DNA from: Cenarchaeum sp.
GTDB lineage: Archaea > Thermoproteota > Nitrososphaeria > Nitrososphaerales > Nitrosopumilaceae
Assembly (NCBI GenBank): GCA_963693095.2
Contig: OY843768.1
Location: 1,792,001 to 1,856,000 of the forward strand
Direction of reading: 5' to 3'
Length of the DNA stretch: 64,000 nucleotides
The translations under genes and the position numbers were made by a program. The notes under the pieces were generated by a model, which had not been told where the DNA came from, searched no databases, and was given only the letters and a program-made list of their open reading frames with translations. Position 1 is the stretch's first letter. Each line of letters starts with the position of its first letter. Below, one piece after another: positions 1 through 64,000 of the stretch.

Positions 1-360
1 AAGTTCAACGCGGACACGTTCGCGCAGTACCTTGCGGAGCTGCACGGGAAGTTCGGCAAGATCGCCGTCATCGTCGACAGGGCTCCCCAGCACCGCGCGG
101 GGGCGGTCAAGGACCTGCTGCGCGCCAACGGCGAGATCAAGCTCATCGAGCTGCCGGTGGGATCCCCGCAGCTAAGCGCCATCGAGGGGACGTGGCGCAT
201 ACTCAAGAGGGACGTCAGGGTCCCGGGGCAACCACGAACCCTGGACGAGCTGAGGATCGCGGTCGGCGAGTACCTCAGGACCAAGCGGTTCAACCTGAAC
301 ATCTACGCATACCTGAACAGGAAGGTCGTGGAAGGTCACACGAACTTTAGCTCGTGAGTA
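1..360 (+). mobile_element. IS630-family element, 3' part (runs off the window start)
   Basis: Near-identical to the reverse complement of 43587-43946. Encodes the transposase C-terminus (IVDRAPQH...LSAIEGTW) with stop at 357. Right inverted repeat ACGAACTTTAGCTCGTGAGTA ends at 360 and is followed by TA. Confidence 0.93.
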
Positions 361-3300
361 TAGTCCTGGAAAGCTTATTGAACGAAAAGTTTGGCAACAA
401 TGTCTGGATCGCAGAAATTACTCAAAAAAACTCCCAGACACACTCCAAAAGATCACGCCCTGATCTCATTGGCTATATTGATGGAATCAAAATAGTGATA
501 GAATGTTCTTATGACAAGCTTGATGCCCAGCGTGATGCTCGAAAAAGAATTAAATATGCTGATATTGTTGTCGCACTACATTATCCAAAAATTATTGCGG
601 GAGGAACACTGAAAATTAAATCTCAATTACAAAAATCTAGTTTTTTCATCAAGATTATTCGTCCATATAGTTCTACTAATGATGATTGGTTTGCTGTTAC
701 ATTAGGCGATCTGGAAACTTCATTGTTTAATTTATCATCTGATTTTTTGAAAAATGTAGATCAATTTGTAACCCTCATACAACATGGAGCACATGATTTT
801 GCTTGTCATTTATTGGCTTCTGATAGTAAATTAATCTTGTCGGGCAAAATTCTAAATTTGTTTTATCGACATCTCGGACAAGGTGATTGGCCAGTAGATG
901 AAACATCTGACGAACTGATTATATATAAGCAAGCTTACCTTTCAATTGTTCTTTCTGCACTATTTTATCAAACTGTCAAACCAAATTATGATATTCTAAA
1001 ACCATTAGAATCTGATCACACGAGTCTTCGCAAATCGATAATTACCCAATTTCAAAATATGATCAATAACATTAATTATGAACCTGTGTTTTATGTTGCA
1101 ATTCAGGTTCTTAATATTCTCCCTGATACTAAAATTCTTTTTGAAAAGATACTTGATACCGTTTCACAAATCATTGAAAATCCGGCAGTACTTCACAAGG
1201 ATCTGGCAGGACGGTTATATCATCAAATTGTCGGAGATAAAAAAATCATGAAGGGTCTTGCTACATATTTCACACAAATACCTTCGTCATATTTACTTGC
1301 ACGATTGGCAATAACTGATAACCAGCTCGCTAACGGCATTCCGATCAACACTTCTGTTGTTGATTTTGCGTGTGGTAGTGGTACATTACTCATGGCAGCA
1401 TATTCAGCTTTGGCAGATCTGCATCGCTCAACTTCTAATTTATCTCCTCGGGTTTTTCACAAGAAAATTTTAGAATCTAATTTGCATGGCTATGATGTCC
1501 TTCGTTACGCTCTGCAAATTACTGCATTAAATCTTTTATTGAGACAACCATCTGAGCCAGTTGCTCAGCTCCATTTAACTGCAGCTCCGTTAAGCGGATC
1601 AGGTGATGGAAGACTGGGTTCTTTAGAACTTTTATCAAAAGCAGCTGATCTTACTGCATTTTTACCTTATGATCCTCGGGTTAAAGGCACTGATGTTGTT
1701 TTTGGTAAAAGTGACTCATCTAAAACCATCACACCTGCGAACGATCTAAGTAGTTTGATGGATTTGCGCGCGTATGATATTTCTTCTGATTGGAATTCAA
1801 TAGTTAACCGTGAAACAACACGTATAATTTCTACTCTTGAATCATGCTATGACAATTCAAATGAATTCAAGTTATTCTACAACACACTTTCTTTCATAAT
1901 CCCATTTTTGTACAAAAATCGTCTGACTCAACCAACCATGAAAATGTTATATGATCTTTTTGATAGCTTACATTTGGAAACTACTTCTAAATTAAAAGAT
2001 ATAATTGGTGCTAAAAATACAACGATGATCATTCCACAGATCAAAGCTATCCCAAAGTCTGCTTTACAACGTCTTGCTGACATGATATTACCTTATGCTA
2101 TTCCACAACAACTTGATCCTAGAACAAAATTTGATTTAGTAATCATGAATCCTCCATTTACACGTGCGAGTCGTGGCGGCGCTGCTGGAAATACCATCTT
2201 TGGCTTTACCGGTGACAATGCTACCACATTAGATGCTCGATTTACACAGCTTATGCAAGATCTTACATTGACTCATCCCATTAATTCTTCTAAATTGCCT
2301 AATGGTACTCCCAATTCACATAACAGTTCTGCATTGGCAGGTTTGGGAGTCGCGTTCATTCATCTCGCCGTACAACGTGTTAAACCCAATGGCCGTATTG
2401 CATTTGTTGTACCGCGGGGATTAATTCAGGGTTCTACATGGACTGATGTTAGGCAATTACTCTTAAACACATGTCATATAGAATACATTATAAGTCGTAT
2501 GGATGGAACCGGATATGTCAATTTTTCAGAATCTACTGATCTTAGTGAAATTATGTTTGTCGCTAAAAGATTTAATGGTAATGAATCCACATCAAATATT
2601 GCAAAACGCAAGACTAAATTTTGTATATTGAAAACACCACTTATATCAATTTTAGATGCAATACGATTCACAGCTAAAATTCAAAAGTGTTTCTCTGATG
2701 ATGATGTAGATATCACAGAAGTCTGTCATTCTAATTTACAATCACATATTAACAATTGGGGACGCTATGCAATTTTTCTTAACTCTCCCTACCCGAACAT
2801 ATTAAATCGTATAGAAAAAGGAAATATTTGTTTTAATATTAAACTTCATATGTCTTCAATCGGTGATCAATGTACTATAGGGGTTGTATCTAGGAGATTC
2901 ACAGATTCACTTAAACGTGGTTCCGGTTCTTATCCTGTAGTGTGGGGCGGCGGTGAGGGTGCTAGGAGTACTATTAATGTACAATCTAATGAAGTTTGTC
3001 ATGCAATTACATCGAACGGAACTAAAATTCTAAAACGCAACCCTGCTAATTTACTACTTCCTGATAGAATATGGCTTGACACAATACACACATTTGCTTT
3101 ATGGTGTGATGAAAAAGTCCTATCTAATACTTTTTTTGCTATAAATTTAAACACATATGAAAACAACTCGTCTATTCATAAAGCGTTGTGCGTGTGGCTC
3201 AATTCTATTTGGGGAATTGTTAGTATACTGGGACATCAAACAATCACTCGTGGAAAATGGTCTCGTTTATCGATATCTCGATGGCGTATGTTGCTAATCC

Positions 3301-3605
3301 CTAACATGTCTCATCTTCCTTCTGATGTAATTAATTCTTTAGCATTATTGATGGATAAATACAAGTATAAAGACTTTGGAAGATTTCCTATTCAGTTTTC
3401 TAAAAATTCTATACGTGAAAAATTTGACTATGAAATTTTGAAAATTCTTGTTGATCATATGAATATGCCCAATGATGTTTGTCAACCTGATCCAGACGTA
3501 TTGTTAAATGAAATTCATAAACTATATGAGATGCTCAACACGACGTTTGATGCGCTCAGCAAACAACCTGATTCGGATTCTATGCTGGATAATACTGAAA
3601 CTTAG
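354..3605 (+). CDS. Type IIG-like restriction-modification fusion (nuclease + N6-adenine MTase + specificity domain); 5' end abuts IS630
   Basis: N-terminal RPDL...VIECS nuclease-like motif, MTase motif I DFACGSG and motif IV MNPPF. 1083 aa and AT-rich. The GTG start lies inside the IS end. Confidence 0.8.
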   Translation: MSIVLESLLNEKFGNNVWIAEITQKNSQTHSKRSRPDLIGYIDGIKIVIECSYDKLDAQRDARKRIKYADIVVALHYPKIIAGGTLKIKSQLQKSSFFIKIIRPYSSTNDDWFAVTLGDLETSLFNLSSDFLKNVDQFVTLIQHGAHDFACHLLASDSKLILSGKILNLFYRHLGQGDWPVDETSDELIIYKQAYLSIVLSALFYQTVKPNYDILKPLESDHTSLRKSIITQFQNMINNINYEPVFYVAIQVLNILPDTKILFEKILDTVSQIIENPAVLHKDLAGRLYHQIVGDKKIMKGLATYFTQIPSSYLLARLAITDNQLANGIPINTSVVDFACGSGTLLMAAYSALADLHRSTSNLSPRVFHKKILESNLHGYDVLRYALQITALNLLLRQPSEPVAQLHLTAAPLSGSGDGRLGSLELLSKAADLTAFLPYDPRVKGTDVVFGKSDSSKTITPANDLSSLMDLRAYDISSDWNSIVNRETTRIISTLESCYDNSNEFKLFYNTLSFIIPFLYKNRLTQPTMKMLYDLFDSLHLETTSKLKDIIGAKNTTMIIPQIKAIPKSALQRLADMILPYAIPQQLDPRTKFDLVIMNPPFTRASRGGAAGNTIFGFTGDNATTLDARFTQLMQDLTLTHPINSSKLPNGTPNSHNSSALAGLGVAFIHLAVQRVKPNGRIAFVVPRGLIQGSTWTDVRQLLLNTCHIEYIISRMDGTGYVNFSESTDLSEIMFVAKRFNGNESTSNIAKRKTKFCILKTPLISILDAIRFTAKIQKCFSDDDVDITEVCHSNLQSHINNWGRYAIFLNSPYPNILNRIEKGNICFNIKLHMSSIGDQCTIGVVSRRFTDSLKRGSGSYPVVWGGGEGARSTINVQSNEVCHAITSNGTKILKRNPANLLLPDRIWLDTIHTFALWCDEKVLSNTFFAINLNTYENNSSIHKALCVWLNSIWGIVSILGHQTITRGKWSRLSISRWRMLLIPNMSHLPSDVINSLALLMDKYKYKDFGRFPIQFSKNSIREKFDYEILKILVDHMNMPNDVCQPDPDVLLNEIHKLYEMLNTTFDALSKQPDSDSMLDNTET

Positions 3606-3735
3606 TCTTTTTTATGACACTCTAATCATTTCCAGTTTATTCGTCTTATTTTACCTAATATTCTGTGGTATGCTCCATTCAGCATGTTGTTCTTGGAGCT
3701 TCATTCATTACCGTTTATTTACTTTATCTGTACCT

Positions 3736-3856
3736 GGCGATATGAGGTCAGCATCACTGCCCGCTCATGTTCATCTAGCCATCACCGTATCGAGCCGATC
3801 AGCAGGATCCACGCCTATTTGATCAAATGGACAGCAAGGTGCTGGCCTCATACGCC
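3736..3856. repeat. ~120-bp imperfect inverted-repeat element, homologous to 23920-24032
   Basis: Arms GGCG(A)TATGAGGTCAGCATC and GGTGCTGGCCTCATACGCC. Loop motif AGGATCCACGCCTAT is shared with the second copy in reverse orientation. Confidence 0.6.
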
Positions 3857-3891
3857 TAGTGCTGCGTGATTCCACACCATTTTAATCGCCC

Positions 3892-4491
3892 ATGGTGGGC
3901 CGCCCCGTCGTGATAGTCACAATCGAGGGCGCAGACCAGGCAGGCAAGGGGACACAGGCCTCAATGCTCGCGCGCGCCCTGCGCAGGCGCGGCACGGGAT
4001 GTGCGCTCTTTAGCCTGCCTGACTATACGACCCCCGTGGGCCGCGTTCTTGCCGGCCTCCTTGCCGGCCGGCGCGACATGCGCCCGCAGCTCGTCCACAC
4101 GCTCATGGCGGCCAACCGCTGGGAGATCCTCCCCAGGATGGAGCGCGCCCTAGAGTCTGGCCGGACCGTCATAATGGACCGCTATTACCACTCCAATGTC
4201 GCCTATGGCATGGCCAACGGCCTGCGCCGCGCGTGGCTCGAGTCCCTTGATGCCGGCCTTCCGAGAAGCGACATCGTCATACTCCTCGACTCGCACCACG
4301 CCGAGTCGTTTCGCCGCAAGTCGACCAACCGCGACCGCTTTGAGCGCGATGCGGTCTTTCTCGGCAAGGTCTCGCGCATATATCGCCAGATGGCCCGCCG
4401 CGGCCGCTGGCCAACGCTTGACGCAACTGCGCCGCGCGAGGAGATTCACGCGCGCATAATGGAGATCGTCTCGCGGAGGATGCGCACATGA
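3892..4491 (+). CDS. tmk: thymidylate kinase
   Basis: IEGADQAGKGTQ P-loop, DRY motif, ~199 aa. Confidence 0.92.
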   Translation: MVGRPVVIVTIEGADQAGKGTQASMLARALRRRGTGCALFSLPDYTTPVGRVLAGLLAGRRDMRPQLVHTLMAANRWEILPRMERALESGRTVIMDRYYHSNVAYGMANGLRRAWLESLDAGLPRSDIVILLDSHHAESFRRKSTNRDRFERDAVFLGKVSRIYRQMARRGRWPTLDATAPREEIHARIMEIVSRRMRT

Positions 4492-5723
4492 TCACCGAGA
4501 TCATCGACCCAATCCACGGGTTTATCGAGGCGAGTCCTACGGAGATGCGCCTCATCGACGATCCCTCATTTCAGCGCCTTCGCCGGATAAACCAGCTCGC
4601 CGGTGCGCACCTTGTCTATCCGGGCGCACGCCACGCGAGATTCGAGCACTCACTAGGCGCGATGCACATATCGGGCATGGCCGCCACGTCGCTAAAGAAC
4701 CGCTCACAGATCACCGAGTCACAAGGCAGCGCGCTTCGCCTCGCCGGACTGATCCACGACATTGGCCACGGGCCGTTCTCGCACCTCTTTGAGTCAGTCA
4801 TGCGCCGGCACCGTGGACTCGGCGGCGCGTCACACGAGCAGATTGGACGGCGAATACTAGAGGAGACCTCACTCGGCGACGCGCTGGGCCGCACGCGCCG
4901 CCGTGTCGCGGATCTCGCCTTTGGCGGCACAGCGCCCTCGGCCCTCCCAGAGATAATCTCTGGTGTCATGGGGACCGACACGATGGACTATCTCTTGCGC
5001 GACGGCCACTTCACGGGCTCCGAGCACGCGCGCGTCGACCACCGCCGCCTCGTCGCCTCACTTGAGAGGCTCGGTGACAGGATGGGCCTTGCGCGCTCGG
5101 CCCTCCACTCCTTTGAGTCAATGATGCACTCACGCCGCCAAATGTTCCGGACCGTCTACTTTCACCGCGCTGTCCGCGCCGCACAGTCGATGATGCTGCG
5201 CGCCTTTGACCTGGCCGCCGGCGAGCTCGGCCTCTCCTCGCTCACGCTAGAGGAGTATGTGGGCCTGACTGACGAGTCGACCATGGCGCTCCTCACGACG
5301 ATGCGCCCCTCCACGCCGGCGATCCGCGACGCGCAGCGCCTTGCCTTTGAGTACGCCTCGCGCATACTCCCAAAGTGCGTCCTAGACGTGCCCCTTGAGG
5401 ATCGCGCCCCGGACACCGCCCAGATGGGCTCAGAGATAGCCGAGCGCGCCGGCGTCGCCGAAAATGCCGTCCTAGTCGACGTGACAGGCGTCTCCTCGAT
5501 GCCGCTAGGGGCCGGCGGGCGCTCGATGAGGCACATCACGCTCGTCTCATCAGGCTCGCGTGGAACGAGGACTGCCGAGGACGTGCCGTTCTCGCGACTC
5601 CCGCTGCTCGCCGCGCTCCTCGGCTCGATGGGGACGCTGCGCGTCTATGCGAGGAGCAACACAAAAAAGGTCGCCGCAGCCGCCACCGCATCACACAGAA
5701 AATGGCAAGGAGAAAGCGCATAG
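4488..5723 (+). CDS. HD-domain phosphohydrolase (dNTP triphosphohydrolase-like)
   Basis: DPIHG, FQRLRRINQL, RFEHSLG, HDIGHGPFSH and DYLLRD motifs. Confidence 0.9.
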   Translation: MITEIIDPIHGFIEASPTEMRLIDDPSFQRLRRINQLAGAHLVYPGARHARFEHSLGAMHISGMAATSLKNRSQITESQGSALRLAGLIHDIGHGPFSHLFESVMRRHRGLGGASHEQIGRRILEETSLGDALGRTRRRVADLAFGGTAPSALPEIISGVMGTDTMDYLLRDGHFTGSEHARVDHRRLVASLERLGDRMGLARSALHSFESMMHSRRQMFRTVYFHRAVRAAQSMMLRAFDLAAGELGLSSLTLEEYVGLTDESTMALLTTMRPSTPAIRDAQRLAFEYASRILPKCVLDVPLEDRAPDTAQMGSEIAERAGVAENAVLVDVTGVSSMPLGAGGRSMRHITLVSSGSRGTRTAEDVPFSRLPLLAALLGSMGTLRVYARSNTKKVAAAATASHRKWQGESA

Positions 5724-6460
5724 TCATAAAGCTCTCGGGGAGCTCGTTTGCGCCTGAGGCCATCGGGCGCCTAAAGGACCATGCCGCCGTCCTCCTCGCC
5801 GCGTCTGCCTCGTGCCAGCCCATAGTCGTCGCCGGAGGTGGGGCGATCGCGCGGACCTACATATCGCATGCGCGGGCCGCAGGGGCCGACGAGTCGACGC
5901 TAGACGAGCTCGGAATCGACATATCGAGGCTCAACGCGCGCCTCCTCATACACCCCCTCGGGCGCCACGCGCACGCGCACCCGCCAGAGACGCTGCGCGA
6001 GGCCGAGCGAGCCGCCGACACGGGCAAGATCATAGTGGCCGGCGGGCTCTATCCGGGCCAGAGCACCAACGGGACGGCTGCGCTCATCGCCGAGCGTCTC
6101 AGGGCTGACGAGTTCATCAACGCAACTGACGTTGACGCAATATATGACAGCGACCCAAACAAGAACAGCGGCGCAAAAAAGCTCTCGCGAATAGCTATCG
6201 CCGACCTGCGCTCCATGCTCGTCCATGAGGGCTCGATGGCCGGCGGTTATGACCTCATGGACATTATCGCGCTAAAGGTCATCGAGCGCTCGCGCATACG
6301 GACGCGCGTCATACGCTCCGAGCCAAAAACGATAGCAGCAGCCCTTGGGGGACGGCGCACTGGAACCGAGATCATTCACGAAGCGTTGGATAGCGGTCGT
6401 TCCAAATCTCGACGTGCGAGCCGGCAAACTCGGGCATCCCGGACTCGACGAGCTTCCTGA
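5702..6460 (+). CDS. pyrH: UMP kinase (archaeal type)
   Basis: IVIKLSGS, VAGGGAIAR, PGQSTNGTAALIAE and ATDVD motifs. Confidence 0.92.
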   Translation: MARRKRIVIKLSGSSFAPEAIGRLKDHAAVLLAASASCQPIVVAGGGAIARTYISHARAAGADESTLDELGIDISRLNARLLIHPLGRHAHAHPPETLREAERAADTGKIIVAGGLYPGQSTNGTAALIAERLRADEFINATDVDAIYDSDPNKNSGAKKLSRIAIADLRSMLVHEGSMAGGYDLMDIIALKVIERSRIRTRVIRSEPKTIAAALGGRRTGTEIIHEALDSGRSKSRRASRQTRASRTRRAS

Positions 6461-6716
6461 ATATCGACATTGCCTCCTCGCGCTCTAGCGCGCGCGACTG
6501 GGCCTTTGTGAATCCGTCAGCATCAACTATTATCGCAACGTGGCCGTCTGGCGAGCGTATCGCCGAGGCGAGCTCCTCCTCGCCGACGGGGACAAACGTG
6601 CCGTTGACCTTTTTTGTCGTGAGCGTCAGCATCGAAAAGCCCGCAATGTCAAACAGGCGCATCTGTGATTTTGACGCGCGCCGCTTTCCCTCCCTGACTG
6701 CCTCAAAGTACTGCAC
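6372..6716 (-). CDS. hypothetical protein
   Basis: Open frame with host-like codon use. Probable GTG start (VQYFEAV) lies about 27-33 bp from a TTATTATT box. Confidence 0.65.
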   Translation of the reverse strand: MQYFEAVREGKRRASKSQMRLFDIAGFSMLTLTTKKVNGTFVPVGEEELASAIRSPDGHVAIIVDADGFTKAQSRALEREEAMSIFRKLVESGMPEFAGSHVEIWNDRYPTLRE

Positions 6717-6776
6717 TGTGACACGCCGCGCACACGTGCGCAAATAATAAGCAATGCATGCAGGCGCGAACCTTGG

Positions 6777-7187
6777 CTACCTGCGGGCGCGCCTGGCCGC
6801 CGGCCTTGCGCGCGTGCTGGCCTTGCGCACACGCCTTCCGGGGGGACGGCCCACCATTCCGCCGCCGGGAGCCACTGTGCTCTGGCCGCGCCTTGTGACG
6901 CAGTTGGGGCAGTATATGCGAACGCGCCCGCGCTTGTTGCGCTGGAACGGCGCACCGCAGCGCGCACACTTGCGCTTTCGCTCCGAGATCGTCTCCCTGC
7001 CCTGCGTGCCCGAGTAGCGCTCGCGCGCAAGCCGCGCCCTGCGCTCCTTTACCTCTGGGCGCGCGCCGTACTCGGCCATGAGCCTCTTGTGCTTTGCGGC
7101 GTTGCCCGGCATCGCATAGTACTTTCTCATGTACGCGTTGTACTTGGACCTGTCGGCCTCCCTCACGCGCGTCGTTATGCGACCCAT
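6777..7187 (-). CDS. small basic protein with a C4 zinc ribbon
   Basis: CARC-x15-CPNC, Arg/Lys-rich. TATA box at ~7211-7217 sits at leaderless spacing from ATG 7187. Confidence 0.55.
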   Translation of the reverse strand: MGRITTRVREADRSKYNAYMRKYYAMPGNAAKHKRLMAEYGARPEVKERRARLARERYSGTQGRETISERKRKCARCGAPFQRNKRGRVRIYCPNCVTRRGQSTVAPGGGMVGRPPGRRVRKASTRARPAARRARR

Positions 7188-7284
7188 CGGCGAGGCGGCC
7201 AAATGCGTGGTATATAATCATATTACGCGCGCTGCGCACACGGATCCCCCAATGGCAGCCGTCGCCCCCCTTGCAGGGCCTGCG

Positions 7285-7992
7285 CTAGCGCATCTCGCGC
7301 GCCATCCGGCGACACTCGGCGGCCTCCTCGGAGCGGCCTAGGAGCTCGAGGACTGCCCCCTTTGAGCCATACGCGCCGGCATCCGTGGGATCAAGCTCGA
7401 TCGAGCGCTCGATCGAGGCTAGCGACTCGGTGTGCCTGCCGAGTGCGCCGAGGGCGATTCCCCTGGCGTGGTGTGCGGCACCAAGTGAGGCGTTCTCGGC
7501 TATTGCGTCATCGGCGCACTTGAGGGCCTCAGAATGGCGACCCATCGCGCCGAGTATGTTGGCACTCGCACAGTGCGAGCGCCCGTCACCCGGCTCGCAA
7601 CCGGCTGCCCTCTTTAGCGCGTCGAGTGCCTCGTCGTACCTTCCGAGTGCGGCAAGCGCGACGCCGATGCCGTGGTGTGCCCTGCCCATGCTAGGATCGC
7701 ATCCGACTGCGCGCCCAAAGCTCTCGGCTGCCTCGGCATGGCGCCCGAGGCCGCCGAGGGCGACGCCGATGTTATAGTGAATGCTCGGGTTTTGGGGATC
7801 GACTCCGTCAGCCTCCCTGCCGCACTCTATGACGCCCTTGTGGTCTGCGCGCCTAATGAGTGCGACTAGGGCCTTTTGGTACTCGGATGCGGCCTCTTCG
7901 GCCTGCCCGCCATCGCGCAGGCTGCTCGCGCGGCGCCAGTGCTCCTCGGCCTCTGCATCCCCCGTGCGCCTGCGCAGTCCAAACACGTCCAC
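7285..7992 (-). CDS. TPR-repeat protein
   Basis: Repeated ALG.LGR..EA...A...P TPR units. The start is trimmed from the 523-aa track ORF because its 5' part is the antisense of rnz. Confidence 0.8.
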   Translation of the reverse strand: MDVFGLRRRTGDAEAEEHWRRASSLRDGGQAEEAASEYQKALVALIRRADHKGVIECGREADGVDPQNPSIHYNIGVALGGLGRHAEAAESFGRAVGCDPSMGRAHHGIGVALAALGRYDEALDALKRAAGCEPGDGRSHCASANILGAMGRHSEALKCADDAIAENASLGAAHHARGIALGALGRHTESLASIERSIELDPTDAGAYGSKGAVLELLGRSEEAAECRRMAREMR

Positions 7993-8085
7993 GGCGGTCC
8001 CGCGCCGCCGATATATCCGTTTAATGGGCCGCGCGCCCCTGGTGCGCCTATAGGCATAAAAGCGCGCGCGGCGCGCGCGGCGCGC

Positions 8086-8982
8086 ATGAAGATTGTGTTT
8101 CTTGGCACGTCGGCTGCCGTGCCGACTGCCGAGCGGGGCCTGGCATGCACGTGCGTCGAGCGCGACGGCGAGCTCTTTGTGTTCGATGCCGGCGAGGGCG
8201 CGCAGATGGCCTTTGCGCGCGCGCGCCTGGGCTGGAACCGGCCAACGCGGATATTCGTGACGCACATGCACGGGGACCACTGCATAGGGGTTCTTGGCCT
8301 GATCCAGACGATGTCGCTCCACCGCCGAACCGAGGCCCTCGAGGTGTACGGCCCGCGCGGGATCGACGAGTTTGTCGCCTCTAGCCTGCGCGCCCTTGAC
8401 GTTCTGCCGACGTTTCCGCTGGCGATCACGCCCGTCTCGGCCGGCCCTGTCCTTGACACCGGAGAGTGTGCCGTCTCGGCGTGCGCGGCCCACCACAGGG
8501 TCGAGGCATACTCTTACCTCCTCGCCGAGCATGACAGGCAGGGTAGGTTCCACCCCGAGAGGGCCGAGGCACTCGGCGTCCCAAAGGGGCCCCTCTGGCA
8601 CGACCTCCAGTCCGGCCGCGACGTGAACGTGAATGGCAAAAAGGTCAGCGCGCGCGAGGTCACCGACGGCCCGCGCCGTGGCGTGAGCGTCGGCATCTCT
8701 GGTGACACGAGGCCGACGCGCGAGCTGGAAGAGTTCTTTGCGGACTGTGACTGGCTCGTGTTCGAGTCGACGTTCTCGCATGACCTGCGCCAAAAGGCCC
8801 TCGAGACGCTCCACACGACGGCCCGCGAGGCCGGCGAGCTCGCCGCGCGCATACACGCCAAAAACCTCGTCCTAACGCACTTTTCTGCGCGCCATGCCGA
8901 CGTCACCGGACTCGTCGCAGAGGCCGGCGAGGCCCATGATTCGGTTCGCGCTGCTGCTGACGGCATGGAGATAGCAGTCTAG
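8086..8982 (+). CDS. rnz: ribonuclease Z
   Basis: MKIVFLGTS start, DAGEG, THMHGDH metallo-beta-lactamase motif, exosite GVPKGP, SGDTRP and LTHFS. Confidence 0.95.
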   Translation: MKIVFLGTSAAVPTAERGLACTCVERDGELFVFDAGEGAQMAFARARLGWNRPTRIFVTHMHGDHCIGVLGLIQTMSLHRRTEALEVYGPRGIDEFVASSLRALDVLPTFPLAITPVSAGPVLDTGECAVSACAAHHRVEAYSYLLAEHDRQGRFHPERAEALGVPKGPLWHDLQSGRDVNVNGKKVSAREVTDGPRRGVSVGISGDTRPTRELEEFFADCDWLVFESTFSHDLRQKALETLHTTAREAGELAARIHAKNLVLTHFSARHADVTGLVAEAGEAHDSVRAAADGMEIAV

Positions 8983-9209
8983 CCGGGCAGCGTGCTCATT
9001 ATGGTGCTGCCGACTGAGGAGAGCGCGCCGGTGAGCGCACCGCTGATCGATTCGGTGACCCACGAGATCGCGCCGTCGCGCACGCCGGCGATATCCTTTG
9101 ACAGCGCGCCGATGACGCCATCGAGGCTAGGAAATGCGGCGACTGTCTGCGGGAGGAACATGACTGCGCCGACTATGGCGATGACTATGACGATGAGCGC
9201 CCTGATCAC
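8979..9209 (-). CDS. small membrane-anchored hypothetical protein
   Basis: Hydrophobic N-terminal helix, 76 aa, TATA-like box upstream. Confidence 0.6.
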   Translation of the reverse strand: MIRALIVIVIAIVGAVMFLPQTVAAFPSLDGVIGALSKDIAGVRDGAISWVTESISGALTGALSSVGSTIMSTLPG

Positions 9210-9447
9210 GCCATCTAGTCGCGGATCGCCTTTTTACGCGCTAGCTGAAACTTTTGGCATGCCTCGCGTTAATTTTGTTGAGTTGCGTGCGCCTGTGATG
9301 CTCTTGGCGAGCTCGAAATAGGCCGCATTGGGGCCGGATTCAGAGTGTGCGCCCACGGGAACCGCCTTGCCGGACACAGGGGAGCGCAACGGTGACTATG
9401 ATGCCCTAGCGCAGCGCAGTCCTGAAAACGGTGGCCATGATCCCCGC

Positions 9448-9849
9448 TCACTGCCTCCTCGGCACAAGCCAGTCGACTATGGCTTCGATCTCTGGCGAGG
9501 TGATCCGCAGCGTTATTGGGCCGAGGGGCGACTCTTCGGCGTCTGAGCACAGCGCTATCGAGCCGGCAGCGGCGGCCTGCTTGTTGAGGTATACCCACGT
9601 CGTCTCCCCGTCGGTGTTGAGGCGCATCCTGCGCCGCCATGCCGAACCACTCCCCCTCGACCTGACCGTCTCGCGTATGCGCACCAGCGATGCAGCCGAG
9701 TCTGCAGCTGACTCGGCCGTCCCGTCACCAACGCTAGTCTTGCCGCCGTCAAGAACCGTCTCCAGGGCGCGCCTTATGGCGCCCTCGTCCTCGGACGCAA
9801 AGACGTCGCATGACGCACTCACCGAGCATGCCGCTGCCGGAAGCGTCAT
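9448..9849 (-). CDS. UPF0201/DUF54-like RNA-binding-fold protein
   Basis: ASED...LNKQAAAAG...ESPLGPI signature. Coupled to the upstream kinase-like gene. Confidence 0.75.
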   Translation of the reverse strand: MTLPAAACSVSASCDVFASEDEGAIRRALETVLDGGKTSVGDGTAESAADSAASLVRIRETVRSRGSGSAWRRRMRLNTDGETTWVYLNKQAAAAGSIALCSDAEESPLGPITLRITSPEIEAIVDWLVPRRQ

Positions 9850-10397
9850 TCTGCCATCCAGCGAGATATTGCAGCATGGGCGGCATCGACGAGCTCGTCG
9901 ATGCCAATGTCATTGTTTGATATCGTCTCGTCTGCGAGTGCTATCGAGTCGCTCATGCCGACTTTCATCTCGCGGCCGTCGCGCTCATCAAGGCCACCGC
10001 GGTCACTCGGGTCATCCGAGCGAGCGCGCGCCTTGAGGAGGCCGAGGCGCCGCGGCGCCGCGGCGTGAACGGCGAGTATCCTGACGCGCCCATGCTTTCG
10101 AAGACAGTCGATCTCGGCGTTGGAGCGCACGCCATCGACGATGACCGCACCGTCGCCAGAGCGCTCGATCTCGCCCTCGATGAGGCCGGCTATTGCGCCC
10201 TGCCCGCCGGACTCTCGCAGCTCGAGCATGAGCTTTCCGAGGTTCGGGCCAGTCGGCTCTATCTTGCGCCGCGCGGCCTCTGCCCTCACGGCATCTCCCA
10301 TCGAGACAGTCACAATGCCGCGCCGCGCAAGCGCACCGGCGATCGTTGACTTGCCCGCGCCGGGCATTCCAGTCAGGCAGACTATCAGGCGCGCCAT
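9846..10397 (-). CDS. UPF0200 / dephospho-CoA-kinase-like P-loop kinase
   Basis: TGMPGAGKST, MGDAVR, VDGVRS, R.DD and RD.RE motifs. Confidence 0.85.
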   Translation of the reverse strand: MARLIVCLTGMPGAGKSTIAGALARRGIVTVSMGDAVRAEAARRKIEPTGPNLGKLMLELRESGGQGAIAGLIEGEIERSGDGAVIVDGVRSNAEIDCLRKHGRVRILAVHAAAPRRLGLLKARARSDDPSDRGGLDERDGREMKVGMSDSIALADETISNNDIGIDELVDAAHAAISRWMAE

Positions 10398-10503
10398 CTG
10401 AACTCGCGCGCGCCCCGGCCGCTATATTGAAGCTTGCCGGATCGCGCCCACGTGACGGCCCCACTCACAACACATTAACCCCAATGCCGCCGCGCACGCG
10501 CCC

Positions 10504-11031
10504 ATGCGCGCCTTTGTCGGCATTGACATCACAGACGGGCCGACCCTGGCCGCCCTCGCGCGCACGCGCTCGCTTCTCGGAGAGCCTGCGCGCCGGCGCC
10601 ATGACCACATCACGCTTGCGTTCCTCGGCGAGATCGACGAGCCGACTGCGGCTGCGGCAGCCGACGCGCTAGAGGCCGTTGAGTTTGGCGCCTTTGATGC
10701 GCATATCGCCGGCCTTGGCGCATTCCCGTCACTAGGGCGCCCGCGCGTCCTCTGGGTCGGCGTGCGGGAGGGCTCTGATCAAGTCTCCTCGCTTGCGCGC
10801 AGCGTCGTCTCTGCGCTCGGCCCGCTCTGCCCGCCGACGCGCACGCGCCTTGTCCCGCACATCACCGTCTCTAGGGTTAAAAGCGGGCACGCGCCGCCGC
10901 GTGCCGTGATCAGCGAGTGCCGTGATGCGGTCATTGGCGTGCAGCGAGTCGACTCGATATCGCTAAAGCGCAGCGACCTCGCAAGCGATGGCCATGTGCA
11001 CACAACCCTCAAGACCGTGGAGGCCCTCTGA
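10504..11031 (+). CDS. thpR: RNA 2',3'-cyclic phosphodiesterase (2H family)
   Basis: MRAFVGI start, two HIT motifs (HITLAFLGE, PHITVSR) and PRVLWVG. Confidence 0.9.
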   Translation: MRAFVGIDITDGPTLAALARTRSLLGEPARRRHDHITLAFLGEIDEPTAAAAADALEAVEFGAFDAHIAGLGAFPSLGRPRVLWVGVREGSDQVSSLARSVVSALGPLCPPTRTRLVPHITVSRVKSGHAPPRAVISECRDAVIGVQRVDSISLKRSDLASDGHVHTTLKTVEAL

Positions 11032-12413
11032 TGGGGCGCACGGCGGCAAGGAAACCGCGCGCACGCGCTGCCACGATGGCGCGCGCAATGGCTACGGCGA
11101 AGAGGCGCATCATCCCGTCAGCGTCTGAGGCGCGCGCAATAGAGTCAGTCGCGGCAGAGGCCATGGAACTCGTCGGCTGCGAGATAGATGGCCGACAGGG
11201 AATACAGGGGGCCGAGCTAGGCGGCTCTTTTGCAAAGGGGACGTGGCTTGCCGGAGCTGACGTTGACATCTTTGTCGTCTTTGACGAGTCAGTCAGCGAC
11301 TCTCGCCTCGCGTCTGAGTCAAGAAGGGTGGGATTTGCGTCGATGGCAGACCACAGGCCGTACGTGCGATATGCGTCGCACCCCTATGTCGAGGCCACTA
11401 TTCGGCGCACAAAGGTCAACGTTGTGCCATGCTATGGCGTAAAGAGCGGCAACTGGCGCAGCGCCGCTGACCGATCGCGCTTTCACACAAGGTTCATGCG
11501 CGACGCCCTTGATGGCACGATGCGCGATGACGTGCGGATCCTAAAGCGCCTCCTCCAGTCAAACGGCCTCTATGGGGCAGAGCTTGCGCGCGAGGCATTT
11601 AGCGGGTACGCGTGCGAGGTCCTCGTAAGCCACCACGGCTCACTCGAGCGCGCCGTGCGCGCACTCGCCCAGGCGAGTCGCGGGCTAGTCATCGGTGAGG
11701 CCGCCGGCAAGCAAGAGACGCCGGTGGCCATAATGGACCCCGTAGACTCGAGCAGAAACCTCGCGCTCGCCGTCTCGCCGGCCAACATTGGGAGGCTCAT
11801 CATGCTCTGCCGCGCCCTGCTTGCGCGCCCGAGCGCCTCGATGATACTGTCTGGCGCGCGCGCCGCGCCGGACAGCGGCGTGCTAAAGACGACGGTAACT
11901 GTCAGGTTTGGCTCGCGCCCGCGCCCGCCTGAGACCATATGGGGGCAGGCAAAGAGTGCTGCCTCTGCGCTGGCCTCGCGCCTCTCTTCGGGCGGCTTTG
12001 GCGTCATGCGCCACGGCGCGCACGTCGATGCGCGTGGGCGCGTCACGCTGGCGTTCGTCCTAGAGTCCACGTCGACATCGCGCTGGTCAGTCGGCATGGG
12101 CCCTGACCACTTTGATGCGGCCAACGCGTCAGGCTTTGTGACTGCCAACGCCGGCCGCTCTCCGCTAGTCTGGGTGGGCGCTGACTCGCGCCTGCGCGCG
12201 ATCCGCCAGAGGGAGCACACGACGGCCGCAGCCCTCCTTGAGGACTCACTCACGCGCCGCCTTGGCGACTCTGGCGTGCCGGCCGGCCTAAAGCGCGACA
12301 TACGTGCCGGATTTGCCGTCCGGACCGGCGTGCGCGCCTCTGATCGCACATTCCTTGAAACCATGCATGATCTTGTCTCAACGGACACCAGGTCCTTTGG
12401 CCGCAGCCGCTAG
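11031..12413 (+). CDS. cca: archaeal class I CCA-adding enzyme
   Basis: GGSFAKGTWL...DVDIF, ASHPYV, SAADRS.FH, YGAE and FSGY motifs. The exact start is uncertain. Confidence 0.93.
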   Translation: MGRTAARKPRARAATMARAMATAKRRIIPSASEARAIESVAAEAMELVGCEIDGRQGIQGAELGGSFAKGTWLAGADVDIFVVFDESVSDSRLASESRRVGFASMADHRPYVRYASHPYVEATIRRTKVNVVPCYGVKSGNWRSAADRSRFHTRFMRDALDGTMRDDVRILKRLLQSNGLYGAELAREAFSGYACEVLVSHHGSLERAVRALAQASRGLVIGEAAGKQETPVAIMDPVDSSRNLALAVSPANIGRLIMLCRALLARPSASMILSGARAAPDSGVLKTTVTVRFGSRPRPPETIWGQAKSAASALASRLSSGGFGVMRHGAHVDARGRVTLAFVLESTSTSRWSVGMGPDHFDAANASGFVTANAGRSPLVWVGADSRLRAIRQREHTTAAALLEDSLTRRLGDSGVPAGLKRDIRAGFAVRTGVRASDRTFLETMHDLVSTDTRSFGRSR

Positions 12414-12414
12414 A

Positions 12415-13146
12415 ATGTCCGGCCCGCCGTATGACGGCGTGCTCGGGTACCCGCGCGCGACGCGCAGGCAGCTCGCGTCCCGCCTCAGCGCGCTGGACCG
12501 TCTCGGCGTGAGCCGCGTGATCCTCGAGGGGCCTGTTCTCCTGGGGCGCGCGCGCGTACTCGGCAAGGGATACTCGGGCGTCGTGCTCGCCGCGCGCTGG
12601 CGCCGGCGCGACGTTGCGCTAAAGATGCGCCGAACCGACTCGCCGCGCCGCACGATGGGCTCTGAGGCCCGGCTCCTTGCGGCGGCCAACGCCGTCGGCG
12701 TGGGCCCGCGCCTCCTGGCGCACTCGCGCGACGCGCTAGTCATGGAGCGCGTGGAGGGAATGCCCATAGGCTCCTGGCTCGAGTCGCTTCGGGGTCGGCG
12801 CGCCGCGCGAGTGCGCGCCGTCATACGCCGCACGCTAGAGTCGTGCCGCGCGCTGGACCGTGCGGGGATAGACCACGGCGAGCTCTCGATGATCTCGTGC
12901 CACGCCATAGTCGGTGAGGACGATTCCGTCACGATAATAGACTTTGAGAGCGCATCGGCCTCGCGCCGCGTCTCAAACGTGACCTCGGCCGCGCAGGCCC
13001 TCCTTGTGGGCGCTGCGCTCTCGCGGCGCGTGAGGAAGATGTGCGCGCTTGCGGACCGCGACACCATAGTCGGCCTCTTGCGCGCATACAAGGCGTCAAT
13101 GTCTGACGAGTCATTTGGCGCTCTCCTGGAGGGACTGCGCACTTGA
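12415..13146 (+). CDS. RIO/Bud32-like Ser/Thr protein kinase
   Basis: LGKGYSGVV, VALKMRRTDS, IDHGELS and IIDFESAS motifs. Confidence 0.85.
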   Translation: MSGPPYDGVLGYPRATRRQLASRLSALDRLGVSRVILEGPVLLGRARVLGKGYSGVVLAARWRRRDVALKMRRTDSPRRTMGSEARLLAAANAVGVGPRLLAHSRDALVMERVEGMPIGSWLESLRGRRAARVRAVIRRTLESCRALDRAGIDHGELSMISCHAIVGEDDSVTIIDFESASASRRVSNVTSAAQALLVGAALSRRVRKMCALADRDTIVGLLRAYKASMSDESFGALLEGLRT

Positions 13147-13751
13147 GCGAGGAGGCCGTGCGCCACCTGCGGCGCGATGCGCGCCTGGGTCCGGTCGTTG
13201 CGCGGGTGGGCCCCTATGGCCTGCGCCGTGTGCGCAACCGCTACGAGTGCCTCGTCGGCGCGATCGTAAACCAGCAGCTCGCCGGTTCAGCGGCACGGCC
13301 AATATTGGCGCGCTTTCGCGCACTGCATGGCCCGAGGTTTCCAAAGCCAAAAGACATTGCAAAGACGCGCGAGTCGACGCTCCTCAAGGTGGGCCTCTCG
13401 AGGATGAAGGCCTCGTACATACGCGGCATCTCGAGTGAGATATCGACAGGCCGCCTGCGACTCGACGCGCTCTCGAGGATGGATGACGAGTCAGTCATCG
13501 AGCGGCTCTCGGAGATTCGCGGCATCGGGAGGTGGACCGCCGAGATGTACCTAATGTTTGCGCTCGGGCGCCCTGATGTCCTGCCAGTCGGCGACTATGG
13601 CCTCAGGGCCGGCGTGCGCGACCTGTTCGGGATGCGCGAGCTGCCAACGCCGGCCGAGCTGCAAAAACGCGCCGAGCCGTGGAGGCCGTACAGGTCGGCG
13701 GCCACATGGTACATCTGGAAGGGCGTGCGAGGCTTTGGCGAGCTCGGCTAG
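13143..13751 (+). CDS. alkA: DNA-3-methyladenine glycosylase II (HhH-GPD family)
   Basis: IVNQQL, HhH motif RGIGRWTAEM, LPVGD and WRPYRS.A. Confidence 0.88.
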   Translation: MSEEAVRHLRRDARLGPVVARVGPYGLRRVRNRYECLVGAIVNQQLAGSAARPILARFRALHGPRFPKPKDIAKTRESTLLKVGLSRMKASYIRGISSEISTGRLRLDALSRMDDESVIERLSEIRGIGRWTAEMYLMFALGRPDVLPVGDYGLRAGVRDLFGMRELPTPAELQKRAEPWRPYRSAATWYIWKGVRGFGELG

Positions 13752-13797
13752 ACTGGCCCATTATGACATTTATGTGAGATGAACCGGCCCCATCGGC

Positions 13798-14328
13798 GTG
13801 AACGCAAAGGTCCTAGTCGTCATCGCAGTCATCGGCCTCGTGGCCGCCATCGGCGCAATCGCGCTCCCCCCTGGGCAGCCTGACTCGCCCAGTGCGCCTG
13901 CTGCGCCGCAGGGCATCACGCTGACACTAGAGTCGATATCGGTCAGCTCGGCGAGCTTGCGCGCCCTCCACGTCGAGCTAGAGTTTGAGGCGACAAACCC
14001 CGATCCGGCCACGGTTCTCCTCCAGTATGTCAAGTATGTAGTCTCGGCTGACGGCCGGCGCATCCACACGGGCCTCATAGGCGAGCGCCCCGAGGGCTTT
14101 GTCGCCTCGTCGAACTTTGTCACGCTCATCGAGGGCCGCGCAGTCACCCTCGCATCCGAGTTTGCCATCCCGAACACGGGTGCGGATCCCGAGTTCTGGG
14201 AGACCCTCTCGGCTGACAGCGTCGAGTGGACCGTCAGCGCCGAGGCCTCTTACAGCCACAGCTCGATGGTCGCCGGCGGCGAGAACCTCGAGACGTTCGA
14301 GTTTGTGCGTGGGCCTAATGTATCATAG
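13798..14328 (+). CDS. membrane-anchored hypothetical protein (LEA14/WHy-like beta domain)
   Basis: N-terminal transmembrane helix followed by a FEATNPDP beta-rich domain. Confidence 0.65.
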   Translation: MNAKVLVVIAVIGLVAAIGAIALPPGQPDSPSAPAAPQGITLTLESISVSSASLRALHVELEFEATNPDPATVLLQYVKYVVSADGRRIHTGLIGERPEGFVASSNFVTLIEGRAVTLASEFAIPNTGADPEFWETLSADSVEWTVSAEASYSHSSMVAGGENLETFEFVRGPNVS

Positions 14329-14370
14329 AATGATCATTTTACAATACTTTATCTAAACTAGAATAAATTT

Positions 14371-14386
14371 AGAAAAATAATATAAG
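14371..14386 (+). promoter_or_regulatory. BRE + TATA promoter of the small ORF at 14411
   Basis: AGAAAAATAATATAAG located about 25-40 bp upstream of ATG 14411. Confidence 0.6.
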
Positions 14387-14410
14387 CGCACGACAGCTCT
14401 CTTGAACACA

Positions 14411-14521
14411 ATGGCAGAAGCAGGCATGGCCGCATTTGGATCGGCAGTCGGTGTTGCAATTGCGTTCGCCGTAGTGGCGTTCGCACTTCGCGGCAAGGGT
14501 CACCACGAGCCCCTAGAGTAA
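14411..14521 (+). CDS. 36-aa single-TM small protein (below the ORF-track cutoff)
   Basis: Translates to MAEAGMAAFGSAVGVAIAFAVVAFALRGKGHHEPLE* and has a strong upstream TATA box. Confidence 0.7.
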   Translation: MAEAGMAAFGSAVGVAIAFAVVAFALRGKGHHEPLE

Positions 14522-14644
14522 TACGGCACGGCGCCACTAGGTGCCGAGTCGACCAGGGCTTTTCTTTGATGCTCCTAGCGCGTCCTGCGCGCAGGGTGCG
14601 AAAAAACAAGCAAGCAAGAGGCTCAGGACTATCGTCTGCTGCCC

Positions 14645-15298
14645 CTAGGCGTCAGGGTTGTGACCCAGGATATCGGATATGAGCCTTATCGGCCGGCCGA
14701 TGCGCTGCTTTGCAAAGCAGCGCTCATAGTACTGGCACGAGGCGCACTCGGGGGACGGCTCTATTATGGGGAGGCGCTTTCCCTCGGCGAGTAGGTCGCC
14801 TAGGACGCGCACGCGCCGGATCGTCTCCTCGAACATTCGCTTGTCGCGCGTGAGCGAGAATGACGTCTCTGTGCGGTCTGCCGAGATGTAGACGATGACG
14901 CCGTCGGCCTTGTCGTGCATCCACATGTACGAGTTGAGCGCGAGGAGGTCGCCGGCGATCGGAATCTTTGGCGGGGGGTCTGCAGGCCTGAATATGATGA
15001 CTGTGTCCTCGACTATCATGTCTGCCCTGCCGACTAGGGAGACCCCGCCGACGTCATAGGTCACCTCTTCAGGCGCATAGCCGAGGCGGCGAAGCATTCC
15101 GGCGATGAGGTCGCTAAAGGCGCGTGGCGGCGAGTCGAGTGGTGAGTCCCTGTCATAGTATGACCTGCGCAGGCAGCGCGTGACCTCGTGGACGTGGATC
15201 TTTGAAATGTCAGTCGCGTCGATCGTCGGATCGATCTCGCGCGATATCGACTCGAGCGCACTCGTGATGAACTGGCGATAGTCCTTGTCCCCCATCAT
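14645..15298 (-). CDS. solo Cas4-like protein (Fe-S staple; nuclease motif degenerate)
   Basis: CLRRSYY plus C-terminal CASCQYYERC. The ExK motif is missing from GRADMIVEDTVIIFRP. No CRISPR array in the window. Confidence 0.75.
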   Translation of the reverse strand: MMGDKDYRQFITSALESISREIDPTIDATDISKIHVHEVTRCLRRSYYDRDSPLDSPPRAFSDLIAGMLRRLGYAPEEVTYDVGGVSLVGRADMIVEDTVIIFRPADPPPKIPIAGDLLALNSYMWMHDKADGVIVYISADRTETSFSLTRDKRMFEETIRRVRVLGDLLAEGKRLPIIEPSPECASCQYYERCFAKQRIGRPIRLISDILGHNPDA

Positions 15299-15332
15299 GG
15301 CGCTGCCGCGCGCGGGGCACTCCTAGATTAAC

Positions 15333-16379
15333 CTATGTCTGCGAGTCGGCCACGATGGCCCTGGCCATGACCGTCTCGGGCGCTATGCCCTGCTCGACGG
15401 CATATGCGATCGACGCGATATTCCTGACCTCGTACGCCACGAGCTTTGTTATGGCAATTATCGTCGCAAGGCTGAACATCTTTGTGAAGGCCCTGTTGCA
15501 TGAGGCGTACATTTCAAGCTCCATGGCCCGCTCAAAGCCGGCGACAGTGTCGAGGTCGGTGCCAGACTGTGGAACCATCGGGCCGTACCTGGTGGAGGCG
15601 ACCTCTGACAGCGCGTCGCGAACCGATGCGGCGCCTGCCATGCGCTCCAGGGCCGCACGCGGAACACTCGGCGTCGAGCCGGCAGTCAGGTCCAGAGTTG
15701 CTGCCTCGTCCAGGCCCCAGAGGCGGCCGCGCAGGACCGCCATGATATTGTAAAAGTCAACGTCGGCCCCGATCATGCGCGACACGTTGCGCTCGCGCGA
15801 CTCGCGGGCCGCGCGTGCGAGCTCGATGTGCATCGTCTTGTCGAGGTATGTGTCGATCGCCTGTATCTGACCGCGCTCGCCATACAGCGCGACTGCGCGC
15901 GCAACCTCGTCGCCGAGGCGCGTCCCGCGAAAGCTAGCTGCGGCCTCTTCTAGATCCTTTGCGACTAGCGCCTTTACTAGCGTGTCGCGCTCGCGCGCCA
16001 GCTCGGCAGCACGCATGTTTATGTGGCGCTCGATCTCGTCTTGTGTCTTGCCGAGTGCCTTGCCCTTTAGGACCATCTTTAGGTTCCAGATGACGAGGCG
16101 GCGATAGTATGCGTCAAGGACGCCCCTGTCGCCGGCCGCGCGCGCCATGGCGTGGTGCATCTCGGCGAGGTGCGCCCCGAGGGCCGCCTCGATCTGCGCT
16201 GCGCTGTGCGGGGCCTGCAGGTCGGCGACTGCCGGCCCATAGCGCGTGTTCTTTATCCTTGTGAGGAGCTCGTCCATGCCGCGTGACTCGGCGAGGGCCT
16301 GCAGGTCGGCGCGCGAGAGGAGCTTGCCCTTTTGGCCGTATGCCTTGACTGACGCGTAGAGGCGTGCTGCCTTGCCCAT
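15333..16379 (-). CDS. atpC: A/V-type ATP synthase subunit C
   Basis: YASVKAYGQKGKLL, WNLKMVLKGK, DFYNIMAVLRG and YEVRNI motifs. ATG 16379 follows a TATA-like box. Confidence 0.88.
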   Translation of the reverse strand: MGKAARLYASVKAYGQKGKLLSRADLQALAESRGMDELLTRIKNTRYGPAVADLQAPHSAAQIEAALGAHLAEMHHAMARAAGDRGVLDAYYRRLVIWNLKMVLKGKALGKTQDEIERHINMRAAELARERDTLVKALVAKDLEEAAASFRGTRLGDEVARAVALYGERGQIQAIDTYLDKTMHIELARAARESRERNVSRMIGADVDFYNIMAVLRGRLWGLDEAATLDLTAGSTPSVPRAALERMAGAASVRDALSEVASTRYGPMVPQSGTDLDTVAGFERAMELEMYASCNRAFTKMFSLATIIAITKLVAYEVRNIASIAYAVEQGIAPETVMARAIVADSQT

Positions 16380-16441
16380 TATGGGCAAAGGGCCGTTATA
16401 TTGCGATTTTAATGTTGCCGCCGGGGGTCGAGGCATTGAGC

Positions 16442-17704
16442 CTAGGAGGGTATCGTTGGGCACGCGGCTCCTGACTGTGCGCGCTCTAGCGCATTCTGCG
16501 CCCTGACTCGCGCTAGTGAGACCTCGCGTTCTGCGATCTCGGGGTCTATCTCGCGTATGACCTGGGGGACATCAGGCACCTGGGGGCTGTCCGGACACCT
16601 CGTCTGGTAGTGGATCGCGTTCACGCGCGCCCACTCGGCGATGCCGGCGGCCATGGGGAGAAGCTTGCCGACCTCGATCTTTGCATAAAGCGCAGACGCA
16701 AAGTCCTCATGTCTGGCACCGGCATCCCAGTGTGCGATGTGCCGCCACAAGTCCCTGATCGCATTACCATGCGCGAGGAGATCCACGATCGCGTCATCAT
16801 CGGCTGTCCCTCCACCGTCAGCCTCCTTTATCGTCGGATATATGTCAAGAAACGCTGCGAGCTCCATGACGACATGCCTTAGATAATGGGACATCTTGAG
16901 GCCTTGTGTGCGGTTCCAGAGCTCTGGCGCCTCGTGTCCCTCTGCATAAAACTTGGCCACGTGCAGGTACTTGTTGATGGCTATGCTCAATCCCCAGTGG
17001 AGCCTGATGAGCTCGGCAATCTGGGGAAGCACAGACGTGCCCATGCCGGCAATATTGAGGCAATGAATGGACGTCTCCTTTTTTTGCCGTTCTATTGCAT
17101 TGGGAAGCGAGCGTGGATTGTCGAGCTCTATCTTCGTATTGTTTACAGTGACCTTGGCGAGTGCAGTTTGGAACACGTCAGGGAGCGCATGGGTTATTCC
17201 GTCAATGAACATGTTAATCATGTTTGCGCACGTAAGAAACGAGTTCTCCCGCATTTGTCCCTCACCCGTGTACATTTCCTGCGTGTCAATCTTGAGACGC
17301 GGTACAGAGTTACGCAGATCCGGCAAGGCATTGATCGTATGGCGTATCCTTTTCTCAATGTTGCCCAAGTGCGCGACGCGCATTTCTTGGGTCGCACCAA
17401 GCTGGACATTAAAATCATTGAGAACCCTGACAAACTTGTGGGCGTGTATGGACATGTGGCGCAATGTCGATATCACGACATACTGACCCAGGTCAGACAT
17501 CTCGGGCGGGGAGCTAATCATGTCCTCAATCTCGAGGTCAAGCAAGAGGCGCAGCTCAAACATGTGGACTGCGGCGCTCTCTAGGTCTGTGAGCGGCTCG
17601 GCGCTAGGTGGGCTGTCAATGTATGCGCTAAACATCTTGTATGGCACAAAGTTGCCGTTCTCCCCTAGTGGCTCGTATGCGTCGTCTAGCCAATAGTCCT
17701 GCAT
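16442..17704 (-). CDS. ~420-aa family paralog 1 (putative tandem degenerate HEPN, AbiU2-like)
   Basis: MQDYWLDD start, ENSFLTCA and QNALER motifs shared with four paralogs. LRNSVPR and LWRHIAHWD are HEPN-like segments. Confidence 0.7.
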   Translation of the reverse strand: MQDYWLDDAYEPLGENGNFVPYKMFSAYIDSPPSAEPLTDLESAAVHMFELRLLLDLEIEDMISSPPEMSDLGQYVVISTLRHMSIHAHKFVRVLNDFNVQLGATQEMRVAHLGNIEKRIRHTINALPDLRNSVPRLKIDTQEMYTGEGQMRENSFLTCANMINMFIDGITHALPDVFQTALAKVTVNNTKIELDNPRSLPNAIERQKKETSIHCLNIAGMGTSVLPQIAELIRLHWGLSIAINKYLHVAKFYAEGHEAPELWNRTQGLKMSHYLRHVVMELAAFLDIYPTIKEADGGGTADDDAIVDLLAHGNAIRDLWRHIAHWDAGARHEDFASALYAKIEVGKLLPMAAGIAEWARVNAIHYQTRCPDSPQVPDVPQVIREIDPEIAEREVSLARVRAQNALERAQSGAACPTIPS

Positions 17705-17707
17705 GGC

Positions 17708-17755
17708 CTAGAGCACCTCTGGCGTGTTCCCGCCTGCCGGGATGATGCCTCTCAT
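17708..17755 (-). other. 15-aa upstream ORF (MRGIIPAGGNTPEVL) ending 3 nt before the paralog 1 start
   Basis: ATG is 26-31 bp from an ATATAA box and the ORF contains GAGGTG just before the downstream ATG. Confidence 0.45.
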
Positions 17756-17805
17756 GTTGGTCAGACAGTTGTCAGGCGTGTTATATCGCTTTCTGCGTGT
17801 TTCGG

Positions 17806-20800
17806 TTAGCGAGCCTTTCTAGCTATTATCTCCCGAATATTGTTGACTATGCCAGGAATGTCCTCTTTGGACATGACGGTTGATCGGAGATCGCCGTTAT
17901 AATAGTGACCACGATCTGAAATGTCTTCAACAGCTTTTGATAACGGAATTACGCCGTCTGTTATTTTACAATTGTATGTCACGTATATTTTATTATTAAG
18001 CGCCTCTATTCCACATATTCCTATGCTGTTTATGCCATTTTTAGAAATTATCCTAAAAGCTCCGTATACGTTTGTCATGTGGAATTTTAGACGGCTGTCA
18101 ACATTCAGGATTTCTTCCTTGAGTGCATACCATAAATCTTGAATGTCTTTTTCTCCAAGGTGTTCTAATTCTTTTTCTGTATCTGCGCCACTGCCGTCAT
18201 CATGTGGAATCCCGTATCCCGCAGGACACTTCCATAGTCTAACGGCCTGTTCAGCAAGATTCTTGGCTCGGTCTCTGATCCTCTCTTCATTCCAATAATC
18301 TCCCTCTGTTAGGCTTACGCTAATGTTTAGTTTACTATCTTTATAGACACGTTGTTTTTCTTTAAACGTCATATTGCCTAGTTCCTGATTGTGCCCTGTC
18401 AGTGTAAGATTGCCGATCGTATCCTTGTATTGCTCATGTATGCTTTCCCAGCTCTCTCCTAGGCTTGCTTTCCATTTGTCGGTGAGTGTATTTGGCATGA
18501 CATGTTCTATTTGCAAATCGCTTGTTGAGACTCTTTCTTTGGAATTTTGGTGCTCTAGCCGCTCAAGCACATACTTGCAAACATCGGGTCGGATATAAAT
18601 TTGAAAAGTTAGCAGCTTTCCTTTGAATGCTGGGTCACGCGGAAACGGAGAATCCTTGTTTTTGTTCATGATCGCCTTTTCGATGCTTTTGACATAATTA
18701 TCGCCGTCAATGACTGACAATAACTGAGGAAATATTTTGTTCAACCCTTTGTCGGTTTCACACACCTTGCAGCGAAGCAAATAACTGTCCACAAATTGGA
18801 AAATGTCTATAACGTCTTTTTCATTTATTTCATTACTTGCATGATCTGCTAGTATCTTAAGTAACAACGGATTTGCGACATCCGCGTTATAGCTGCGTAT
18901 GTTTCTGATGCATTTGCCTATGGCAGACGGATCACTCTTTGGATGTATTAGCCGATCATAGTGCTTTGCATACTGGCTTATTCTTTTAATTTCAGCTTCT
19001 ATATTGTGCTCGTTGACATATTTCTTGAATTCTGCATATGTGTTGTTTTTTGATAAATGTGTTTTCTTTTGCACCATCAGATAATATTGGAAAAACTTAT
19101 CCATTTCTTTCTCACTAACAAAAAGTTTTTCTGTAGGTTCCCAATAATTCTTGTAGATTTCTTTTTGTTTATCAATGTCATGACTCATCAAAACATATAC
19201 TGACGAGCAAAAGTTCGTGCCATGATCAAACTTTCCCGACCCGCATGCTATATGGATCGCCCCTCCCCACGCCCTGCATGGAAGGCCAAGAGCTGGAAGC
19301 GTTCCGCAGGGCACTCCGCGACGAGAGGGACGGCGACGTCAGGTACAGGTTTGCCGCGGTCAACATGCACGAGAACCTGGGGATGACGCGCGAGGAGGTC
19401 GCACTTGCGCTCGTGCAGTGCCCCAGGTGGGTCGGCAAGTGGGTCGCGCGCTACCGGAGTGGCGGTGTCGAGGCCCTGCGGGACCGCCCCCGCCCCGGCA
19501 GGCCGCCGCTGGTCGCGCGGCAGAAGCTTGGCCGCCTGATTGGCCGAATGCCCGGGCGCGTCACGCCCGCAGAGGTCATGCTGGAGATCGAGCGGGCCAC
19601 CGGCGTGAGGTTCCACATGTCGCACGTCAGGAAAATAATGCGCAGGGCCGGCCTCTCCGCCAAGCGGACGCGCCTGGTGCACGTGAACAGGGCCGACGGG
19701 CCGACTGTCGCCGGCTGGCGGCGCCGGGTGCGGCGCGAGATAAGGCGCCTCAGGCGCGCGGGATTCACCATCGTAGTGCAGGACGAGACCATCGCCGTGC
19801 ACGGCGCAGCCGACGGATCAAAGTACTGGTCGCGCGTGGGCGTCCCCGTCGTCGCCCCGTACACCGGGGGACACAGGAGGGTCGTGGTGTACGGCGCGAT
19901 CTCCACTGACGGGAAGCAGATCTTCCGGGTGCACGACAGGTTCGATGCGGAGACGTTTGTCGCGTTCCTGCGCGACATGCACAGGAAGTTCGGCAGGGTC
20001 GCCGTGATCGTCGACAGGGCGCCGCAGCACAGGGCCGCGGCGGTGAAGGACTATCTTCGCGCCCACAGGGCGGTGAGGCTGATCGAGCTGCCCACCGGCT
20101 CGCCGTACCTCAACGCGATCGAGGAGGTGTGGCGGCAGGCAAAGCGGGCGCTGCTGGTCTCCGAGCACTACCCCACCATGGTGGATATGCGGACGGCGGT
20201 GTCACGGCACTTCAGGCACACGAGGTACCGGCTCGACGTGATGGCATACCTGGGCCGGACGTCGCTGGAATGCGGCACGGACTTTTGATCGGCAGTATAG
20301 TTTCTTATTAAATCAGTTACATATAGATCCATTCCTGTGGAATTCATGCTTTCAAATATTGCTTGCGGGTCATCATCATTTGTTTCTATGAGTATAGACA
20401 CGGCAGTAAGCTTGCAAAACCCTCGCCAGATTATGTCGAGATTGTTTTTATTCATTTTCGCGTCTCTTTCTATCATCTCTTTTAGATAGTTAAAATTCGT
20501 TGCAACCCCATTCACTTCGTCTGTTTCTCCTTTGTCAATTATGGCTTGTAGAGTCACATTGTCTTTTTTAGACGCTATCAGTTTGTAATGCTCTTCTCCT
20601 TGTTCTGACTCGTTAAGCAAAACCTGCTTAATTTTATTGGTCAATTTTGTATCTGTGTTACCAAGTGAATGCATTAGAGTTGCTAAAAGTATCTGCAAAG
20701 TTATGAGCCGTTGCTGCCCATCGATTATCTGGTACTTGTGAATCTCCTCTGCACGAGTTGCAACGCCGACATATGTTATTGCTCCAATAAAATGATTCTT

Positions 20801-20950
20801 GCCGCCTTCACTTGCTCCGGCCTTTTTTATATCATTGTACAGCTGCACGCAATGCTTTCTTTCCCATTCGTATGACCGTTGATAAAGTGGAATGCTAAAC
20901 TGTACCTCATGATCCAAAAATGCCTTTAACGTGGTATTTCTTGCTTCCAT
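17806..20950 (-). pseudogene. GmrSD-like type IV restriction gene (DUF262 + DUF1524 HNH + C-terminal domain) split by IS630
   Basis: IPLYQRSYEW, IIDGQQRL and IFESMNSTG (DUF262); IEHVMP and IGNLTL...N (DUF1524). Removing the IS restores in-frame DLIRNY|VLMS. Confidence 0.88.
19198..20297 (+). mobile_element. IS630-family element (1100 bp); transposase ~19278-20288
   Basis: DDE motifs VQDET, IVDRAPQH and LNAIEEVW. 23-bp terminal inverted repeats with 3 mismatches. TA duplication at 19196-19197 and 20298-20299. Confidence 0.95.
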
Positions 20951-20967
20951 TGCGTCTAGCCCTGTGC

Positions 20968-20978
20968 GGGGGGGGGGG
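20968..20978 (-). repeat. C11 homopolymer between the TATA box and start codon of the GmrSD-like gene
   Basis: Minus strand reads TAAATATA-C11-GCACAGGGCTAGACGCA-ATG. Confidence 0.8.
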
Positions 20979-21242
20979 TATATTTACTATTCCCTAAAAT
21001 CCGCTCTGGGCGCCCATGGTATTTCTAATGTGCGTACTAGGCACGGATGCGCCATTTCAACGTCACTGAATAGATGTGCCTGACGTACAATAGTTTGGTT
21101 TACCCTCACAAAAATCATATAGTACAGCAGTCAATCTCTGCGTGACAATGGGGCACACTAGCATACCGTCTCATATGCGCCGAACGGCGCAACGGCCGAA
21201 AACAGATTCTAGGCTAGCGCCCAACCGTGGTGTTCATACATA

Positions 21243-22511
21243 ATGTGGGACTATTGGCTTGATGAACAGCACGGCGGGTGCGATCCCGGCTGCGCCTCGC
21301 CACTGCATAGGGTCTATGCGGCCCACATGGACTCGTCCTCGCCTCGCGGACAGCTGACAGGGCTTGACAGGACACTCGTCTCGCTATTTGAGCTTCGCGT
21401 CTCCCTAGACATCGTTTTAGAGGAGACGACGAACCTCACGTTGAGCACGTCTGATGAGGATCATCACCTGATAAAGTCGGGATTCCAGTACATGGCACTT
21501 GACTTTCACAAGTTTAGCGGACTGCACAAGCGTCTCGTCGGCCATCTTGATGAGCGAGAAAGACTCTCCGTCTCACACCTGTCTCCAATTTTAGAAGAAG
21601 TGCATAAACTCACATCTGGCATGCAAGACCTGAGCCATGACGTTGTTCATCCCGGCAGTGGCCTGTTTGGGGTTCTAGACGAGCTTGATGCCAACGGCGT
21701 GCCATTAAAATCAGCCCCGGAAAACTCGTTTCTCGTTTGCGCCCACCTGATCAACACGTTCATTGACGGGCTAATGCACGCAATGCCCGGCCAGTTCTGC
21801 GCAGCCCTGTCCAAGATTCCCTCAGACATGCCGATCAGGCTGTATGACCATAGCGGGATTTCTGATAGGGTGGATGCATATATTGCGCAACACCCCGTGC
21901 GCTGTGTTGACTATGGTCAGCTGAAAGACGGCTCGCGCCACATTGCGTCTGAGCTGGTTCGGGTTCGTTGGGCACTGCATGACGCATTGGGAAGGCACAA
22001 GCTGCAAAACGACGTCCTGTCAGGGGATAACCAGCTCTCGCCCCTGTGGAATCGCCTAGAGCGCCACAAGATACTCAACTGTGTAAAGCAGATGGTCATC
22101 GAACTCTGCATCCTTTTAGTCCTGCATGACAAGATGCGCAGCGCAAGCCCCGCGCCGCCGGCCGATGACGCCATTATTGGAGATCTCTTGGCTCACAGGG
22201 GTGCCATTGGGCGGCTCCGGGATCTAGCCGTGCTCCAGAACGGCGATGCCGACGGCGAGCCGTTCTCTGCAGTGCTCGAGGAGACGCTTGGCTATGATCA
22301 GCTGATCCTCCTGGTGTCTGCGGCCTCGGAATGGGCTCGCATAAACGTCAATCATTACAGGGAACGATGTGCCGAATCTGCGCAGATACCCGACCTGCCT
22401 GCCCCCGTTCGCCGACTTGACTTTCTGGCCGCCGAGCGTGACGCTGCGCTATATCGCGTGAGGGCGCACAATGCGCTTGAGCGGCTCAAGATTCCGGCGA
22501 TGGTCAGCTAG
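21243..22511 (+). CDS. ~420-aa family paralog 2 (putative tandem degenerate HEPN)
   Basis: MWDYWLDE start, LSHDVVHP, IGRLRDLAV and LKIPAMVS end. Confidence 0.75.
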   Translation: MWDYWLDEQHGGCDPGCASPLHRVYAAHMDSSSPRGQLTGLDRTLVSLFELRVSLDIVLEETTNLTLSTSDEDHHLIKSGFQYMALDFHKFSGLHKRLVGHLDERERLSVSHLSPILEEVHKLTSGMQDLSHDVVHPGSGLFGVLDELDANGVPLKSAPENSFLVCAHLINTFIDGLMHAMPGQFCAALSKIPSDMPIRLYDHSGISDRVDAYIAQHPVRCVDYGQLKDGSRHIASELVRVRWALHDALGRHKLQNDVLSGDNQLSPLWNRLERHKILNCVKQMVIELCILLVLHDKMRSASPAPPADDAIIGDLLAHRGAIGRLRDLAVLQNGDADGEPFSAVLEETLGYDQLILLVSAASEWARINVNHYRERCAESAQIPDLPAPVRRLDFLAAERDAALYRVRAHNALERLKIPAMVS

Positions 22512-22613
22512 CGGCCAGGGCCGCCGCGCACTAGGACGCCATGACTTTTTAGCCACTCCAGTCGCACGCGCCGCCGTGATCGCGCACTGGTGGGACGCCG
22601 GAGGCTGTCCATA

Positions 22614-23897
22614 ATGTGGGACTATTGGTTTGACGACTCACCGGGCGAGTGCGATTCGGAGTGTGGTCCAAAGTGCATCTCGCCCATACACCGGACATAT
22701 GCCGCATACATGGCGCCACAGCCAGTCCCGGAGCCGCTGAATGTCCTAGACGCCACACTCGTCCGCATGTTCGACCTCCGCATTGCGCTTGACTTTGTCT
22801 TGAGCGACACGATCAACCTCACATGGAGCTCGTCTGACAGGGGTCACTACCTGATAAGGTCGAGGCTTCAGTACATGGCCCTTGACTTTCACACATTTGG
22901 TGACATGGCCGATGGCCTAGTTGAGCAGCTCGACGAGGCTAGACGAAACTCGATCTCGCACCTCCTCCCCGTCCTGCATAGGGCGCACGAGCTCGCATCT
23001 GGGATGCCAGACATGCGCCGCAAGGCTGTGCGTCCTGGCATTGGGCTGTTTGGAGACGTAAACCGGCCCAACGGCAACGAGTACGTGCCCCCATTCGCCG
23101 ACGAGGAGTCGTTTCTTGTGTGCGCAAACCTGGCACTCACGTTCATCGACGGACTCTTGTACGCGATTCCCGACACGTTCTGCTCGGCGTTATCCAAGAT
23201 CCCGCCCAACGGCTCTACGGTCAGTCCGTGTGACCATGACTCGATCTCAAAAGAGTCGTCCTCGTATATGGAAAAAAATCCCATACACTGTGTTGACTTT
23301 GACCGGATGGGCAAGGACGCGCCACGTGTGGCCACAGAGCTTATCAGGGTCAGGTGGGCACTGCGGTCAGCCCTTGACAGGCACAAGTTGGCGTGCATTG
23401 ACATTGCGCTTCCAAACCGCATGTCGCGGCTGTGGAACACGCTCCTGCGCCCAAAGCTGGTGCTTTGCGCAAAGCAGGTCATAATAGAGCTCCACACGCT
23501 TCTTGCCCTATATGACACGATGCGCAGCGCGGGCTGCACGCCATCTCTGGATGACGCCATTGTCGGGAACTTGCTAGAACATAGAGATGCAATCACACGC
23601 CTGCGCAACACGGCAGTCAGCCGGGACGATGCTGCGGACTATGAGCCGTTCTTTGACCTGATCGAGCGCGAGATTGGCCACGAGAGGCTGATCCTCCTCG
23701 CGTCTGTGGCCCACGAGTGGATCCTGGCAAACTCCAACCACTATCAGGAGAGATGCGCCGGATATGCGCTAGTGCCCGACCTGCCCGACATGACTAGGCG
23801 CATCGACTTTTTGGAGGCTGCGCGCAAGGCCTCGTTCTACCGCGTAAAGGCCAAAAATGCGCTCGATCGCGTCAAGATTCCTGCTATGGCCCACTAG
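22614..23897 (+). CDS. ~420-aa family paralog 3
   Basis: MWDYWFDD start (assigned by paralogy), MRRKAVRP and ITRLRNTAV. Confidence 0.75.
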   Translation: MWDYWFDDSPGECDSECGPKCISPIHRTYAAYMAPQPVPEPLNVLDATLVRMFDLRIALDFVLSDTINLTWSSSDRGHYLIRSRLQYMALDFHTFGDMADGLVEQLDEARRNSISHLLPVLHRAHELASGMPDMRRKAVRPGIGLFGDVNRPNGNEYVPPFADEESFLVCANLALTFIDGLLYAIPDTFCSALSKIPPNGSTVSPCDHDSISKESSSYMEKNPIHCVDFDRMGKDAPRVATELIRVRWALRSALDRHKLACIDIALPNRMSRLWNTLLRPKLVLCAKQVIIELHTLLALYDTMRSAGCTPSLDDAIVGNLLEHRDAITRLRNTAVSRDDAADYEPFFDLIEREIGHERLILLASVAHEWILANSNHYQERCAGYALVPDLPDMTRRIDFLEAARKASFYRVKAKNALDRVKIPAMAH

Positions 23898-23919
23898 AGG
23901 CCAGGGTCGCCGCACCCGC

Positions 23920-24032
23920 ATGTATGGGGCCGGCACCCTTGCTCATTTGGCCATAGGCGTGATCCTATCGATCTACTTGCCACTTCGGTGCCTGTTTAGG
24001 CATGAACGGGCAGAGGCGTTGACCTCATACAT
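23920..24032. repeat. ~113-bp imperfect inverted-repeat element, homologous to 3736-3856
   Basis: Arms ATGTATGGGGCCGGCACC and GGCGTTGACCTCATACAT. Loop contains ATAGGCGTGATCCT. Confidence 0.6.
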
Positions 24033-24257
24033 TTCAGTCCATCTGATGCCTAAAATGATCCTCTGTTAGTCTCTTCGCATGTGTGTAATTTGAGAGCTGA
24101 TCTGCATATTCCTGCTACGTGAGGAGATACACACTTCGCGCTGTCACTGAATTTTTATGGTGAATGTTCGCGGCAGATTTTCAAGATACGTTCCACTAGT
24201 CATGTGGTGTGCCTAAACCCGTTATTCTCAGGCGTTGGAGTGGAATGCAAGGGCTGA

Positions 24258-24800
24258 CTATGATGTCTGTGATCTTTCCTTGCCGATCTTTTTCCAGAGG
24301 ACGTATTGTGGTTCATTCAAAAATATACTTATCATCTCTTCTGTGCATGTCTTGGCGGTACGGAGTGTGTTTTTGAGACTATTTGTGCTATAGTTTACCG
24401 GCCACTCGTAATTCCCAGTCACCCCACTTGGTGTTATGCTGTCTATGCAGTGCGCTAGGTTGTTTCGCACTTCTCTTGCCTCTCCCACCTTTGCCAGATA
24501 CGTGTTAATGCCCTTGTGCTTGAGCTGCCTTCTAATACCATTGTATAGTTTCCTCCTACTCATATTGTGTACCTTGAGGACAGTCTTTTCACGTGCTTCT
24601 CCGTGCATGTTCGTAGGTGATTCTGTCTCGGTGGATGCAATATATGCGGCAATCTCGTGGTCTATTCGGCTGACGACGAGTATTATCTCCATGACAACCT
24701 CGAGTGTATGGCATTGCCCGTCCCTGTGCTTCTGACGGGCTCCTTTCTCGCCCATTGATCGCTCTTTCTCGTTCATGCCCTGCGCAACTCCACTGCCCAT
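24258..24800 (-). CDS. small putative HEPN-domain protein
   Basis: Canonical R-x4-H motif in VRNNLAHC within a helical protein. Lower GC than its neighbours. Confidence 0.6.
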   Translation of the reverse strand: MGSGVAQGMNEKERSMGEKGARQKHRDGQCHTLEVVMEIILVVSRIDHEIAAYIASTETESPTNMHGEAREKTVLKVHNMSRRKLYNGIRRQLKHKGINTYLAKVGEAREVRNNLAHCIDSITPSGVTGNYEWPVNYSTNSLKNTLRTAKTCTEEMISIFLNEPQYVLWKKIGKERSQTS

Positions 24801-25087
24801 TCATGGGATTGGATCTAGTTAAGTATTTTTGATCGCAGTTGTGGGGACTTGCACACTGCGCGTTGGGCGTGCCTCTCACGCCTTCAACACGTTAGCGATT
24901 CCTTATGTGTTCTTGGACAGTGCTGAGGGGCGCAGATCGCAATTTGCCACAGAAAAATATATAAGGTATTAACCAACTTCTGCGCAGCAATGAACTGCAT
25001 GACGTGGGGCTCTGCAGAGTCTGACTCGGACAACGGCTCGTGGACTGATGCCTTGATTCTGCCCGCCATCTTGGGGAGCTGTCCATA

Positions 25088-26359
25088 ATGTGGGACTATT
25101 GGTTTGATGAGCCACACGGCGGATGCGAGCCTGACTGCGCCTCGCCACTGCACAGGGTCTATGCGGCATACATGGACTCGCCATCACTTCAAAAGCCGCC
25201 AACAGAGCTTGACAGGACACTCGCCCACATGTTTGAGCTTCGCCTCCTCCTGGACCTTGTCCTAGAGGACACGAGGCACCTTGAGCTGACCACGTCTGAT
25301 AAGGATCACCACCTGATCAAGTCGAGATTCCAGTACATGGCACTTGACTTTCACAAGTTTGACAAATTGCATGGCCTTCTAGCCAACCAGCTGGATGAGG
25401 AGCAGAGAGCCTCCATCTCACACCTGTCTCCAATTTTAGACAAGGTACGTGAACTCACGTCTGATATGCCAAACCTGCGCCATAAGGTTGTGCGTCCCGG
25501 CAGTGGCCTGTTTGGGGTTCTAGACACGCTCGATGCCAATGGCCTTCCGGTAAAATGCGCCCCGGAGAACTCGTTTCTCGTTTGCGCCCACCTGATCAAC
25601 ACATTCATTGACGGACTATTGCACGCAATGCCTGACATGTTCCGTCTTGCATTCTCCAAGCTCGCCCCAAACGACATTTCTGTCGAGCTGTATGACTATG
25701 GATCGTTTCAGGACAAGGTATCCTCATACTTGAAAAAGAACCCTATACACTGTATTGACTTTGACAGTGTGGGTGCTGCCGCACCCCCCATCGCCTCAGA
25801 GATGATCAGGCTGGGCTGGGCACTCCCGGCAATTCTTGGCATGCATCAACTAACCATCCTTCTTCAGAGCGTGCCCCATAAAATGTCACAGTTGTGGATC
25901 AGGCTCCAGCACCAACGAATCACGCTTTATGCCAAGCAAATGGTCATAGAGCTCCATGTCCTTATTGCCCTGTATGACAAAATGTGCGCGGCAGGCCACA
26001 CTTTACTGACAGATGGCGCGATTGTCAAGGATCTCCTGGCTCACAGGGATGCCATTGGGCGGCTCCGGGACATGGCAGTGCTCCAGAACGGCGATGCGGG
26101 CAGTGGGCAGTTCTCTGAGGCACTCGAGCGAGATATTGGCCATGGGCGGCTTCTTCTCCTGGCCTCAGTCGCCTCAGAGTGGGTACGGAGCAACGCCGCC
26201 CATTATCGGGAGACGTGCAAGGGGTCTGCGCAGATACCTGACCTGCCTGACCCCGTTAGCCGACTTGACTTTCTAGCCGCCGAGAGTGACGCTGCGATAT
26301 ATCGCGCGAGGGCGCACAATGCGCTCGAGCGCCTCAAGATTCCGGCTATGGTCAGCTAG
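25088..26359 (+). CDS. ~420-aa family paralog 4
   Basis: MWDYWFDE start and LRHKVVRP. Nearly identical to paralog 5. Confidence 0.78.
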   Translation: MWDYWFDEPHGGCEPDCASPLHRVYAAYMDSPSLQKPPTELDRTLAHMFELRLLLDLVLEDTRHLELTTSDKDHHLIKSRFQYMALDFHKFDKLHGLLANQLDEEQRASISHLSPILDKVRELTSDMPNLRHKVVRPGSGLFGVLDTLDANGLPVKCAPENSFLVCAHLINTFIDGLLHAMPDMFRLAFSKLAPNDISVELYDYGSFQDKVSSYLKKNPIHCIDFDSVGAAAPPIASEMIRLGWALPAILGMHQLTILLQSVPHKMSQLWIRLQHQRITLYAKQMVIELHVLIALYDKMCAAGHTLLTDGAIVKDLLAHRDAIGRLRDMAVLQNGDAGSGQFSEALERDIGHGRLLLLASVASEWVRSNAAHYRETCKGSAQIPDLPDPVSRLDFLAAESDAAIYRARAHNALERLKIPAMVS

Positions 26360-26461
26360 CGGCCAGGGCCGCCGCGCACTAGGACGCCATGATTTTTTAG
26401 CCACTGTCGGCGCACCCACCGCCATGATCGCGCGCGGGCGGGACGCCGGAGGCTGTTCCTA

Positions 26462-27733
26462 ATGTGGGACTATTGGTTTGATGAGCCACACGGCGGATGC
26501 GGGCCTGACTGCGCCTCGCCGCTGCACAGGGTCTATGCGGCATACATGGACTCGCCATCGCTTCAAAAGCCGCCAACAGAGCTTGACAGGACACTCGCCC
26601 ACATGTTTGAGCTTCGCCTCCTCCTAGACATTGTCCTAGACGACACAAGGCACCTTATGTTGACCACGTCTGATCAGGATCACCACCTGATCAAGTCGAG
26701 ATTCCAGTACATGGCCCTTGACTTTCACAAGTTTGACAAATTGCATGGCCTTCTAGCCAACCAGCTTGATGAGGAGCAGAGAGCCTCCATATCACACCTG
26801 TCTCCAATTTTAGACAAGGTACGTGAACTCACGTCTGATATGCCAAACCTGCGCCATAATGTTGTGCGTCCCGGCAGTGGACTGTTTGGGGTTCTGGACA
26901 CGCTCGATGCCAATGGCCTTCCGATAAAATGCGCCTCAGAGAACTCGTTTCTCGTTTGCGCCCACCTGATCAACACATTCATTGACGGACTATTGCACGC
27001 AATGCCTAACTTGTTCTGTTTTGCCTTCTCCAAGCTCGACCCAAACGACATTTCTGTCGAGCTGTATGACTATGGATCGTTTCAGGACAAGGTATCCTCA
27101 TACTTGAAAAAGAACCCTATACACTGTATTGACTTTGACAGTGTGGGTGCTGCCGCACCCCCCATCGCCTCAGAGATGATCAGGCTGGGCTGGGCACTCC
27201 CGGCAATTCTTGGCATGCATCAACTAACCATCCTTCTTCAGAGCGTACCCCATAAAATGTCACAGTTGTGGATCAAGCTCCAGCACCAACGAATCACGCT
27301 TTATGCCAAGCATATGGCCATAGAGCTCCATGTCCTTATTGCCCTGTATGACAAAATGTGCGCGGCAGGCCACACTTCACTGACAGATGACGCGATTGTC
27401 AAGGATCTCCTGGCTCACAGGGATGCCATTGGGCGGCTCCGGGACATGGCAGTGCTCCAGAACGGCGATGCGGGCAGTGGGCAGTTCTCTGAGGCACTTG
27501 AGCGAGATATTGGCCATGGGCGGCTCCTTCTCCTGGCCTCAGTCGCCTCAGAGTGGGCACGGAGCAGCGCCAACCATTATCGGGAGATGTGCAAGGGGTC
27601 TGCGCAGATACCCGACCTGCCTGACCCCGTTCGCCGGCTTGACTTTCTGGCCGCCGAGCGTGACGCTGCTCTATATCGCGTGAGGGCGCACAATGCGCTT
27701 GAGCGCCTCAAGATTCCGGCTATGGTCAGCTAG
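26462..27733 (+). CDS. ~420-aa family paralog 5
   Basis: Tandem copy 1374 bp downstream of paralog 4, with LRHNVVRP. Confidence 0.78.
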   Translation: MWDYWFDEPHGGCGPDCASPLHRVYAAYMDSPSLQKPPTELDRTLAHMFELRLLLDIVLDDTRHLMLTTSDQDHHLIKSRFQYMALDFHKFDKLHGLLANQLDEEQRASISHLSPILDKVRELTSDMPNLRHNVVRPGSGLFGVLDTLDANGLPIKCASENSFLVCAHLINTFIDGLLHAMPNLFCFAFSKLDPNDISVELYDYGSFQDKVSSYLKKNPIHCIDFDSVGAAAPPIASEMIRLGWALPAILGMHQLTILLQSVPHKMSQLWIKLQHQRITLYAKHMAIELHVLIALYDKMCAAGHTSLTDDAIVKDLLAHRDAIGRLRDMAVLQNGDAGSGQFSEALERDIGHGRLLLLASVASEWARSSANHYREMCKGSAQIPDLPDPVRRLDFLAAERDAALYRVRAHNALERLKIPAMVS

Positions 27734-27798
27734 CGGCCAGGGTCACCGCACACGTGAAACGCCATGACTTTTTAGCCACTGTCGCCACACGCGCCACC

Positions 27799-30285
27799 GT
27801 GATCGCGCGCTGGCTGTGCATTCTCCCCGTGGCAGTAGCCGTCATGCTGCTCGCCGCTCTCCCCCCAGACGCTGACGCCGAGTCCACGAGGCTCACGCTC
27901 GACTCTGTCCCGCGCCTAGTCGTCGGCGAGTATGCGACGTTTACTGGCTCACTCGAGGACTCTTCAGGCTGGCCTGTGGGCGGCGCGACAATTGACATAA
28001 AGGATGATGATCCATGGCTAGATGACTATATCGCAACTGTTCGCACCGGCTCGGACGGGCGATTTTCTGCAAAGGTGGTCGTAAAAGACTGGGACGAGCA
28101 CGGGGGCGCAACTGACATTTACGCCGTCTTTGAGGGCGCAGGCGGGTTTTCAAAGTCGCGCAGCGCGACGCAGGAGGCACACGTGCGTTCAGGCGGCTCA
28201 CATGCTGACGCGTACGCGTCTCCCAGAAAATCGTCGACTTTTCTCACGCTGGGCTCGAGCTCTGACTCTGTCTATGCGGGTGACACGATAACGTTCTATG
28301 GCCAGCTTCACGCTGCCGGCAGTCCGGTCCAGGGCGTGACTGTGCATATCAAGGAGGACGATCCCTTTTTGCGTGATGAGCTCCTCGCGACTGCGACTAC
28401 TGACGATCGTGGGAGGTACTCTGTGGCCTGGCGCGCGACTGCGGCAACGCTAGAGATTGACTTTGACGTCTATGCCGTCTTTGAGGGCTCTGCGGACCAC
28501 CAGCGCTCGACATCATCTGTGCTCACGCTTCCGGTCATAAAGCACTCTGGCAAGATCACGCTCAACCCGCTCCCGCAGAACGTCCGCGTCGGCGAGTTTG
28601 TCACCTTTTCAGGACACCTGGTCCTTCCGGGCGTCGAGACTACCAACATAATCGTGTATGTCATGGACGAGGATGCGCTCAACCCCGACGACCTCCTGGC
28701 CACGGCATATGTGGATCGTGACGGGGCGTACGCGGTGTCGTGGACCGCGCGCGATGTCGACGCAGACGGGATTGCCGATATCTATGCCGTCTTTGAGGGT
28801 GATGACACGCACTATCGCCTGACGACGTGCGATGACGGGCCCACGCGCTTCTTTGGCGGGTCGTGCCGCGACACGGCAGACCTTGCGATCCTGCCGGCCC
28901 GCCAGCACGTCCCGCCGGGGCCTCCGGGGGACGGGTATGTGGATCTAGACTATTCGATCTCCTTTACGGGCAGGCCGACGGTGGCCATCTCGCCTAGCCC
29001 CGACTCTTACGAGACGGTTCGCCGCCATATCGTTCCGGCCCGGGAAGGCCTAGAGATGCTCTCGGCCGAGCTTGCCTCAAGGCATGGTGGTGACTGGCGC
29101 CTAGATTACGAGATCCTTGAAAAGGGCAAATGGAGAGCCGACTCGCGCGCAGATATCGTGGTCAATATCATCACGGGCCATGAGAGCCGCGACTGCAACG
29201 AGTCCTTTGGGTGGGCGCCGGGCGCTCCCGAGTCGCTTCCGATCCAGCTCCATGTCTGCTCGACGTATGGGCAGGAGGTTCGGCGCGACGCTGATGTGAT
29301 GCGGACCACGACGCACGAGTTTATCCATGGCGTGGGACTGGGCCATGTCTTTAACATACGCGGCGACATGATGTGCAGCGTCGAGAATGGGCGCGCGACG
29401 TGCCCCGGCCTGGATGACAGGGAGCCGCGCCCCTCGGGCCTCGTTCTTGACGCGCTGGCCTCAGTCTACGGGCGCGACGGGTATGTGGTGCCCAACAGTG
29501 GCGTCACTGCGGAATACTTTGCCCCCGATGATGCGCGCCTATTGGCCGCACAGGACGTGACCGGGGCGCCTGTGCGGGATCCTGGTGAAGGCAGGTTTGT
29601 CCTTGCAGCCGTGCCGACGCTCACATTTGCGGCCCATGCGTCTTATGTCGAGAACATGGGATATTTTGACGCCGAGGTCGAGTTTCTGAACGAGACGTTT
29701 GCCATCCCGCATGACATTATCGTGCGCCTGCAAGAGTGCGGCGAGTCGCTCTCTGCATATGATGCCGAGCTGAGCATGATTCGCGTATGCTATGAGCGCG
29801 TGGCCGCCTATGTGAACGCGGCACAGGGCCTGGGGTATGGTGATGATGACACGTACTCGTATGTGCTCAACAATCTCGACTATGCGCTATACCAGGGCCT
29901 GGGCCATGCCATGGCCGACGTGCATGGCTTGTCAAGCTCGGAGCATGATGACCACATGGCCGACGGCTTTGCCTCTTATGTCATGCTCACGTTTCATGAC
30001 GATCTCAGTGTTGGGCAGGACAAGCTGTATGATGCGGCCACGCAGCTCTATGTGCAGTCCGGTCCGGACCACGGGACTGCTGCGTCTCGCGCGCACGACC
30101 TCAACCGCTTTCACCGGCTCACGTGCTATGCGTACGGGCAGGACACGTCGGCCCACGCGTACCTTGTGACCGAAGGGTGGCTTCCTACTAGGCTGGCCGG
30201 CTCTTGTGCCTCGATGCATGACCTGTTGGTTGCGGCGTGGGATTCCAAGCTGGATGGGCATATGCGTGACGCGTCACGATCCTGA
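27799..30285 (+). CDS. secreted Ig-like-repeat metzincin metalloprotease with C-terminal DUF4344-like domain
   Basis: Signal peptide ending ADA, three repeats ending D(I/V)YAVFEG, HEFIHGVGLGH with Met-turn DMMC, and RFHRLTCYAYG. GTG start assigned by paralogy. Confidence 0.8.
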   Translation: MIARWLCILPVAVAVMLLAALPPDADAESTRLTLDSVPRLVVGEYATFTGSLEDSSGWPVGGATIDIKDDDPWLDDYIATVRTGSDGRFSAKVVVKDWDEHGGATDIYAVFEGAGGFSKSRSATQEAHVRSGGSHADAYASPRKSSTFLTLGSSSDSVYAGDTITFYGQLHAAGSPVQGVTVHIKEDDPFLRDELLATATTDDRGRYSVAWRATAATLEIDFDVYAVFEGSADHQRSTSSVLTLPVIKHSGKITLNPLPQNVRVGEFVTFSGHLVLPGVETTNIIVYVMDEDALNPDDLLATAYVDRDGAYAVSWTARDVDADGIADIYAVFEGDDTHYRLTTCDDGPTRFFGGSCRDTADLAILPARQHVPPGPPGDGYVDLDYSISFTGRPTVAISPSPDSYETVRRHIVPAREGLEMLSAELASRHGGDWRLDYEILEKGKWRADSRADIVVNIITGHESRDCNESFGWAPGAPESLPIQLHVCSTYGQEVRRDADVMRTTTHEFIHGVGLGHVFNIRGDMMCSVENGRATCPGLDDREPRPSGLVLDALASVYGRDGYVVPNSGVTAEYFAPDDARLLAAQDVTGAPVRDPGEGRFVLAAVPTLTFAAHASYVENMGYFDAEVEFLNETFAIPHDIIVRLQECGESLSAYDAELSMIRVCYERVAAYVNAAQGLGYGDDDTYSYVLNNLDYALYQGLGHAMADVHGLSSSEHDDHMADGFASYVMLTFHDDLSVGQDKLYDAATQLYVQSGPDHGTAASRAHDLNRFHRLTCYAYGQDTSAHAYLVTEGWLPTRLAGSCASMHDLLVAAWDSKLDGHMRDASRS

Positions 30286-30450
30286 TAATTCTAGCGTGAT
30301 TTCACTTTATGCGGTTGGGGTTTGGCATTATGGCCTTGATTCACAAAGTTTGTTCGTCACCATTGCCATACTCACTACCTTGCACCATTCGATTTTCCTA
30401 TTGGTTGCACAAGCTGTAGATGTTGTTTTGATTGAATAATGCTTGTGACA

Positions 30451-31353
30451 CTATCGTGAGCTTAGTCTCTCAAAATAATCGTTATTTACTCTCTTTCTCT
30501 TGTAGGTTTCTTCCTCGCTTACGCCCACATCGTGCTCGATCATGAGATCTATTAACTCGTTCCCATTAATAAGCTCTATCCTTTTTTCACTGTCTTTTGC
30601 TGCGTTCCTTGCCTCGGCTGTAAAATCTGATAATGTTACAAATACACCACGGCTTGCTTTCTTTCCACTTAGTGCTCCTGCAAAACTCCTGACTTGTTCT
30701 GGTCCGATCTTTCCCTTGCTAAATTGTTTGACCTGACAATATGTTGCATCTAATCCCAGTTTGTCACGTTTAATTTCTATGTCCACTCCTCCATCGTTAG
30801 ATCTTCCGACTCTAGTCACATCACCATAACCTAATTTTTTAAAGACGTCACCGACTATTGTTTCAAAATTTGTGGACGTAATGCTCTTATTTGTCATTTT
30901 CTCTCGCAAATCATTCACTAGTATTTTGTGCAGCTGGTCAATTTTTTGTCTAATAAGTTCTGCCGGTGTTTGTTTTGATTTTGGAAATTCAGGCTCATCA
31001 TCTTTTATGATTTTAGGATATTTTTTGAGAAATTTCAATTCAAGCTTCTTGGGTGGATTATCCAACAGCTTTTTTCCAATATCTGTAATTTTGAATTTGG
31101 TTGTTCTCGCCTCGATTAGCTTGTGATTTTTGAGGTGATATTTTGCCCATGTCAGACGATGGTATAAAATCCGCTGTCCGTTGGCTGTGGTGGCTGTGCG
31201 TTCTTCTCCCCCAATCCCCATCTCTCCGACTAGTGCTTTCTCCACTTCAGAATATTTGTACTCTCTTCCGCCCTTGATGATTATTAGAACAGGCAACATC
31301 ATATCTTCAAATGTGGGCATATTGGAATCCAACACCGCCGCCCCACTTGACAC
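30451..31353 (-). CDS. mrr: Mrr-family type IV restriction endonuclease
   Basis: Mrr N-terminal motif (MMLPVL...RLTWAKYHL), FETIV, DGGVD, CQVKQF, GVFVT and LINGNEL. The start may be ATG 31320. Confidence 0.9.
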   Translation of the reverse strand: MSSGAAVLDSNMPTFEDMMLPVLIIIKGGREYKYSEVEKALVGEMGIGGEERTATTANGQRILYHRLTWAKYHLKNHKLIEARTTKFKITDIGKKLLDNPPKKLELKFLKKYPKIIKDDEPEFPKSKQTPAELIRQKIDQLHKILVNDLREKMTNKSITSTNFETIVGDVFKKLGYGDVTRVGRSNDGGVDIEIKRDKLGLDATYCQVKQFSKGKIGPEQVRSFAGALSGKKASRGVFVTLSDFTAEARNAAKDSEKRIELINGNELIDLMIEHDVGVSEEETYKRKRVNNDYFERLSSR

Positions 31354-31556
31354 CGGTATATATTTTGAGCATTTCTTGGCATCGTTCTGTCACCCGTATC
31401 GGGTCTGGTACTGTTGATCTCTTCTGTGCTACGCAGCCGCAACACGCCGATTATACTGGGAATACTTGGATAGATTATACAAATCGACCGGATGGGCACC
31501 TATGAGCACACTGCCGAACATCAGGACTTTTTAGTTACCCCGCCGCGCCCATCGAC

Positions 31557-34100
31557 GTGATCGCGCGCTGGTTAGGCATTATTCCCACGGTAATGTCAAT
31601 CGTGCTCTTCACCATTGTCCCCATGGAGGCTGACGCCGAGTCTACGAGCCTCCGCCTCGACCCAGTCCCACGCCTTGCAATCGGCGAGTATGCGACGTTT
31701 ACGGGATCACTTGTGGACTCATCGGGCAGGCCAGTGGCCGGTGCCGAGATTGACATAAAGGATGACGACTTTGGGCCAGATGACTATATCGCAACCGTTC
31801 GCACCGGCTCGGACGGCCGCTTTTCGGCCAGGGTTGTCGTGAAAGACTGGGATCAGTGGGGAGGCGCGACTGACATTTACGCAGTATTTGAGGGCGCAAG
31901 CGGGTTTTCAAAGTCGCGTAGCGCAACGCAGGAGGCATACGTAAGTTCACACGGCACCGGAGGATCGTCCGGAGGGTCACCATCTGGGGGATACTATTCA
32001 GGCGGCTCGCCTCCTGACGCATACATACCTGCAGCAAAGTCATCCACTGGCCTCACGCTACGTTTTAGTGCCAATTCTGTGTATGCTGGCGAGACGATCA
32101 CGTTCTCCGGCCAGCTCACGTCCGGAGGTCGGTCACTCTCAGGGGCGACGATCCACATCAAAGAGGACGATCCCGCATGGCGTGATGAGTTCCTTGCAAC
32201 CACCACGACTGATTCGCAAGGACGCTATTCTGTGACCTGGCGCGCGTCTGCTGCGACATTTGAGACTGACTTTGACGTGTATGCTGTCTTTGAGGGCTCA
32301 TCAGACTATTTGAGGTCGACGTCTGACCGGTATACGCTTCCCGTCCTAAAGCGTTCAGGCACAATCACGATGGATACGCTGCCACGCAGCGTCCATATTG
32401 GTGAGCTAGTGACCTTTTCGGGACACCTGCGCCTTCCTGGAGTGGACACGACGAACATCCTGGTGTATATCATGGACGAGGACTTTGGCGGCCCCGATGA
32501 CCTCCTTGCGACTGCATATGTGGAGAGTGATGGGAGCTATTCGGTCAGCTGGGTTGCGCGCAAGGTCGACTCTGACAATGTTGCCGACATTTATGCCGTC
32601 TTTGAGGGTGATGCAACGCACTATCGCCTGACGACATGCGATGACGGACCCACGCGCTCCTTTGGTGGATGGTGCAGTGACACGGTAAAGCTCTCGATCC
32701 TTGCAGAGCGGCCACGCGTGAAGCCTGACCCGCCGGGAGGCCAATACATGGAGCTGACCTATTCGCTTGACTTTATGTCTAGGCCGACAGTTGCCATATC
32801 GCCAAGTCGCGACTCGTATGACGTCGTTCGCCACCACATAACTCCTGCCAGGGCGGGTCTTGAGGCGCTCTCTTCGGAGCTTTCCGCGCGCCACGGAGGC
32901 GACTGGCTCCTGAACTATGAGGTTCTGGAAAAGGGCAAGTGGAGAGCCAACTCAAGGGCTGACGTTGTGGTCAACCTCATCACGGGTTATGATGACGACT
33001 ATTGCAATGACGTGCTTGGGTGGGCTCCGGGCATTCGCGAGTCGCGTCCAATCCAGGTATACGTCTGCTCCACGTCGGGGCAGACGGCGCACTCCAACGC
33101 AGAGGTTATGCTGACTGCCACACACGAGTTTATTCATGCGATTGGGTTGGGACACGTGTTTAACAAGAAAAACGACATGATGTGCAGCGTCGAGGACGGC
33201 GTGCCTACATGCCCTCCCTCATACAACGAGGAACCCAGACCATCGAGCCTAGTGCTAGACGCAATCGCCGAGGTATATGGGCGCGATGGTTTTGTCGTTC
33301 CCAACAAAGGTGTCACTAACACGTATTTTGCAATATGGGACGGACGCACCTCTCCGACCACGCAGGGCGGGACACAGGCGGTTCCGACTATACGGGGTCT
33401 TGCTGACGGTGGCCGACTTGTACTTGAGACGGTACCCACACGCACGTTCTCCGAGCATGCCTCGTATGTTGAGAGCTTTGGATATTTTGGCCCCGAGCTT
33501 GAGTTCCTGAACGACACGTTCATCCTGCCCCACGATATTACCGTGAGCCTGCGGGAGTGCGGCGGAACGACCTCTTCGTATGACCAAGCATCGAGGACGA
33601 TTCTCATATGCTACGAGCGCGTGGCCGACTATGTGGATGTCACATACGAGCTAGATTTTGACGCTGATGATAGCTATGCGTATGTATTCAACAATGTCGA
33701 CTTTGAGCTGTACCGTGGCCTTGCCTATGCGCTATCTCACGTGCACGATCTGCCGACTTTTGGATATGGTGTCCACATGGCGGACAGCTTTGCTGCATAT
33801 GTCATGCTCACGTTTTACGATGATCCGACTATCGGCCAGGATATAGTGTATGACGCATCCACGCAGCTGTATGCCCAAAGCGAGTATGGCGAAGGCAACA
33901 CCGCATCCCATGCGTACGACCTCGAACGATTTCACAGGATCACGTGCTATGCGTACGGGCAGGACACAGAGTCCAACGCGTACCTTGTAACCGAGGGCTG
34001 GCTCCCCGAAAATATCAGCAGATCCTGCTCCTTGACGTATGCTAGGATGGTCGATATATGGGACACTGCGCTGTCAGGATACATGCATCCAATAGCATAA
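31557..34100 (+). CDS. secreted Ig-like-repeat metzincin metalloprotease, paralog of 27799
   Basis: Same architecture, with HEFIHAIGLGH...DMMC and a Gly/Ser linker. Confidence 0.8.
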   Translation: MIARWLGIIPTVMSIVLFTIVPMEADAESTSLRLDPVPRLAIGEYATFTGSLVDSSGRPVAGAEIDIKDDDFGPDDYIATVRTGSDGRFSARVVVKDWDQWGGATDIYAVFEGASGFSKSRSATQEAYVSSHGTGGSSGGSPSGGYYSGGSPPDAYIPAAKSSTGLTLRFSANSVYAGETITFSGQLTSGGRSLSGATIHIKEDDPAWRDEFLATTTTDSQGRYSVTWRASAATFETDFDVYAVFEGSSDYLRSTSDRYTLPVLKRSGTITMDTLPRSVHIGELVTFSGHLRLPGVDTTNILVYIMDEDFGGPDDLLATAYVESDGSYSVSWVARKVDSDNVADIYAVFEGDATHYRLTTCDDGPTRSFGGWCSDTVKLSILAERPRVKPDPPGGQYMELTYSLDFMSRPTVAISPSRDSYDVVRHHITPARAGLEALSSELSARHGGDWLLNYEVLEKGKWRANSRADVVVNLITGYDDDYCNDVLGWAPGIRESRPIQVYVCSTSGQTAHSNAEVMLTATHEFIHAIGLGHVFNKKNDMMCSVEDGVPTCPPSYNEEPRPSSLVLDAIAEVYGRDGFVVPNKGVTNTYFAIWDGRTSPTTQGGTQAVPTIRGLADGGRLVLETVPTRTFSEHASYVESFGYFGPELEFLNDTFILPHDITVSLRECGGTTSSYDQASRTILICYERVADYVDVTYELDFDADDSYAYVFNNVDFELYRGLAYALSHVHDLPTFGYGVHMADSFAAYVMLTFYDDPTIGQDIVYDASTQLYAQSEYGEGNTASHAYDLERFHRITCYAYGQDTESNAYLVTEGWLPENISRSCSLTYARMVDIWDTALSGYMHPIA

Positions 34101-34193
34101 TTTTGAAAACTTGTGTGTGATGATCGTTTTTCATTACCGTCAGATCTTCTATGAACGTCCCTCGACTAGAATAGCATCATGCTGGGAGGAAGG

Positions 34194-35387
34194 TCATCTA
34201 TCCGACGTGCGTATGTGCTCGAGTGAGCTTACAGCCAGCTCTAGCGCCTTGCGCACATTCGAGCTGTCTATGCGTAGCCTGCACTCTGACTTGCGGGACA
34301 GGACAAACGGCTTTAGCCGCCTTGCCCCCTTCGGGAGTGTGGCGTTCTCTGGGGCCAGAAAGACTAGGTCAAGCCACCCCTTTCCCACGGCCAGCGCGGC
34401 AAACGCACGTTTTCTTGACTCCTCGCCATCACAAAAGTACAACCATGCTGACTCGAATGTAACAGCACCCGTCTCAGCTATATCATTTGCAACTGATCTG
34501 GCCAATGAGCGCACTGGTGGGTTTGCGCGATTCAGTGATCCAGACCAAGTTGCAGGTTTACGGCCTGCGTTATTCCAGCTCTTCCTGGGCTTGACCGCGT
34601 CGACCTCCGTCTTTTTCTTGGACGCATAGCCCATAGCTAGGCAACTGAGCCTGTCTGTAATTATGGGCATAGTTTTTTCCAATTCTTCATAAAAATCACC
34701 CTCTTCGAATCCTAACACGCACACATTTCTCTTTTTATTGTCTAAAGTCCAGTCAATATTCTCAAACGATTCTATCATTACTCGTTCTATGTTTTTGCGA
34801 ATATTATCGCTGCTGAACCGCTCTGCGGTTAATATTGCTGCATATGCAAATTCCTTGTGCTTTGTCCACATGCCAATTCGAACTAGAGCTTCGCTTGTTT
34901 CACCAATATACACTTTTTTGTCTTCTGGGTTTACAATTAACACATATACACACGGGAAATTATCCTTTGAAAATCTTTTTGAGAATACTTTTTCTAGAGC
35001 TTCCCTGAGTGCAGTTTTACGGCAAAATATGCCCTCTATTCGGTCATTTATTTTGAGGTGATAATATCCGCCCCCACTAATGTCTACAAACTTTTCGGTA
35101 TATTGGTATGGTATGGGACGAATATCGGCATTTTGCCTTTCGGCATCTTGGCTTGTAATATTCATCGTTGGCTTGTGTGTATTCTTTAGTTCATACACTC
35201 CTGCTGACACGCGTACAAATCTGCCGGGAGCTTTTATCATGTATGCCCCTACCGTGGATGACGGGGTCTTGCCACCAAGTTTTGCCAACTTGCGCTTCTG
35301 AATCACCTCTGTGATGTCTTTACAGTTTGAGGCCCCTCGTTCTTTGAGAACCGCCACTATTGCGTCTTCGAGTTTCATCTGTTTCAC
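34194..35387 (-). CDS. HARE-HTH + GIY-YIG nuclease + C-terminal DUF5655-like fusion
   Basis: AIVAVLKE...GKTPSSTV (HARE-HTH) and CVYVL...VYIGET...R (GIY-YIG). Confidence 0.7.
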   Translation of the reverse strand: MKQMKLEDAIVAVLKERGASNCKDITEVIQKRKLAKLGGKTPSSTVGAYMIKAPGRFVRVSAGVYELKNTHKPTMNITSQDAERQNADIRPIPYQYTEKFVDISGGGYYHLKINDRIEGIFCRKTALREALEKVFSKRFSKDNFPCVYVLIVNPEDKKVYIGETSEALVRIGMWTKHKEFAYAAILTAERFSSDNIRKNIERVMIESFENIDWTLDNKKRNVCVLGFEEGDFYEELEKTMPIITDRLSCLAMGYASKKKTEVDAVKPRKSWNNAGRKPATWSGSLNRANPPVRSLARSVANDIAETGAVTFESAWLYFCDGEESRKRAFAALAVGKGWLDLVFLAPENATLPKGARRLKPFVLSRKSECRLRIDSSNVRKALELAVSSLEHIRTSDR

Positions 35388-35555
35388 AATGCCTAGGCAT
35401 AATACTAATAAATCTGCCGCTTGGTGCTACATATAATCTATGGCTGAAACACCACGCACAGCTCACACGGTGGCTTTTCGCCGGATCGGGTCATACAACA
35501 TAGATTATACATAGGAAAAGTTTGCTGTTGCCTCTACACGTACAACCAAATGCTC

Positions 35556-36218
35556 TCACGTGCTGATTGCATATTTGTCAAGTTCGGTTCTTGATTTTGA
35601 AACTTGCGGATAACATTGTGCAACCAGACTCCAGTAGCGTTTTGAATGATTTCTAATTTTTATGTGACATAGCTCGTGCACAATTACATAATCTATGAGG
35701 TGTCGTGGAAGTGCAAGAAGTTTTGCATTTAGGTTGATAGTGTGGTTTTTAGTTGCGCTACCCCATCGACTTTTATGTTTTTTAATATTGATCTGACTTG
35801 GTTTTATTCCAATTTTCTTGCTGATTATGGATGTTCTTTGTGGGAGATATGTTTGTGCTTTTTTATAAATCCAATCTTGGTAGTATTGTTCGATCAATCG
35901 TGATGTAATTTTATTCTTTGATGTTCTATACATAAATTGTCTGTTTTTAAATTCAAACATATCTTCTCCAGCACAAATGTGTATGGGATATTGATGTCCA
36001 AGATATGATTTAAATTTGATAGATCCTTGTTGGTTTTTGTCTAAGCTATTTTGTATTGTTTTGTATTTTTTTGTAATGCGTGGATTCAGCTTCACGATCA
36101 TATCTCTAATCTCACGTTCAGATTTCGTCGCCGGGACTATAACACGTATTTCATTATGGCTTATCTGAACCTCTGATGTCATTTTGCGTTTGGTCTTTAT
36201 AATTGTGCATTTGACCAT
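35556..36218 (-). CDS. YgjP/DUF45 zinc metallopeptidase-like protein linked to Type I R-M
   Basis: SRWGS, DYVIVHELCH and NHSKRYW motifs. Lies directly downstream of hsdR. Confidence 0.88.
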   Translation of the reverse strand: MVKCTIIKTKRKMTSEVQISHNEIRVIVPATKSEREIRDMIVKLNPRITKKYKTIQNSLDKNQQGSIKFKSYLGHQYPIHICAGEDMFEFKNRQFMYRTSKNKITSRLIEQYYQDWIYKKAQTYLPQRTSIISKKIGIKPSQINIKKHKSRWGSATKNHTINLNAKLLALPRHLIDYVIVHELCHIKIRNHSKRYWSLVAQCYPQVSKSRTELDKYAIST

Positions 36219-36237
36219 ACGGTTGTTTAAGTTAATG

Positions 36238-39222
36238 CTATTGCGCATAGTGATTTTTCACCAAATCTCTTATTTTCTCTAACGCGGAATCTATGTCTGT
36301 GCCAACTTGTTTCTCTTTTTGAAGCATTTCGTAAATGTCTTTTTGGATATCTTTATCAATTGTGGGTTTGTCTGGCCAATCGATAATTTGCGTATAGGGG
36401 ATTAGTTGTTCAAACAGCTTTATTGATAGATTAACACTTGCTTCTTTTCCCACGATTGGCATCATCACATTGTATATTGCAAATTCGAATGGTGTTGCTT
36501 CATAACTTCCAAACACGTCTTTGATCACTTTTTCACGGTTCACAGCATCGTTGTAAATGTCGACAAGTTCATCTAAATATAGCTCTAAATTTTCTATTCT
36601 GCGCATATTTTCATCTCTGATGATCTTTTCTAATCGTTCTTTTAGTGATTCAGCATATGTCGGATCTGTAGCCCATATTTCTTTAATCACTATTCTAATC
36701 CTATTTTTTAATAGTGCTGCTCGAGCAGCTTTAGATTCAATTTTATTATTTATAATATCTAGAAAATGTTTGTTTATTATCTGTTGCTGATTAATCAAAA
36801 TCTCTATATCTCCCGCCACAATGTGTTTATTAATTATATCTTTAATCTTTTCTCCATACAATTTCATATAGACGTCATGTCTTCCATAATACGTTGCAAG
36901 CCAACGAAGGCATCTTGCCATGAGTCTCCAGTTATCAATATAAGAAATAGCATTTTTATCAGGCAATGCAGCATTTAAAATGTTTAAAAATTTTCGAAAA
37001 TCGCTTTCAAACTTGGCTCTTTTTTCTGAATTTTCAAATGCTATTATGACAGTATTATGATTTTTGTAGTTAATTTTTTCTAGATGTTTCATTGCTATTT
37101 TACAGGCCACATCTAGATCTGCATATATCTTGCCAAGTGGCACAAGCGCATCAACGATATCCATACTATCAAAAGCTAGAAATGCTTTGTGCAATTCTTG
37201 TGTTACTCCATAGTAATCAACTATTATACCATGAGTTTTTTCTGTTGTGTATGGCCGGTTTACTCTTGCTATTGCTTGTAGTAAGTTATGATCGCGCAAT
37301 CCTTTATCCAGATACAACGCCTGACAGATTGGCGCATCATATCCTACCAGCAACATATCCACAACAATCAAGATCTTAGTTGGGTCATCGGAACGCTTGA
37401 ATTTCTCTGCTGTTATTCCACACTCTTCTTTTGTTAGATGGTGCACATTCCAACTCTGCCCGTCTTGGTCGTATCCTTCATAATCGCTCATTATGATCGT
37501 GGATTTTGGAGAATTGGCTATGCTGTCTAACGCTTTTTTATATAATACCGCTGCAGCTCTTGACGATGTGACTAACATAGCTTTACACCCATTGGGTTTT
37601 ATGTATTCTGTATAGTGTTTAACTATATCATTCGCGATCATTTCTATGCGATGTGGTGCTTCGGCCAGTGAATTTTTTGTCACATATTTTTGTTTAACTA
37701 TTTTTCTTGTGTCTTCATCACAATCAGCAAAAACGTGTTCGAATAACTCGTCAATGTTATCATACCCGTCAACATACACTTTAGGCAAACGCCCGTCATA
37801 CGTTATGGGCAATGTTGTCTTGTCGGCCTGCGATTCTCTAAATCCATACTTGTCAATCAATGGTCCAAATATATCAAATGTGCTTTTATCTTGCCTATCA
37901 ATTGGGGTTCCCGTAAACGCATAAAATATTCCATTTGGTAACGATGCTCGCATATTTGCTGCCTTTATCCTAAATTGACTTCTGTGTGCTTCGTCTACGA
38001 GGCAGAGCACGCGTTCTTTAATGCAGATGCCTACACCGTCAAACTTATCAATAACCGTCATGATCGTCTTTCCTCTTGGGTTTTTGAGCAACTCTGCAAG
38101 ATCTTTTTTACTGGATGCTCTGTGTGGGTTGGCAAATCCATAATTTTTAAATGTGTTGGAAATCTGTCGATCTAGCTGGGTTCTATCAGTAATAACAACG
38201 ATTGGAATGTTTGCAAATTTTCGTTTTGCTAGTATTGCAAGCCAGACCATTGACAATGATTTTCCTGATCCTTGTGTGTGCCACACTACGCCTCCTTTGC
38301 TCTTATCGTGTGTGTGAATACGCTCAATCGCTTTTGTGACAGCTCGTAATTGTGGATATCTTGCCACAATTTTAATTTCTTTATTGTTTTTTGTATCATA
38401 CATTACGAAATTTTGTAGAGTGTGTAATAAAATACTTTTTGATAAAAGACTCCCAATCAAAATTTCCTGTTCTCTAGCTTGCCCATTTAATTCCTTTAGT
38501 TCATTTTTTGTATAAGGATATCCATCAGACCATGGCGTATAATGATTTATCTCCGTTTCAATCGTACCCACTCTGGCAATGTCTCCACAGGTTGCAACTA
38601 AGAGGTGATTATAGTAAAAAAGTTGTTTATGACCCTGTGTTGTATTTTGATACTTGCGTAAATTATCCATAAATGCCTTTTCAATTGGATCAGGTATTGA
38701 TGGTGCCTTACATTCTATAACTACCAGAGGAATTCCATTTACAAAAATGACAATATCTGGAAAAATGGAGCGTTTATACCCGTCTACTCTAAACTGATTT
38801 GTGACAAGGAAATTATTATTTTCTGGATTATCAAAATCAAAAAAGTTAATGCGTATTGATGTACTAACACCATTTGTTTTTCTCTTAATCGTGACGGGAA
38901 TTGTATCATTTGTTTGTGACCAACCTACTAGTTTTGCATGGATTTTACGATTTGTTGTTACTGGAGTATCTGATGATTTGTTTTCTTTAAGTTGTTTCAC
39001 CGCTTCATCAATTTCTTCGTCACTGATTCCGGGATTTAATTTTTCTAGTGCTGTATGTAAACGTGTATGCAATAACACATCTCGGTAGTCGATCCTTTCT
39101 TCCTTGTTCAGCTCTGATCTTGATTTATACTCGTAGCCCATTGCCACTAGTTGCCTTAGAGCTGGCAGCTCTACTAAGCTCCCCTCCTCGCCGCCATCGA
39201 CGTCATACTCTCCTTGAACCAC
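36238..39222 (-). CDS. hsdR: Type I restriction endonuclease subunit R
   Basis: PDIVIFVNGIPLVVIECK, HTQGSGKS, DEAHRSQ, FTGTP and LLQAIARVNR. Confidence 0.96.
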   Translation of the reverse strand: MVQGEYDVDGGEEGSLVELPALRQLVAMGYEYKSRSELNKEERIDYRDVLLHTRLHTALEKLNPGISDEEIDEAVKQLKENKSSDTPVTTNRKIHAKLVGWSQTNDTIPVTIKRKTNGVSTSIRINFFDFDNPENNNFLVTNQFRVDGYKRSIFPDIVIFVNGIPLVVIECKAPSIPDPIEKAFMDNLRKYQNTTQGHKQLFYYNHLLVATCGDIARVGTIETEINHYTPWSDGYPYTKNELKELNGQAREQEILIGSLLSKSILLHTLQNFVMYDTKNNKEIKIVARYPQLRAVTKAIERIHTHDKSKGGVVWHTQGSGKSLSMVWLAILAKRKFANIPIVVITDRTQLDRQISNTFKNYGFANPHRASSKKDLAELLKNPRGKTIMTVIDKFDGVGICIKERVLCLVDEAHRSQFRIKAANMRASLPNGIFYAFTGTPIDRQDKSTFDIFGPLIDKYGFRESQADKTTLPITYDGRLPKVYVDGYDNIDELFEHVFADCDEDTRKIVKQKYVTKNSLAEAPHRIEMIANDIVKHYTEYIKPNGCKAMLVTSSRAAAVLYKKALDSIANSPKSTIIMSDYEGYDQDGQSWNVHHLTKEECGITAEKFKRSDDPTKILIVVDMLLVGYDAPICQALYLDKGLRDHNLLQAIARVNRPYTTEKTHGIIVDYYGVTQELHKAFLAFDSMDIVDALVPLGKIYADLDVACKIAMKHLEKINYKNHNTVIIAFENSEKRAKFESDFRKFLNILNAALPDKNAISYIDNWRLMARCLRWLATYYGRHDVYMKLYGEKIKDIINKHIVAGDIEILINQQQIINKHFLDIINNKIESKAARAALLKNRIRIVIKEIWATDPTYAESLKERLEKIIRDENMRRIENLELYLDELVDIYNDAVNREKVIKDVFGSYEATPFEFAIYNVMMPIVGKEASVNLSIKLFEQLIPYTQIIDWPDKPTIDKDIQKDIYEMLQKEKQVGTDIDSALEKIRDLVKNHYAQ

Positions 39223-39709
39223 GCATCAAACCACCACATTTTCCTATATTAAGACTCGGCCTTTATTCATAGTTAAATGTGTGCCTGCAATGCCAATTGT
39301 CTCGGACAAAGGGCGAAGATACGACTTTGGTAGTTATCGTTCACAACAGCAAGCGGTTATTCCGTTGAAGCGCCAGCAGTCTGCCCTGTGCTCGAGAAGG
39401 CTCAAAATGGTTCCTGCTGTCGTCCGAGGTTTGGCGATTGCTCGAAGCACCAGATCTGCCGTAGGGCGTATGGGTGGATATTTCAGGATCGTGGCTTGCT
39501 GTCCGGCCAAACACTGTTCCTAACCTGAGACACCCTGTATTCGATATTGGGGGTATGTTGTGGATGTGTGCTACGCCAACTGTCCATTAGTACGTCGTTA
39601 GTTTTACCACACACCACTACACATAATACGCCGTTTGTTCGGCTTCCCCTGGGGCTTATTTAGTGACGGCAGTGTGATGTTTATAAAGAAGGGCTGTGGC
39701 GCTTGCGTC

Positions 39710-41191
39710 GTGAGCAAAGTCTCGTTAGACGATCTCCAACGTCATCTTTGGAAAGCTGCTGATATATTACGTGGTTCTCTTGACGCATCAGAGTTTCGTC
39801 AACCTATAATGACGATTTTGTTTTTAAAACGGCTTAACGACCAATTTGAAGAAAATATTGATTTATTGATCGCAAAGGGAAAATCCAAAAAAGATGCCAT
39901 GAAACATTTCAATCACAAGTTTTTTGTTCCGAGCAGTGCTCGTTGGGAAACGCTTGCTTCGGCCACATCTAATATTGGAGCTGTGATTAACAAGGCATGC
40001 AAAGACATAGAATCTAAAAATTCTAATCTTAAGGGAGTGTTATCAAATATTGATTATGCAGATCATAGAAAATATTCTAATACAAATCTTGCCCATCTTA
40101 TATCTCATTTCAATGAACCTCGTTTACGTAATGCTGATCTTGAAAAAGAAGATATTTTTGGAGATGCTTATGAATATCTATTAGAACAATTTGCCGATGC
40201 TACAAAAAAGAGAGGTGGTGAGTTTTTTACTCCACGAGAAGTGGTAAAGTTATTAGTCAACCTAGTTGATCCTAAAGAACGAATGAGAATTTGTGATCCT
40301 ACATGTGGTTCTGGCGGGATGCTTATATTATCAAGACGTTATGTTGAAAAACATGGTGGTAATCCGCGCAACATAACTTTACATGGTCAAGAATCTAACC
40401 ACAGCAATTTATCTATGTGTAAAATGAATATGGTTTTACATGGCATTGCCGATTTCAGAATTGAACATGGTGACGTTTTGACTGATCCTCAATTACTTAA
40501 ACATAACAAACTTGATACGTATCATAAAGTATTGGCGAATTTTCCATTTTCTATGGATTGGCCTCACACAATGCCTGATCCATATGGACGATTCAAATAT
40601 GGGCGCCCTCCTGCAAAAAATAAAGCTGATTTTGCTTTTATTCAACATATGCTCTCCCAGTTACGCTCTGACGGACAGGCTGCAATTATCTGTTCACAGG
40701 GAGTTCTTTTTCGAAGTGGTGTTGAAAAACAAATTAGATCTGGTATGATTAACGATGATATTATTGAGGGCGTCATAGCATTACCTGAAAAACTATTTTT
40801 TGGTACCGGGATTCCGGCCTGTGTATTATTGTTAAATAAAGCAAAGCCGAAACGACATAAACATACGGTTATTTTCATTTCTGCCACAGATGATCGTCTT
40901 GAAGAATCCACTAGGAACAAGCTCCGTCCTCAAGATATTATAAAAATTGTTAATGCTTATAATAATTATATTGACATTGATCGCTACTGTCATATTGCCG
41001 ATCTGGCCGAAATTCAAGATAATGATTATAATCTAAATGTGCCCAGATATGTTGATACTACACCACCTGAAACTCCAGTTGACATTCAAACCGTTATTAA
41101 TAAATTACATCAATTAAAACATCAACGTGCTAAACTTGAATCTAAAACTATTGATGATTTACGTATGCTGAAATTTAAAATCTCAAAGTGA
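39710..41191 (+). CDS. hsdM: Type I methyltransferase subunit M
   Basis: LWKAADILRGS, GEFFTPREV, DPTCGSGG and motif IV variant NFPF. TTTATAAA at 39680-39687 supports the GTG start. Confidence 0.95.
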   Translation: MSKVSLDDLQRHLWKAADILRGSLDASEFRQPIMTILFLKRLNDQFEENIDLLIAKGKSKKDAMKHFNHKFFVPSSARWETLASATSNIGAVINKACKDIESKNSNLKGVLSNIDYADHRKYSNTNLAHLISHFNEPRLRNADLEKEDIFGDAYEYLLEQFADATKKRGGEFFTPREVVKLLVNLVDPKERMRICDPTCGSGGMLILSRRYVEKHGGNPRNITLHGQESNHSNLSMCKMNMVLHGIADFRIEHGDVLTDPQLLKHNKLDTYHKVLANFPFSMDWPHTMPDPYGRFKYGRPPAKNKADFAFIQHMLSQLRSDGQAAIICSQGVLFRSGVEKQIRSGMINDDIIEGVIALPEKLFFGTGIPACVLLLNKAKPKRHKHTVIFISATDDRLEESTRNKLRPQDIIKIVNAYNNYIDIDRYCHIADLAEIQDNDYNLNVPRYVDTTPPETPVDIQTVINKLHQLKHQRAKLESKTIDDLRMLKFKISK

Positions 41192-41192
41192 T

Positions 41193-42404
41193 GTGTTTAT
41201 GCTTACATCTGATATTTCAATTTGGCCTTCATTTCCGCTTTCTGCAGTGTGTAAAGTAAATACAGACACTCGTACACCTTCGTCAATTTACGTAGGAATT
41301 GAACATATTATTCCCAACACTAATAGCCTCAACGGTTATGGAAATATAGCGAATTTTAAAACTTCTCGCATTTTTCAATCAGGTAATCTGCTATATGCTA
41401 AACTTGGACCGGCATCTAATAAAATCTGGCTTGCAAATCACAGTGGGCATTGCTCCACTGATATTATTCCTCTCTCCCTCATATCAAAATTGTTTGTTCC
41501 TAAATTTTTGTTATATGTTCTTTCTCACACACGTTTTATTCATCATGCTATTTCAACATCATCTGGCACAATCATGCCACGAACTAGTTGGAATAATATT
41601 AAAAATTTTCATATTCCTGCCCCTCCAATTCAAGAACAACGTCGCATCGCGTCAATTCTGGCTAATATTGACGCACTAATCGAGAACGTGGAGGAAACTA
41701 TGTCAAGCTATGGAAAACTGAAACAAGGTTTGATGCAGCAGTTATTCACAGTGGGTGTAGGTCATTCACAATATCAGACAGTACGTGTTCAGTTTAGCAA
41801 ACAATCAACAATTCCAAAATCTTGGATTATAGAATCATTATCGTCATTCGGAAAAATTATTGGAGGCGGAACGCCCAGTACAAAAAATAAAGAATATTGG
41901 AACGGTGACGTATTATGGGCCACTCCTTCGGATATTACTGAATTAAAATCAGTATTTATAAACAACACAAAAAGAACAATTACAGAAAAAGGACTGAAAA
42001 AGAGTGCGGCAAAGCTTCTCCCCCCACATTCAATATTAATAACAACACGAGCGACAATTGGGGCGATGGCCATCAATACAAGACCAATGGCCACTAATCA
42101 GGGATTTCACAGCATATGCTGCAATTCACATTACGTACCGTCATTTATATTTTATTTAATAATGCACCATAATTCAAAATTATTAAGATATGCAGACGGA
42201 ACAACATTTTTAGAAGTGGGAAAAACTGATCTTGAAAAAATCAGAATTGCGTTACCACCAAAAAAAGCAGAACAGCGCAAGATTGCGTCAATTCTGTCAG
42301 GAGTTGATGCAATATTAGAAAATTATTGTTCATACAAGAACGAATTAGAACAACTTAAACAAGGGCTCATGCAACAGCTCCTTACCGGCAAAATGCGAAT
42401 ATAA
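41193..42404 (+). CDS. hsdS: Type I specificity subunit S (TRD1 + TRD2), co-transcribed with hsdM
   Basis: Two TRDs, each followed by PP..EQR.IASIL...LKQGLMQQL conserved helices. Confidence 0.95.
   Translation: MFMLTSDISIWPSFPLSAVCKVNTDTRTPSSIYVGIEHIIPNTNSLNGYGNIANFKTSRIFQSGNLLYAKLGPASNKIWLANHSGHCSTDIIPLSLISKLFVPKFLLYVLSHTRFIHHAISTSSGTIMPRTSWNNIKNFHIPAPPIQEQRRIASILANIDALIENVEETMSSYGKLKQGLMQQLFTVGVGHSQYQTVRVQFSKQSTIPKSWIIESLSSFGKIIGGGTPSTKNKEYWNGDVLWATPSDITELKSVFINNTKRTITEKGLKKSAAKLLPPHSILITTRATIGAMAINTRPMATNQGFHSICCNSHYVPSFIFYLIMHHNSKLLRYADGTTFLEVGKTDLEKIRIALPPKKAEQRKIASILSGVDAILENYCSYKNELEQLKQGLMQQLLTGKMRI
41649..41750 (+). repeat. IR1: 102-bp perfect inverted repeat with 45078-45179
   Basis: GCGTCAATTCTGGCTAAT...CAGTTATTCACA matches its reverse complement at 45078-45179 base for base. 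Confidence 0.92.
42267..42300 (+). repeat. IR2: 34-bp inverted repeat with 43451-43484 (1 mismatch); 30 bp also match 45168-45197
   Basis: GCAGAACAGCGCAAGATTGCGTCAATTCTGTCAG. Confidence 0.88.
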
Positions 42405-42406
42405 CT

Positions 42407-43336
42407 TTAAATTTCTAACGAATGCATTACTTTTCTAAATTCTTGGAAACACTGGTCAATAGTGGGTGTTAGATATATGCCATCAAGGCCATTTTTATGC
42501 CCCATTAATTTTTCAGCAATGTTATAATTGACTTGATTATCAAGTTTTAACGTGGTGTTAAAAAATTTACGAAAACCATGATCAACTTGAACATCATAAC
42601 GCAGTTTATTTTTAATTCTTTTAACTGCGCTTTTATTGACATGACGTGCTATTACTGATCGAGCCCCTGACCATTGTAATGGTCGTACATCATGTACTTT
42701 CTTCATACTAAATAAATTACGAAACAGGGGAGACGCGTTAGTCAGATTTTCTCCATGCCTAACACGTTCAGCAACATAACAACGTAGTGCCGTTGTAGCT
42801 TGAGGAGTTAAAAATGACCAATATTCATCAACCGTCCCTGCATAATTTGTTATGCCCATACAACCCTCTGGCATTTTGATAGTGTGACCAAATTGTAATG
42901 GGTGATCAAAGATACCAATTCTGACTCCTGTTGACGCAAGAAATAAAATTAAAGCTCTATCCCTACTGTTCGTAGCCGTATTCATAATTTGTTGAATTTC
43001 AGAACGAGTCCAGCATCGTAATTTGATTGGCTTAAGTTTTGATGGATACATTTTATGAATAAGATCCCAATCAAGTTGAATCTGATTCATGACAAAAAAA
43101 TGTTTAAGGCCTAAAAATTTAGTTGGCAATGAATTTGGATTTATTGTATTTTTTAAATAAATTAAGTAATCTTCGACATAAATCTGCAGTTGTTTATTTT
43201 GAATTGTTATTAATTCATCGCTGTGTTTTATATTAATAAATGACATAAATGATTTTAGATGAGACACATAATTATGTTTTGTATATTTTGACTTTATAGA
43301 CTCTTCAAACCGCATCCAGCTTCGTTGTCTTGACAT
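42407..43336 (-). CDS. tyrosine recombinase/integrase
   Basis: RDRALILFLASTGVR, HGFRK and LMGH...Y: the catalytic R-H-R-H-Y set is intact. Confidence 0.92.
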   Translation of the reverse strand: MSRQRSWMRFEESIKSKYTKHNYVSHLKSFMSFINIKHSDELITIQNKQLQIYVEDYLIYLKNTINPNSLPTKFLGLKHFFVMNQIQLDWDLIHKMYPSKLKPIKLRCWTRSEIQQIMNTATNSRDRALILFLASTGVRIGIFDHPLQFGHTIKMPEGCMGITNYAGTVDEYWSFLTPQATTALRCYVAERVRHGENLTNASPLFRNLFSMKKVHDVRPLQWSGARSVIARHVNKSAVKRIKNKLRYDVQVDHGFRKFFNTTLKLDNQVNYNIAEKLMGHKNGLDGIYLTPTIDQCFQEFRKVMHSLEI

Positions 43337-43400
43337 TTCTAAATTCCTTTTGTTCGAATTAATATTTTTAGTAATATGTTAAAAAATATAGTCATTAATA

Positions 43401-45725
43401 CTAATTTCTATTGCTAAAAATATTCATTTTATTAAGATATGACGCAATTTCTGACAGAATTGACGCAATCTTGCGCTGGTCTGCTAAAGGCGGAACAAGA
43501 ATTTTCAATTTTGAAAATTGTTTGGCATTAATATTGGGTTGTACTCCTTGAGTATGCTCTGATTTAACCCATGACCAATACATATATACTCACGAGCTAA
43601 AGTTCGTGTGACCTTCCACGACCTTCCTGTTCAGGTATGCGTAGATGTTCAGGTTGAACCGCTTGGTCCTGAGGTACTCGCCGACCGCGATCCTCAGCTC
43701 GTCCAGGGTTCGTGGTTGCCCCGGGACCCTGACGTCCCTCTTGAGTATGCGCCACGTCCCCTCGATGGCGCTTAGCTGCGGGGATCCCACCGGCAGCTCG
43801 ATGAGCTTGATCTCGCCGTTGGCGCGCAGCAGGTTCTTGACCGCCCCCGCGCGGTGCTGGGGAGCCCTGTCGACGATGACGGCGATCTTGCCGAACTTCC
43901 CGTGCAGCTCCGCAAGGTACTGCGCGAACGTGTCCGCGTTGAACTTGTCGCGCGTCCGGAACGCCTGCCGCCCGTCCTCGGCGATCGCCCCGTACACGAC
44001 GATCCGCTCGTGGCTCCCGGTGTACGGCTCGTAGACGGGCACCGTGCGCGGCGTCCAGTGCGTCGCCATGCCCCCGGCGTCGTTCACGATGATCGACTCG
44101 TCCTGCACCAGCATCGTGTATCCCGCGCGCGCCAGGCGTGGCGCCGCCCCCGCAAGGCGCCGCTGCCAGCTGCGGACGGCGGACGCGCTCGCCCTGTTGA
44201 CGTGGGCCTTTCGCGGCCTCTTGCGCGAGAGGCCGAACTCGCGCATGAGCCTCCTCACGCTGGCTATGTGGAACAGTGTCCCCGCCGCCCCGGCGATCCT
44301 GTCGCGGACCGCGGCCGGGGTCGTGGGGGATCCCGACGCGTCGGCGAGGATCCCGTCGAGCGCCGTTCGCGGCACGGCCAGCGGCCTCCCGGAGCGCGGG
44401 AGGTCGCGGAGGGCGGGAAGCCCGCCCTCCCGGTACCGCGCAACCCACTTGCCGACCCACCCCGGGCACCGCATCAGCGTGTCCGCCGTGTCCTCGTGCG
44501 TCATGCCCATGTTGACCACGCAGTGCACGGCGAGCATCCTGTCCCTCACGTGCCCGCTCTTCTCGCTGTGGTGCGCGTCCCTCAGCTCCTCCCGCTTCCG
44601 GTCGTCCATGCCCTGGCGCGGGAGGGGGCGATCAATATAGCTGCGGGGTCGGGGAAACTTGATCATCTATACGAACTTTAGCTCGTGAGTATAGCTATGT
44701 GTGTATTGTTCAAGAAATCTTGGTTCCATTTTTTGAGGATTGATTTGAAATCTAATTAAATAACTAGCAAATATGCAAACGCCAAATTTTTCTTTAAACA
44801 ACAACGTTCTTCCAACACTTCCCGTTCTTGCAAATAGTAAATCGTTATGTTTTAGAACATATTTTTCATTACCTGTCAATTTTGTAGATACCTTACTCTC
44901 ATCACTAAGAGCTCCCTCATCGTTTATGTCTGTAATTCGAATATATCTGGGCAAATTAATGTTATATGGCATTGCCGGGTCAGAAACTCCATACTGTGAT
45001 TTCCCAATAGTGAGTTCTGATAACTGCGCGGTCTTCCATTGGACTGTTTTCTGGTAGTTTGAATGATCCACACCCATTGTGAATAACTGCTGCATCAAAC
45101 CTTGTTTCAGTTTTCCATAGCTTGACATAGTTTCCTCCACGTTCTCGATTAGTGCGTCAATATTAGCCAGAATTGACGCAATCTTGCGCTGTTCTGCTAA
45201 AGGCGGAACAAGAATTTTCAATTTTGAAAATTGTTTGGCATTAATATTGGGTTGTACTCCTTGAGTATGCTCTGATTTAACCCATGACCAATACATATAG
45301 CTATGTGTGTATTGTTCAAGAAATCTTGGTTCCATTTTTTGAGGATTGATTTGAAATCTAATTAAATAACTAGCAAATATGCAAACGCCAAATTTTTCTT
45401 TAAACAACAACGTTCTTCCAACACTTCCCGTTCTTGCAAATAGTAAATCGTTATGTTTTAGAACATACTTTTCATTACCTGTCAATTTTGTAGATACCTT
45501 ACTCTCATCACTAAGAGCTCCCTCATCGTTTATGTCTGTAATTCGAATATATCTGGGCAAATTAATGTTATATGGCATTGCAGGGTCAGAAACTCCATAC
45601 TGTGATTTCCCAATAGTGAGTTCTGATAACTGCGCGGTCTTCCATTGGACTGTTTTCTGATATCGATTTCTTATTTGTTTTTTTATGCGCGGCACTTGTC
45701 GTTTGTTAGGCTGTTGGGACACCAT
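43401..45725 (-). pseudogene. hsdS: second hsdS with two near-identical TRDs; distal TRD interrupted by IS630 and C-terminal conserved region truncated
   Basis: The QWKTAQLSEL...PPLA(E/D)QRKIASIL unit occurs twice. Removing the IS restores THSY|MYWSW. Confidence 0.88.
43587..44691 (-). mobile_element. IS630-family element (1105 bp); transposase ~44609-43590
   Basis: Perfect 21-bp terminal inverted repeats TACTCACGAGCTAAAGTTCGT. TA duplication confirmed against the intact TRD copy at ~45290. DDE motif intact. Confidence 0.96.
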
Positions 45726-45812
45726 CTTGTAACTTTCAACCCTCGACTCTAATATGCTAATATTAACTTATACTGATGCGCAAAATTTGTTTGGTGATCC
45801 TTCTAAATCTTG

Positions 45813-46556
45813 CTAAAAGTCATCTACTTTACGTACAATTTGCACACCAGAGTAAGAAGAATGCTTGTGAACGATGCCCCTAGTTGCGCCCAAGTATAGA
45901 GAGGCCATGCCATGATTGAGGTGCGCCCTGGGGTTCTCGGGGTTTATGCGAATCGCCACCTTGGCGTTCTTGACGGCCTCCTCGGCTCTGTCCACCGCGC
46001 TGAGGATCACTGCGCGATCAGAGTGCCCATCATCATTGTCGCCGTCCAGCTCGATTGCGTGCCCCGTGGCCTCAGGTGCCTCGGCGTTGCGCCCAAGATT
46101 AGAGGGCACGCCCGAGATAGGGGTGCAAGTTGTGCTCTCCGGATCTATCTCGATTCTGCGCCTGTACTCCCCGACTGCCTCCTCGCGCCGACCGCGCATG
46201 AGCAGCGCCGTCCCCCTCCTAGAATGGACACTCGCGCCTCCCTGCCCAGCTCGATCGCGCGATCAAGTGCGCCAATGGCCTCCTCACAGCGACCGAACTC
46301 GAGGAGGATCGTGCCCCTGCAATGGTGCGCCTCGGCGACGTTCGCGTGTTTTGCGAGGGCCATGCCCATGACATAGTGACTCTCCATGTAACCGCGTCCT
46401 TTGTAATGCTTTACCTCTTGCTTCTGCGCAGCACCTCGGCCTTGTCTAGGCGGTAGACCATATTGCCTGGTTCTCTTGCAAGTTGGCGATCGATATGCCA
46501 GAGTTCGTCATCATCCATTAGGCGTATTATGCTGGTTTCAATGTTACCTGCGCCGT
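45813..46556 (-). pseudogene. frameshifted TPR gene remnant
   Basis: Fragments align to the 50909 TPR gene (HCRG.ILLE.GRCEEAI, AIELDGDN.DGHS.RA) across frames. Possibly the lost 3' part of 46557-47753. Confidence 0.7.
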
Positions 46557-47753
46557 CTACCTGCGCCTCGTTCTCGGCCGTGGGGTGTCTGTACTTATTA
46601 CCTCCATCATCGGATCGCTCTCAATGGAATGTGCAAACGAGTCACACGCCTCAGACTCACGTCCCAGTTTTGCCAACGCCACGCCCTTGATATAACATGC
46701 CCGCGCATACTCCATCCGTATGTTGTCATATGGTCCCCATCGCATATAGCTCTCATCGAGCCTGTTTTCGCCTTCTAGCGCCCGCACGCAATCGTCTAGC
46801 GCCTCATCATATTGTCCAAGATTAATGAGCGCATAGCATCTATCGAGAGAAAAACTAAATTCGTCATCATCATCTGTGTATCGCCACACCTCTGCTTCAA
46901 AGCTTGCGCGTGCGGCGCTGTGGTTTCCCTGCGTGTGCAGCCTGACTCCTTCTCTCATGCCCTTAAAAATGGCTGATATGACTATCGCTGGATACTTGGC
47001 ATACACGCGATTTGCTACCGTCTTGTCTGAGGACAGTTCAGCATACATATGACGAAGCTCCCTGGGCAAATTAGGTCGTGAATCCTGTAGTGACATGCTC
47101 ACGTAACCCGGGTGTGTGCCGTTACGCAGATCTTCTAGCACTATGTCACACAGGGATTCTGGCCTCCATTCACCCCCCACCTCACTCGTATGTGACTGAT
47201 GATCCCACTGTGATTCCCCCTCCCACGTTCTCTCGTATATGATATCTAGCTCGCATGAGTGACGTACCGCCCAATCCATGGCATGTAGGTGGCCTCCCTT
47301 CCTTGACCTTCCCGCAATGTAGCACATTTGAGTCTCGATATTTCCTGGTGCGATCTTGAGCGCTTTCCCGGCCATTTCTAAAGCTAGCTCACGTTTCTCA
47401 GATACTGATAATGGCGCTGCATATTCGTCTCCATATTCGTCTGCACCATAGAATTCTTCTTGAGACGTTGTATGCTCCTCACCATCCAGGTAAATCCTGG
47501 CGGCCAGCTCGTATGGAGCAGCAATGTCGGGGTTTAGCTTTATCGCATCTTCACACGCCTTGATGGCCACAATATATTCCCCGTGCCAGCGTGCAACCTC
47601 TGCCATGTCTAGATGGGCAAACACATTTTTGGGATTTCTTGAAATTTCGTCCTTGCATAGCTTGAAGTCATCTTCCCACCCGTTGTAACTCACAAAGCCC
47701 CACGCATTTTGGTTAATGCCCCGCATAACTGCCAAATCGCCTTCCAGCTCCAT
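46557..47753 (-). CDS. divergent TPR-containing protein
   Basis: TPR units at both ends (AIKLNPD, ALINLGQYDEAL, KGVALAKLGR). Confidence 0.7.
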   Translation of the reverse strand: MELEGDLAVMRGINQNAWGFVSYNGWEDDFKLCKDEISRNPKNVFAHLDMAEVARWHGEYIVAIKACEDAIKLNPDIAAPYELAARIYLDGEEHTTSQEEFYGADEYGDEYAAPLSVSEKRELALEMAGKALKIAPGNIETQMCYIAGRSRKGGHLHAMDWAVRHSCELDIIYERTWEGESQWDHQSHTSEVGGEWRPESLCDIVLEDLRNGTHPGYVSMSLQDSRPNLPRELRHMYAELSSDKTVANRVYAKYPAIVISAIFKGMREGVRLHTQGNHSAARASFEAEVWRYTDDDDEFSFSLDRCYALINLGQYDEALDDCVRALEGENRLDESYMRWGPYDNIRMEYARACYIKGVALAKLGRESEACDSFAHSIESDPMMEVISTDTPRPRTRRR

Positions 47754-47866
47754 TTATTAACATAGCTATGCGCTGACCACAACTCCCACGTCTATTGCCC
47801 ACTACACAAAAGCTTCACAACATTTTGTCCACAATGCTTAACAATAACCACACACCATCCCAAACC

Positions 47867-50830
47867 ATGACCCCGTGGTTCGGTCATGGATTTCTCGGAA
47901 AGCCAAAGCGCAAGTTCCTCAACGGCCAGCCGGATCCAGAGTATTGGGGGCCAGGATTCCATGAAAACCTCCGCGAGCCGCCGACTCGCAAGGGCGTCGT
48001 AGTCCACGAAATCTCACCAGTCCAGGACAGGTACTCTACGATACTCGCATCGGCCTCGCCACGCTCACTAGAGATAGTAAAGAATCCAGGAGACGAGGGA
48101 ATCCACATACTCGCGTCGGCCGCACCCGATGACGAGTCATATCCGGCCGAGACTGGCCATGACTGCACGCCAGTGGATGCGGCAGCACCAAAATGGATAC
48201 ATGACGAACGTGCGCGCGCATTTGACGTAGAGCTCACAACACAGCTAAACTTTGCGCCAGTCACCCCGCCAGCCCACGCGCTAAACATGCTCGCGCGAAC
48301 CATCGCCCCCAGGGTGTCAGACGGCATGTGGATACTGGCAGTCTTTGAGAACCGTACTGACATACTCGCGAGGCTAGCGCTACGTGCGCATGACGCAATA
48401 TCAGAGGCGCAGGAAATGGAGGGCGACATGGGCCTGACGGCGCGCACGCTAGAGCCCCACTATGCGGCGCGCGCCGGCTCGCCGCTAGCGGCCCTCTCGG
48501 TCAGGGGCGCGTTCGTGTCTGACTCGCCGGCGGCCATACTAGACTCACTAGACGCCACATTTGGCGCCATATCCATAGAGTGCGACACGCTCACCACGTG
48601 CTCCTATGACACTAAACGCTTCATCCCGTGGCTCGAGTCGCGCCAGCTTGCATCCGAGGGCGCATACGATTTACTTGACCAAAACTGCGCAATGTGGAAG
48701 GATCCCCGCCTTGGCTTTGGGCGCGACATGACCCCAATCCTGGTCCTCACGCCATCCGAGCTCTCTGCCCTCCTGCGCATCCCAGACGATCCGGCACTCG
48801 ACATTCGGTACATGCGGCGCAGGCGCGGGGGCGCAAAGGAGGACGTTCTTGGCCACGACCTCGCCTCAAACGACTATTCGCGCCTCACGGTCTCGAGTGC
48901 CTCGATATCGCCCGAGCACATGCTGGCCCACACGTACCTTCTTGGCGCAACGGGCACGGGCAAGACGAGCCTCATGCGCTCATTTGCGCACCACATCAGC
49001 ACGCCAAAGCAGGGCTACCTCCCCCCCGCGCTCATCATCATCGACGTAAAGGACGATGACGGACCGGCGTATTTCACGCAGCTAGACCCCGAGGTGATCG
49101 CCTCGGGCCGCGTGAGATACATTGACATAAACCACACCGACTTTGCGATAAACCCCCTCGAGCTGCCGCCGCACACAGAGTCCACGCGCGACCTAGTCGT
49201 CTCGCGCAAGGTGGGCCAGGTCGCCTCGTTCCTAAAGGAGGTCTACAGCCAGCGTACCCTCATGGTCCAAGTCGAGCGCCTGATCAGGCTCCTCCTCACG
49301 CACCTCTACTCGCGCTCGTCCTCGCCCACGATGGCCGACCTTTACAACATCATCACGACGAACCTCAATGACCCGACGGCGGCGGCCAGGCGCATGGCGA
49401 CGGCCTCGCCCGAGCTCTCACAAGCCCTCTCCTCGCTAGCAAAGATGCCGCGAGACTCGTGGATACCGCTCATCAACAGGATCGAGCCGTTCGCAGTCGA
49501 CGCATACATGAAAAAGAGGTTCTCGGTGCGCCACGGCACAGTCGACTTTGCAAAGATGCTAGAGCCCGGCCAGATCACGATAATTCGCGCATCAGAGGCC
49601 GAGACGCCCCAGCACGCGCACCCAATAATACCCACGATTATATCGCTTGGGATATGGAACGCGCTGCTCGCGCGCGCCGAGTCTCGAGCCGAGCGCACGC
49701 CTGTCATGCTCTTTCTTGACGAGTTCCACATGATGCGCGACGTCACGCTCCTAAAGTCAATGCTCTCGCGCGGGCGTTCACTGGGCCTGGGCCTGGTCCT
49801 CGCGCACCAAAACCTCTCACAGGTCGACCGGTCGCTCCTTGACACGATAATGGGCAACACGTCAACGCACATACACGGCAGGGTCCTGGGGGTCGACGCG
49901 CGCACGATCGCAACGGTGATGGATCCGGCCCATGCGGCCGAGCTCACAGACCAGATCAGCGGCCTGCCAGACCACTCGTTTCTCATAAGCAGGGTCCCGC
50001 CCGCCGGCGCCGAGCGCGCGCCACCGGTGCGATTTGAGGCCCACGCCCCGCCGCCGTGCGTCATGGATCCTGCCCAGCTAGAGGCGTTCCAGGAGAAAAT
50101 GTCCGAGCTCCACCAGCCCGACCGCACTGCTGACTCTACGCCGCTTGACGCGTGGAGGTCAGAGCTCCTCGTCGAGCTGCCCACCCGGCTCGAGTGGCAC
50201 ATCATCATCGCGATGCGCCACGCCGGCTCTAGCACCGTGCCGCTAGCAAAGGGCGCGGTCCTCGCGGGCCTCATCAGGGAGCGCCACGCCGTCTCTAGCG
50301 CACTCTCCTCGATGGTGCGGCGCGGACTGGTCCAAAGGGTCTCATCAGTCAGGTGCGGCAGCGAGGAGCGCCCGACGCACGCGCTCACCGAGGCCTGCAA
50401 AAAGATGTACCTGCCCGAGTCCTTTGGCTCGATCGGAACAGCAAAGGGCATCGAGGAGGCAGCCAGGGCGGCCTTTGAGCACCATGTCTCACTGGGCCAC
50501 TTTGTCACAGTCGCCTCGCAGGGCAGGACGATCGACTCAAAGAACACAGTCGACATGATAGCGTATGACTATGAGACTGACAGCGCGCGCAGCGTCGAGG
50601 TCGAGTCTATAACGGAGGTAAAGAGCAACCCCGAGCACGTCATATTCAACATGACAAAGTGGGAGGACATGGGCTTTGTCGGCTGCGACACATGGTCTGC
50701 CAACCCCGCCGTCGTGAGCCTGCGCGAGAGGGTTCCCGAGCCGACGCGCATGGCAGTCACGTGCCATGTCCTGCAGGACGGCGAGTGGACAAGCCGCACG
50801 GCGGTCCAGGAAAAGATTGGGGGGACGTGA
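47867..50830 (+). CDS. HerA/VirD4(TraD)-like ATPase with C-terminal wHTH-like and PD-(D/E)XK-like domains
   Basis: HTYLLGATGTGKT Walker A, INPLE, FLDEFH Walker B and GRSLGLGLVLAHQNLSQ. C-terminal VDMIAYD...SVEVES. Confidence 0.8.
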   Translation: MTPWFGHGFLGKPKRKFLNGQPDPEYWGPGFHENLREPPTRKGVVVHEISPVQDRYSTILASASPRSLEIVKNPGDEGIHILASAAPDDESYPAETGHDCTPVDAAAPKWIHDERARAFDVELTTQLNFAPVTPPAHALNMLARTIAPRVSDGMWILAVFENRTDILARLALRAHDAISEAQEMEGDMGLTARTLEPHYAARAGSPLAALSVRGAFVSDSPAAILDSLDATFGAISIECDTLTTCSYDTKRFIPWLESRQLASEGAYDLLDQNCAMWKDPRLGFGRDMTPILVLTPSELSALLRIPDDPALDIRYMRRRRGGAKEDVLGHDLASNDYSRLTVSSASISPEHMLAHTYLLGATGTGKTSLMRSFAHHISTPKQGYLPPALIIIDVKDDDGPAYFTQLDPEVIASGRVRYIDINHTDFAINPLELPPHTESTRDLVVSRKVGQVASFLKEVYSQRTLMVQVERLIRLLLTHLYSRSSSPTMADLYNIITTNLNDPTAAARRMATASPELSQALSSLAKMPRDSWIPLINRIEPFAVDAYMKKRFSVRHGTVDFAKMLEPGQITIIRASEAETPQHAHPIIPTIISLGIWNALLARAESRAERTPVMLFLDEFHMMRDVTLLKSMLSRGRSLGLGLVLAHQNLSQVDRSLLDTIMGNTSTHIHGRVLGVDARTIATVMDPAHAAELTDQISGLPDHSFLISRVPPAGAERAPPVRFEAHAPPPCVMDPAQLEAFQEKMSELHQPDRTADSTPLDAWRSELLVELPTRLEWHIIIAMRHAGSSTVPLAKGAVLAGLIRERHAVSSALSSMVRRGLVQRVSSVRCGSEERPTHALTEACKKMYLPESFGSIGTAKGIEEAARAAFEHHVSLGHFVTVASQGRTIDSKNTVDMIAYDYETDSARSVEVESITEVKSNPEHVIFNMTKWEDMGFVGCDTWSANPAVVSLRERVPEPTRMAVTCHVLQDGEWTSRTAVQEKIGGT

Positions 50831-50908
50831 GGCGCCGATGGGCGCTGTGGGCCATGCGCCTGACCTGTGCAATCTCTGGCCACGCCGTACGCCCCAAACC
50901 TCCCTGTG

Positions 50909-52162
50909 CTATTCCCGCACCGCCCCATAGCGCCTTGCAATCTCTTCCTGCGCCCTTTGCGCCCCCGGCACCCTCTTGAAGGCCTCCTCGGCCTCACCGG
51001 GGCGACCAAGCACCATTAGCGCTGCACCCATGCCCAGGTGGCCGGCGACGATGTCAGGGTCCAGCTCGACTGCGCGCTCGTATGCGCCCAGGGCCTCCTC
51101 GTTGCGCCCAAGCAGGGTGAGGGCCAGGCCATGACTGGCGTGCGCCATGGGATTCTCGGGGTTTAGGCGAATCGCCACGCTTGCGCTCTTGACGGCCTCC
51201 TCGGACCTGTCCATCGAGTTGAGGATCATTGCGCGATTAGAGTGACCGTCACCATTGTCGCCGTCCAGCTCGATCGCGCGCTCTGTGACCTCTAGGGCCT
51301 CGGCATTGCGCCCAAGGTCAAAGAGGGCACGCCCGAGATGGATGTACGAGTTGTACTCTTTGGGATCCAGCTCGATTGCGCGCCTGTGCGCCTCGGCTCC
51401 CTCCTCGCGCCGAGCGCGCAAGAGCAGCGCCGTCCCCCTCCTCGAGTGGACACTCGCGTCTCGCTGGCCAAGCTCGATCGCGCGATCAAGGGCATCGATG
51501 GCCTCCTCACAGCGGCCGGACTCGAGGAGGATCATGCCCCTGCAGCTGTGCGCCTCGGCGGCGTTTTCGTGTTTTGCGATAAACGTGTCGAGTCCTGCGA
51601 GCGCCTCCTCGCTGCGTCCGGCCCTGTGCAGCGCCTCGGCGTGACACTTTTGCGCCAGCGCCGAGTCAGGCGTCATGGCCACCGCCTCGCCTGCTGCGGC
51701 CACTGACTCTTCATGGCGTCCCGATCCTGCCAGGATGATCGACTTCATCTCGAGCGCAAAGTCGTCATCAGGCTCCAGCTCCACTGCGTGGCTCACCGCG
51801 GCCAGTGACTCCTCGCGGCGCTCAAGCGCGCAGAGCGCCAGCGAACGGAGCGTGTGCGCCCTGGCAGAGCCGGCCCTCACCCTTACGGCGCGCTCGGCCA
51901 CCTCTAGGCCATCATTGAGCCGCCCCGCCTTGAGATGGGCCATGCCGAGCCTGAACATAGAGTCAATGTCCCCAGAGTCAAGCTCGATTGCCCTCTTCCA
52001 GTACACTATGGAATCCTCGTCACGGTTCAGCGCGCATAGGGCGTAGCCCATGCGCCTTTGTGCGACTGTGTCATCGGGCCTCTCGCGAACCTCCCGCTCG
52101 CACTCCTCTAGTGGCATCGGCTCGTCGTCCTTGCCTGCCGAGCCCCCGCTTCCCGAGCCCAT
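50909..52162 (-). CDS. TPR-repeat protein (array member)
   Basis: MGSG start, LEECEREVRERPDD N-terminal motif and ~11 TPR units. Confidence 0.88.
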   Translation of the reverse strand: MGSGSGGSAGKDDEPMPLEECEREVRERPDDTVAQRRMGYALCALNRDEDSIVYWKRAIELDSGDIDSMFRLGMAHLKAGRLNDGLEVAERAVRVRAGSARAHTLRSLALCALERREESLAAVSHAVELEPDDDFALEMKSIILAGSGRHEESVAAAGEAVAMTPDSALAQKCHAEALHRAGRSEEALAGLDTFIAKHENAAEAHSCRGMILLESGRCEEAIDALDRAIELGQRDASVHSRRGTALLLRARREEGAEAHRRAIELDPKEYNSYIHLGRALFDLGRNAEALEVTERAIELDGDNGDGHSNRAMILNSMDRSEEAVKSASVAIRLNPENPMAHASHGLALTLLGRNEEALGAYERAVELDPDIVAGHLGMGAALMVLGRPGEAEEAFKRVPGAQRAQEEIARRYGAVRE

Positions 52163-52203
52163 GTCCCAGGCTGCCAGGGGGCTGCTCCTATAATTTTTGT
52201 CCC
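52160..52203 (-). promoter_or_regulatory. repeated TPR promoter module (further copies at ~53601-53644, 55048-55091, 58656-58698, 59639-59682 and 61090-61133)
   Basis: Consensus GG(A/G)CAA(A/T)AATTATAGGAGC...ATGGGCTC, with the TATA box 27-32 bp before ATG. Confidence 0.75.
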
Positions 52204-52397
52204 GCAATCAGGCACTGTCCACGAATGATCCCACGATTCATGCCGGCATCTCTCAAACCGCTCAAGACTGCGCAAAGGCTCTCACCCGAGGACGCTGTGG
52301 GCTGTGGGCCGTGCGCCTGCCCTGCGCAACATCCGGCCACGCTGTGCGCCCCAAGTCTCCCCTGCCAGAACCCCGCCATCCCAAAGCGCCCTCGCGC

Positions 52398-53603
52398 CTA
52401 GTCCTGCTCCTTTTGCGCCTCGGCTGCCCTCTTGAATGCCTCCTTGGCCTCTGCATGGCGACCCAGCACGGCCAGCGTCTCGGCCCTCCCATCGTGGCCG
52501 ATGCCCATATCTGGCTCCAGCTCGACTGCGCGATCAAAGGCGGCCAGGGCCTCCTCGTTGCGTCCAAGCAGGGAGAGGGCCATGCCGTGGCAGATATGCG
52601 CCACAATGTTCCTCGGGTTTATGCGAATCGCCACCTTGGCACTCTTGACTGCCTCGTCGGCCCTGTCCAGCCTGTTTAGAGTCCCCGCGAGATCGCTGTG
52701 CCCCTCATCACGGTTGCCGTCCAGCTCGATTGCGCGTTCTGTTGCCTCGAGCGCCTCGGTGTAGCGCTTTAGGCGAAAGAGGGCGCGCCCGAGATAGAGG
52801 CGCAACTTGTACTCTTTGGGATCAATCTCGATTCCGCGCCTGCATGCCTCGGCTGCCTCCTCGTGCCGACCGCATCCGAACAGCGCACTCCCCATCATCA
52901 AGTAAACCTTCGAGCCTCCCTGACCAAGCTCGATCGCGCGATCAAGGGCGTCGATGGCCTCCTCGGAACGTCCGCTCTCAAAGAGGACAGTGCTCCTGTG
53001 GCAGTGTGACTCGGCGTCGTCTCCGTCTGCTGCGATGAGCGCGTCGAACTCGGCTAGCGCCTCCTCGCTGCGGCCGATCCCGTGCAGCGCATCGGCGCGG
53101 TGCATGTGCGCTGATGCCGAGTCAGGGTTCAGCTTCACCGCCTTGTCTGCTGCGTCCATCGCCTCGTCCATGCGCCCCAAGCCCACCAGGATAACTGACT
53201 TTAACTCGTGTGACCCGCTATCGTCAGGATTGAGCTCGACTGCGAGATTCACCGCCGCCAGCGCCTCCCCGATGCGCCCAAGCGAGCCGAGCGCCAACGA
53301 ACGGAGCATGTGCGCCTTGGACGAATCAGCCCTTGCGCCAATCGCGCGCTCGGCCGCCTCTAGGCCATCATTGTACCGCCCCGCCCTGAGATGTGCAATG
53401 CAGAGGTTGACTAGCGCATCAAAGCCCACGGGATCGAGCTCGACTGCCCTTTGCAAGTACGCCAGCGCCTCCTCACCGCGACCCAGACTGGTCAGCGCGT
53501 CCCCCATGCGCCTCTGCGCGACTGCGTCATCGGGCCTCTCGCGAACCGCCCGCTCGCACTCCTCTAGTGTCATCGGCGTGGCCTCCTCGCTCCCCGAGCC
53601 CAT
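52398..53603 (-). CDS. TPR-repeat protein (array member)
   Basis: Same architecture as 50909; start assigned from the shared promoter. Confidence 0.88.
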   Translation of the reverse strand: MGSGSEEATPMTLEECERAVRERPDDAVAQRRMGDALTSLGRGEEALAYLQRAVELDPVGFDALVNLCIAHLRAGRYNDGLEAAERAIGARADSSKAHMLRSLALGSLGRIGEALAAVNLAVELNPDDSGSHELKSVILVGLGRMDEAMDAADKAVKLNPDSASAHMHRADALHGIGRSEEALAEFDALIAADGDDAESHCHRSTVLFESGRSEEAIDALDRAIELGQGGSKVYLMMGSALFGCGRHEEAAEACRRGIEIDPKEYKLRLYLGRALFRLKRYTEALEATERAIELDGNRDEGHSDLAGTLNRLDRADEAVKSAKVAIRINPRNIVAHICHGMALSLLGRNEEALAAFDRAVELEPDMGIGHDGRAETLAVLGRHAEAKEAFKRAAEAQKEQD

Positions 53604-53796
53604 GTCCAGGGCTGCCACGGGGCTGCTCCTATAATTTTTGTCCTGCAATCAGGCCCTGTCCACGAATGGTTCTGCGATTCATGCCGACATTTCTCAAACC
53701 GCAAGACTGCGCAGGACCCTCACCCGAGGACGCTGTGGGCCGTGCGCCTGCCCTGCGCAACATCTAGGCCACGCTGTGCGCCCAAAGTCTCTGACG

Positions 53797-55050
53797 CTAG
53801 ATCCCCGATATCCCGATGTTCTTTGCCTTTTCGTCCTGCTTCCTTTGCGCCCCAGGCACCCTCTTGAGGGCCTTCTTTGCCTCCGCATGGCGGCCCAGCA
53901 CGCCTAGCACCTCGGCCATGCCCTCATGGACCATGGCCATGTCTGGCCTCAGCTCTAGTGCGCGCTCATAGGCGGCCAAGGCCTCCTCGTTGCGCCCAAG
54001 CAGGGAGAGGGCCTTGCCGTGGCCGACATAGGCCGTGCATCTCAGCGGGTTTATGCGCATCGCCGCCTTTGCGCTCTCGGCGGCCTCGGCAGCCCTGTCC
54101 ATATTGTTTAGAAGTGCCGCGCGATCACTGTGACCCTCGTCATGGTTGTATTCCAGCTCGATTGCGCGCTCTGTAACCTCGAGCGCCTCGGCGTGGCGAT
54201 TTAGGGCAGTGAGGGCGCGCTCGAGATAGATGTGCAGGTCGTAATCCTTGGGATACAGCTCGATTCCGCGCCTGCATGCCTCGGCTGCCTCCTCGTGCCG
54301 ACCGAGCACGAACAGCATGGCCCCCTTGCTCAGGTGAACCCTCGAACCGCCCATCCCCAGCTCGATCGCGCGATCAAAGGCCTCGAGGGCATCCTCGCCA
54401 CGTCCGCACTCTGAGAGGATCTCGCCCCTGCAGTGGTGCGCCTCGGCATCCTCTCGGCCCGTGGCGATGAGCGCGTCGATCTCTGCTAGCGCCTCCTCTT
54501 CGCGGCCGAGCTCGACTAGCGCCTCGGCGCGCAGCCTGTGCGCTTTGGCCGAGCCGGGGTCCGGCGCCTCGGCCTCGCCTCCTGCGGCCCTTGCCTCGTC
54601 ATGGCGTCCCATGGCAGTCAGGATCCTTGCCTGCATCTCGCGCGTTACGGGCTCATCAGGATCAAGCTCGACTGCGCGACTCACCGCCACGCGCGCCTCC
54701 TCGAGGCGTCCATTCGCGGCGAGCGCCGTCGCGTGGGCCATGTGCGTCCTGGACAGATCGCCCCTTGTCTCCACCGCACGCTCGGCCATCTCGAGGCCCT
54801 CCTTGCGCCGCCTCATCTTGAGATAGACAAGGCTAATGCAGAACATCGTCCTGACGTCACTCGAATCGAGCTCGACGGCCCTCTTCCAGTATACCATGGC
54901 ATCCTCGTCACGGCTCAGCGCGCTTAGGGCGTAGCCCATGGCCCTTTGCGCGTCCACGTCATCAGGCCTGCCGCGCACCCGCCGCTCGCACTCCTCAAGC
55001 GATATCGAGCCGTCGTCCCTGCCTGCCGCGCCCCCGCCTCTTGAGCCCAT
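53797..55050 (-). CDS. TPR-repeat protein (array member; close paralog of 59839)
   Basis: MGSRGGG...LEECERRVR start followed by TPR units. Confidence 0.88.
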   Translation of the reverse strand: MGSRGGGAAGRDDGSISLEECERRVRGRPDDVDAQRAMGYALSALSRDEDAMVYWKRAVELDSSDVRTMFCISLVYLKMRRRKEGLEMAERAVETRGDLSRTHMAHATALAANGRLEEARVAVSRAVELDPDEPVTREMQARILTAMGRHDEARAAGGEAEAPDPGSAKAHRLRAEALVELGREEEALAEIDALIATGREDAEAHHCRGEILSECGRGEDALEAFDRAIELGMGGSRVHLSKGAMLFVLGRHEEAAEACRRGIELYPKDYDLHIYLERALTALNRHAEALEVTERAIELEYNHDEGHSDRAALLNNMDRAAEAAESAKAAMRINPLRCTAYVGHGKALSLLGRNEEALAAYERALELRPDMAMVHEGMAEVLGVLGRHAEAKKALKRVPGAQRKQDEKAKNIGISGI

Positions 55051-55129
55051 GTCTCAGGCTGCCAGGGGCTGCTCCTATAATTTTTGCCCTGCAGTCGGGC
55101 ACGGTTGCCCTATACGGAGAGCAGGGGCG

Positions 55130-56196
55130 TTACCCGTTCCTGTCCTCCTCCATCCACCCCGGGTTCTCGGCCCTGACCCGCTCATCGGCCCTCCGCCTCC
55201 TAAAGGCCAGCAGGGGCGTCTCGCCGGTCTTCATGTCGAGGGCAAAGTGGAGCCTCTCCTCGTTATAGTAGCCGATAAAGTCGCCGATCCTGGCAAAGTT
55301 GTCGACCTCGTCCTCGAAAGTCTGAAAGAACCTTCCGGCCTTGCCGCTGGTCCGGGAGTGGCCGGCGCGCGACAGGACGTGCGATATTCCGGCATTGCGC
55401 AGCTCCTGCTCAAAGATCGTCGGCGTCTGGCCGCTGCGCGGGGCGCCGCGCCGGCTCGCCGTGAACTGCGTCCCGTGGTCCGAGAGCACCTGCGCCGGCG
55501 CGCCAAACCTCCCGATCGCGTGGTGCAGCACGAGCGCCGTGTTGCCTGACGTGGCCTCAGAAAAGACGCCATACCCCGTCACGCACCTCGACGCGTCATC
55601 AAGGTACGCGACGAGGTGCGAGCCCGGAAGCGGCCCGTATTTCATCACGTGCCAGTCCACGTGCCACATCGCGTTGGAGTACTTTCGCTCAAAGCGAACC
55701 CACTTGCGCTTTTGCGGCCTTGCCCCCGAGCCCTTGACTGCGCCCCCCGCTGCCAATGTGCGGCACGCCGCGCCGTGCGCTATTTTTAAGTTGTTGAGCC
55801 GAATGCGCATGACTGGGAGAACCACGCCGACGGGGTTGCGCGAGTACCCGCCGAGAGCCTCGTCGAGCTGCGTCATGCGGGGCCAGACCCTGGCGATCGC
55901 GCACTGCGCCTCTTGCGCTTGCCCTGACGCTTGCCCTTTAGCGCGTTAACGCCGCGCTCCTCCCACAGATCGACCCATTCTTCGACCTGCCCTGCCTTTA
56001 GCTCCACGTTCAGCTCCCGCCCTAGCTCCCTGGCCACCTTCTTGCACGACATGTTGATGTCCACGACCATGTGCACGGCCAGCATCCTCATCCACGCCTC
56101 CTCGTCACGCTCAGCACGCATCGTCCACTTTAGCAATGCCAGCTCGTCATCGTCCGCGTCCCGGCACAAGCCCCACACACCCCCTGCTACCGCCAC
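55130..56196 (-). mobile_element. degenerate IS remnant: HTH ORF (55873-56196) plus IS481/rve-type transposase ORF (55130-55876)
   Basis: RFERKYSNAMWHVDW, YLDDASR, SDHGTQF and YYNEERLH. The catalytic Glu is replaced (GKAGRFF). No ends identified. Confidence 0.7.
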
Positions 56197-56243
56197 CTCG
56201 CGCAGTCCTGCTCAGCACTGCCCGCACCACAAACCCCCCAAGG

Positions 56244-58658
56244 CTATCTCCGCGCCATCCCAAGGCGCCTTTTAATCTCGTCCTGCGCCTCTTGTGGCCC
56301 AGGCACCCCCTTGAGGGCCTCCTCGGCCTCGGCGGAACGGCCCAGATCGATTAGCGTACCGATCATGCCCGCGTGGCCGGCGACGAGCCCGGGGTCCAGC
56401 TCGACTGCAAGCTCGTATGCGCCCAGGGCCTCCTCGATGCGGCCAAGCAAGGTGAGGGACATGCCATGGCTGAGGTGCGCCATGGAGTTCTTGGGGTTTA
56501 TGCGAATCGCCACACTCGCGCTCTTGACGGCCTCCTCGGCCCTTTCCATCGCGTTGAGGATCATCGCGCGATCAGAGTGCCCGTCACTGTCGTCGCCGTT
56601 CAGCTCGATTGCGCGCTCCGTGGCCTCGAGTGCCTCCTCGTTGCGCCCAAGTTCATAGAGGGCACGCCCGAGATGGAGGTGCAAATAGTGCTCTTCGGGC
56701 TCCATCTCGATCCCACGCCTGTACTCCTCGACTGCCTCCTCGTGCCGGGCGCACATTGCCAGCGCTGCCCCCCTCTTTGAGTGGATCCTCGAGCCCCCCT
56801 GACCAAGCTCGATCGCGCGATCAATGGCGCCGATGGCCTCCTCGGCATGGCCGCCCTCGAGGAGGACAGTGCCCCTGCAGTGGTGCGCATCAGCGTCGCC
56901 CTCACCGTCTGCGATGAGCGCGTCAAGCTCGGCTAGCGCCTCCTCGCTGCGGCCAAGCCCGTGCTTGGCCATTGCGCGATGCGTGCGCGCCCATGGCGTT
57001 CCGGGATCCCGCGCAAGCGCGTCTTCGGCAGCATCTAGCGCATCTTTATGGCGGTCAAGGTTCAGCAGGCACTCTATCTGCCACGCGTGCGCTATGGTGA
57101 GCCCTGGATGTGCCCTGACCTCCTTCTCGGCGGCCTTGAGGGACTCCTCGAGGCGCCCAAGCCCGTTTAGCGCCACGGATCGGAACATGTGCACACCTTC
57201 CATGTTATGGCCAGCTCCGATCACGCGCTCGGCGGCATAAAGAAGGTCATCATCAGACCCATTGTTGGCAATGCACTGCATGGCCTCAAGAGCCGTCGCC
57301 TCGCTGGCCGGATCGAGCTCGACGGCCTTTCTCCAGTGCGACACGGCCTCCTCGTTACGCCCGAGCCCCTGGAATGCATAGCCCAGGTCGACTCGCGCCC
57401 AGGCGTCATCGGGTCTCTTGCGAACAGCCTGTTCGCACTCCTTGAGCGTCATCGGCATGTCGCCCTTGCTCTCCGGGCCTGCCGTGCCGCCCTCACCGCG
57501 TCTCCATGATGCGACAATTTCCTGTTCGAGCAGTCCGGCTCCCGCATCCGGGCGACTGCTCATATCACTGACAAGCTCGCACAGTTCGTCATTGTGGGGC
57601 TCTATGGCCATTGCCGTCTCAAAGGCGGCCATTGCATCAGAGTGACGGCCAAGTCCCATCAGCGCATTTCCCCTGCCGACGTGTGCGGCCCAGTTCTTTG
57701 GCATGAGCTCGATGGCCCTGTCAAACTCCTTTAGGGCCTCCTCGCTGCGCCCGAGCATTACGAGCGCGTTGCCGTGGTTGATGCGCACCAGGGCATTTTG
57801 CGGATCGATGCGAATCGACTTCTCGATGGCCTTGAGCGCATCGTGCGGCCTGCCCATGTTGCCCAGTGCAGCCCCGTGATTGCTGAGCACCTCGGCCTCG
57901 TTGGCTGCGCGATCGGCCACGTCGTCACCACTGGGCACTGCGTCTTCAATCACGGTATCGGCCTTCAGTATCGCCACACGCCCAGAGACGTCGGCGGCCT
58001 CATCGCTCCTGCCCGCCCTAGTCAGCGCGGTGATCAGGCACTTGTGGCAATAGACACTGTTGGGCTCCAGCTCTACTGCGCGCCTAAACTCGCCCGCAGC
58101 CTCCTCGTGGCGCCCCAGATGCCCTAGCGCGTTGCCGAGATTCAGGTGGACATCACAGGAATCAGGCGCCAGCTCTGCTGCGCGCGCAAAGCACTCGGCG
58201 GCCTCCTCAAAGTTGTCCTTATTTTCCAGCGCACACCCCAGCTTTATGTGGGCCATGGCCCTTCCGGGATTTCGCCTCACTGCGCGCCTCAGCGCCGACA
58301 TGCCCTCCATGCGGTACCCAAGATTCTCTCGCGCCACGAGCCTGCCAATGTTTGCGACTATGCTGTCCGGCTCGATCTTTACTGCGCGCTCAAAGCACTC
58401 AAGGGCCGCCTCGTTATCCCCGTGGAGGCCGTGGATCGAGGCTATGCGCGCCAGTGTGCGCACATTGGCCGGATCCAGCTCCATTGCGCGCTCAAGGTGC
58501 GGCAGGGCCCTCCGTGCGTGGCCAATCCTAAACAGCGTGTTCCCCATGTCCCTGTGCGCACGCGCATCATTGGGCCTCTGGCGAAGCGCCTCCTTGCACT
58601 CCTCAAGCGACATCGGCGCATCGTACTTGCCTGCCGCGCCCTCGTTCCCCGAGCCCAT
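56244..58658 (-). CDS. double-length TPR protein (two fused array units)
   Basis: The M.L.EC....R.RP.DA N-terminal motif recurs internally (MTLKECEQAVRKRPDDA). Confidence 0.85.
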   Translation of the reverse strand: MGSGNEGAAGKYDAPMSLEECKEALRQRPNDARAHRDMGNTLFRIGHARRALPHLERAMELDPANVRTLARIASIHGLHGDNEAALECFERAVKIEPDSIVANIGRLVARENLGYRMEGMSALRRAVRRNPGRAMAHIKLGCALENKDNFEEAAECFARAAELAPDSCDVHLNLGNALGHLGRHEEAAGEFRRAVELEPNSVYCHKCLITALTRAGRSDEAADVSGRVAILKADTVIEDAVPSGDDVADRAANEAEVLSNHGAALGNMGRPHDALKAIEKSIRIDPQNALVRINHGNALVMLGRSEEALKEFDRAIELMPKNWAAHVGRGNALMGLGRHSDAMAAFETAMAIEPHNDELCELVSDMSSRPDAGAGLLEQEIVASWRRGEGGTAGPESKGDMPMTLKECEQAVRKRPDDAWARVDLGYAFQGLGRNEEAVSHWRKAVELDPASEATALEAMQCIANNGSDDDLLYAAERVIGAGHNMEGVHMFRSVALNGLGRLEESLKAAEKEVRAHPGLTIAHAWQIECLLNLDRHKDALDAAEDALARDPGTPWARTHRAMAKHGLGRSEEALAELDALIADGEGDADAHHCRGTVLLEGGHAEEAIGAIDRAIELGQGGSRIHSKRGAALAMCARHEEAVEEYRRGIEMEPEEHYLHLHLGRALYELGRNEEALEATERAIELNGDDSDGHSDRAMILNAMERAEEAVKSASVAIRINPKNSMAHLSHGMSLTLLGRIEEALGAYELAVELDPGLVAGHAGMIGTLIDLGRSAEAEEALKGVPGPQEAQDEIKRRLGMARR

Positions 58659-58879
58659 ATCCGCAACGGCCACGGGATCGCTCCTATAATTATTGCCCGG
58701 CAACGGGGCTCTTCACGAACGCGCACGAGCCGATGTCAGGGGGGTTCTTGCGCGACACGAAAATTCCCGTCTCTGGCACCACGCTGCGCGTACCGTCGAT
58801 CCTGACCCCTGCCAGCTCGCCCCTGCCAGCGCACCCATTCAGGCCCCGCGTCTCCCAATGGCGCCTCACGCAGGCCTAG

Positions 58880-59641
58880 TTATCGCACACGCCGTGTGTC
58901 GATGAACATTATTCCTTTCATTGCAGCCGCGCCGACACCGTGCAACAGCGACTCTTCTGTCCACCTCCTCACCCACTCGTTAGCCTCCCTGGCCTCGACG
59001 TGGCGACCCATGTCCTTTAGCACGGTGCCTATGCACGCGTGAGCGACAGGGAGTTCTGGATCTAGCTCGAGGGCTTGCTCTTGCTCGTCCAGGGCCTCCT
59101 CGATGCGCCCGAGCTCGTACAGCGCACTGCCGCGGTGCGAGTGCGCCATGGCGTTCTCGGGATTGATGCGAATGGCAATCTCGGCGCTCTTGAGCGCCTC
59201 CTCGGGCTTTTCTAGATTGAGAAGTATCACCGCGCGCTCCGTGTACGGCTCATCACAGTCATGGCAGATCTCGATCGCGCGATTCATGCACTCAAGCCCA
59301 TACTCAAGGCGCGCTGCCCCTATCAAGAGGCCTCCGAGATCCATGTGCGCCTCATAGTCGTTAGGCGACATCTCTATGGCGCGGCCGTATGCCTTGAGTG
59401 CCTCCTTGGCGCGCCCTGCGCCCTGCAGCGCATTGCCCCTCCTGCGGTGAGTCAGCGAGCCGCTGCTGTCATCAAGCGATATGGCTAGTTTATACGCCTC
59501 GCCTGCCTCCTCGTATCGACCACACTCCTGCAGCGCATCACCCATGCACTTTTGCGCGACTGCGTCATCAGGCCTATCGCGCACCGCCAGCTCACACTCT
59601 TCGAGTGTCATCGGCATGGCCTCCTCGCTCCCCGAGCCCAT
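58880..59641 (-). CDS. short TPR-repeat protein (array member)
   Basis: MGSGSEEA.PMTLEECE start and ~6 TPR units. Confidence 0.85.
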   Translation of the reverse strand: MGSGSEEAMPMTLEECELAVRDRPDDAVAQKCMGDALQECGRYEEAGEAYKLAISLDDSSGSLTHRRRGNALQGAGRAKEALKAYGRAIEMSPNDYEAHMDLGGLLIGAARLEYGLECMNRAIEICHDCDEPYTERAVILLNLEKPEEALKSAEIAIRINPENAMAHSHRGSALYELGRIEEALDEQEQALELDPELPVAHACIGTVLKDMGRHVEAREANEWVRRWTEESLLHGVGAAAMKGIMFIDTRRVR

Positions 59642-59838
59642 ATCCGCAACGGCCACGGGATCGCTCCTATAATTTTTGTCCCGCAATCGGGCACTGTCCA
59701 CAAATGATCCCGCGATTCATGCTGACAGGGATCTCCTCGAACCGTCAAAGACTGCGCAGGGCTCTGCCGGAGACGCTGTGGGCCGTGCGCATGTCAGGCG
59801 CAACATCTGGCCACGCCATGCGCCCCAAATCCCTGCCG

Positions 59839-61092
59839 CTAGATCCCCACTGCCCCGGCGCGCCTTCCCATCTCGCCCTGCCTTCTTTTCGCCTCGGGCA
59901 CCCTCTTGAGGACCTCCTTGGCCTCTGCATGCCGGCCCAGCACGCTTAGCGCCTCGGCCCTGCCCGTGTGGCCCATGACGATATCTGGCCTCAGCTCGAC
60001 TGCGCGCTCATAGGCGGCCAGGGCCTCCTCGTTGCGCCCAAGCAGTGAGAGGGCCATGCCGTAGCTGATATGGGCCATGCAGCCCAGCGGGTTTATGCGA
60101 ACCGCCTCCTTTGCGCTCTTGACGGCCTCGCCGGCCCTGTCCATCTTGTTTAGAAGCATCGCGAGATCACTGTGCCCATCGTCACGGCTGGCGTCAAGCT
60201 CGATTGCGCGCTCTGTGAACTCGATCGCCTCGGCCCAGCGATTTAGGCTAGCGAGGGCGCGCCCGAGATAGAGGTGCAGGCCGTAATCTTTGGGATACAC
60301 CTCGATTCCGCGCCTGCACGCCTCGATTGCCTCCTTGTGCCGACCGCGCAAGAGCAGCATGGTTCCCTTTCTCAAGTGAACCTCCGGACCGCCCATCCCC
60401 AGCTCGATCGCGCGATCAAAGGCGTCGATGGCATCATCGCCACGTCCGCTCTCCGAGAGGATCACGCCCCTGCAGTGGTGTGTCTCGGCATCGTCTCCGC
60501 CTGCTGCGATGAGCGCGTCGAGCACTGCTAGCGCCTCCTCGCCGCCGCCGAGCTCGGCTAGCGTCTCGGCGCGCCGCGTGTGCGCTGCAGCCGAGCCAGG
60601 ATTTGGCGTCTCGGCCCCGCCTCCTGCGGCCCCCGCCTCGTCATGGAGCCCCATGGCCGTCAGGATCCTTGCCCGCATGTCGCGCGCCATGTCATCATCA
60701 TGATCAAGCTCGACTGCGCGATTCACCGACACCAGCGCCTCCTCGAGGCGTCCAAGCCCGGCGAGCGCCGCCGCACGGATCGTGTGCGCCCTGCCCAGAT
60801 CGCCGTTTGCCTCCACCGCACGCTCGGCCATCTCGAGGCCCTCCTCGCGCCGCCTCATCTTGAGGTGGGCCAGGCTCATGCTGAGCATCGACTCGAAGTC
60901 TCCGGGATCTAGCTCAACTGCCCTCTTCCAGTACACCAGGGCATCCTCGTCACGGTCCAGCGCGCCTAGGGCGTTGCCCATGTACCTTTGCGCAAATACG
61001 TCATCAGGCATCTCGCGTACCCGCCGCTCGCACTCCTCGAGTGACATCGACTCGTCGTCCTTGCCTGCCGAGCCCCCGCCTCTTGAGCCCAT
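59839..61092 (-). CDS. TPR-repeat protein (array member)
   Basis: 417-aa paralog of 53797. Confidence 0.88.
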   Translation of the reverse strand: MGSRGGGSAGKDDESMSLEECERRVREMPDDVFAQRYMGNALGALDRDEDALVYWKRAVELDPGDFESMLSMSLAHLKMRRREEGLEMAERAVEANGDLGRAHTIRAAALAGLGRLEEALVSVNRAVELDHDDDMARDMRARILTAMGLHDEAGAAGGGAETPNPGSAAAHTRRAETLAELGGGEEALAVLDALIAAGGDDAETHHCRGVILSESGRGDDAIDAFDRAIELGMGGPEVHLRKGTMLLLRGRHKEAIEACRRGIEVYPKDYGLHLYLGRALASLNRWAEAIEFTERAIELDASRDDGHSDLAMLLNKMDRAGEAVKSAKEAVRINPLGCMAHISYGMALSLLGRNEEALAAYERAVELRPDIVMGHTGRAEALSVLGRHAEAKEVLKRVPEAKRRQGEMGRRAGAVGI

Positions 61093-61164
61093 GTCTCAGG
61101 CTGCCACGGGTCTGCTCCTATAATTTTTGCCCTGCAGTCAGGCAGGCGCGTGCCTAGCGCGCGC

Positions 61165-62259
61165 CTAGTCGATGGCCTCGGCCCTCGCATCGGCCTCGTC
61201 TGCCTCAACTGGCCGGTCGAGCGCGCGCAGGGCAGCGGCCATCCCCGTGTGGGCGATGATGAGGTTGGGGGCAAGCTCGGCGGCGAGCTCGTATGCGCCA
61301 AGGGCCTCCTCGGCGCGCCCGAGGGCCATGAGCGCATCGCCGTGGTACACGTGGACCGGAGGATCGTCCGGACTAGCGCGAATCGCCACCTCGAGGCACT
61401 CGACGGCCTCCTGTGCCCTGCCCAATGCGGTCAGCGCACGCCCGCGCTCGGTGTACGAGCCGGCGTGGTCTGGGCGCAGCGCGATCGCGCGGTCGATATA
61501 CAAGATCGCCTTGTCCGGGCTCCCGAGGTCAGTCAGGACGCTGCCGAGGTAGAGGAGCGCAACGTGGTCGCCGGGCGCCATCCTCAGCGATCGCTCCTGC
61601 GCCTTGACGGACTCGGCGAGCCGACCGAGCCTGTGGAGCGCAATGCCCCTCCTAAAGTGGGCCATCGAGTTCTCATAGCCCGCGGCGATCGCGACATCAA
61701 ATGACTCGAGGGCCTCCCCGTCGCGGTGCATGTCGAGGAGAATCAGGCCGATCTCATATTGGGACATTGCCCAGTCCCTGTCAGTGCGCGTGATCTTGGA
61801 GAGCTCCTCGAGGGCCTCCTCGTCGCGGCCCAGGCCGCGCAGTGCGCGCGAGCGGCACGTGTGCACGCCCACCAGGCTCGCGTCCAGGGCAACGGCCGAG
61901 TCTGCGGACTCGAGTGACTCGGCGGCGCGCCCGAGCGTAAACATGACCATGGCCCGCAGCATGTGCGCGCCGGCCGAGCGCGGATCGGCAGCTATTGCGC
62001 GGTCTGCGGTCTCGATGGCCTCGGCGTTCCTGTCAAGGTGCGCCAGGGTCAGGCCTGCGCTAGTCAGCGGGTTCACGTCTGTGGGATCGAGCTCAAAGGC
62101 ACGCCTCCAGTGCTCTATGGCCTCCTCGTTGCGCTTTAGGTCATAGAGCACACTCGCAATGTCCTTGTGCGCATTGGCATCATCAGGCCTCTGGCGGACC
62201 GCCTCCTCGCAGCCCTCGAGTGTCATCGGCGCGTCATCGCCGCCCTTTGCGTCTGCCAT
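61165..62259 (-). CDS. TPR-repeat protein (array member)
   Basis: PMTLEGCEEAVRQRPDDA motif and TPR units. Promoter type AATTATTATATCAAA. Confidence 0.88.
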   Translation of the reverse strand: MADAKGGDDAPMTLEGCEEAVRQRPDDANAHKDIASVLYDLKRNEEAIEHWRRAFELDPTDVNPLTSAGLTLAHLDRNAEAIETADRAIAADPRSAGAHMLRAMVMFTLGRAAESLESADSAVALDASLVGVHTCRSRALRGLGRDEEALEELSKITRTDRDWAMSQYEIGLILLDMHRDGEALESFDVAIAAGYENSMAHFRRGIALHRLGRLAESVKAQERSLRMAPGDHVALLYLGSVLTDLGSPDKAILYIDRAIALRPDHAGSYTERGRALTALGRAQEAVECLEVAIRASPDDPPVHVYHGDALMALGRAEEALGAYELAAELAPNLIIAHTGMAAALRALDRPVEADEADARAEAID

Positions 62260-62307
62260 GCGCCGGCCGCGGCGCCGCTTTGATATAATAATTGCCCATG
62301 ATCGCGA

Positions 62308-63546
62308 TCAGTCAGATGCGCTGACGTGCTGGCGCACATCCTCCACAAAGTCGCGAAGCGTGGCATTGTCAGGCTCTGCATCCACTGCTGCCTCATAGGC
62401 TTTTATCGCCTCGGCGCGCCGACCCGACGCCAATAGCACATTTCCCCTTCCAGCATGCGCACGCCAGTGTCCTGGCACGAGCCTGAGGGCGCTGTCAAAC
62501 TCCTCCATGGCCTCCTCGCTGCGCCCGAGCATGTCGAGCAGAGCCCCATGGTCGACGCGTGCCTTGACATCCTGCGGGTCGGCGCGAATCGCCTCCTCGC
62601 TGCGCCCGAGCATGTCGAGCAGAGCCCCATGGTCGACGCGTGCCTTGACATCCTGCGGGTCGGCGCGAATCGCCTCCTCGAGCATCTCGAGCTCGTCCTC
62701 TGGGTTGTTCAGGCCGGCCATGTCGGCTATGGCTTTTGCGACCTCCTCGATCCCGATGCGCACATCTGCCCTGGAGCGGGCCATGCCGCCGGCGTCCCCA
62801 TAATCGTTCCCAGGATCTGCGTCCATGCCCGCATTGGGCTCTAGCATTACGGCACGCTCGCGGCTCTCGGCGGCCTCCTTGTACCTGCCCAACGCCGCTA
62901 GCGCGACGCTCAGTGCCTTGTGATAGATGGCGCTCTCTGGCTCGATCTCAATTGCGCGACCTAGTGCGCGTACGGCCTCCTCATGGTGCCCCAGCGCATT
63001 GAGCATGTTGCCGAGGTTTGCGTGAATGGTGTCGCACCCTGGCTCTAGCGCCACTACGCGCTTAAAGCACCTGGCGGCCTCTCTAATCCTGCCCCGCCTC
63101 TCCAGCGCAAACCCGAGCCTTACGTGGGCCAGGGCATCGTTGCGATTCTGCCTCGCGACTCGCTTTAGCGCTGACAGGCGCACGTTGTGCTGCCCAAGAT
63201 TGTCTAGCATTATGAGCCTGCAAAAGTGTGCCCTGATATTGCCCGGCTCGATCCCTATTGCGCGCTCGAAGAACTCGAGGGCCTCCTCGTTCTGATCAAG
63301 GAGCCCATGCGCTGCGCCCATCTCCACTAGCGTGAGCGCATTGGACGGATCCAGCTCTGCGGCCTGCTCAAAGTGGGCTATGGCCTCCTCTCTGCGACCA
63401 AGCCTTCGCAGCGTCTTTCCCAAGGTCAGGTGCGCGCCTGCGTCATCTGGCCTTTGACTGACCGCCCGTTCGCACTCTTCGAGCGTCATCGGCGTGTGGT
63501 TCTTGCTTGTGGTGCCGGGACTTCCTTTGCCCTCTTGGCTCTTCAC
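62308..63546 (-). CDS. TPR-repeat protein (array member)
   Basis: PMTLEECERAVSQRPDDA motif. GTG start inferred from an AATTATTATATCAAA box at ~63566-63580. Confidence 0.82.
   Translation of the reverse strand: MKSQEGKGSPGTTSKNHTPMTLEECERAVSQRPDDAGAHLTLGKTLRRLGRREEAIAHFEQAAELDPSNALTLVEMGAAHGLLDQNEEALEFFERAIGIEPGNIRAHFCRLIMLDNLGQHNVRLSALKRVARQNRNDALAHVRLGFALERRGRIREAARCFKRVVALEPGCDTIHANLGNMLNALGHHEEAVRALGRAIEIEPESAIYHKALSVALAALGRYKEAAESRERAVMLEPNAGMDADPGNDYGDAGGMARSRADVRIGIEEVAKAIADMAGLNNPEDELEMLEEAIRADPQDVKARVDHGALLDMLGRSEEAIRADPQDVKARVDHGALLDMLGRSEEAMEEFDSALRLVPGHWRAHAGRGNVLLASGRRAEAIKAYEAAVDAEPDNATLRDFVEDVRQHVSASD
62510..62680. repeat. 81-bp perfect tandem duplication inside a TPR gene
   Basis: EEAIRADPQDVKARVDHGALLDMLGRS is encoded twice. 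Confidence 0.9.
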
Positions 63547-63737
63547 GATGACGCCATGGCATGTTTTTGATATAATAATTATGCTCTTGAGTTGTGTGGC
63601 ATGGCAGCGCCGCTGATCCCACGACGTGCCATCCTGCAAGTGCTAGACAGCACGTTCTGCGTTCCTGCCGCAATGTGCCCACTGGCGCGACTTGGCCGCC
63701 TGTGGGCACCCATGCGCACATGCATGGTGAGTTGAGG

Positions 63738-63811
63738 CGGGTCTAGAGGGATTCGAACCCTCGACAGCCGGATTAAGAGTCCGGTGCTCTACCTGGCTGA
63801 GCCATAGACCC
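63738..63811 (-). tRNA. tRNA-Lys(CTT), intronless, CCA not encoded
   Basis: GGGTCTA/TAGACCC acceptor stem, CCGGA-CT-CTT-AA-TCCGG anticodon arm and GAGGG-TTCGAAT-CCCTC T arm. Confidence 0.97.
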
Positions 63812-64000
63812 CCGCGCCGCAGCGTGCCATGATCATGCTATTAAAATGTGGTGAGGCCTGTGGGCAAAGACGGCGAGCTGGCGCACGGCAGGCCGCAGCA
63901 GGGCGCGAAGCGATGGCCATGGAATGATGTCGACAAAAAAGGCCGTGCGGCGCCCGGGGCGCGACGCAAGGGTGATGTCCCACATGCCGACGCGCAGCAC

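What the first reader, a model, noticed from the sequence alone, without database searches (positions are those of the whole stretch)
41193..45725. Candidate archaeal hsdS shufflon: invertible Type I R-M specificity switch
Seen: hsdS-A (+; TRD1-TRD2) and hsdS-B (-; TRD3-TRD3) converge on an intact tyrosine recombinase. Nested inverted repeats sit exactly at TRD boundaries: IR1 is 102 bp perfect (41649-41750 / 45078-45179) and IR2 is 33/34 bp (42267-42300 / 43451-43484). IR1 inversion swaps the distal TRDs in frame, and IR2 inversion swaps the full and truncated C-termini, giving combinations 1-2, 1-3, 3-2 and 3-3. The hsdS-A coding strand also appears to shift from T-rich to A-rich at IR1, as expected for a swapped segment. 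Established: such loci drive phase-variable methylomes in bacteria (Streptococcus pneumoniae ivr/SpnIII, Mycoplasma pulmonis hsd). I know of no characterised archaeal case, though I could not search the literature. The IS630 currently disables the distal TRD3.
Basis: partly seen in the sequence, partly recalled or inferred. Interest (0 to 1): 0.88.

Follow-up and report, generated by a model that had tools for sequence, protein, structure and literature searches.

The report
Invertible restriction-specificity switch in an archaeon
An ammonia-oxidising archaeon carries an imported DNA-restriction system whose target-recognition gene is built to be rewired by flipping DNA segments, a design well known in bacteria but here run by an archaeal enzyme lineage and partly broken by a jumping gene.

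Summary
IR1 is 102/102 exact and IR2 33/34 at the stated coordinates; 200 shuffles give at most 15 nt. The genes are hsdR, hsdM, hsdS-A, a tyrosine recombinase, and an inverted hsdS-B split by an IS630-family element.

The host is an ammonia-oxidising archaeon of 60% GC. The locus lies in a 31-38% GC island.

The layout recurs. Seven other Nitrosopumilaceae loci have two inverted hsdS genes with inverted repeats around a related recombinase. Those recombinases form a clade in which 22 of 33 members sit beside hsdS, against 2 of 45 outside it. The repeats share a dyad-symmetric core, with different middle hexamers at central and C-terminal sites.

One public run has a contig spanning exactly 42273-43478. 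A k=31 graph gives this only if both IR2 junction forms are present. This is indirect. IR1 flipping could not be tested.

All four states stay in frame, but with the IS only the present state gives a complete HsdS.

Published tables list predicted archaeal cases only for Euryarchaeota. Verdict: a real, partly disabled hsdS shufflon; a new variant of a known kind.

The parts
36238..39222 (-). hsdR, Type I restriction subunit (994 aa)
   Evidence: Pfam HSDR_N, SWI2_SNF2, T1R_D3-like, ResIII
39635..41191 (+). hsdM, Type I methyltransferase subunit (518 aa as listed; the true start may lie a few codons later)
   Evidence: Pfam HsdM_N + N6_Mtase; NCBIfam TIGR00497 at 264 bits, cut-off 243
41193..42404 (+). 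hsdS-A, the hsdM-linked specificity gene: TRD1 (41193-41648), central conserved region, TRD2 (41751-42266), full C-terminal conserved region
   Evidence: Pfam Methylase_S with two stretches; aligns to 1YF2 HsdS to its last residue
41649..41750 (+). IR1 left arm (central conserved region of hsdS-A); candidate core site s1 at about 41646-41677
   Evidence: 102/102 identity to the reverse complement of 45078-45179; dyad GCGTCAAT-N10-ATTGACGC
42267..42300 (+). IR2 left arm; exact core 42273-42300; candidate core site s2 at 42282-42313 (arm, TGTCAG, inverted arm)
   Evidence: 33/34 identity; dyad ATTGCGTCAA-N12-TTGATGCAAT; matches the 29-nt family pattern
42407..43336 (-). Tyrosine recombinase (309 aa), inside the innermost invertible segment
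   Evidence: PF00589 at 27.7 bits, cut-off 27.1. R139, H253, R256, H280, Y288 invariant in 28 homologues. The model folds like XerA, integron integrase and Cre.
43401..43583 (-). 3' piece of hsdS-B: end of TRD3b plus a short, non-canonical C-terminal tail
   Evidence: Pfam Methylase_S. It continues TRD3b exactly once the IS and one TA are removed in silico.
43451..43484 (-). IR2 right arm; candidate site s3 at about 43438-43469, with its right arm degenerate (a direct repeat of ATTGCGTCA replaces the inverted arm)
43585..44693 (-). IS630-family insertion with its TA duplication (TA at 43585-43586 and 44692-44693; transposase 43590-44666), splitting TRD3b
   Evidence: NF033545 at 146 bits; 23-bp perfect terminal repeats; 8 genomic copies, all TA-flanked
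44694..45725 (-). hsdS-B 5' part: N-terminal extension, TRD3a, central conserved region, first part of TRD3b. TRD3a and TRD3b are a 606-bp tandem duplication, 99% identical over 300 nt.
45078..45179 (-). IR1 right arm (central conserved region of hsdS-B); candidate core site s4 at about 45151-45182
35556..36248 (-). YgjP-like metallopeptidase gene overlapping the end of hsdR; part of the AT-rich island
   Evidence: PF01863 at 159 bits; island composition

Best explanation
This is an invertible hsdS shufflon: a Type I R-M specificity switch of the bacterial 'epigenetic inverton' kind. It sits on a low-GC island imported into a high-GC ammonia-oxidising archaeon of the family Nitrosopumilaceae.

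Proposed mechanism:
- The XerA-like tyrosine recombinase encoded between the two convergent hsdS genes recombines short dyad-symmetric sites. These sites are written into the codons of the HsdS conserved-region motif IASIL..(I/V)DA.
- Central sites s1 and s4 pair to give IR1. C-terminal sites s2 and s3 pair to give IR2.
- The two site classes have similar arms but different middle hexamers (TGGCTA against TGTCAG in the window). This should keep exchanges in register.
- The two nested inversions together exchange the TRD2 cassette of the expressed gene for TRD3b while keeping the proper C-terminal helix. Single inversions give short-tailed, probably impaired forms.
- In this genome a recent IS630-family insertion has broken TRD3b. 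Today the switch can only toggle the expressed hsdS between one complete form and defective forms.

Shown: the anatomy, the in-frame outcomes, the recurrence of the layout, the RM-linked recombinase clade, the conserved core, and a contig pattern that fits a mixed IR2 orientation.

Inferred: that the recombinase catalyses the flips, where exactly strands cross, that IR1 flips, and any effect on methylation.
For: Anatomy and exact repeats: with the shuffle control.

All four states are in frame.

hsdS-A is a complete two-TRD HsdS.

The recombinase has the invariant R..HxxR..H..Y residues in 28 sequences and a Xer/Cre-like two-domain model, mean pLDDT 76. Its best PDB match is archaeal XerA 5HXY at E 1.7e-8.

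Related loci:
- 21 of 80 genome loci and 3 of 80 metagenome loci that encode relatives of the recombinase have hsdS next to it.
- In 7 of these 24 loci, two inverted hsdS ORFs carry inverted repeats that bracket the recombinase (L006, L009, L011, L020, L027, L029, L046).
- A clade with SH-aLRT 99 holds the window's recombinase. In it, 22 of 33 members are next to hsdS, against 2 of 45 outside.
- A further in-clade locus, L028, has a type IIG R-M gene with an inverted second C-terminal part around the recombinase.

Core site:
- The C-terminal sites of six loci share ATTGCRTCAATYCTGTCAGGAGTTGAYGCA on both arms, while the flanks diverge.
- The Leu codon in the motif is CTG in 17 of 21 C-terminal sites and CTT in 12 of 16 central sites. 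Background use in the same ORFs is 7% and 18% of 1274 Leu codons.
- By my reading of the table, partner sites share the middle hexamer in 9 of 10 pairs across five loci, and the two classes differ within every one of those loci.
- The 29-nt pattern occurs in 14 of 401 family genomes, with 0 hits for the reversed control. In 5 genomes it occurs once on each strand, 1.7-11.8 kb apart.

Field evidence:
- In run X1 (about 190x) one contig spans exactly 42273-43478.
- The k=31 simulation gives 42267-43509 for the reference alone, and 42273-43478 only when the IR2-inverted form is added.
- Both contig ends correspond to the two reciprocal recombinant junctions.
Against: - No read or contig directly shows an inverted junction. 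The joint table is empty, all runs were available only as k=31 contigs, and the small junction contigs were not displayed.
- Run X4 (about 22-25x) shows the reference-only start at 42267.
- The X1 pattern could also come from gene conversion or strain mixture, since X1 is a metagenome-sized data set of 2.4 million contigs.
- IR1 cannot be judged at k=31.
- Site s3 lacks the inverted right arm. TRD3b is broken by the IS. The locus may therefore be decaying in this host.
- 11 of 33 in-clade recombinases have no hsdS within the flanks held. Some of these sit by housekeeping genes or IS elements.
- The IR of L028 lacks the ATTGCRTCAA arms, so the proposed site is not universal for the clade.
- The 13-6-13 parsing of the core is my reading of the sequence, not a measured crossover.
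- The catalytic C-terminal segment of the model (residues 257-292) has pLDDT below 50.
- Codon and hexamer sharing between partner arms can be maintained by gene conversion, and the related loci are not independent.
Confidence: 0.68

Rival explanations
1. Fossil shufflon. The architecture was functional in the low-GC donor lineage, but in this host it no longer switches. The perfect IR1 reflects a recent transfer or past gene conversion. The X1 contig pattern reflects strain variants or conversion tracts rather than ongoing inversion.
For: - The IS630-family insertion splits TRD3b.
- Site s3 has lost its inverted arm.
- The short tail is non-canonical.
- The island is foreign in composition.
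- The core pattern is absent from the 4 other genomes of the host's genus that were searched.
- X4 shows only the reference form.
Against: - The recombinase ORF is intact, with all catalytic residues.
- IR1 is 102/102 identical, whereas the arms beyond it are about 86% identical over 176 nt. This argues for recent or continuing homogenisation.
- The IS copy is 100% identical to another copy, so the damage is very recent.
- Both ends of the X1 contig match the reciprocal pair of junctions, which one-way conversion would not give.
Confidence: 0.17
2. The recombinase is the integrase of the imported island or of a mobile element, not an invertase. Any inversion between the hsdS repeats is due to the host's homologous recombination acting on paralogous conserved regions.
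For: - The wider protein family, outside the clade, is not linked to R-M: 43 of 45 members.
- About 40 of 80 metagenome contigs with such relatives end 130-300 nt upstream of the gene. This suggests a population-variable insertion edge.
- The island has donor-like composition.
- In S. pneumoniae, spnIII recombination has been reported as independent of all known site-specific recombinases (title and abstract of PMC6620402 in the listing).
Against: - The gene lies inside the innermost inverted repeat, between two hsdS genes, in 7 other loci of different species. An island integrase would lie at an island edge.
- No att-like direct repeat flanks the island. Only imperfect 15-22 nt matches were found.
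- There is no tRNA gene near the island.
- Of the 30 loci without hsdS that I scanned for repeats, only L028 has a strong inverted repeat close around the recombinase, and L028 is the in-clade type IIG locus. L081 has a long pair about 10 kb apart, L013 and L018 have weak distant pairs, and L078 has a 20-nt match.
- The 28-nt exact core of IR2 is short for homologous recombination, yet it is where X1 suggests exchange.
- The dyad-symmetric core is conserved at synonymous positions.
Confidence: 0.1
3. There is no programmed rearrangement at all. Two paralogous hsdS genes happen to be convergent, and the repeats are only the conserved regions that every HsdS has.
For: HsdS conserved regions are similar in all family members, including single-hsdS loci such as L004, L015 and L034.
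Against: - 102 nt of perfect DNA identity sits between genes whose TRDs are unrelated.
- The same nested layout with a recombinase recurs in 7 loci.
- Codon choice at a single Leu is class-specific.
- The X1 contig ends match the inversion model.
Confidence: 0.05

Closest known systems
Streptococcus pneumoniae SpnD39III / ivr (cod) locus with the PsrA (CreX) tyrosine recombinase
   Same: One hsdM-linked hsdS plus inverted hsdS copies. Inverted repeats lie in hsdS conserved regions. A tyrosine recombinase is encoded within the locus. Inversions create alternative in-frame TRD combinations. (Abstract starts in the listing; passages of PMC7672463.)
   Different: It is bacterial and experimentally proven, with three hsdS genes. 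The window's recombinase gave no tblastn match (E <= 1e-3) in 72,556 plasmid records, and its best curated family is archaeal XerA, below cut-off. I did not make a direct sequence comparison with PsrA, because no PsrA sequence came from a tool. Here only TRD2 is exchangeable and the alternative cassette is broken.
Predicted 'epigenetic invertons' of Euryarchaeota in Huang et al. 2020 (PMC7672463, Tables 1 and 2)
   Same: Archaeal Type I R-M loci with an invertase next to hsdS genes: 4 loci from REBASE (1 of clade 2, 3 of clade 5) and 11 from NCBI (all clade 2, TvrR-like).
   Different: Those loci were found with bacterial invertases as BLAST queries at stringent thresholds, and they fall in clades shared with bacteria. 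No Thaumarchaeota or Nitrososphaerota row appears in either table. Their details are in supplements that I could not open. The passages I saw report experiments on four bacteria only, none on an archaeon.
Bacteroides fragilis phase-variable Type I R-M (PMC7641763) and the Mycoplasma pulmonis hsd loci with HvsR
   Same: hsdS shuffling by site-specific inversion, with a dedicated recombinase. (B. fragilis: abstract start in the listing. HvsR: named in the passage. The details of the M. pulmonis loci are recalled.)
   Different: They are bacterial and use other recombinase clades. I made no sequence comparison here.
Archaeal XerA (PDB 5HXY, 4A8E)
   Same: It is the closest solved fold and the closest curated family for the recombinase: Foldseek E 1.7e-8, profile hit E 0.0035, NF040815 at 53.5 bits. 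Both are simple two-domain tyrosine recombinases acting on short dyad sites.
   Different: The score is far below the XerA cut-off of 220 bits. The gene is low-GC and foreign, lies inside an R-M locus, and is multi-copy in some genomes. It is not the housekeeping dimer-resolution enzyme.
Heterospecific lox sites of Cre (recalled, not from a tool)
   Same: The idea that sites with the same binding arms but different central spacers recombine only with their own kind. This is what the two hexamer classes here would achieve.
   Different: This is purely an analogy. Neither the crossover region nor the spacer dependence has been measured here.

Membership tests
Invertible hsdS shufflon (phase-variable Type I R-M, 'epigenetic inverton') | Complete Type I R-M genes (hsdR, hsdM, hsdS) | tested here: met
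   Pfam and NCBIfam hits above cut-off for hsdR, hsdM and hsdS. It is the only Type I system in the genome.
Invertible hsdS shufflon (phase-variable Type I R-M, 'epigenetic inverton') | A second hsdS gene or gene part in inverted orientation | tested here: met
   hsdS-B at 44667-45725 (-) plus its 3' piece at 43401-43583 (-), both Methylase_S
Invertible hsdS shufflon (phase-variable Type I R-M, 'epigenetic inverton') | Inverted repeats inside the hsdS conserved regions that bound TRDs | tested here: met
   IR1 102/102 in the central region; IR2 33/34 at the C-terminal region; shuffles give at most 15 nt
Invertible hsdS shufflon (phase-variable Type I R-M, 'epigenetic inverton') | Site-specific recombinase encoded in or beside the locus | tested here: met
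   Intact tyrosine recombinase at 42407-43336
Invertible hsdS shufflon (phase-variable Type I R-M, 'epigenetic inverton') | Inversions give alternative in-frame hsdS alleles | tested here: met
   In silico, all four states are in frame. With the IS, the IR1-flipped states are truncated to 322 aa.
Invertible hsdS shufflon (phase-variable Type I R-M, 'epigenetic inverton') | Both orientations present in a population (inversion actually occurs) | tested here: inconclusive
   IR2: the X1 contig 42273-43478 equals the unitig expected only for a mixture, but no junction was seen directly. IR1 cannot be tested with k=31 contigs.
Invertible hsdS shufflon (phase-variable Type I R-M, 'epigenetic inverton') | Alternative methylation motifs linked to the alleles | not testable with these tools
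   No kinetic or nanopore signal data were available
Invertase clades 1-6 of Huang et al. 2020 (PsrA, TvrR, BfiA, EfiA, MfiA, HvsR) | Sequence membership in one of the six clades | not testable with these tools
   No tool supplied a reference sequence. Indirect evidence only: no plasmid tblastn match; 79 of the 80 genome loci kept are archaeal; the best curated family is archaeal XerA.
Archaeal XerA (NF040815) | Score at or above the curated cut-off of 220 bits | tested here: not met
   53.5 bits
IS630 family insertion sequence | IS630-type DDE transposase, terminal inverted repeats, TA target duplication | tested here: met
   NF033545 at 146 bits, cut-off 100; 23-bp perfect terminal repeats; TA on both sides of all 8 copies
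Integrated mobile element with the recombinase as its integrase | att-like direct repeats at the island edges, often at a tRNA gene | tested here: not met
   Only imperfect 15-22 nt direct repeats span the island. The only tRNA in the window is at 63736-63811.

The most novel reading that the evidence does not exclude
Ammonia-oxidising archaea carry their own lineage of XerA-like invertases, specialised for switching R-M specificity. The lineage serves Type I hsdS cassettes and, in at least one locus, the C-terminal part of a type IIG enzyme. These invertases would act on a dyad-symmetric site hidden in the IASIL..VDA codons of HsdS, with the middle hexamer as an address label that keeps central and C-terminal exchanges apart. 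The switch would be active in natural populations, giving phase-variable methylomes and shifting virus defence in a globally important group of nitrifiers. It would have arisen independently of the bacterial hsdS invertases.
Probability: 0.4. Interest if true: 0.8.

Novelty: new variant of a known kind. Interest (0 to 1): 0.64.

Why it matters
Phase-variable Type I R-M systems are studied almost only in host-associated bacteria. In the passages and listings I saw, the archaeal cases in print are computational table entries for Euryarchaeota.

This locus and its relatives would extend the principle to Nitrososphaerota. These are the ammonia oxidisers of oceans, soils and sponges, where virus pressure is high and genetics is scarce.

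They also offer a compact, testable system: a 309-aa recombinase and a candidate site of about 32 bp with two address classes. If it is active, methylome heterogeneity and changing restriction specificity would need to be considered when reading strain variation, virus-host dynamics and epigenomes of these archaea. The recombinase could also become a genetic tool for archaea.

The case also shows a low-GC defence island moving into a 60% GC relative and being damaged at once by a resident IS.

Tried and rejected
1. Direct evidence of inversion from public runs. All 8 runs listed were kept as k=31 contigs only. Laying X1, X4, X5 and X6 gave no joints. Contigs break at every repeat, so IR1 cannot be judged. 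X5 and X6 hold only scattered low-depth pieces, and I draw nothing from them.

2. The search for related loci with the single recombinase protein found nothing in genome contigs or in metagenome contigs. The alignment query worked in both.

3. phmmer of the recombinase against PDB sequences gave no hit at E <= 0.01. The profile search gave only XerA, at E 0.0035.

4. tblastn against plasmids gave no match.

5. I asked whether the wider recombinase family sits at tRNA genes. None of the 40 end-of-contig loci has a tRNA gene, and only 2 of 20 genome loci have one within the flanks, neither adjacent. The tRNA-integrase idea is not supported, and the contig-end pattern stays unexplained.

6. An Rfam scan of 34000-47000 gave no family at gathering score.

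8. Cross-species rearrangements. The recombinase block is inverted relative to the hsdS-hsdM block between L026 and L016, L017, L020 and L027. A TRD cassette of L006's distal gene matches the proximal gene of L046 on the other strand. I treat these as consistent with shuffling, but too tangled to count as proof.

11. Supplements were closed. Supplementary tables of PMC7672463 (the Euryarchaeota loci), Data S2 of PMC10028968 (12 archaeal invertons) and the supplements of PMC7394358 may list loci that bear on the novelty claim. I did not see them.

12. Rows dropped before a count: 6 of 84 recombinase rows (ORF under 260 aa, among them L046) were left out of the tree. The IR survey of loci without hsdS used only the 30 loci longer than 9 kb.

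Full report
**Observation**

The region holds, in order:

| Coordinates | Strand | Feature |
|---|---|---|
| 36238-39222 | - | hsdR |
| 39635-41191 | + | hsdM |
| 41193-42404 | + | hsdS-A |
| 42407-43336 | - | tyrosine recombinase |
| 43401-43583 | - | 60-codon hsdS piece |
| 43590-44666 | - | IS630-family transposase |
| 44667-45725 | - | hsdS-B |

All assignments rest on Pfam or NCBIfam hits.

IR1 (41649-41750 / 45078-45179) is 102/102 identical. IR2 (42267-42300 / 43451-43484) is 33/34, with an exact 28-nt core at 42273-42300 / 43451-43478. In 200 shuffles of 41000-46000 the longest exact inverted repeat averaged 11.6 nt and never exceeded 15.

hsdS-A aligns with the solved M. jannaschii HsdS (1YF2) to its last residue, at E 4e-67. 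It is therefore a complete two-TRD subunit. IR1 lies in its central conserved region and IR2 at the start of its C-terminal conserved region.

hsdS-B consists of an N-terminal extension, TRD3a, the central region and TRD3b. TRD3a and TRD3b are a 606-bp tandem duplication, 99% identical over 300 nt.

TRD3b is split by a 1105-bp IS with perfect 23-bp terminal repeats and a TA duplication. Removing the IS and one TA in silico restores exactly the TRD3a sequence. The genome holds 8 copies of this IS at 99.6% identity or more, one of them 100% identical to this copy. The insertion is therefore recent.

**Host and island**

The window lies in a 2.0-Mb genome of 60.4% GC in 2 contigs. The genome encodes archaeal AmoA (389 bits) and an archaeal CCA-adding enzyme.

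A family-level search recovered the same loci as named Nitrosopumilus MAGs: G371 corresponds to L011. The host is therefore an ammonia-oxidising archaeon of the family Nitrosopumilaceae.

The R-M locus is 28-38% GC, apart from a 412-nt spacer of about 50% GC between hsdR and hsdM. The IS, at 58-74% GC, has the host's composition. The related loci, from Nitrosopumilus-like genomes, have a median GC of 36%.

The 29-nt core pattern was found in none of the 4 other genomes of the host's genus that were searched. The island was therefore most likely imported from a low-GC relative.

It is the only Type I system in the genome. The recombinase is the only PF00589 match in the genome.

**The recombinase**

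Pfam Phage_integrase scores 27.7 bits against a cut-off of 27.1. The best NCBIfam model is archaeal XerA, at 53.5 bits against a cut-off of 220.

In an alignment of 28 homologues, R139, H253, R256, H280 and Y288 are invariant.

An AlphaFold model has mean pLDDT 76, with residues 257-292 poorly predicted. It matches archaeal XerA (5HXY, E 1.7e-8), the integron integrase and Cre. This is a simple two-domain tyrosine recombinase.

It has no tblastn match in 72,556 plasmid records.

**Relatives**

A protein search gave 276 hits at E <= 1e-5.

A scan of one genome per species confirmed 114 loci, of which 80 were kept. Of these, 78 are titled as Nitrososphaerota or Thaumarchaeota lineages, one as 'Thermoproteota archaeon', and one is a 3-kb contig binned as Hyphomicrobiaceae.

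jackhmmer annotation of the flanks found hsdS next to the recombinase in 21 of these 80 loci, and in 3 of 80 metagenome loci.

In a maximum-likelihood tree of 78 recombinases (6 short rows dropped), the window's protein falls in a clade with SH-aLRT 99. In that clade 22 of 33 members are next to hsdS. Outside it only 2 of 45 are.

I looked at five in-clade loci without hsdS:
- L028 has an Eco57I/MmeI-like type IIG R-M gene directly upstream.
- L008, L012 and L018 have a DUF285 protein or housekeeping genes.
- L013 has IS elements.

**Recurrent layout**

In 7 of the 24 hsdS-adjacent loci, two hsdS ORFs in inverted orientation carry inverted repeats that bracket the recombinase. These loci are L006, L009, L011, L020, L027, L029 and L046. 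The repeats are usually nested, with a central pair and a C-terminal pair. L006 also has an N-terminal pair. Identities reach 99.5% over 189 nt in L020.

In L017 and L019 the two inverted hsdS genes bracket hsdM instead.

Among the 30 loci without hsdS that are longer than 9 kb, only L028 has a strong repeat close around the recombinase. About 100 nt are exact, followed by 77% identity over 759 nt between the enzyme's C-terminal part and an inverted ORF.

In all family-1 loci the gene next to hsdM continues after the C-terminal site with the conserved AYIQKN helix. The distal gene continues with an unrelated short tail. The window shows the same arrangement.

**Candidate recombination site**

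The C-terminal repeats of six loci from different species share, on both arms, ATTGCRTCAATYCTGTCAGGAGTTGAYGCA. This encodes IASILSGVDA. The flanks diverge.

The sequence is a dyad: ATTGCRTCAA and its inverse, separated by 12 nt. I read it as roughly 13-nt arms around a 6-nt middle.

Central sites have the same arms but another middle: TTTCGG, TTTCAG or TTGGCG in relatives, and TGGCTA in the window. C-terminal sites have TGTCAG in 12 of 21 and TGTCGG in 4 of 21.

The single Leu codon in the motif is CTG in 17 of 21 C-terminal sites and CTT in 12 of 16 central sites. Background use in the same 37 ORFs is 7% and 18% of 1274 Leu codons. Selection on the protein cannot explain a class-specific synonymous codon.

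By my count on the table, partner sites in L006, L011, L029, L046 and the window share the middle hexamer in 9 of 10 pairs, and the two classes differ within all five loci. Rare variants occur on both partners: TGTCGG in L011, and a GGG codon (for GGA) just after the TGTCAG hexamer in L046. Gene conversion between arms could produce the same result, and the loci are related.

The second hsdS family (L020, L027) has similar arms, ATTGAATCAAT ... ATTGATGCAAT, around a different middle.

The 29-nt pattern occurs in 14 of 401 family genomes, in 6 of 27 genera, with no hit for the reversed control. In 5 genomes it occurs once on each strand, 1.7-11.8 kb apart.

In the window, s1 and s4 are identical and s2 is canonical. 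Site s3 has the left arm and the hexamer, but a direct repeat of ATTGCGTCA where the inverted arm should be.

**What the inversions would do**

All states stay in frame.

| State | hsdM-linked product | Length (aa) |
|---|---|---|
| Reference | TRD1-TRD2, full tail | 403 |
| IR2 flipped | TRD1-TRD2, short tail | 385 |
| IR1 flipped, IS removed in silico | TRD1-TRD3, short tail | 375 |
| IR1 + IR2 flipped, IS removed in silico | TRD1-TRD3, full tail | 393 |
| Either IR1-flipped state, IS in place | truncated product | 322 |

The nested pair therefore works as a cassette exchange. The two inversions together swap TRD2 for TRD3b and leave the recombinase and the proper C-terminal helix where they were.

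The reciprocal products in hsdS-B (3-3, 3-2) matter only if hsdS-B is expressed. An AT-rich stretch with a TATA-like element lies 30-55 nt upstream of its ATG, but expression is not shown.

**Evidence that it flips**

Only k=31 contigs were available.

In X1 (about 190x at this locus, a data set of 2.4 million contigs) one contig of 1206 nt spans exactly 42273-43478. In X4 (about 22-25x) the corresponding contig starts at 42267.

I built the k=31 graph from the whole genome:
- The reference alone gives a unitig of 42267-43509. The left break there is caused by a 31-nt exact repeat with hsdS-B.
- Adding the IR2-inverted form gives 42273-43478. All other unitigs are unchanged, and they match the observed contigs.
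- Adding the IR1-inverted form changes nothing, so IR1 is untestable this way.

The two ends of the X1 contig correspond to the two reciprocal junctions.

This fits a mixture of both IR2 orientations in that sample. It remains indirect: the junction contigs were not shown, no joint was reported, and strain mixture or two-way gene conversion would look the same.

**Literature**

- Huang et al. 2020 (PMC7672463; passages) list Euryarchaeota among phyla with invertase-positive hsdS loci: 4 in REBASE and 11 in NCBI. There is no Thaumarchaeota row. Their NCBI search used six bacterial invertases as queries. The experiments named in the passage I saw were on four bacteria.
- Chanin et al. (PMC10028968; passages) screened 42 archaeal long-read sets and found 12 invertons. 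They call archaeal invertons understudied.
- Atack et al. 2020 (PMC7394358) has no occurrence of 'archae' or 'methano' in the main text.
- Milman et al. 2023 (PMC9881135; passages) did not scan archaea.
- A 2024 review of archaeal R-M systems (PMC11033074) has no occurrence of inversion, phase variation, shufflon or recombinase.
- In a 2026 review (PMC13076061; passages), the phase-variable examples I saw are bacterial.
- Searches combining hsdS with Thaumarchaeota, or Nitrosopumilus with Type I restriction, recombinase and inversion, found no relevant paper.
- Supplements were closed.

**Verdict**

This is a real hsdS shufflon by architecture. It belongs to a recurrent system of Nitrosopumilaceae with its own recombinase clade and a conserved candidate site. 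It is partly disabled here by a very recent IS insertion, and there is indirect field evidence for flipping at IR2.

It works like the bacterial epigenetic invertons. Membership in the published invertase clades could not be tested. I rate it a new variant of a known kind, with interest 0.64.

Noticed in passing
L028:2304-7984: A Nitrosopumilus MAG locus has an Eco57I/MmeI-like type IIG R-M gene (2304-5909, +), a same-clade recombinase (5977-6906, +) and an inverted ORF (6941-7804, -) that repeats the enzyme's C-terminal part. The repeat 4984-5098 / 7870-7984 is 95.7% identical, with about 100 nt exact. It is followed by 77% identity over 759 nt. This looks like a specificity switch for a type IIG enzyme. 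The ATTGCRTCAA arms are absent from that repeat.
   Followed up: partly
L084-L161 (metagenome contigs): About 40 of 80 metagenome contigs that encode more distant relatives of the recombinase (38-50% identity) end 130-300 nt upstream of the gene. None of the 40 has a tRNA gene, and the contig starts are different neighbouring genes. The cause is unexplained. One possibility is a population-variable insertion edge.
   Followed up: partly
whole genome G000: Pfam Phage_integrase (PF00589) finds only this one recombinase in the 2.0-Mb, 99.55%-complete host genome. No housekeeping Xer-type recombinase was detected at E <= 0.01.
   Followed up: no
window 39223-39634: A 412-nt spacer of about 50% GC lies between the divergent hsdR and hsdM genes, inside the low-GC island. 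It is unique in the genome and has no Rfam match.
   Followed up: partly
window 27754-34100: A low-GC Mrr-type restriction endonuclease gene (30451-31353, -) sits between two paralogous DUF4344 / Ig-like genes (27754-30285 and 31557-34100). This is a second foreign defence insert. A HARE-HTH protein gene (34194-35387) lies next to the island.
   Followed up: no
window 1-3605 and 47795-50830: Another copy of the same IS runs off the window's left end (window 1-362). It lies next to a 1083-aa PglX-like methyltransferase gene (354-3605). A TrwB/TraG-like coupling ATPase gene lies at 47795-50830. TPR-repeat genes are numerous across the window.
   Followed up: no
L002:1-3430 vs L007:979-4408: Two Nitrosopumilus MAG loci share an hsdM block that is 99.2% identical over 3430 nt, while their adjacent recombinase genes are only about 71% identical. 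R-M modules and recombinases appear to be exchanged separately.
   Followed up: no
window 43438-43469: In site s3 the expected inverted arm is replaced by a second, direct copy of ATTGCGTCA (KIAS ... EIAS). This may be the scar of an aberrant exchange.
   Followed up: no
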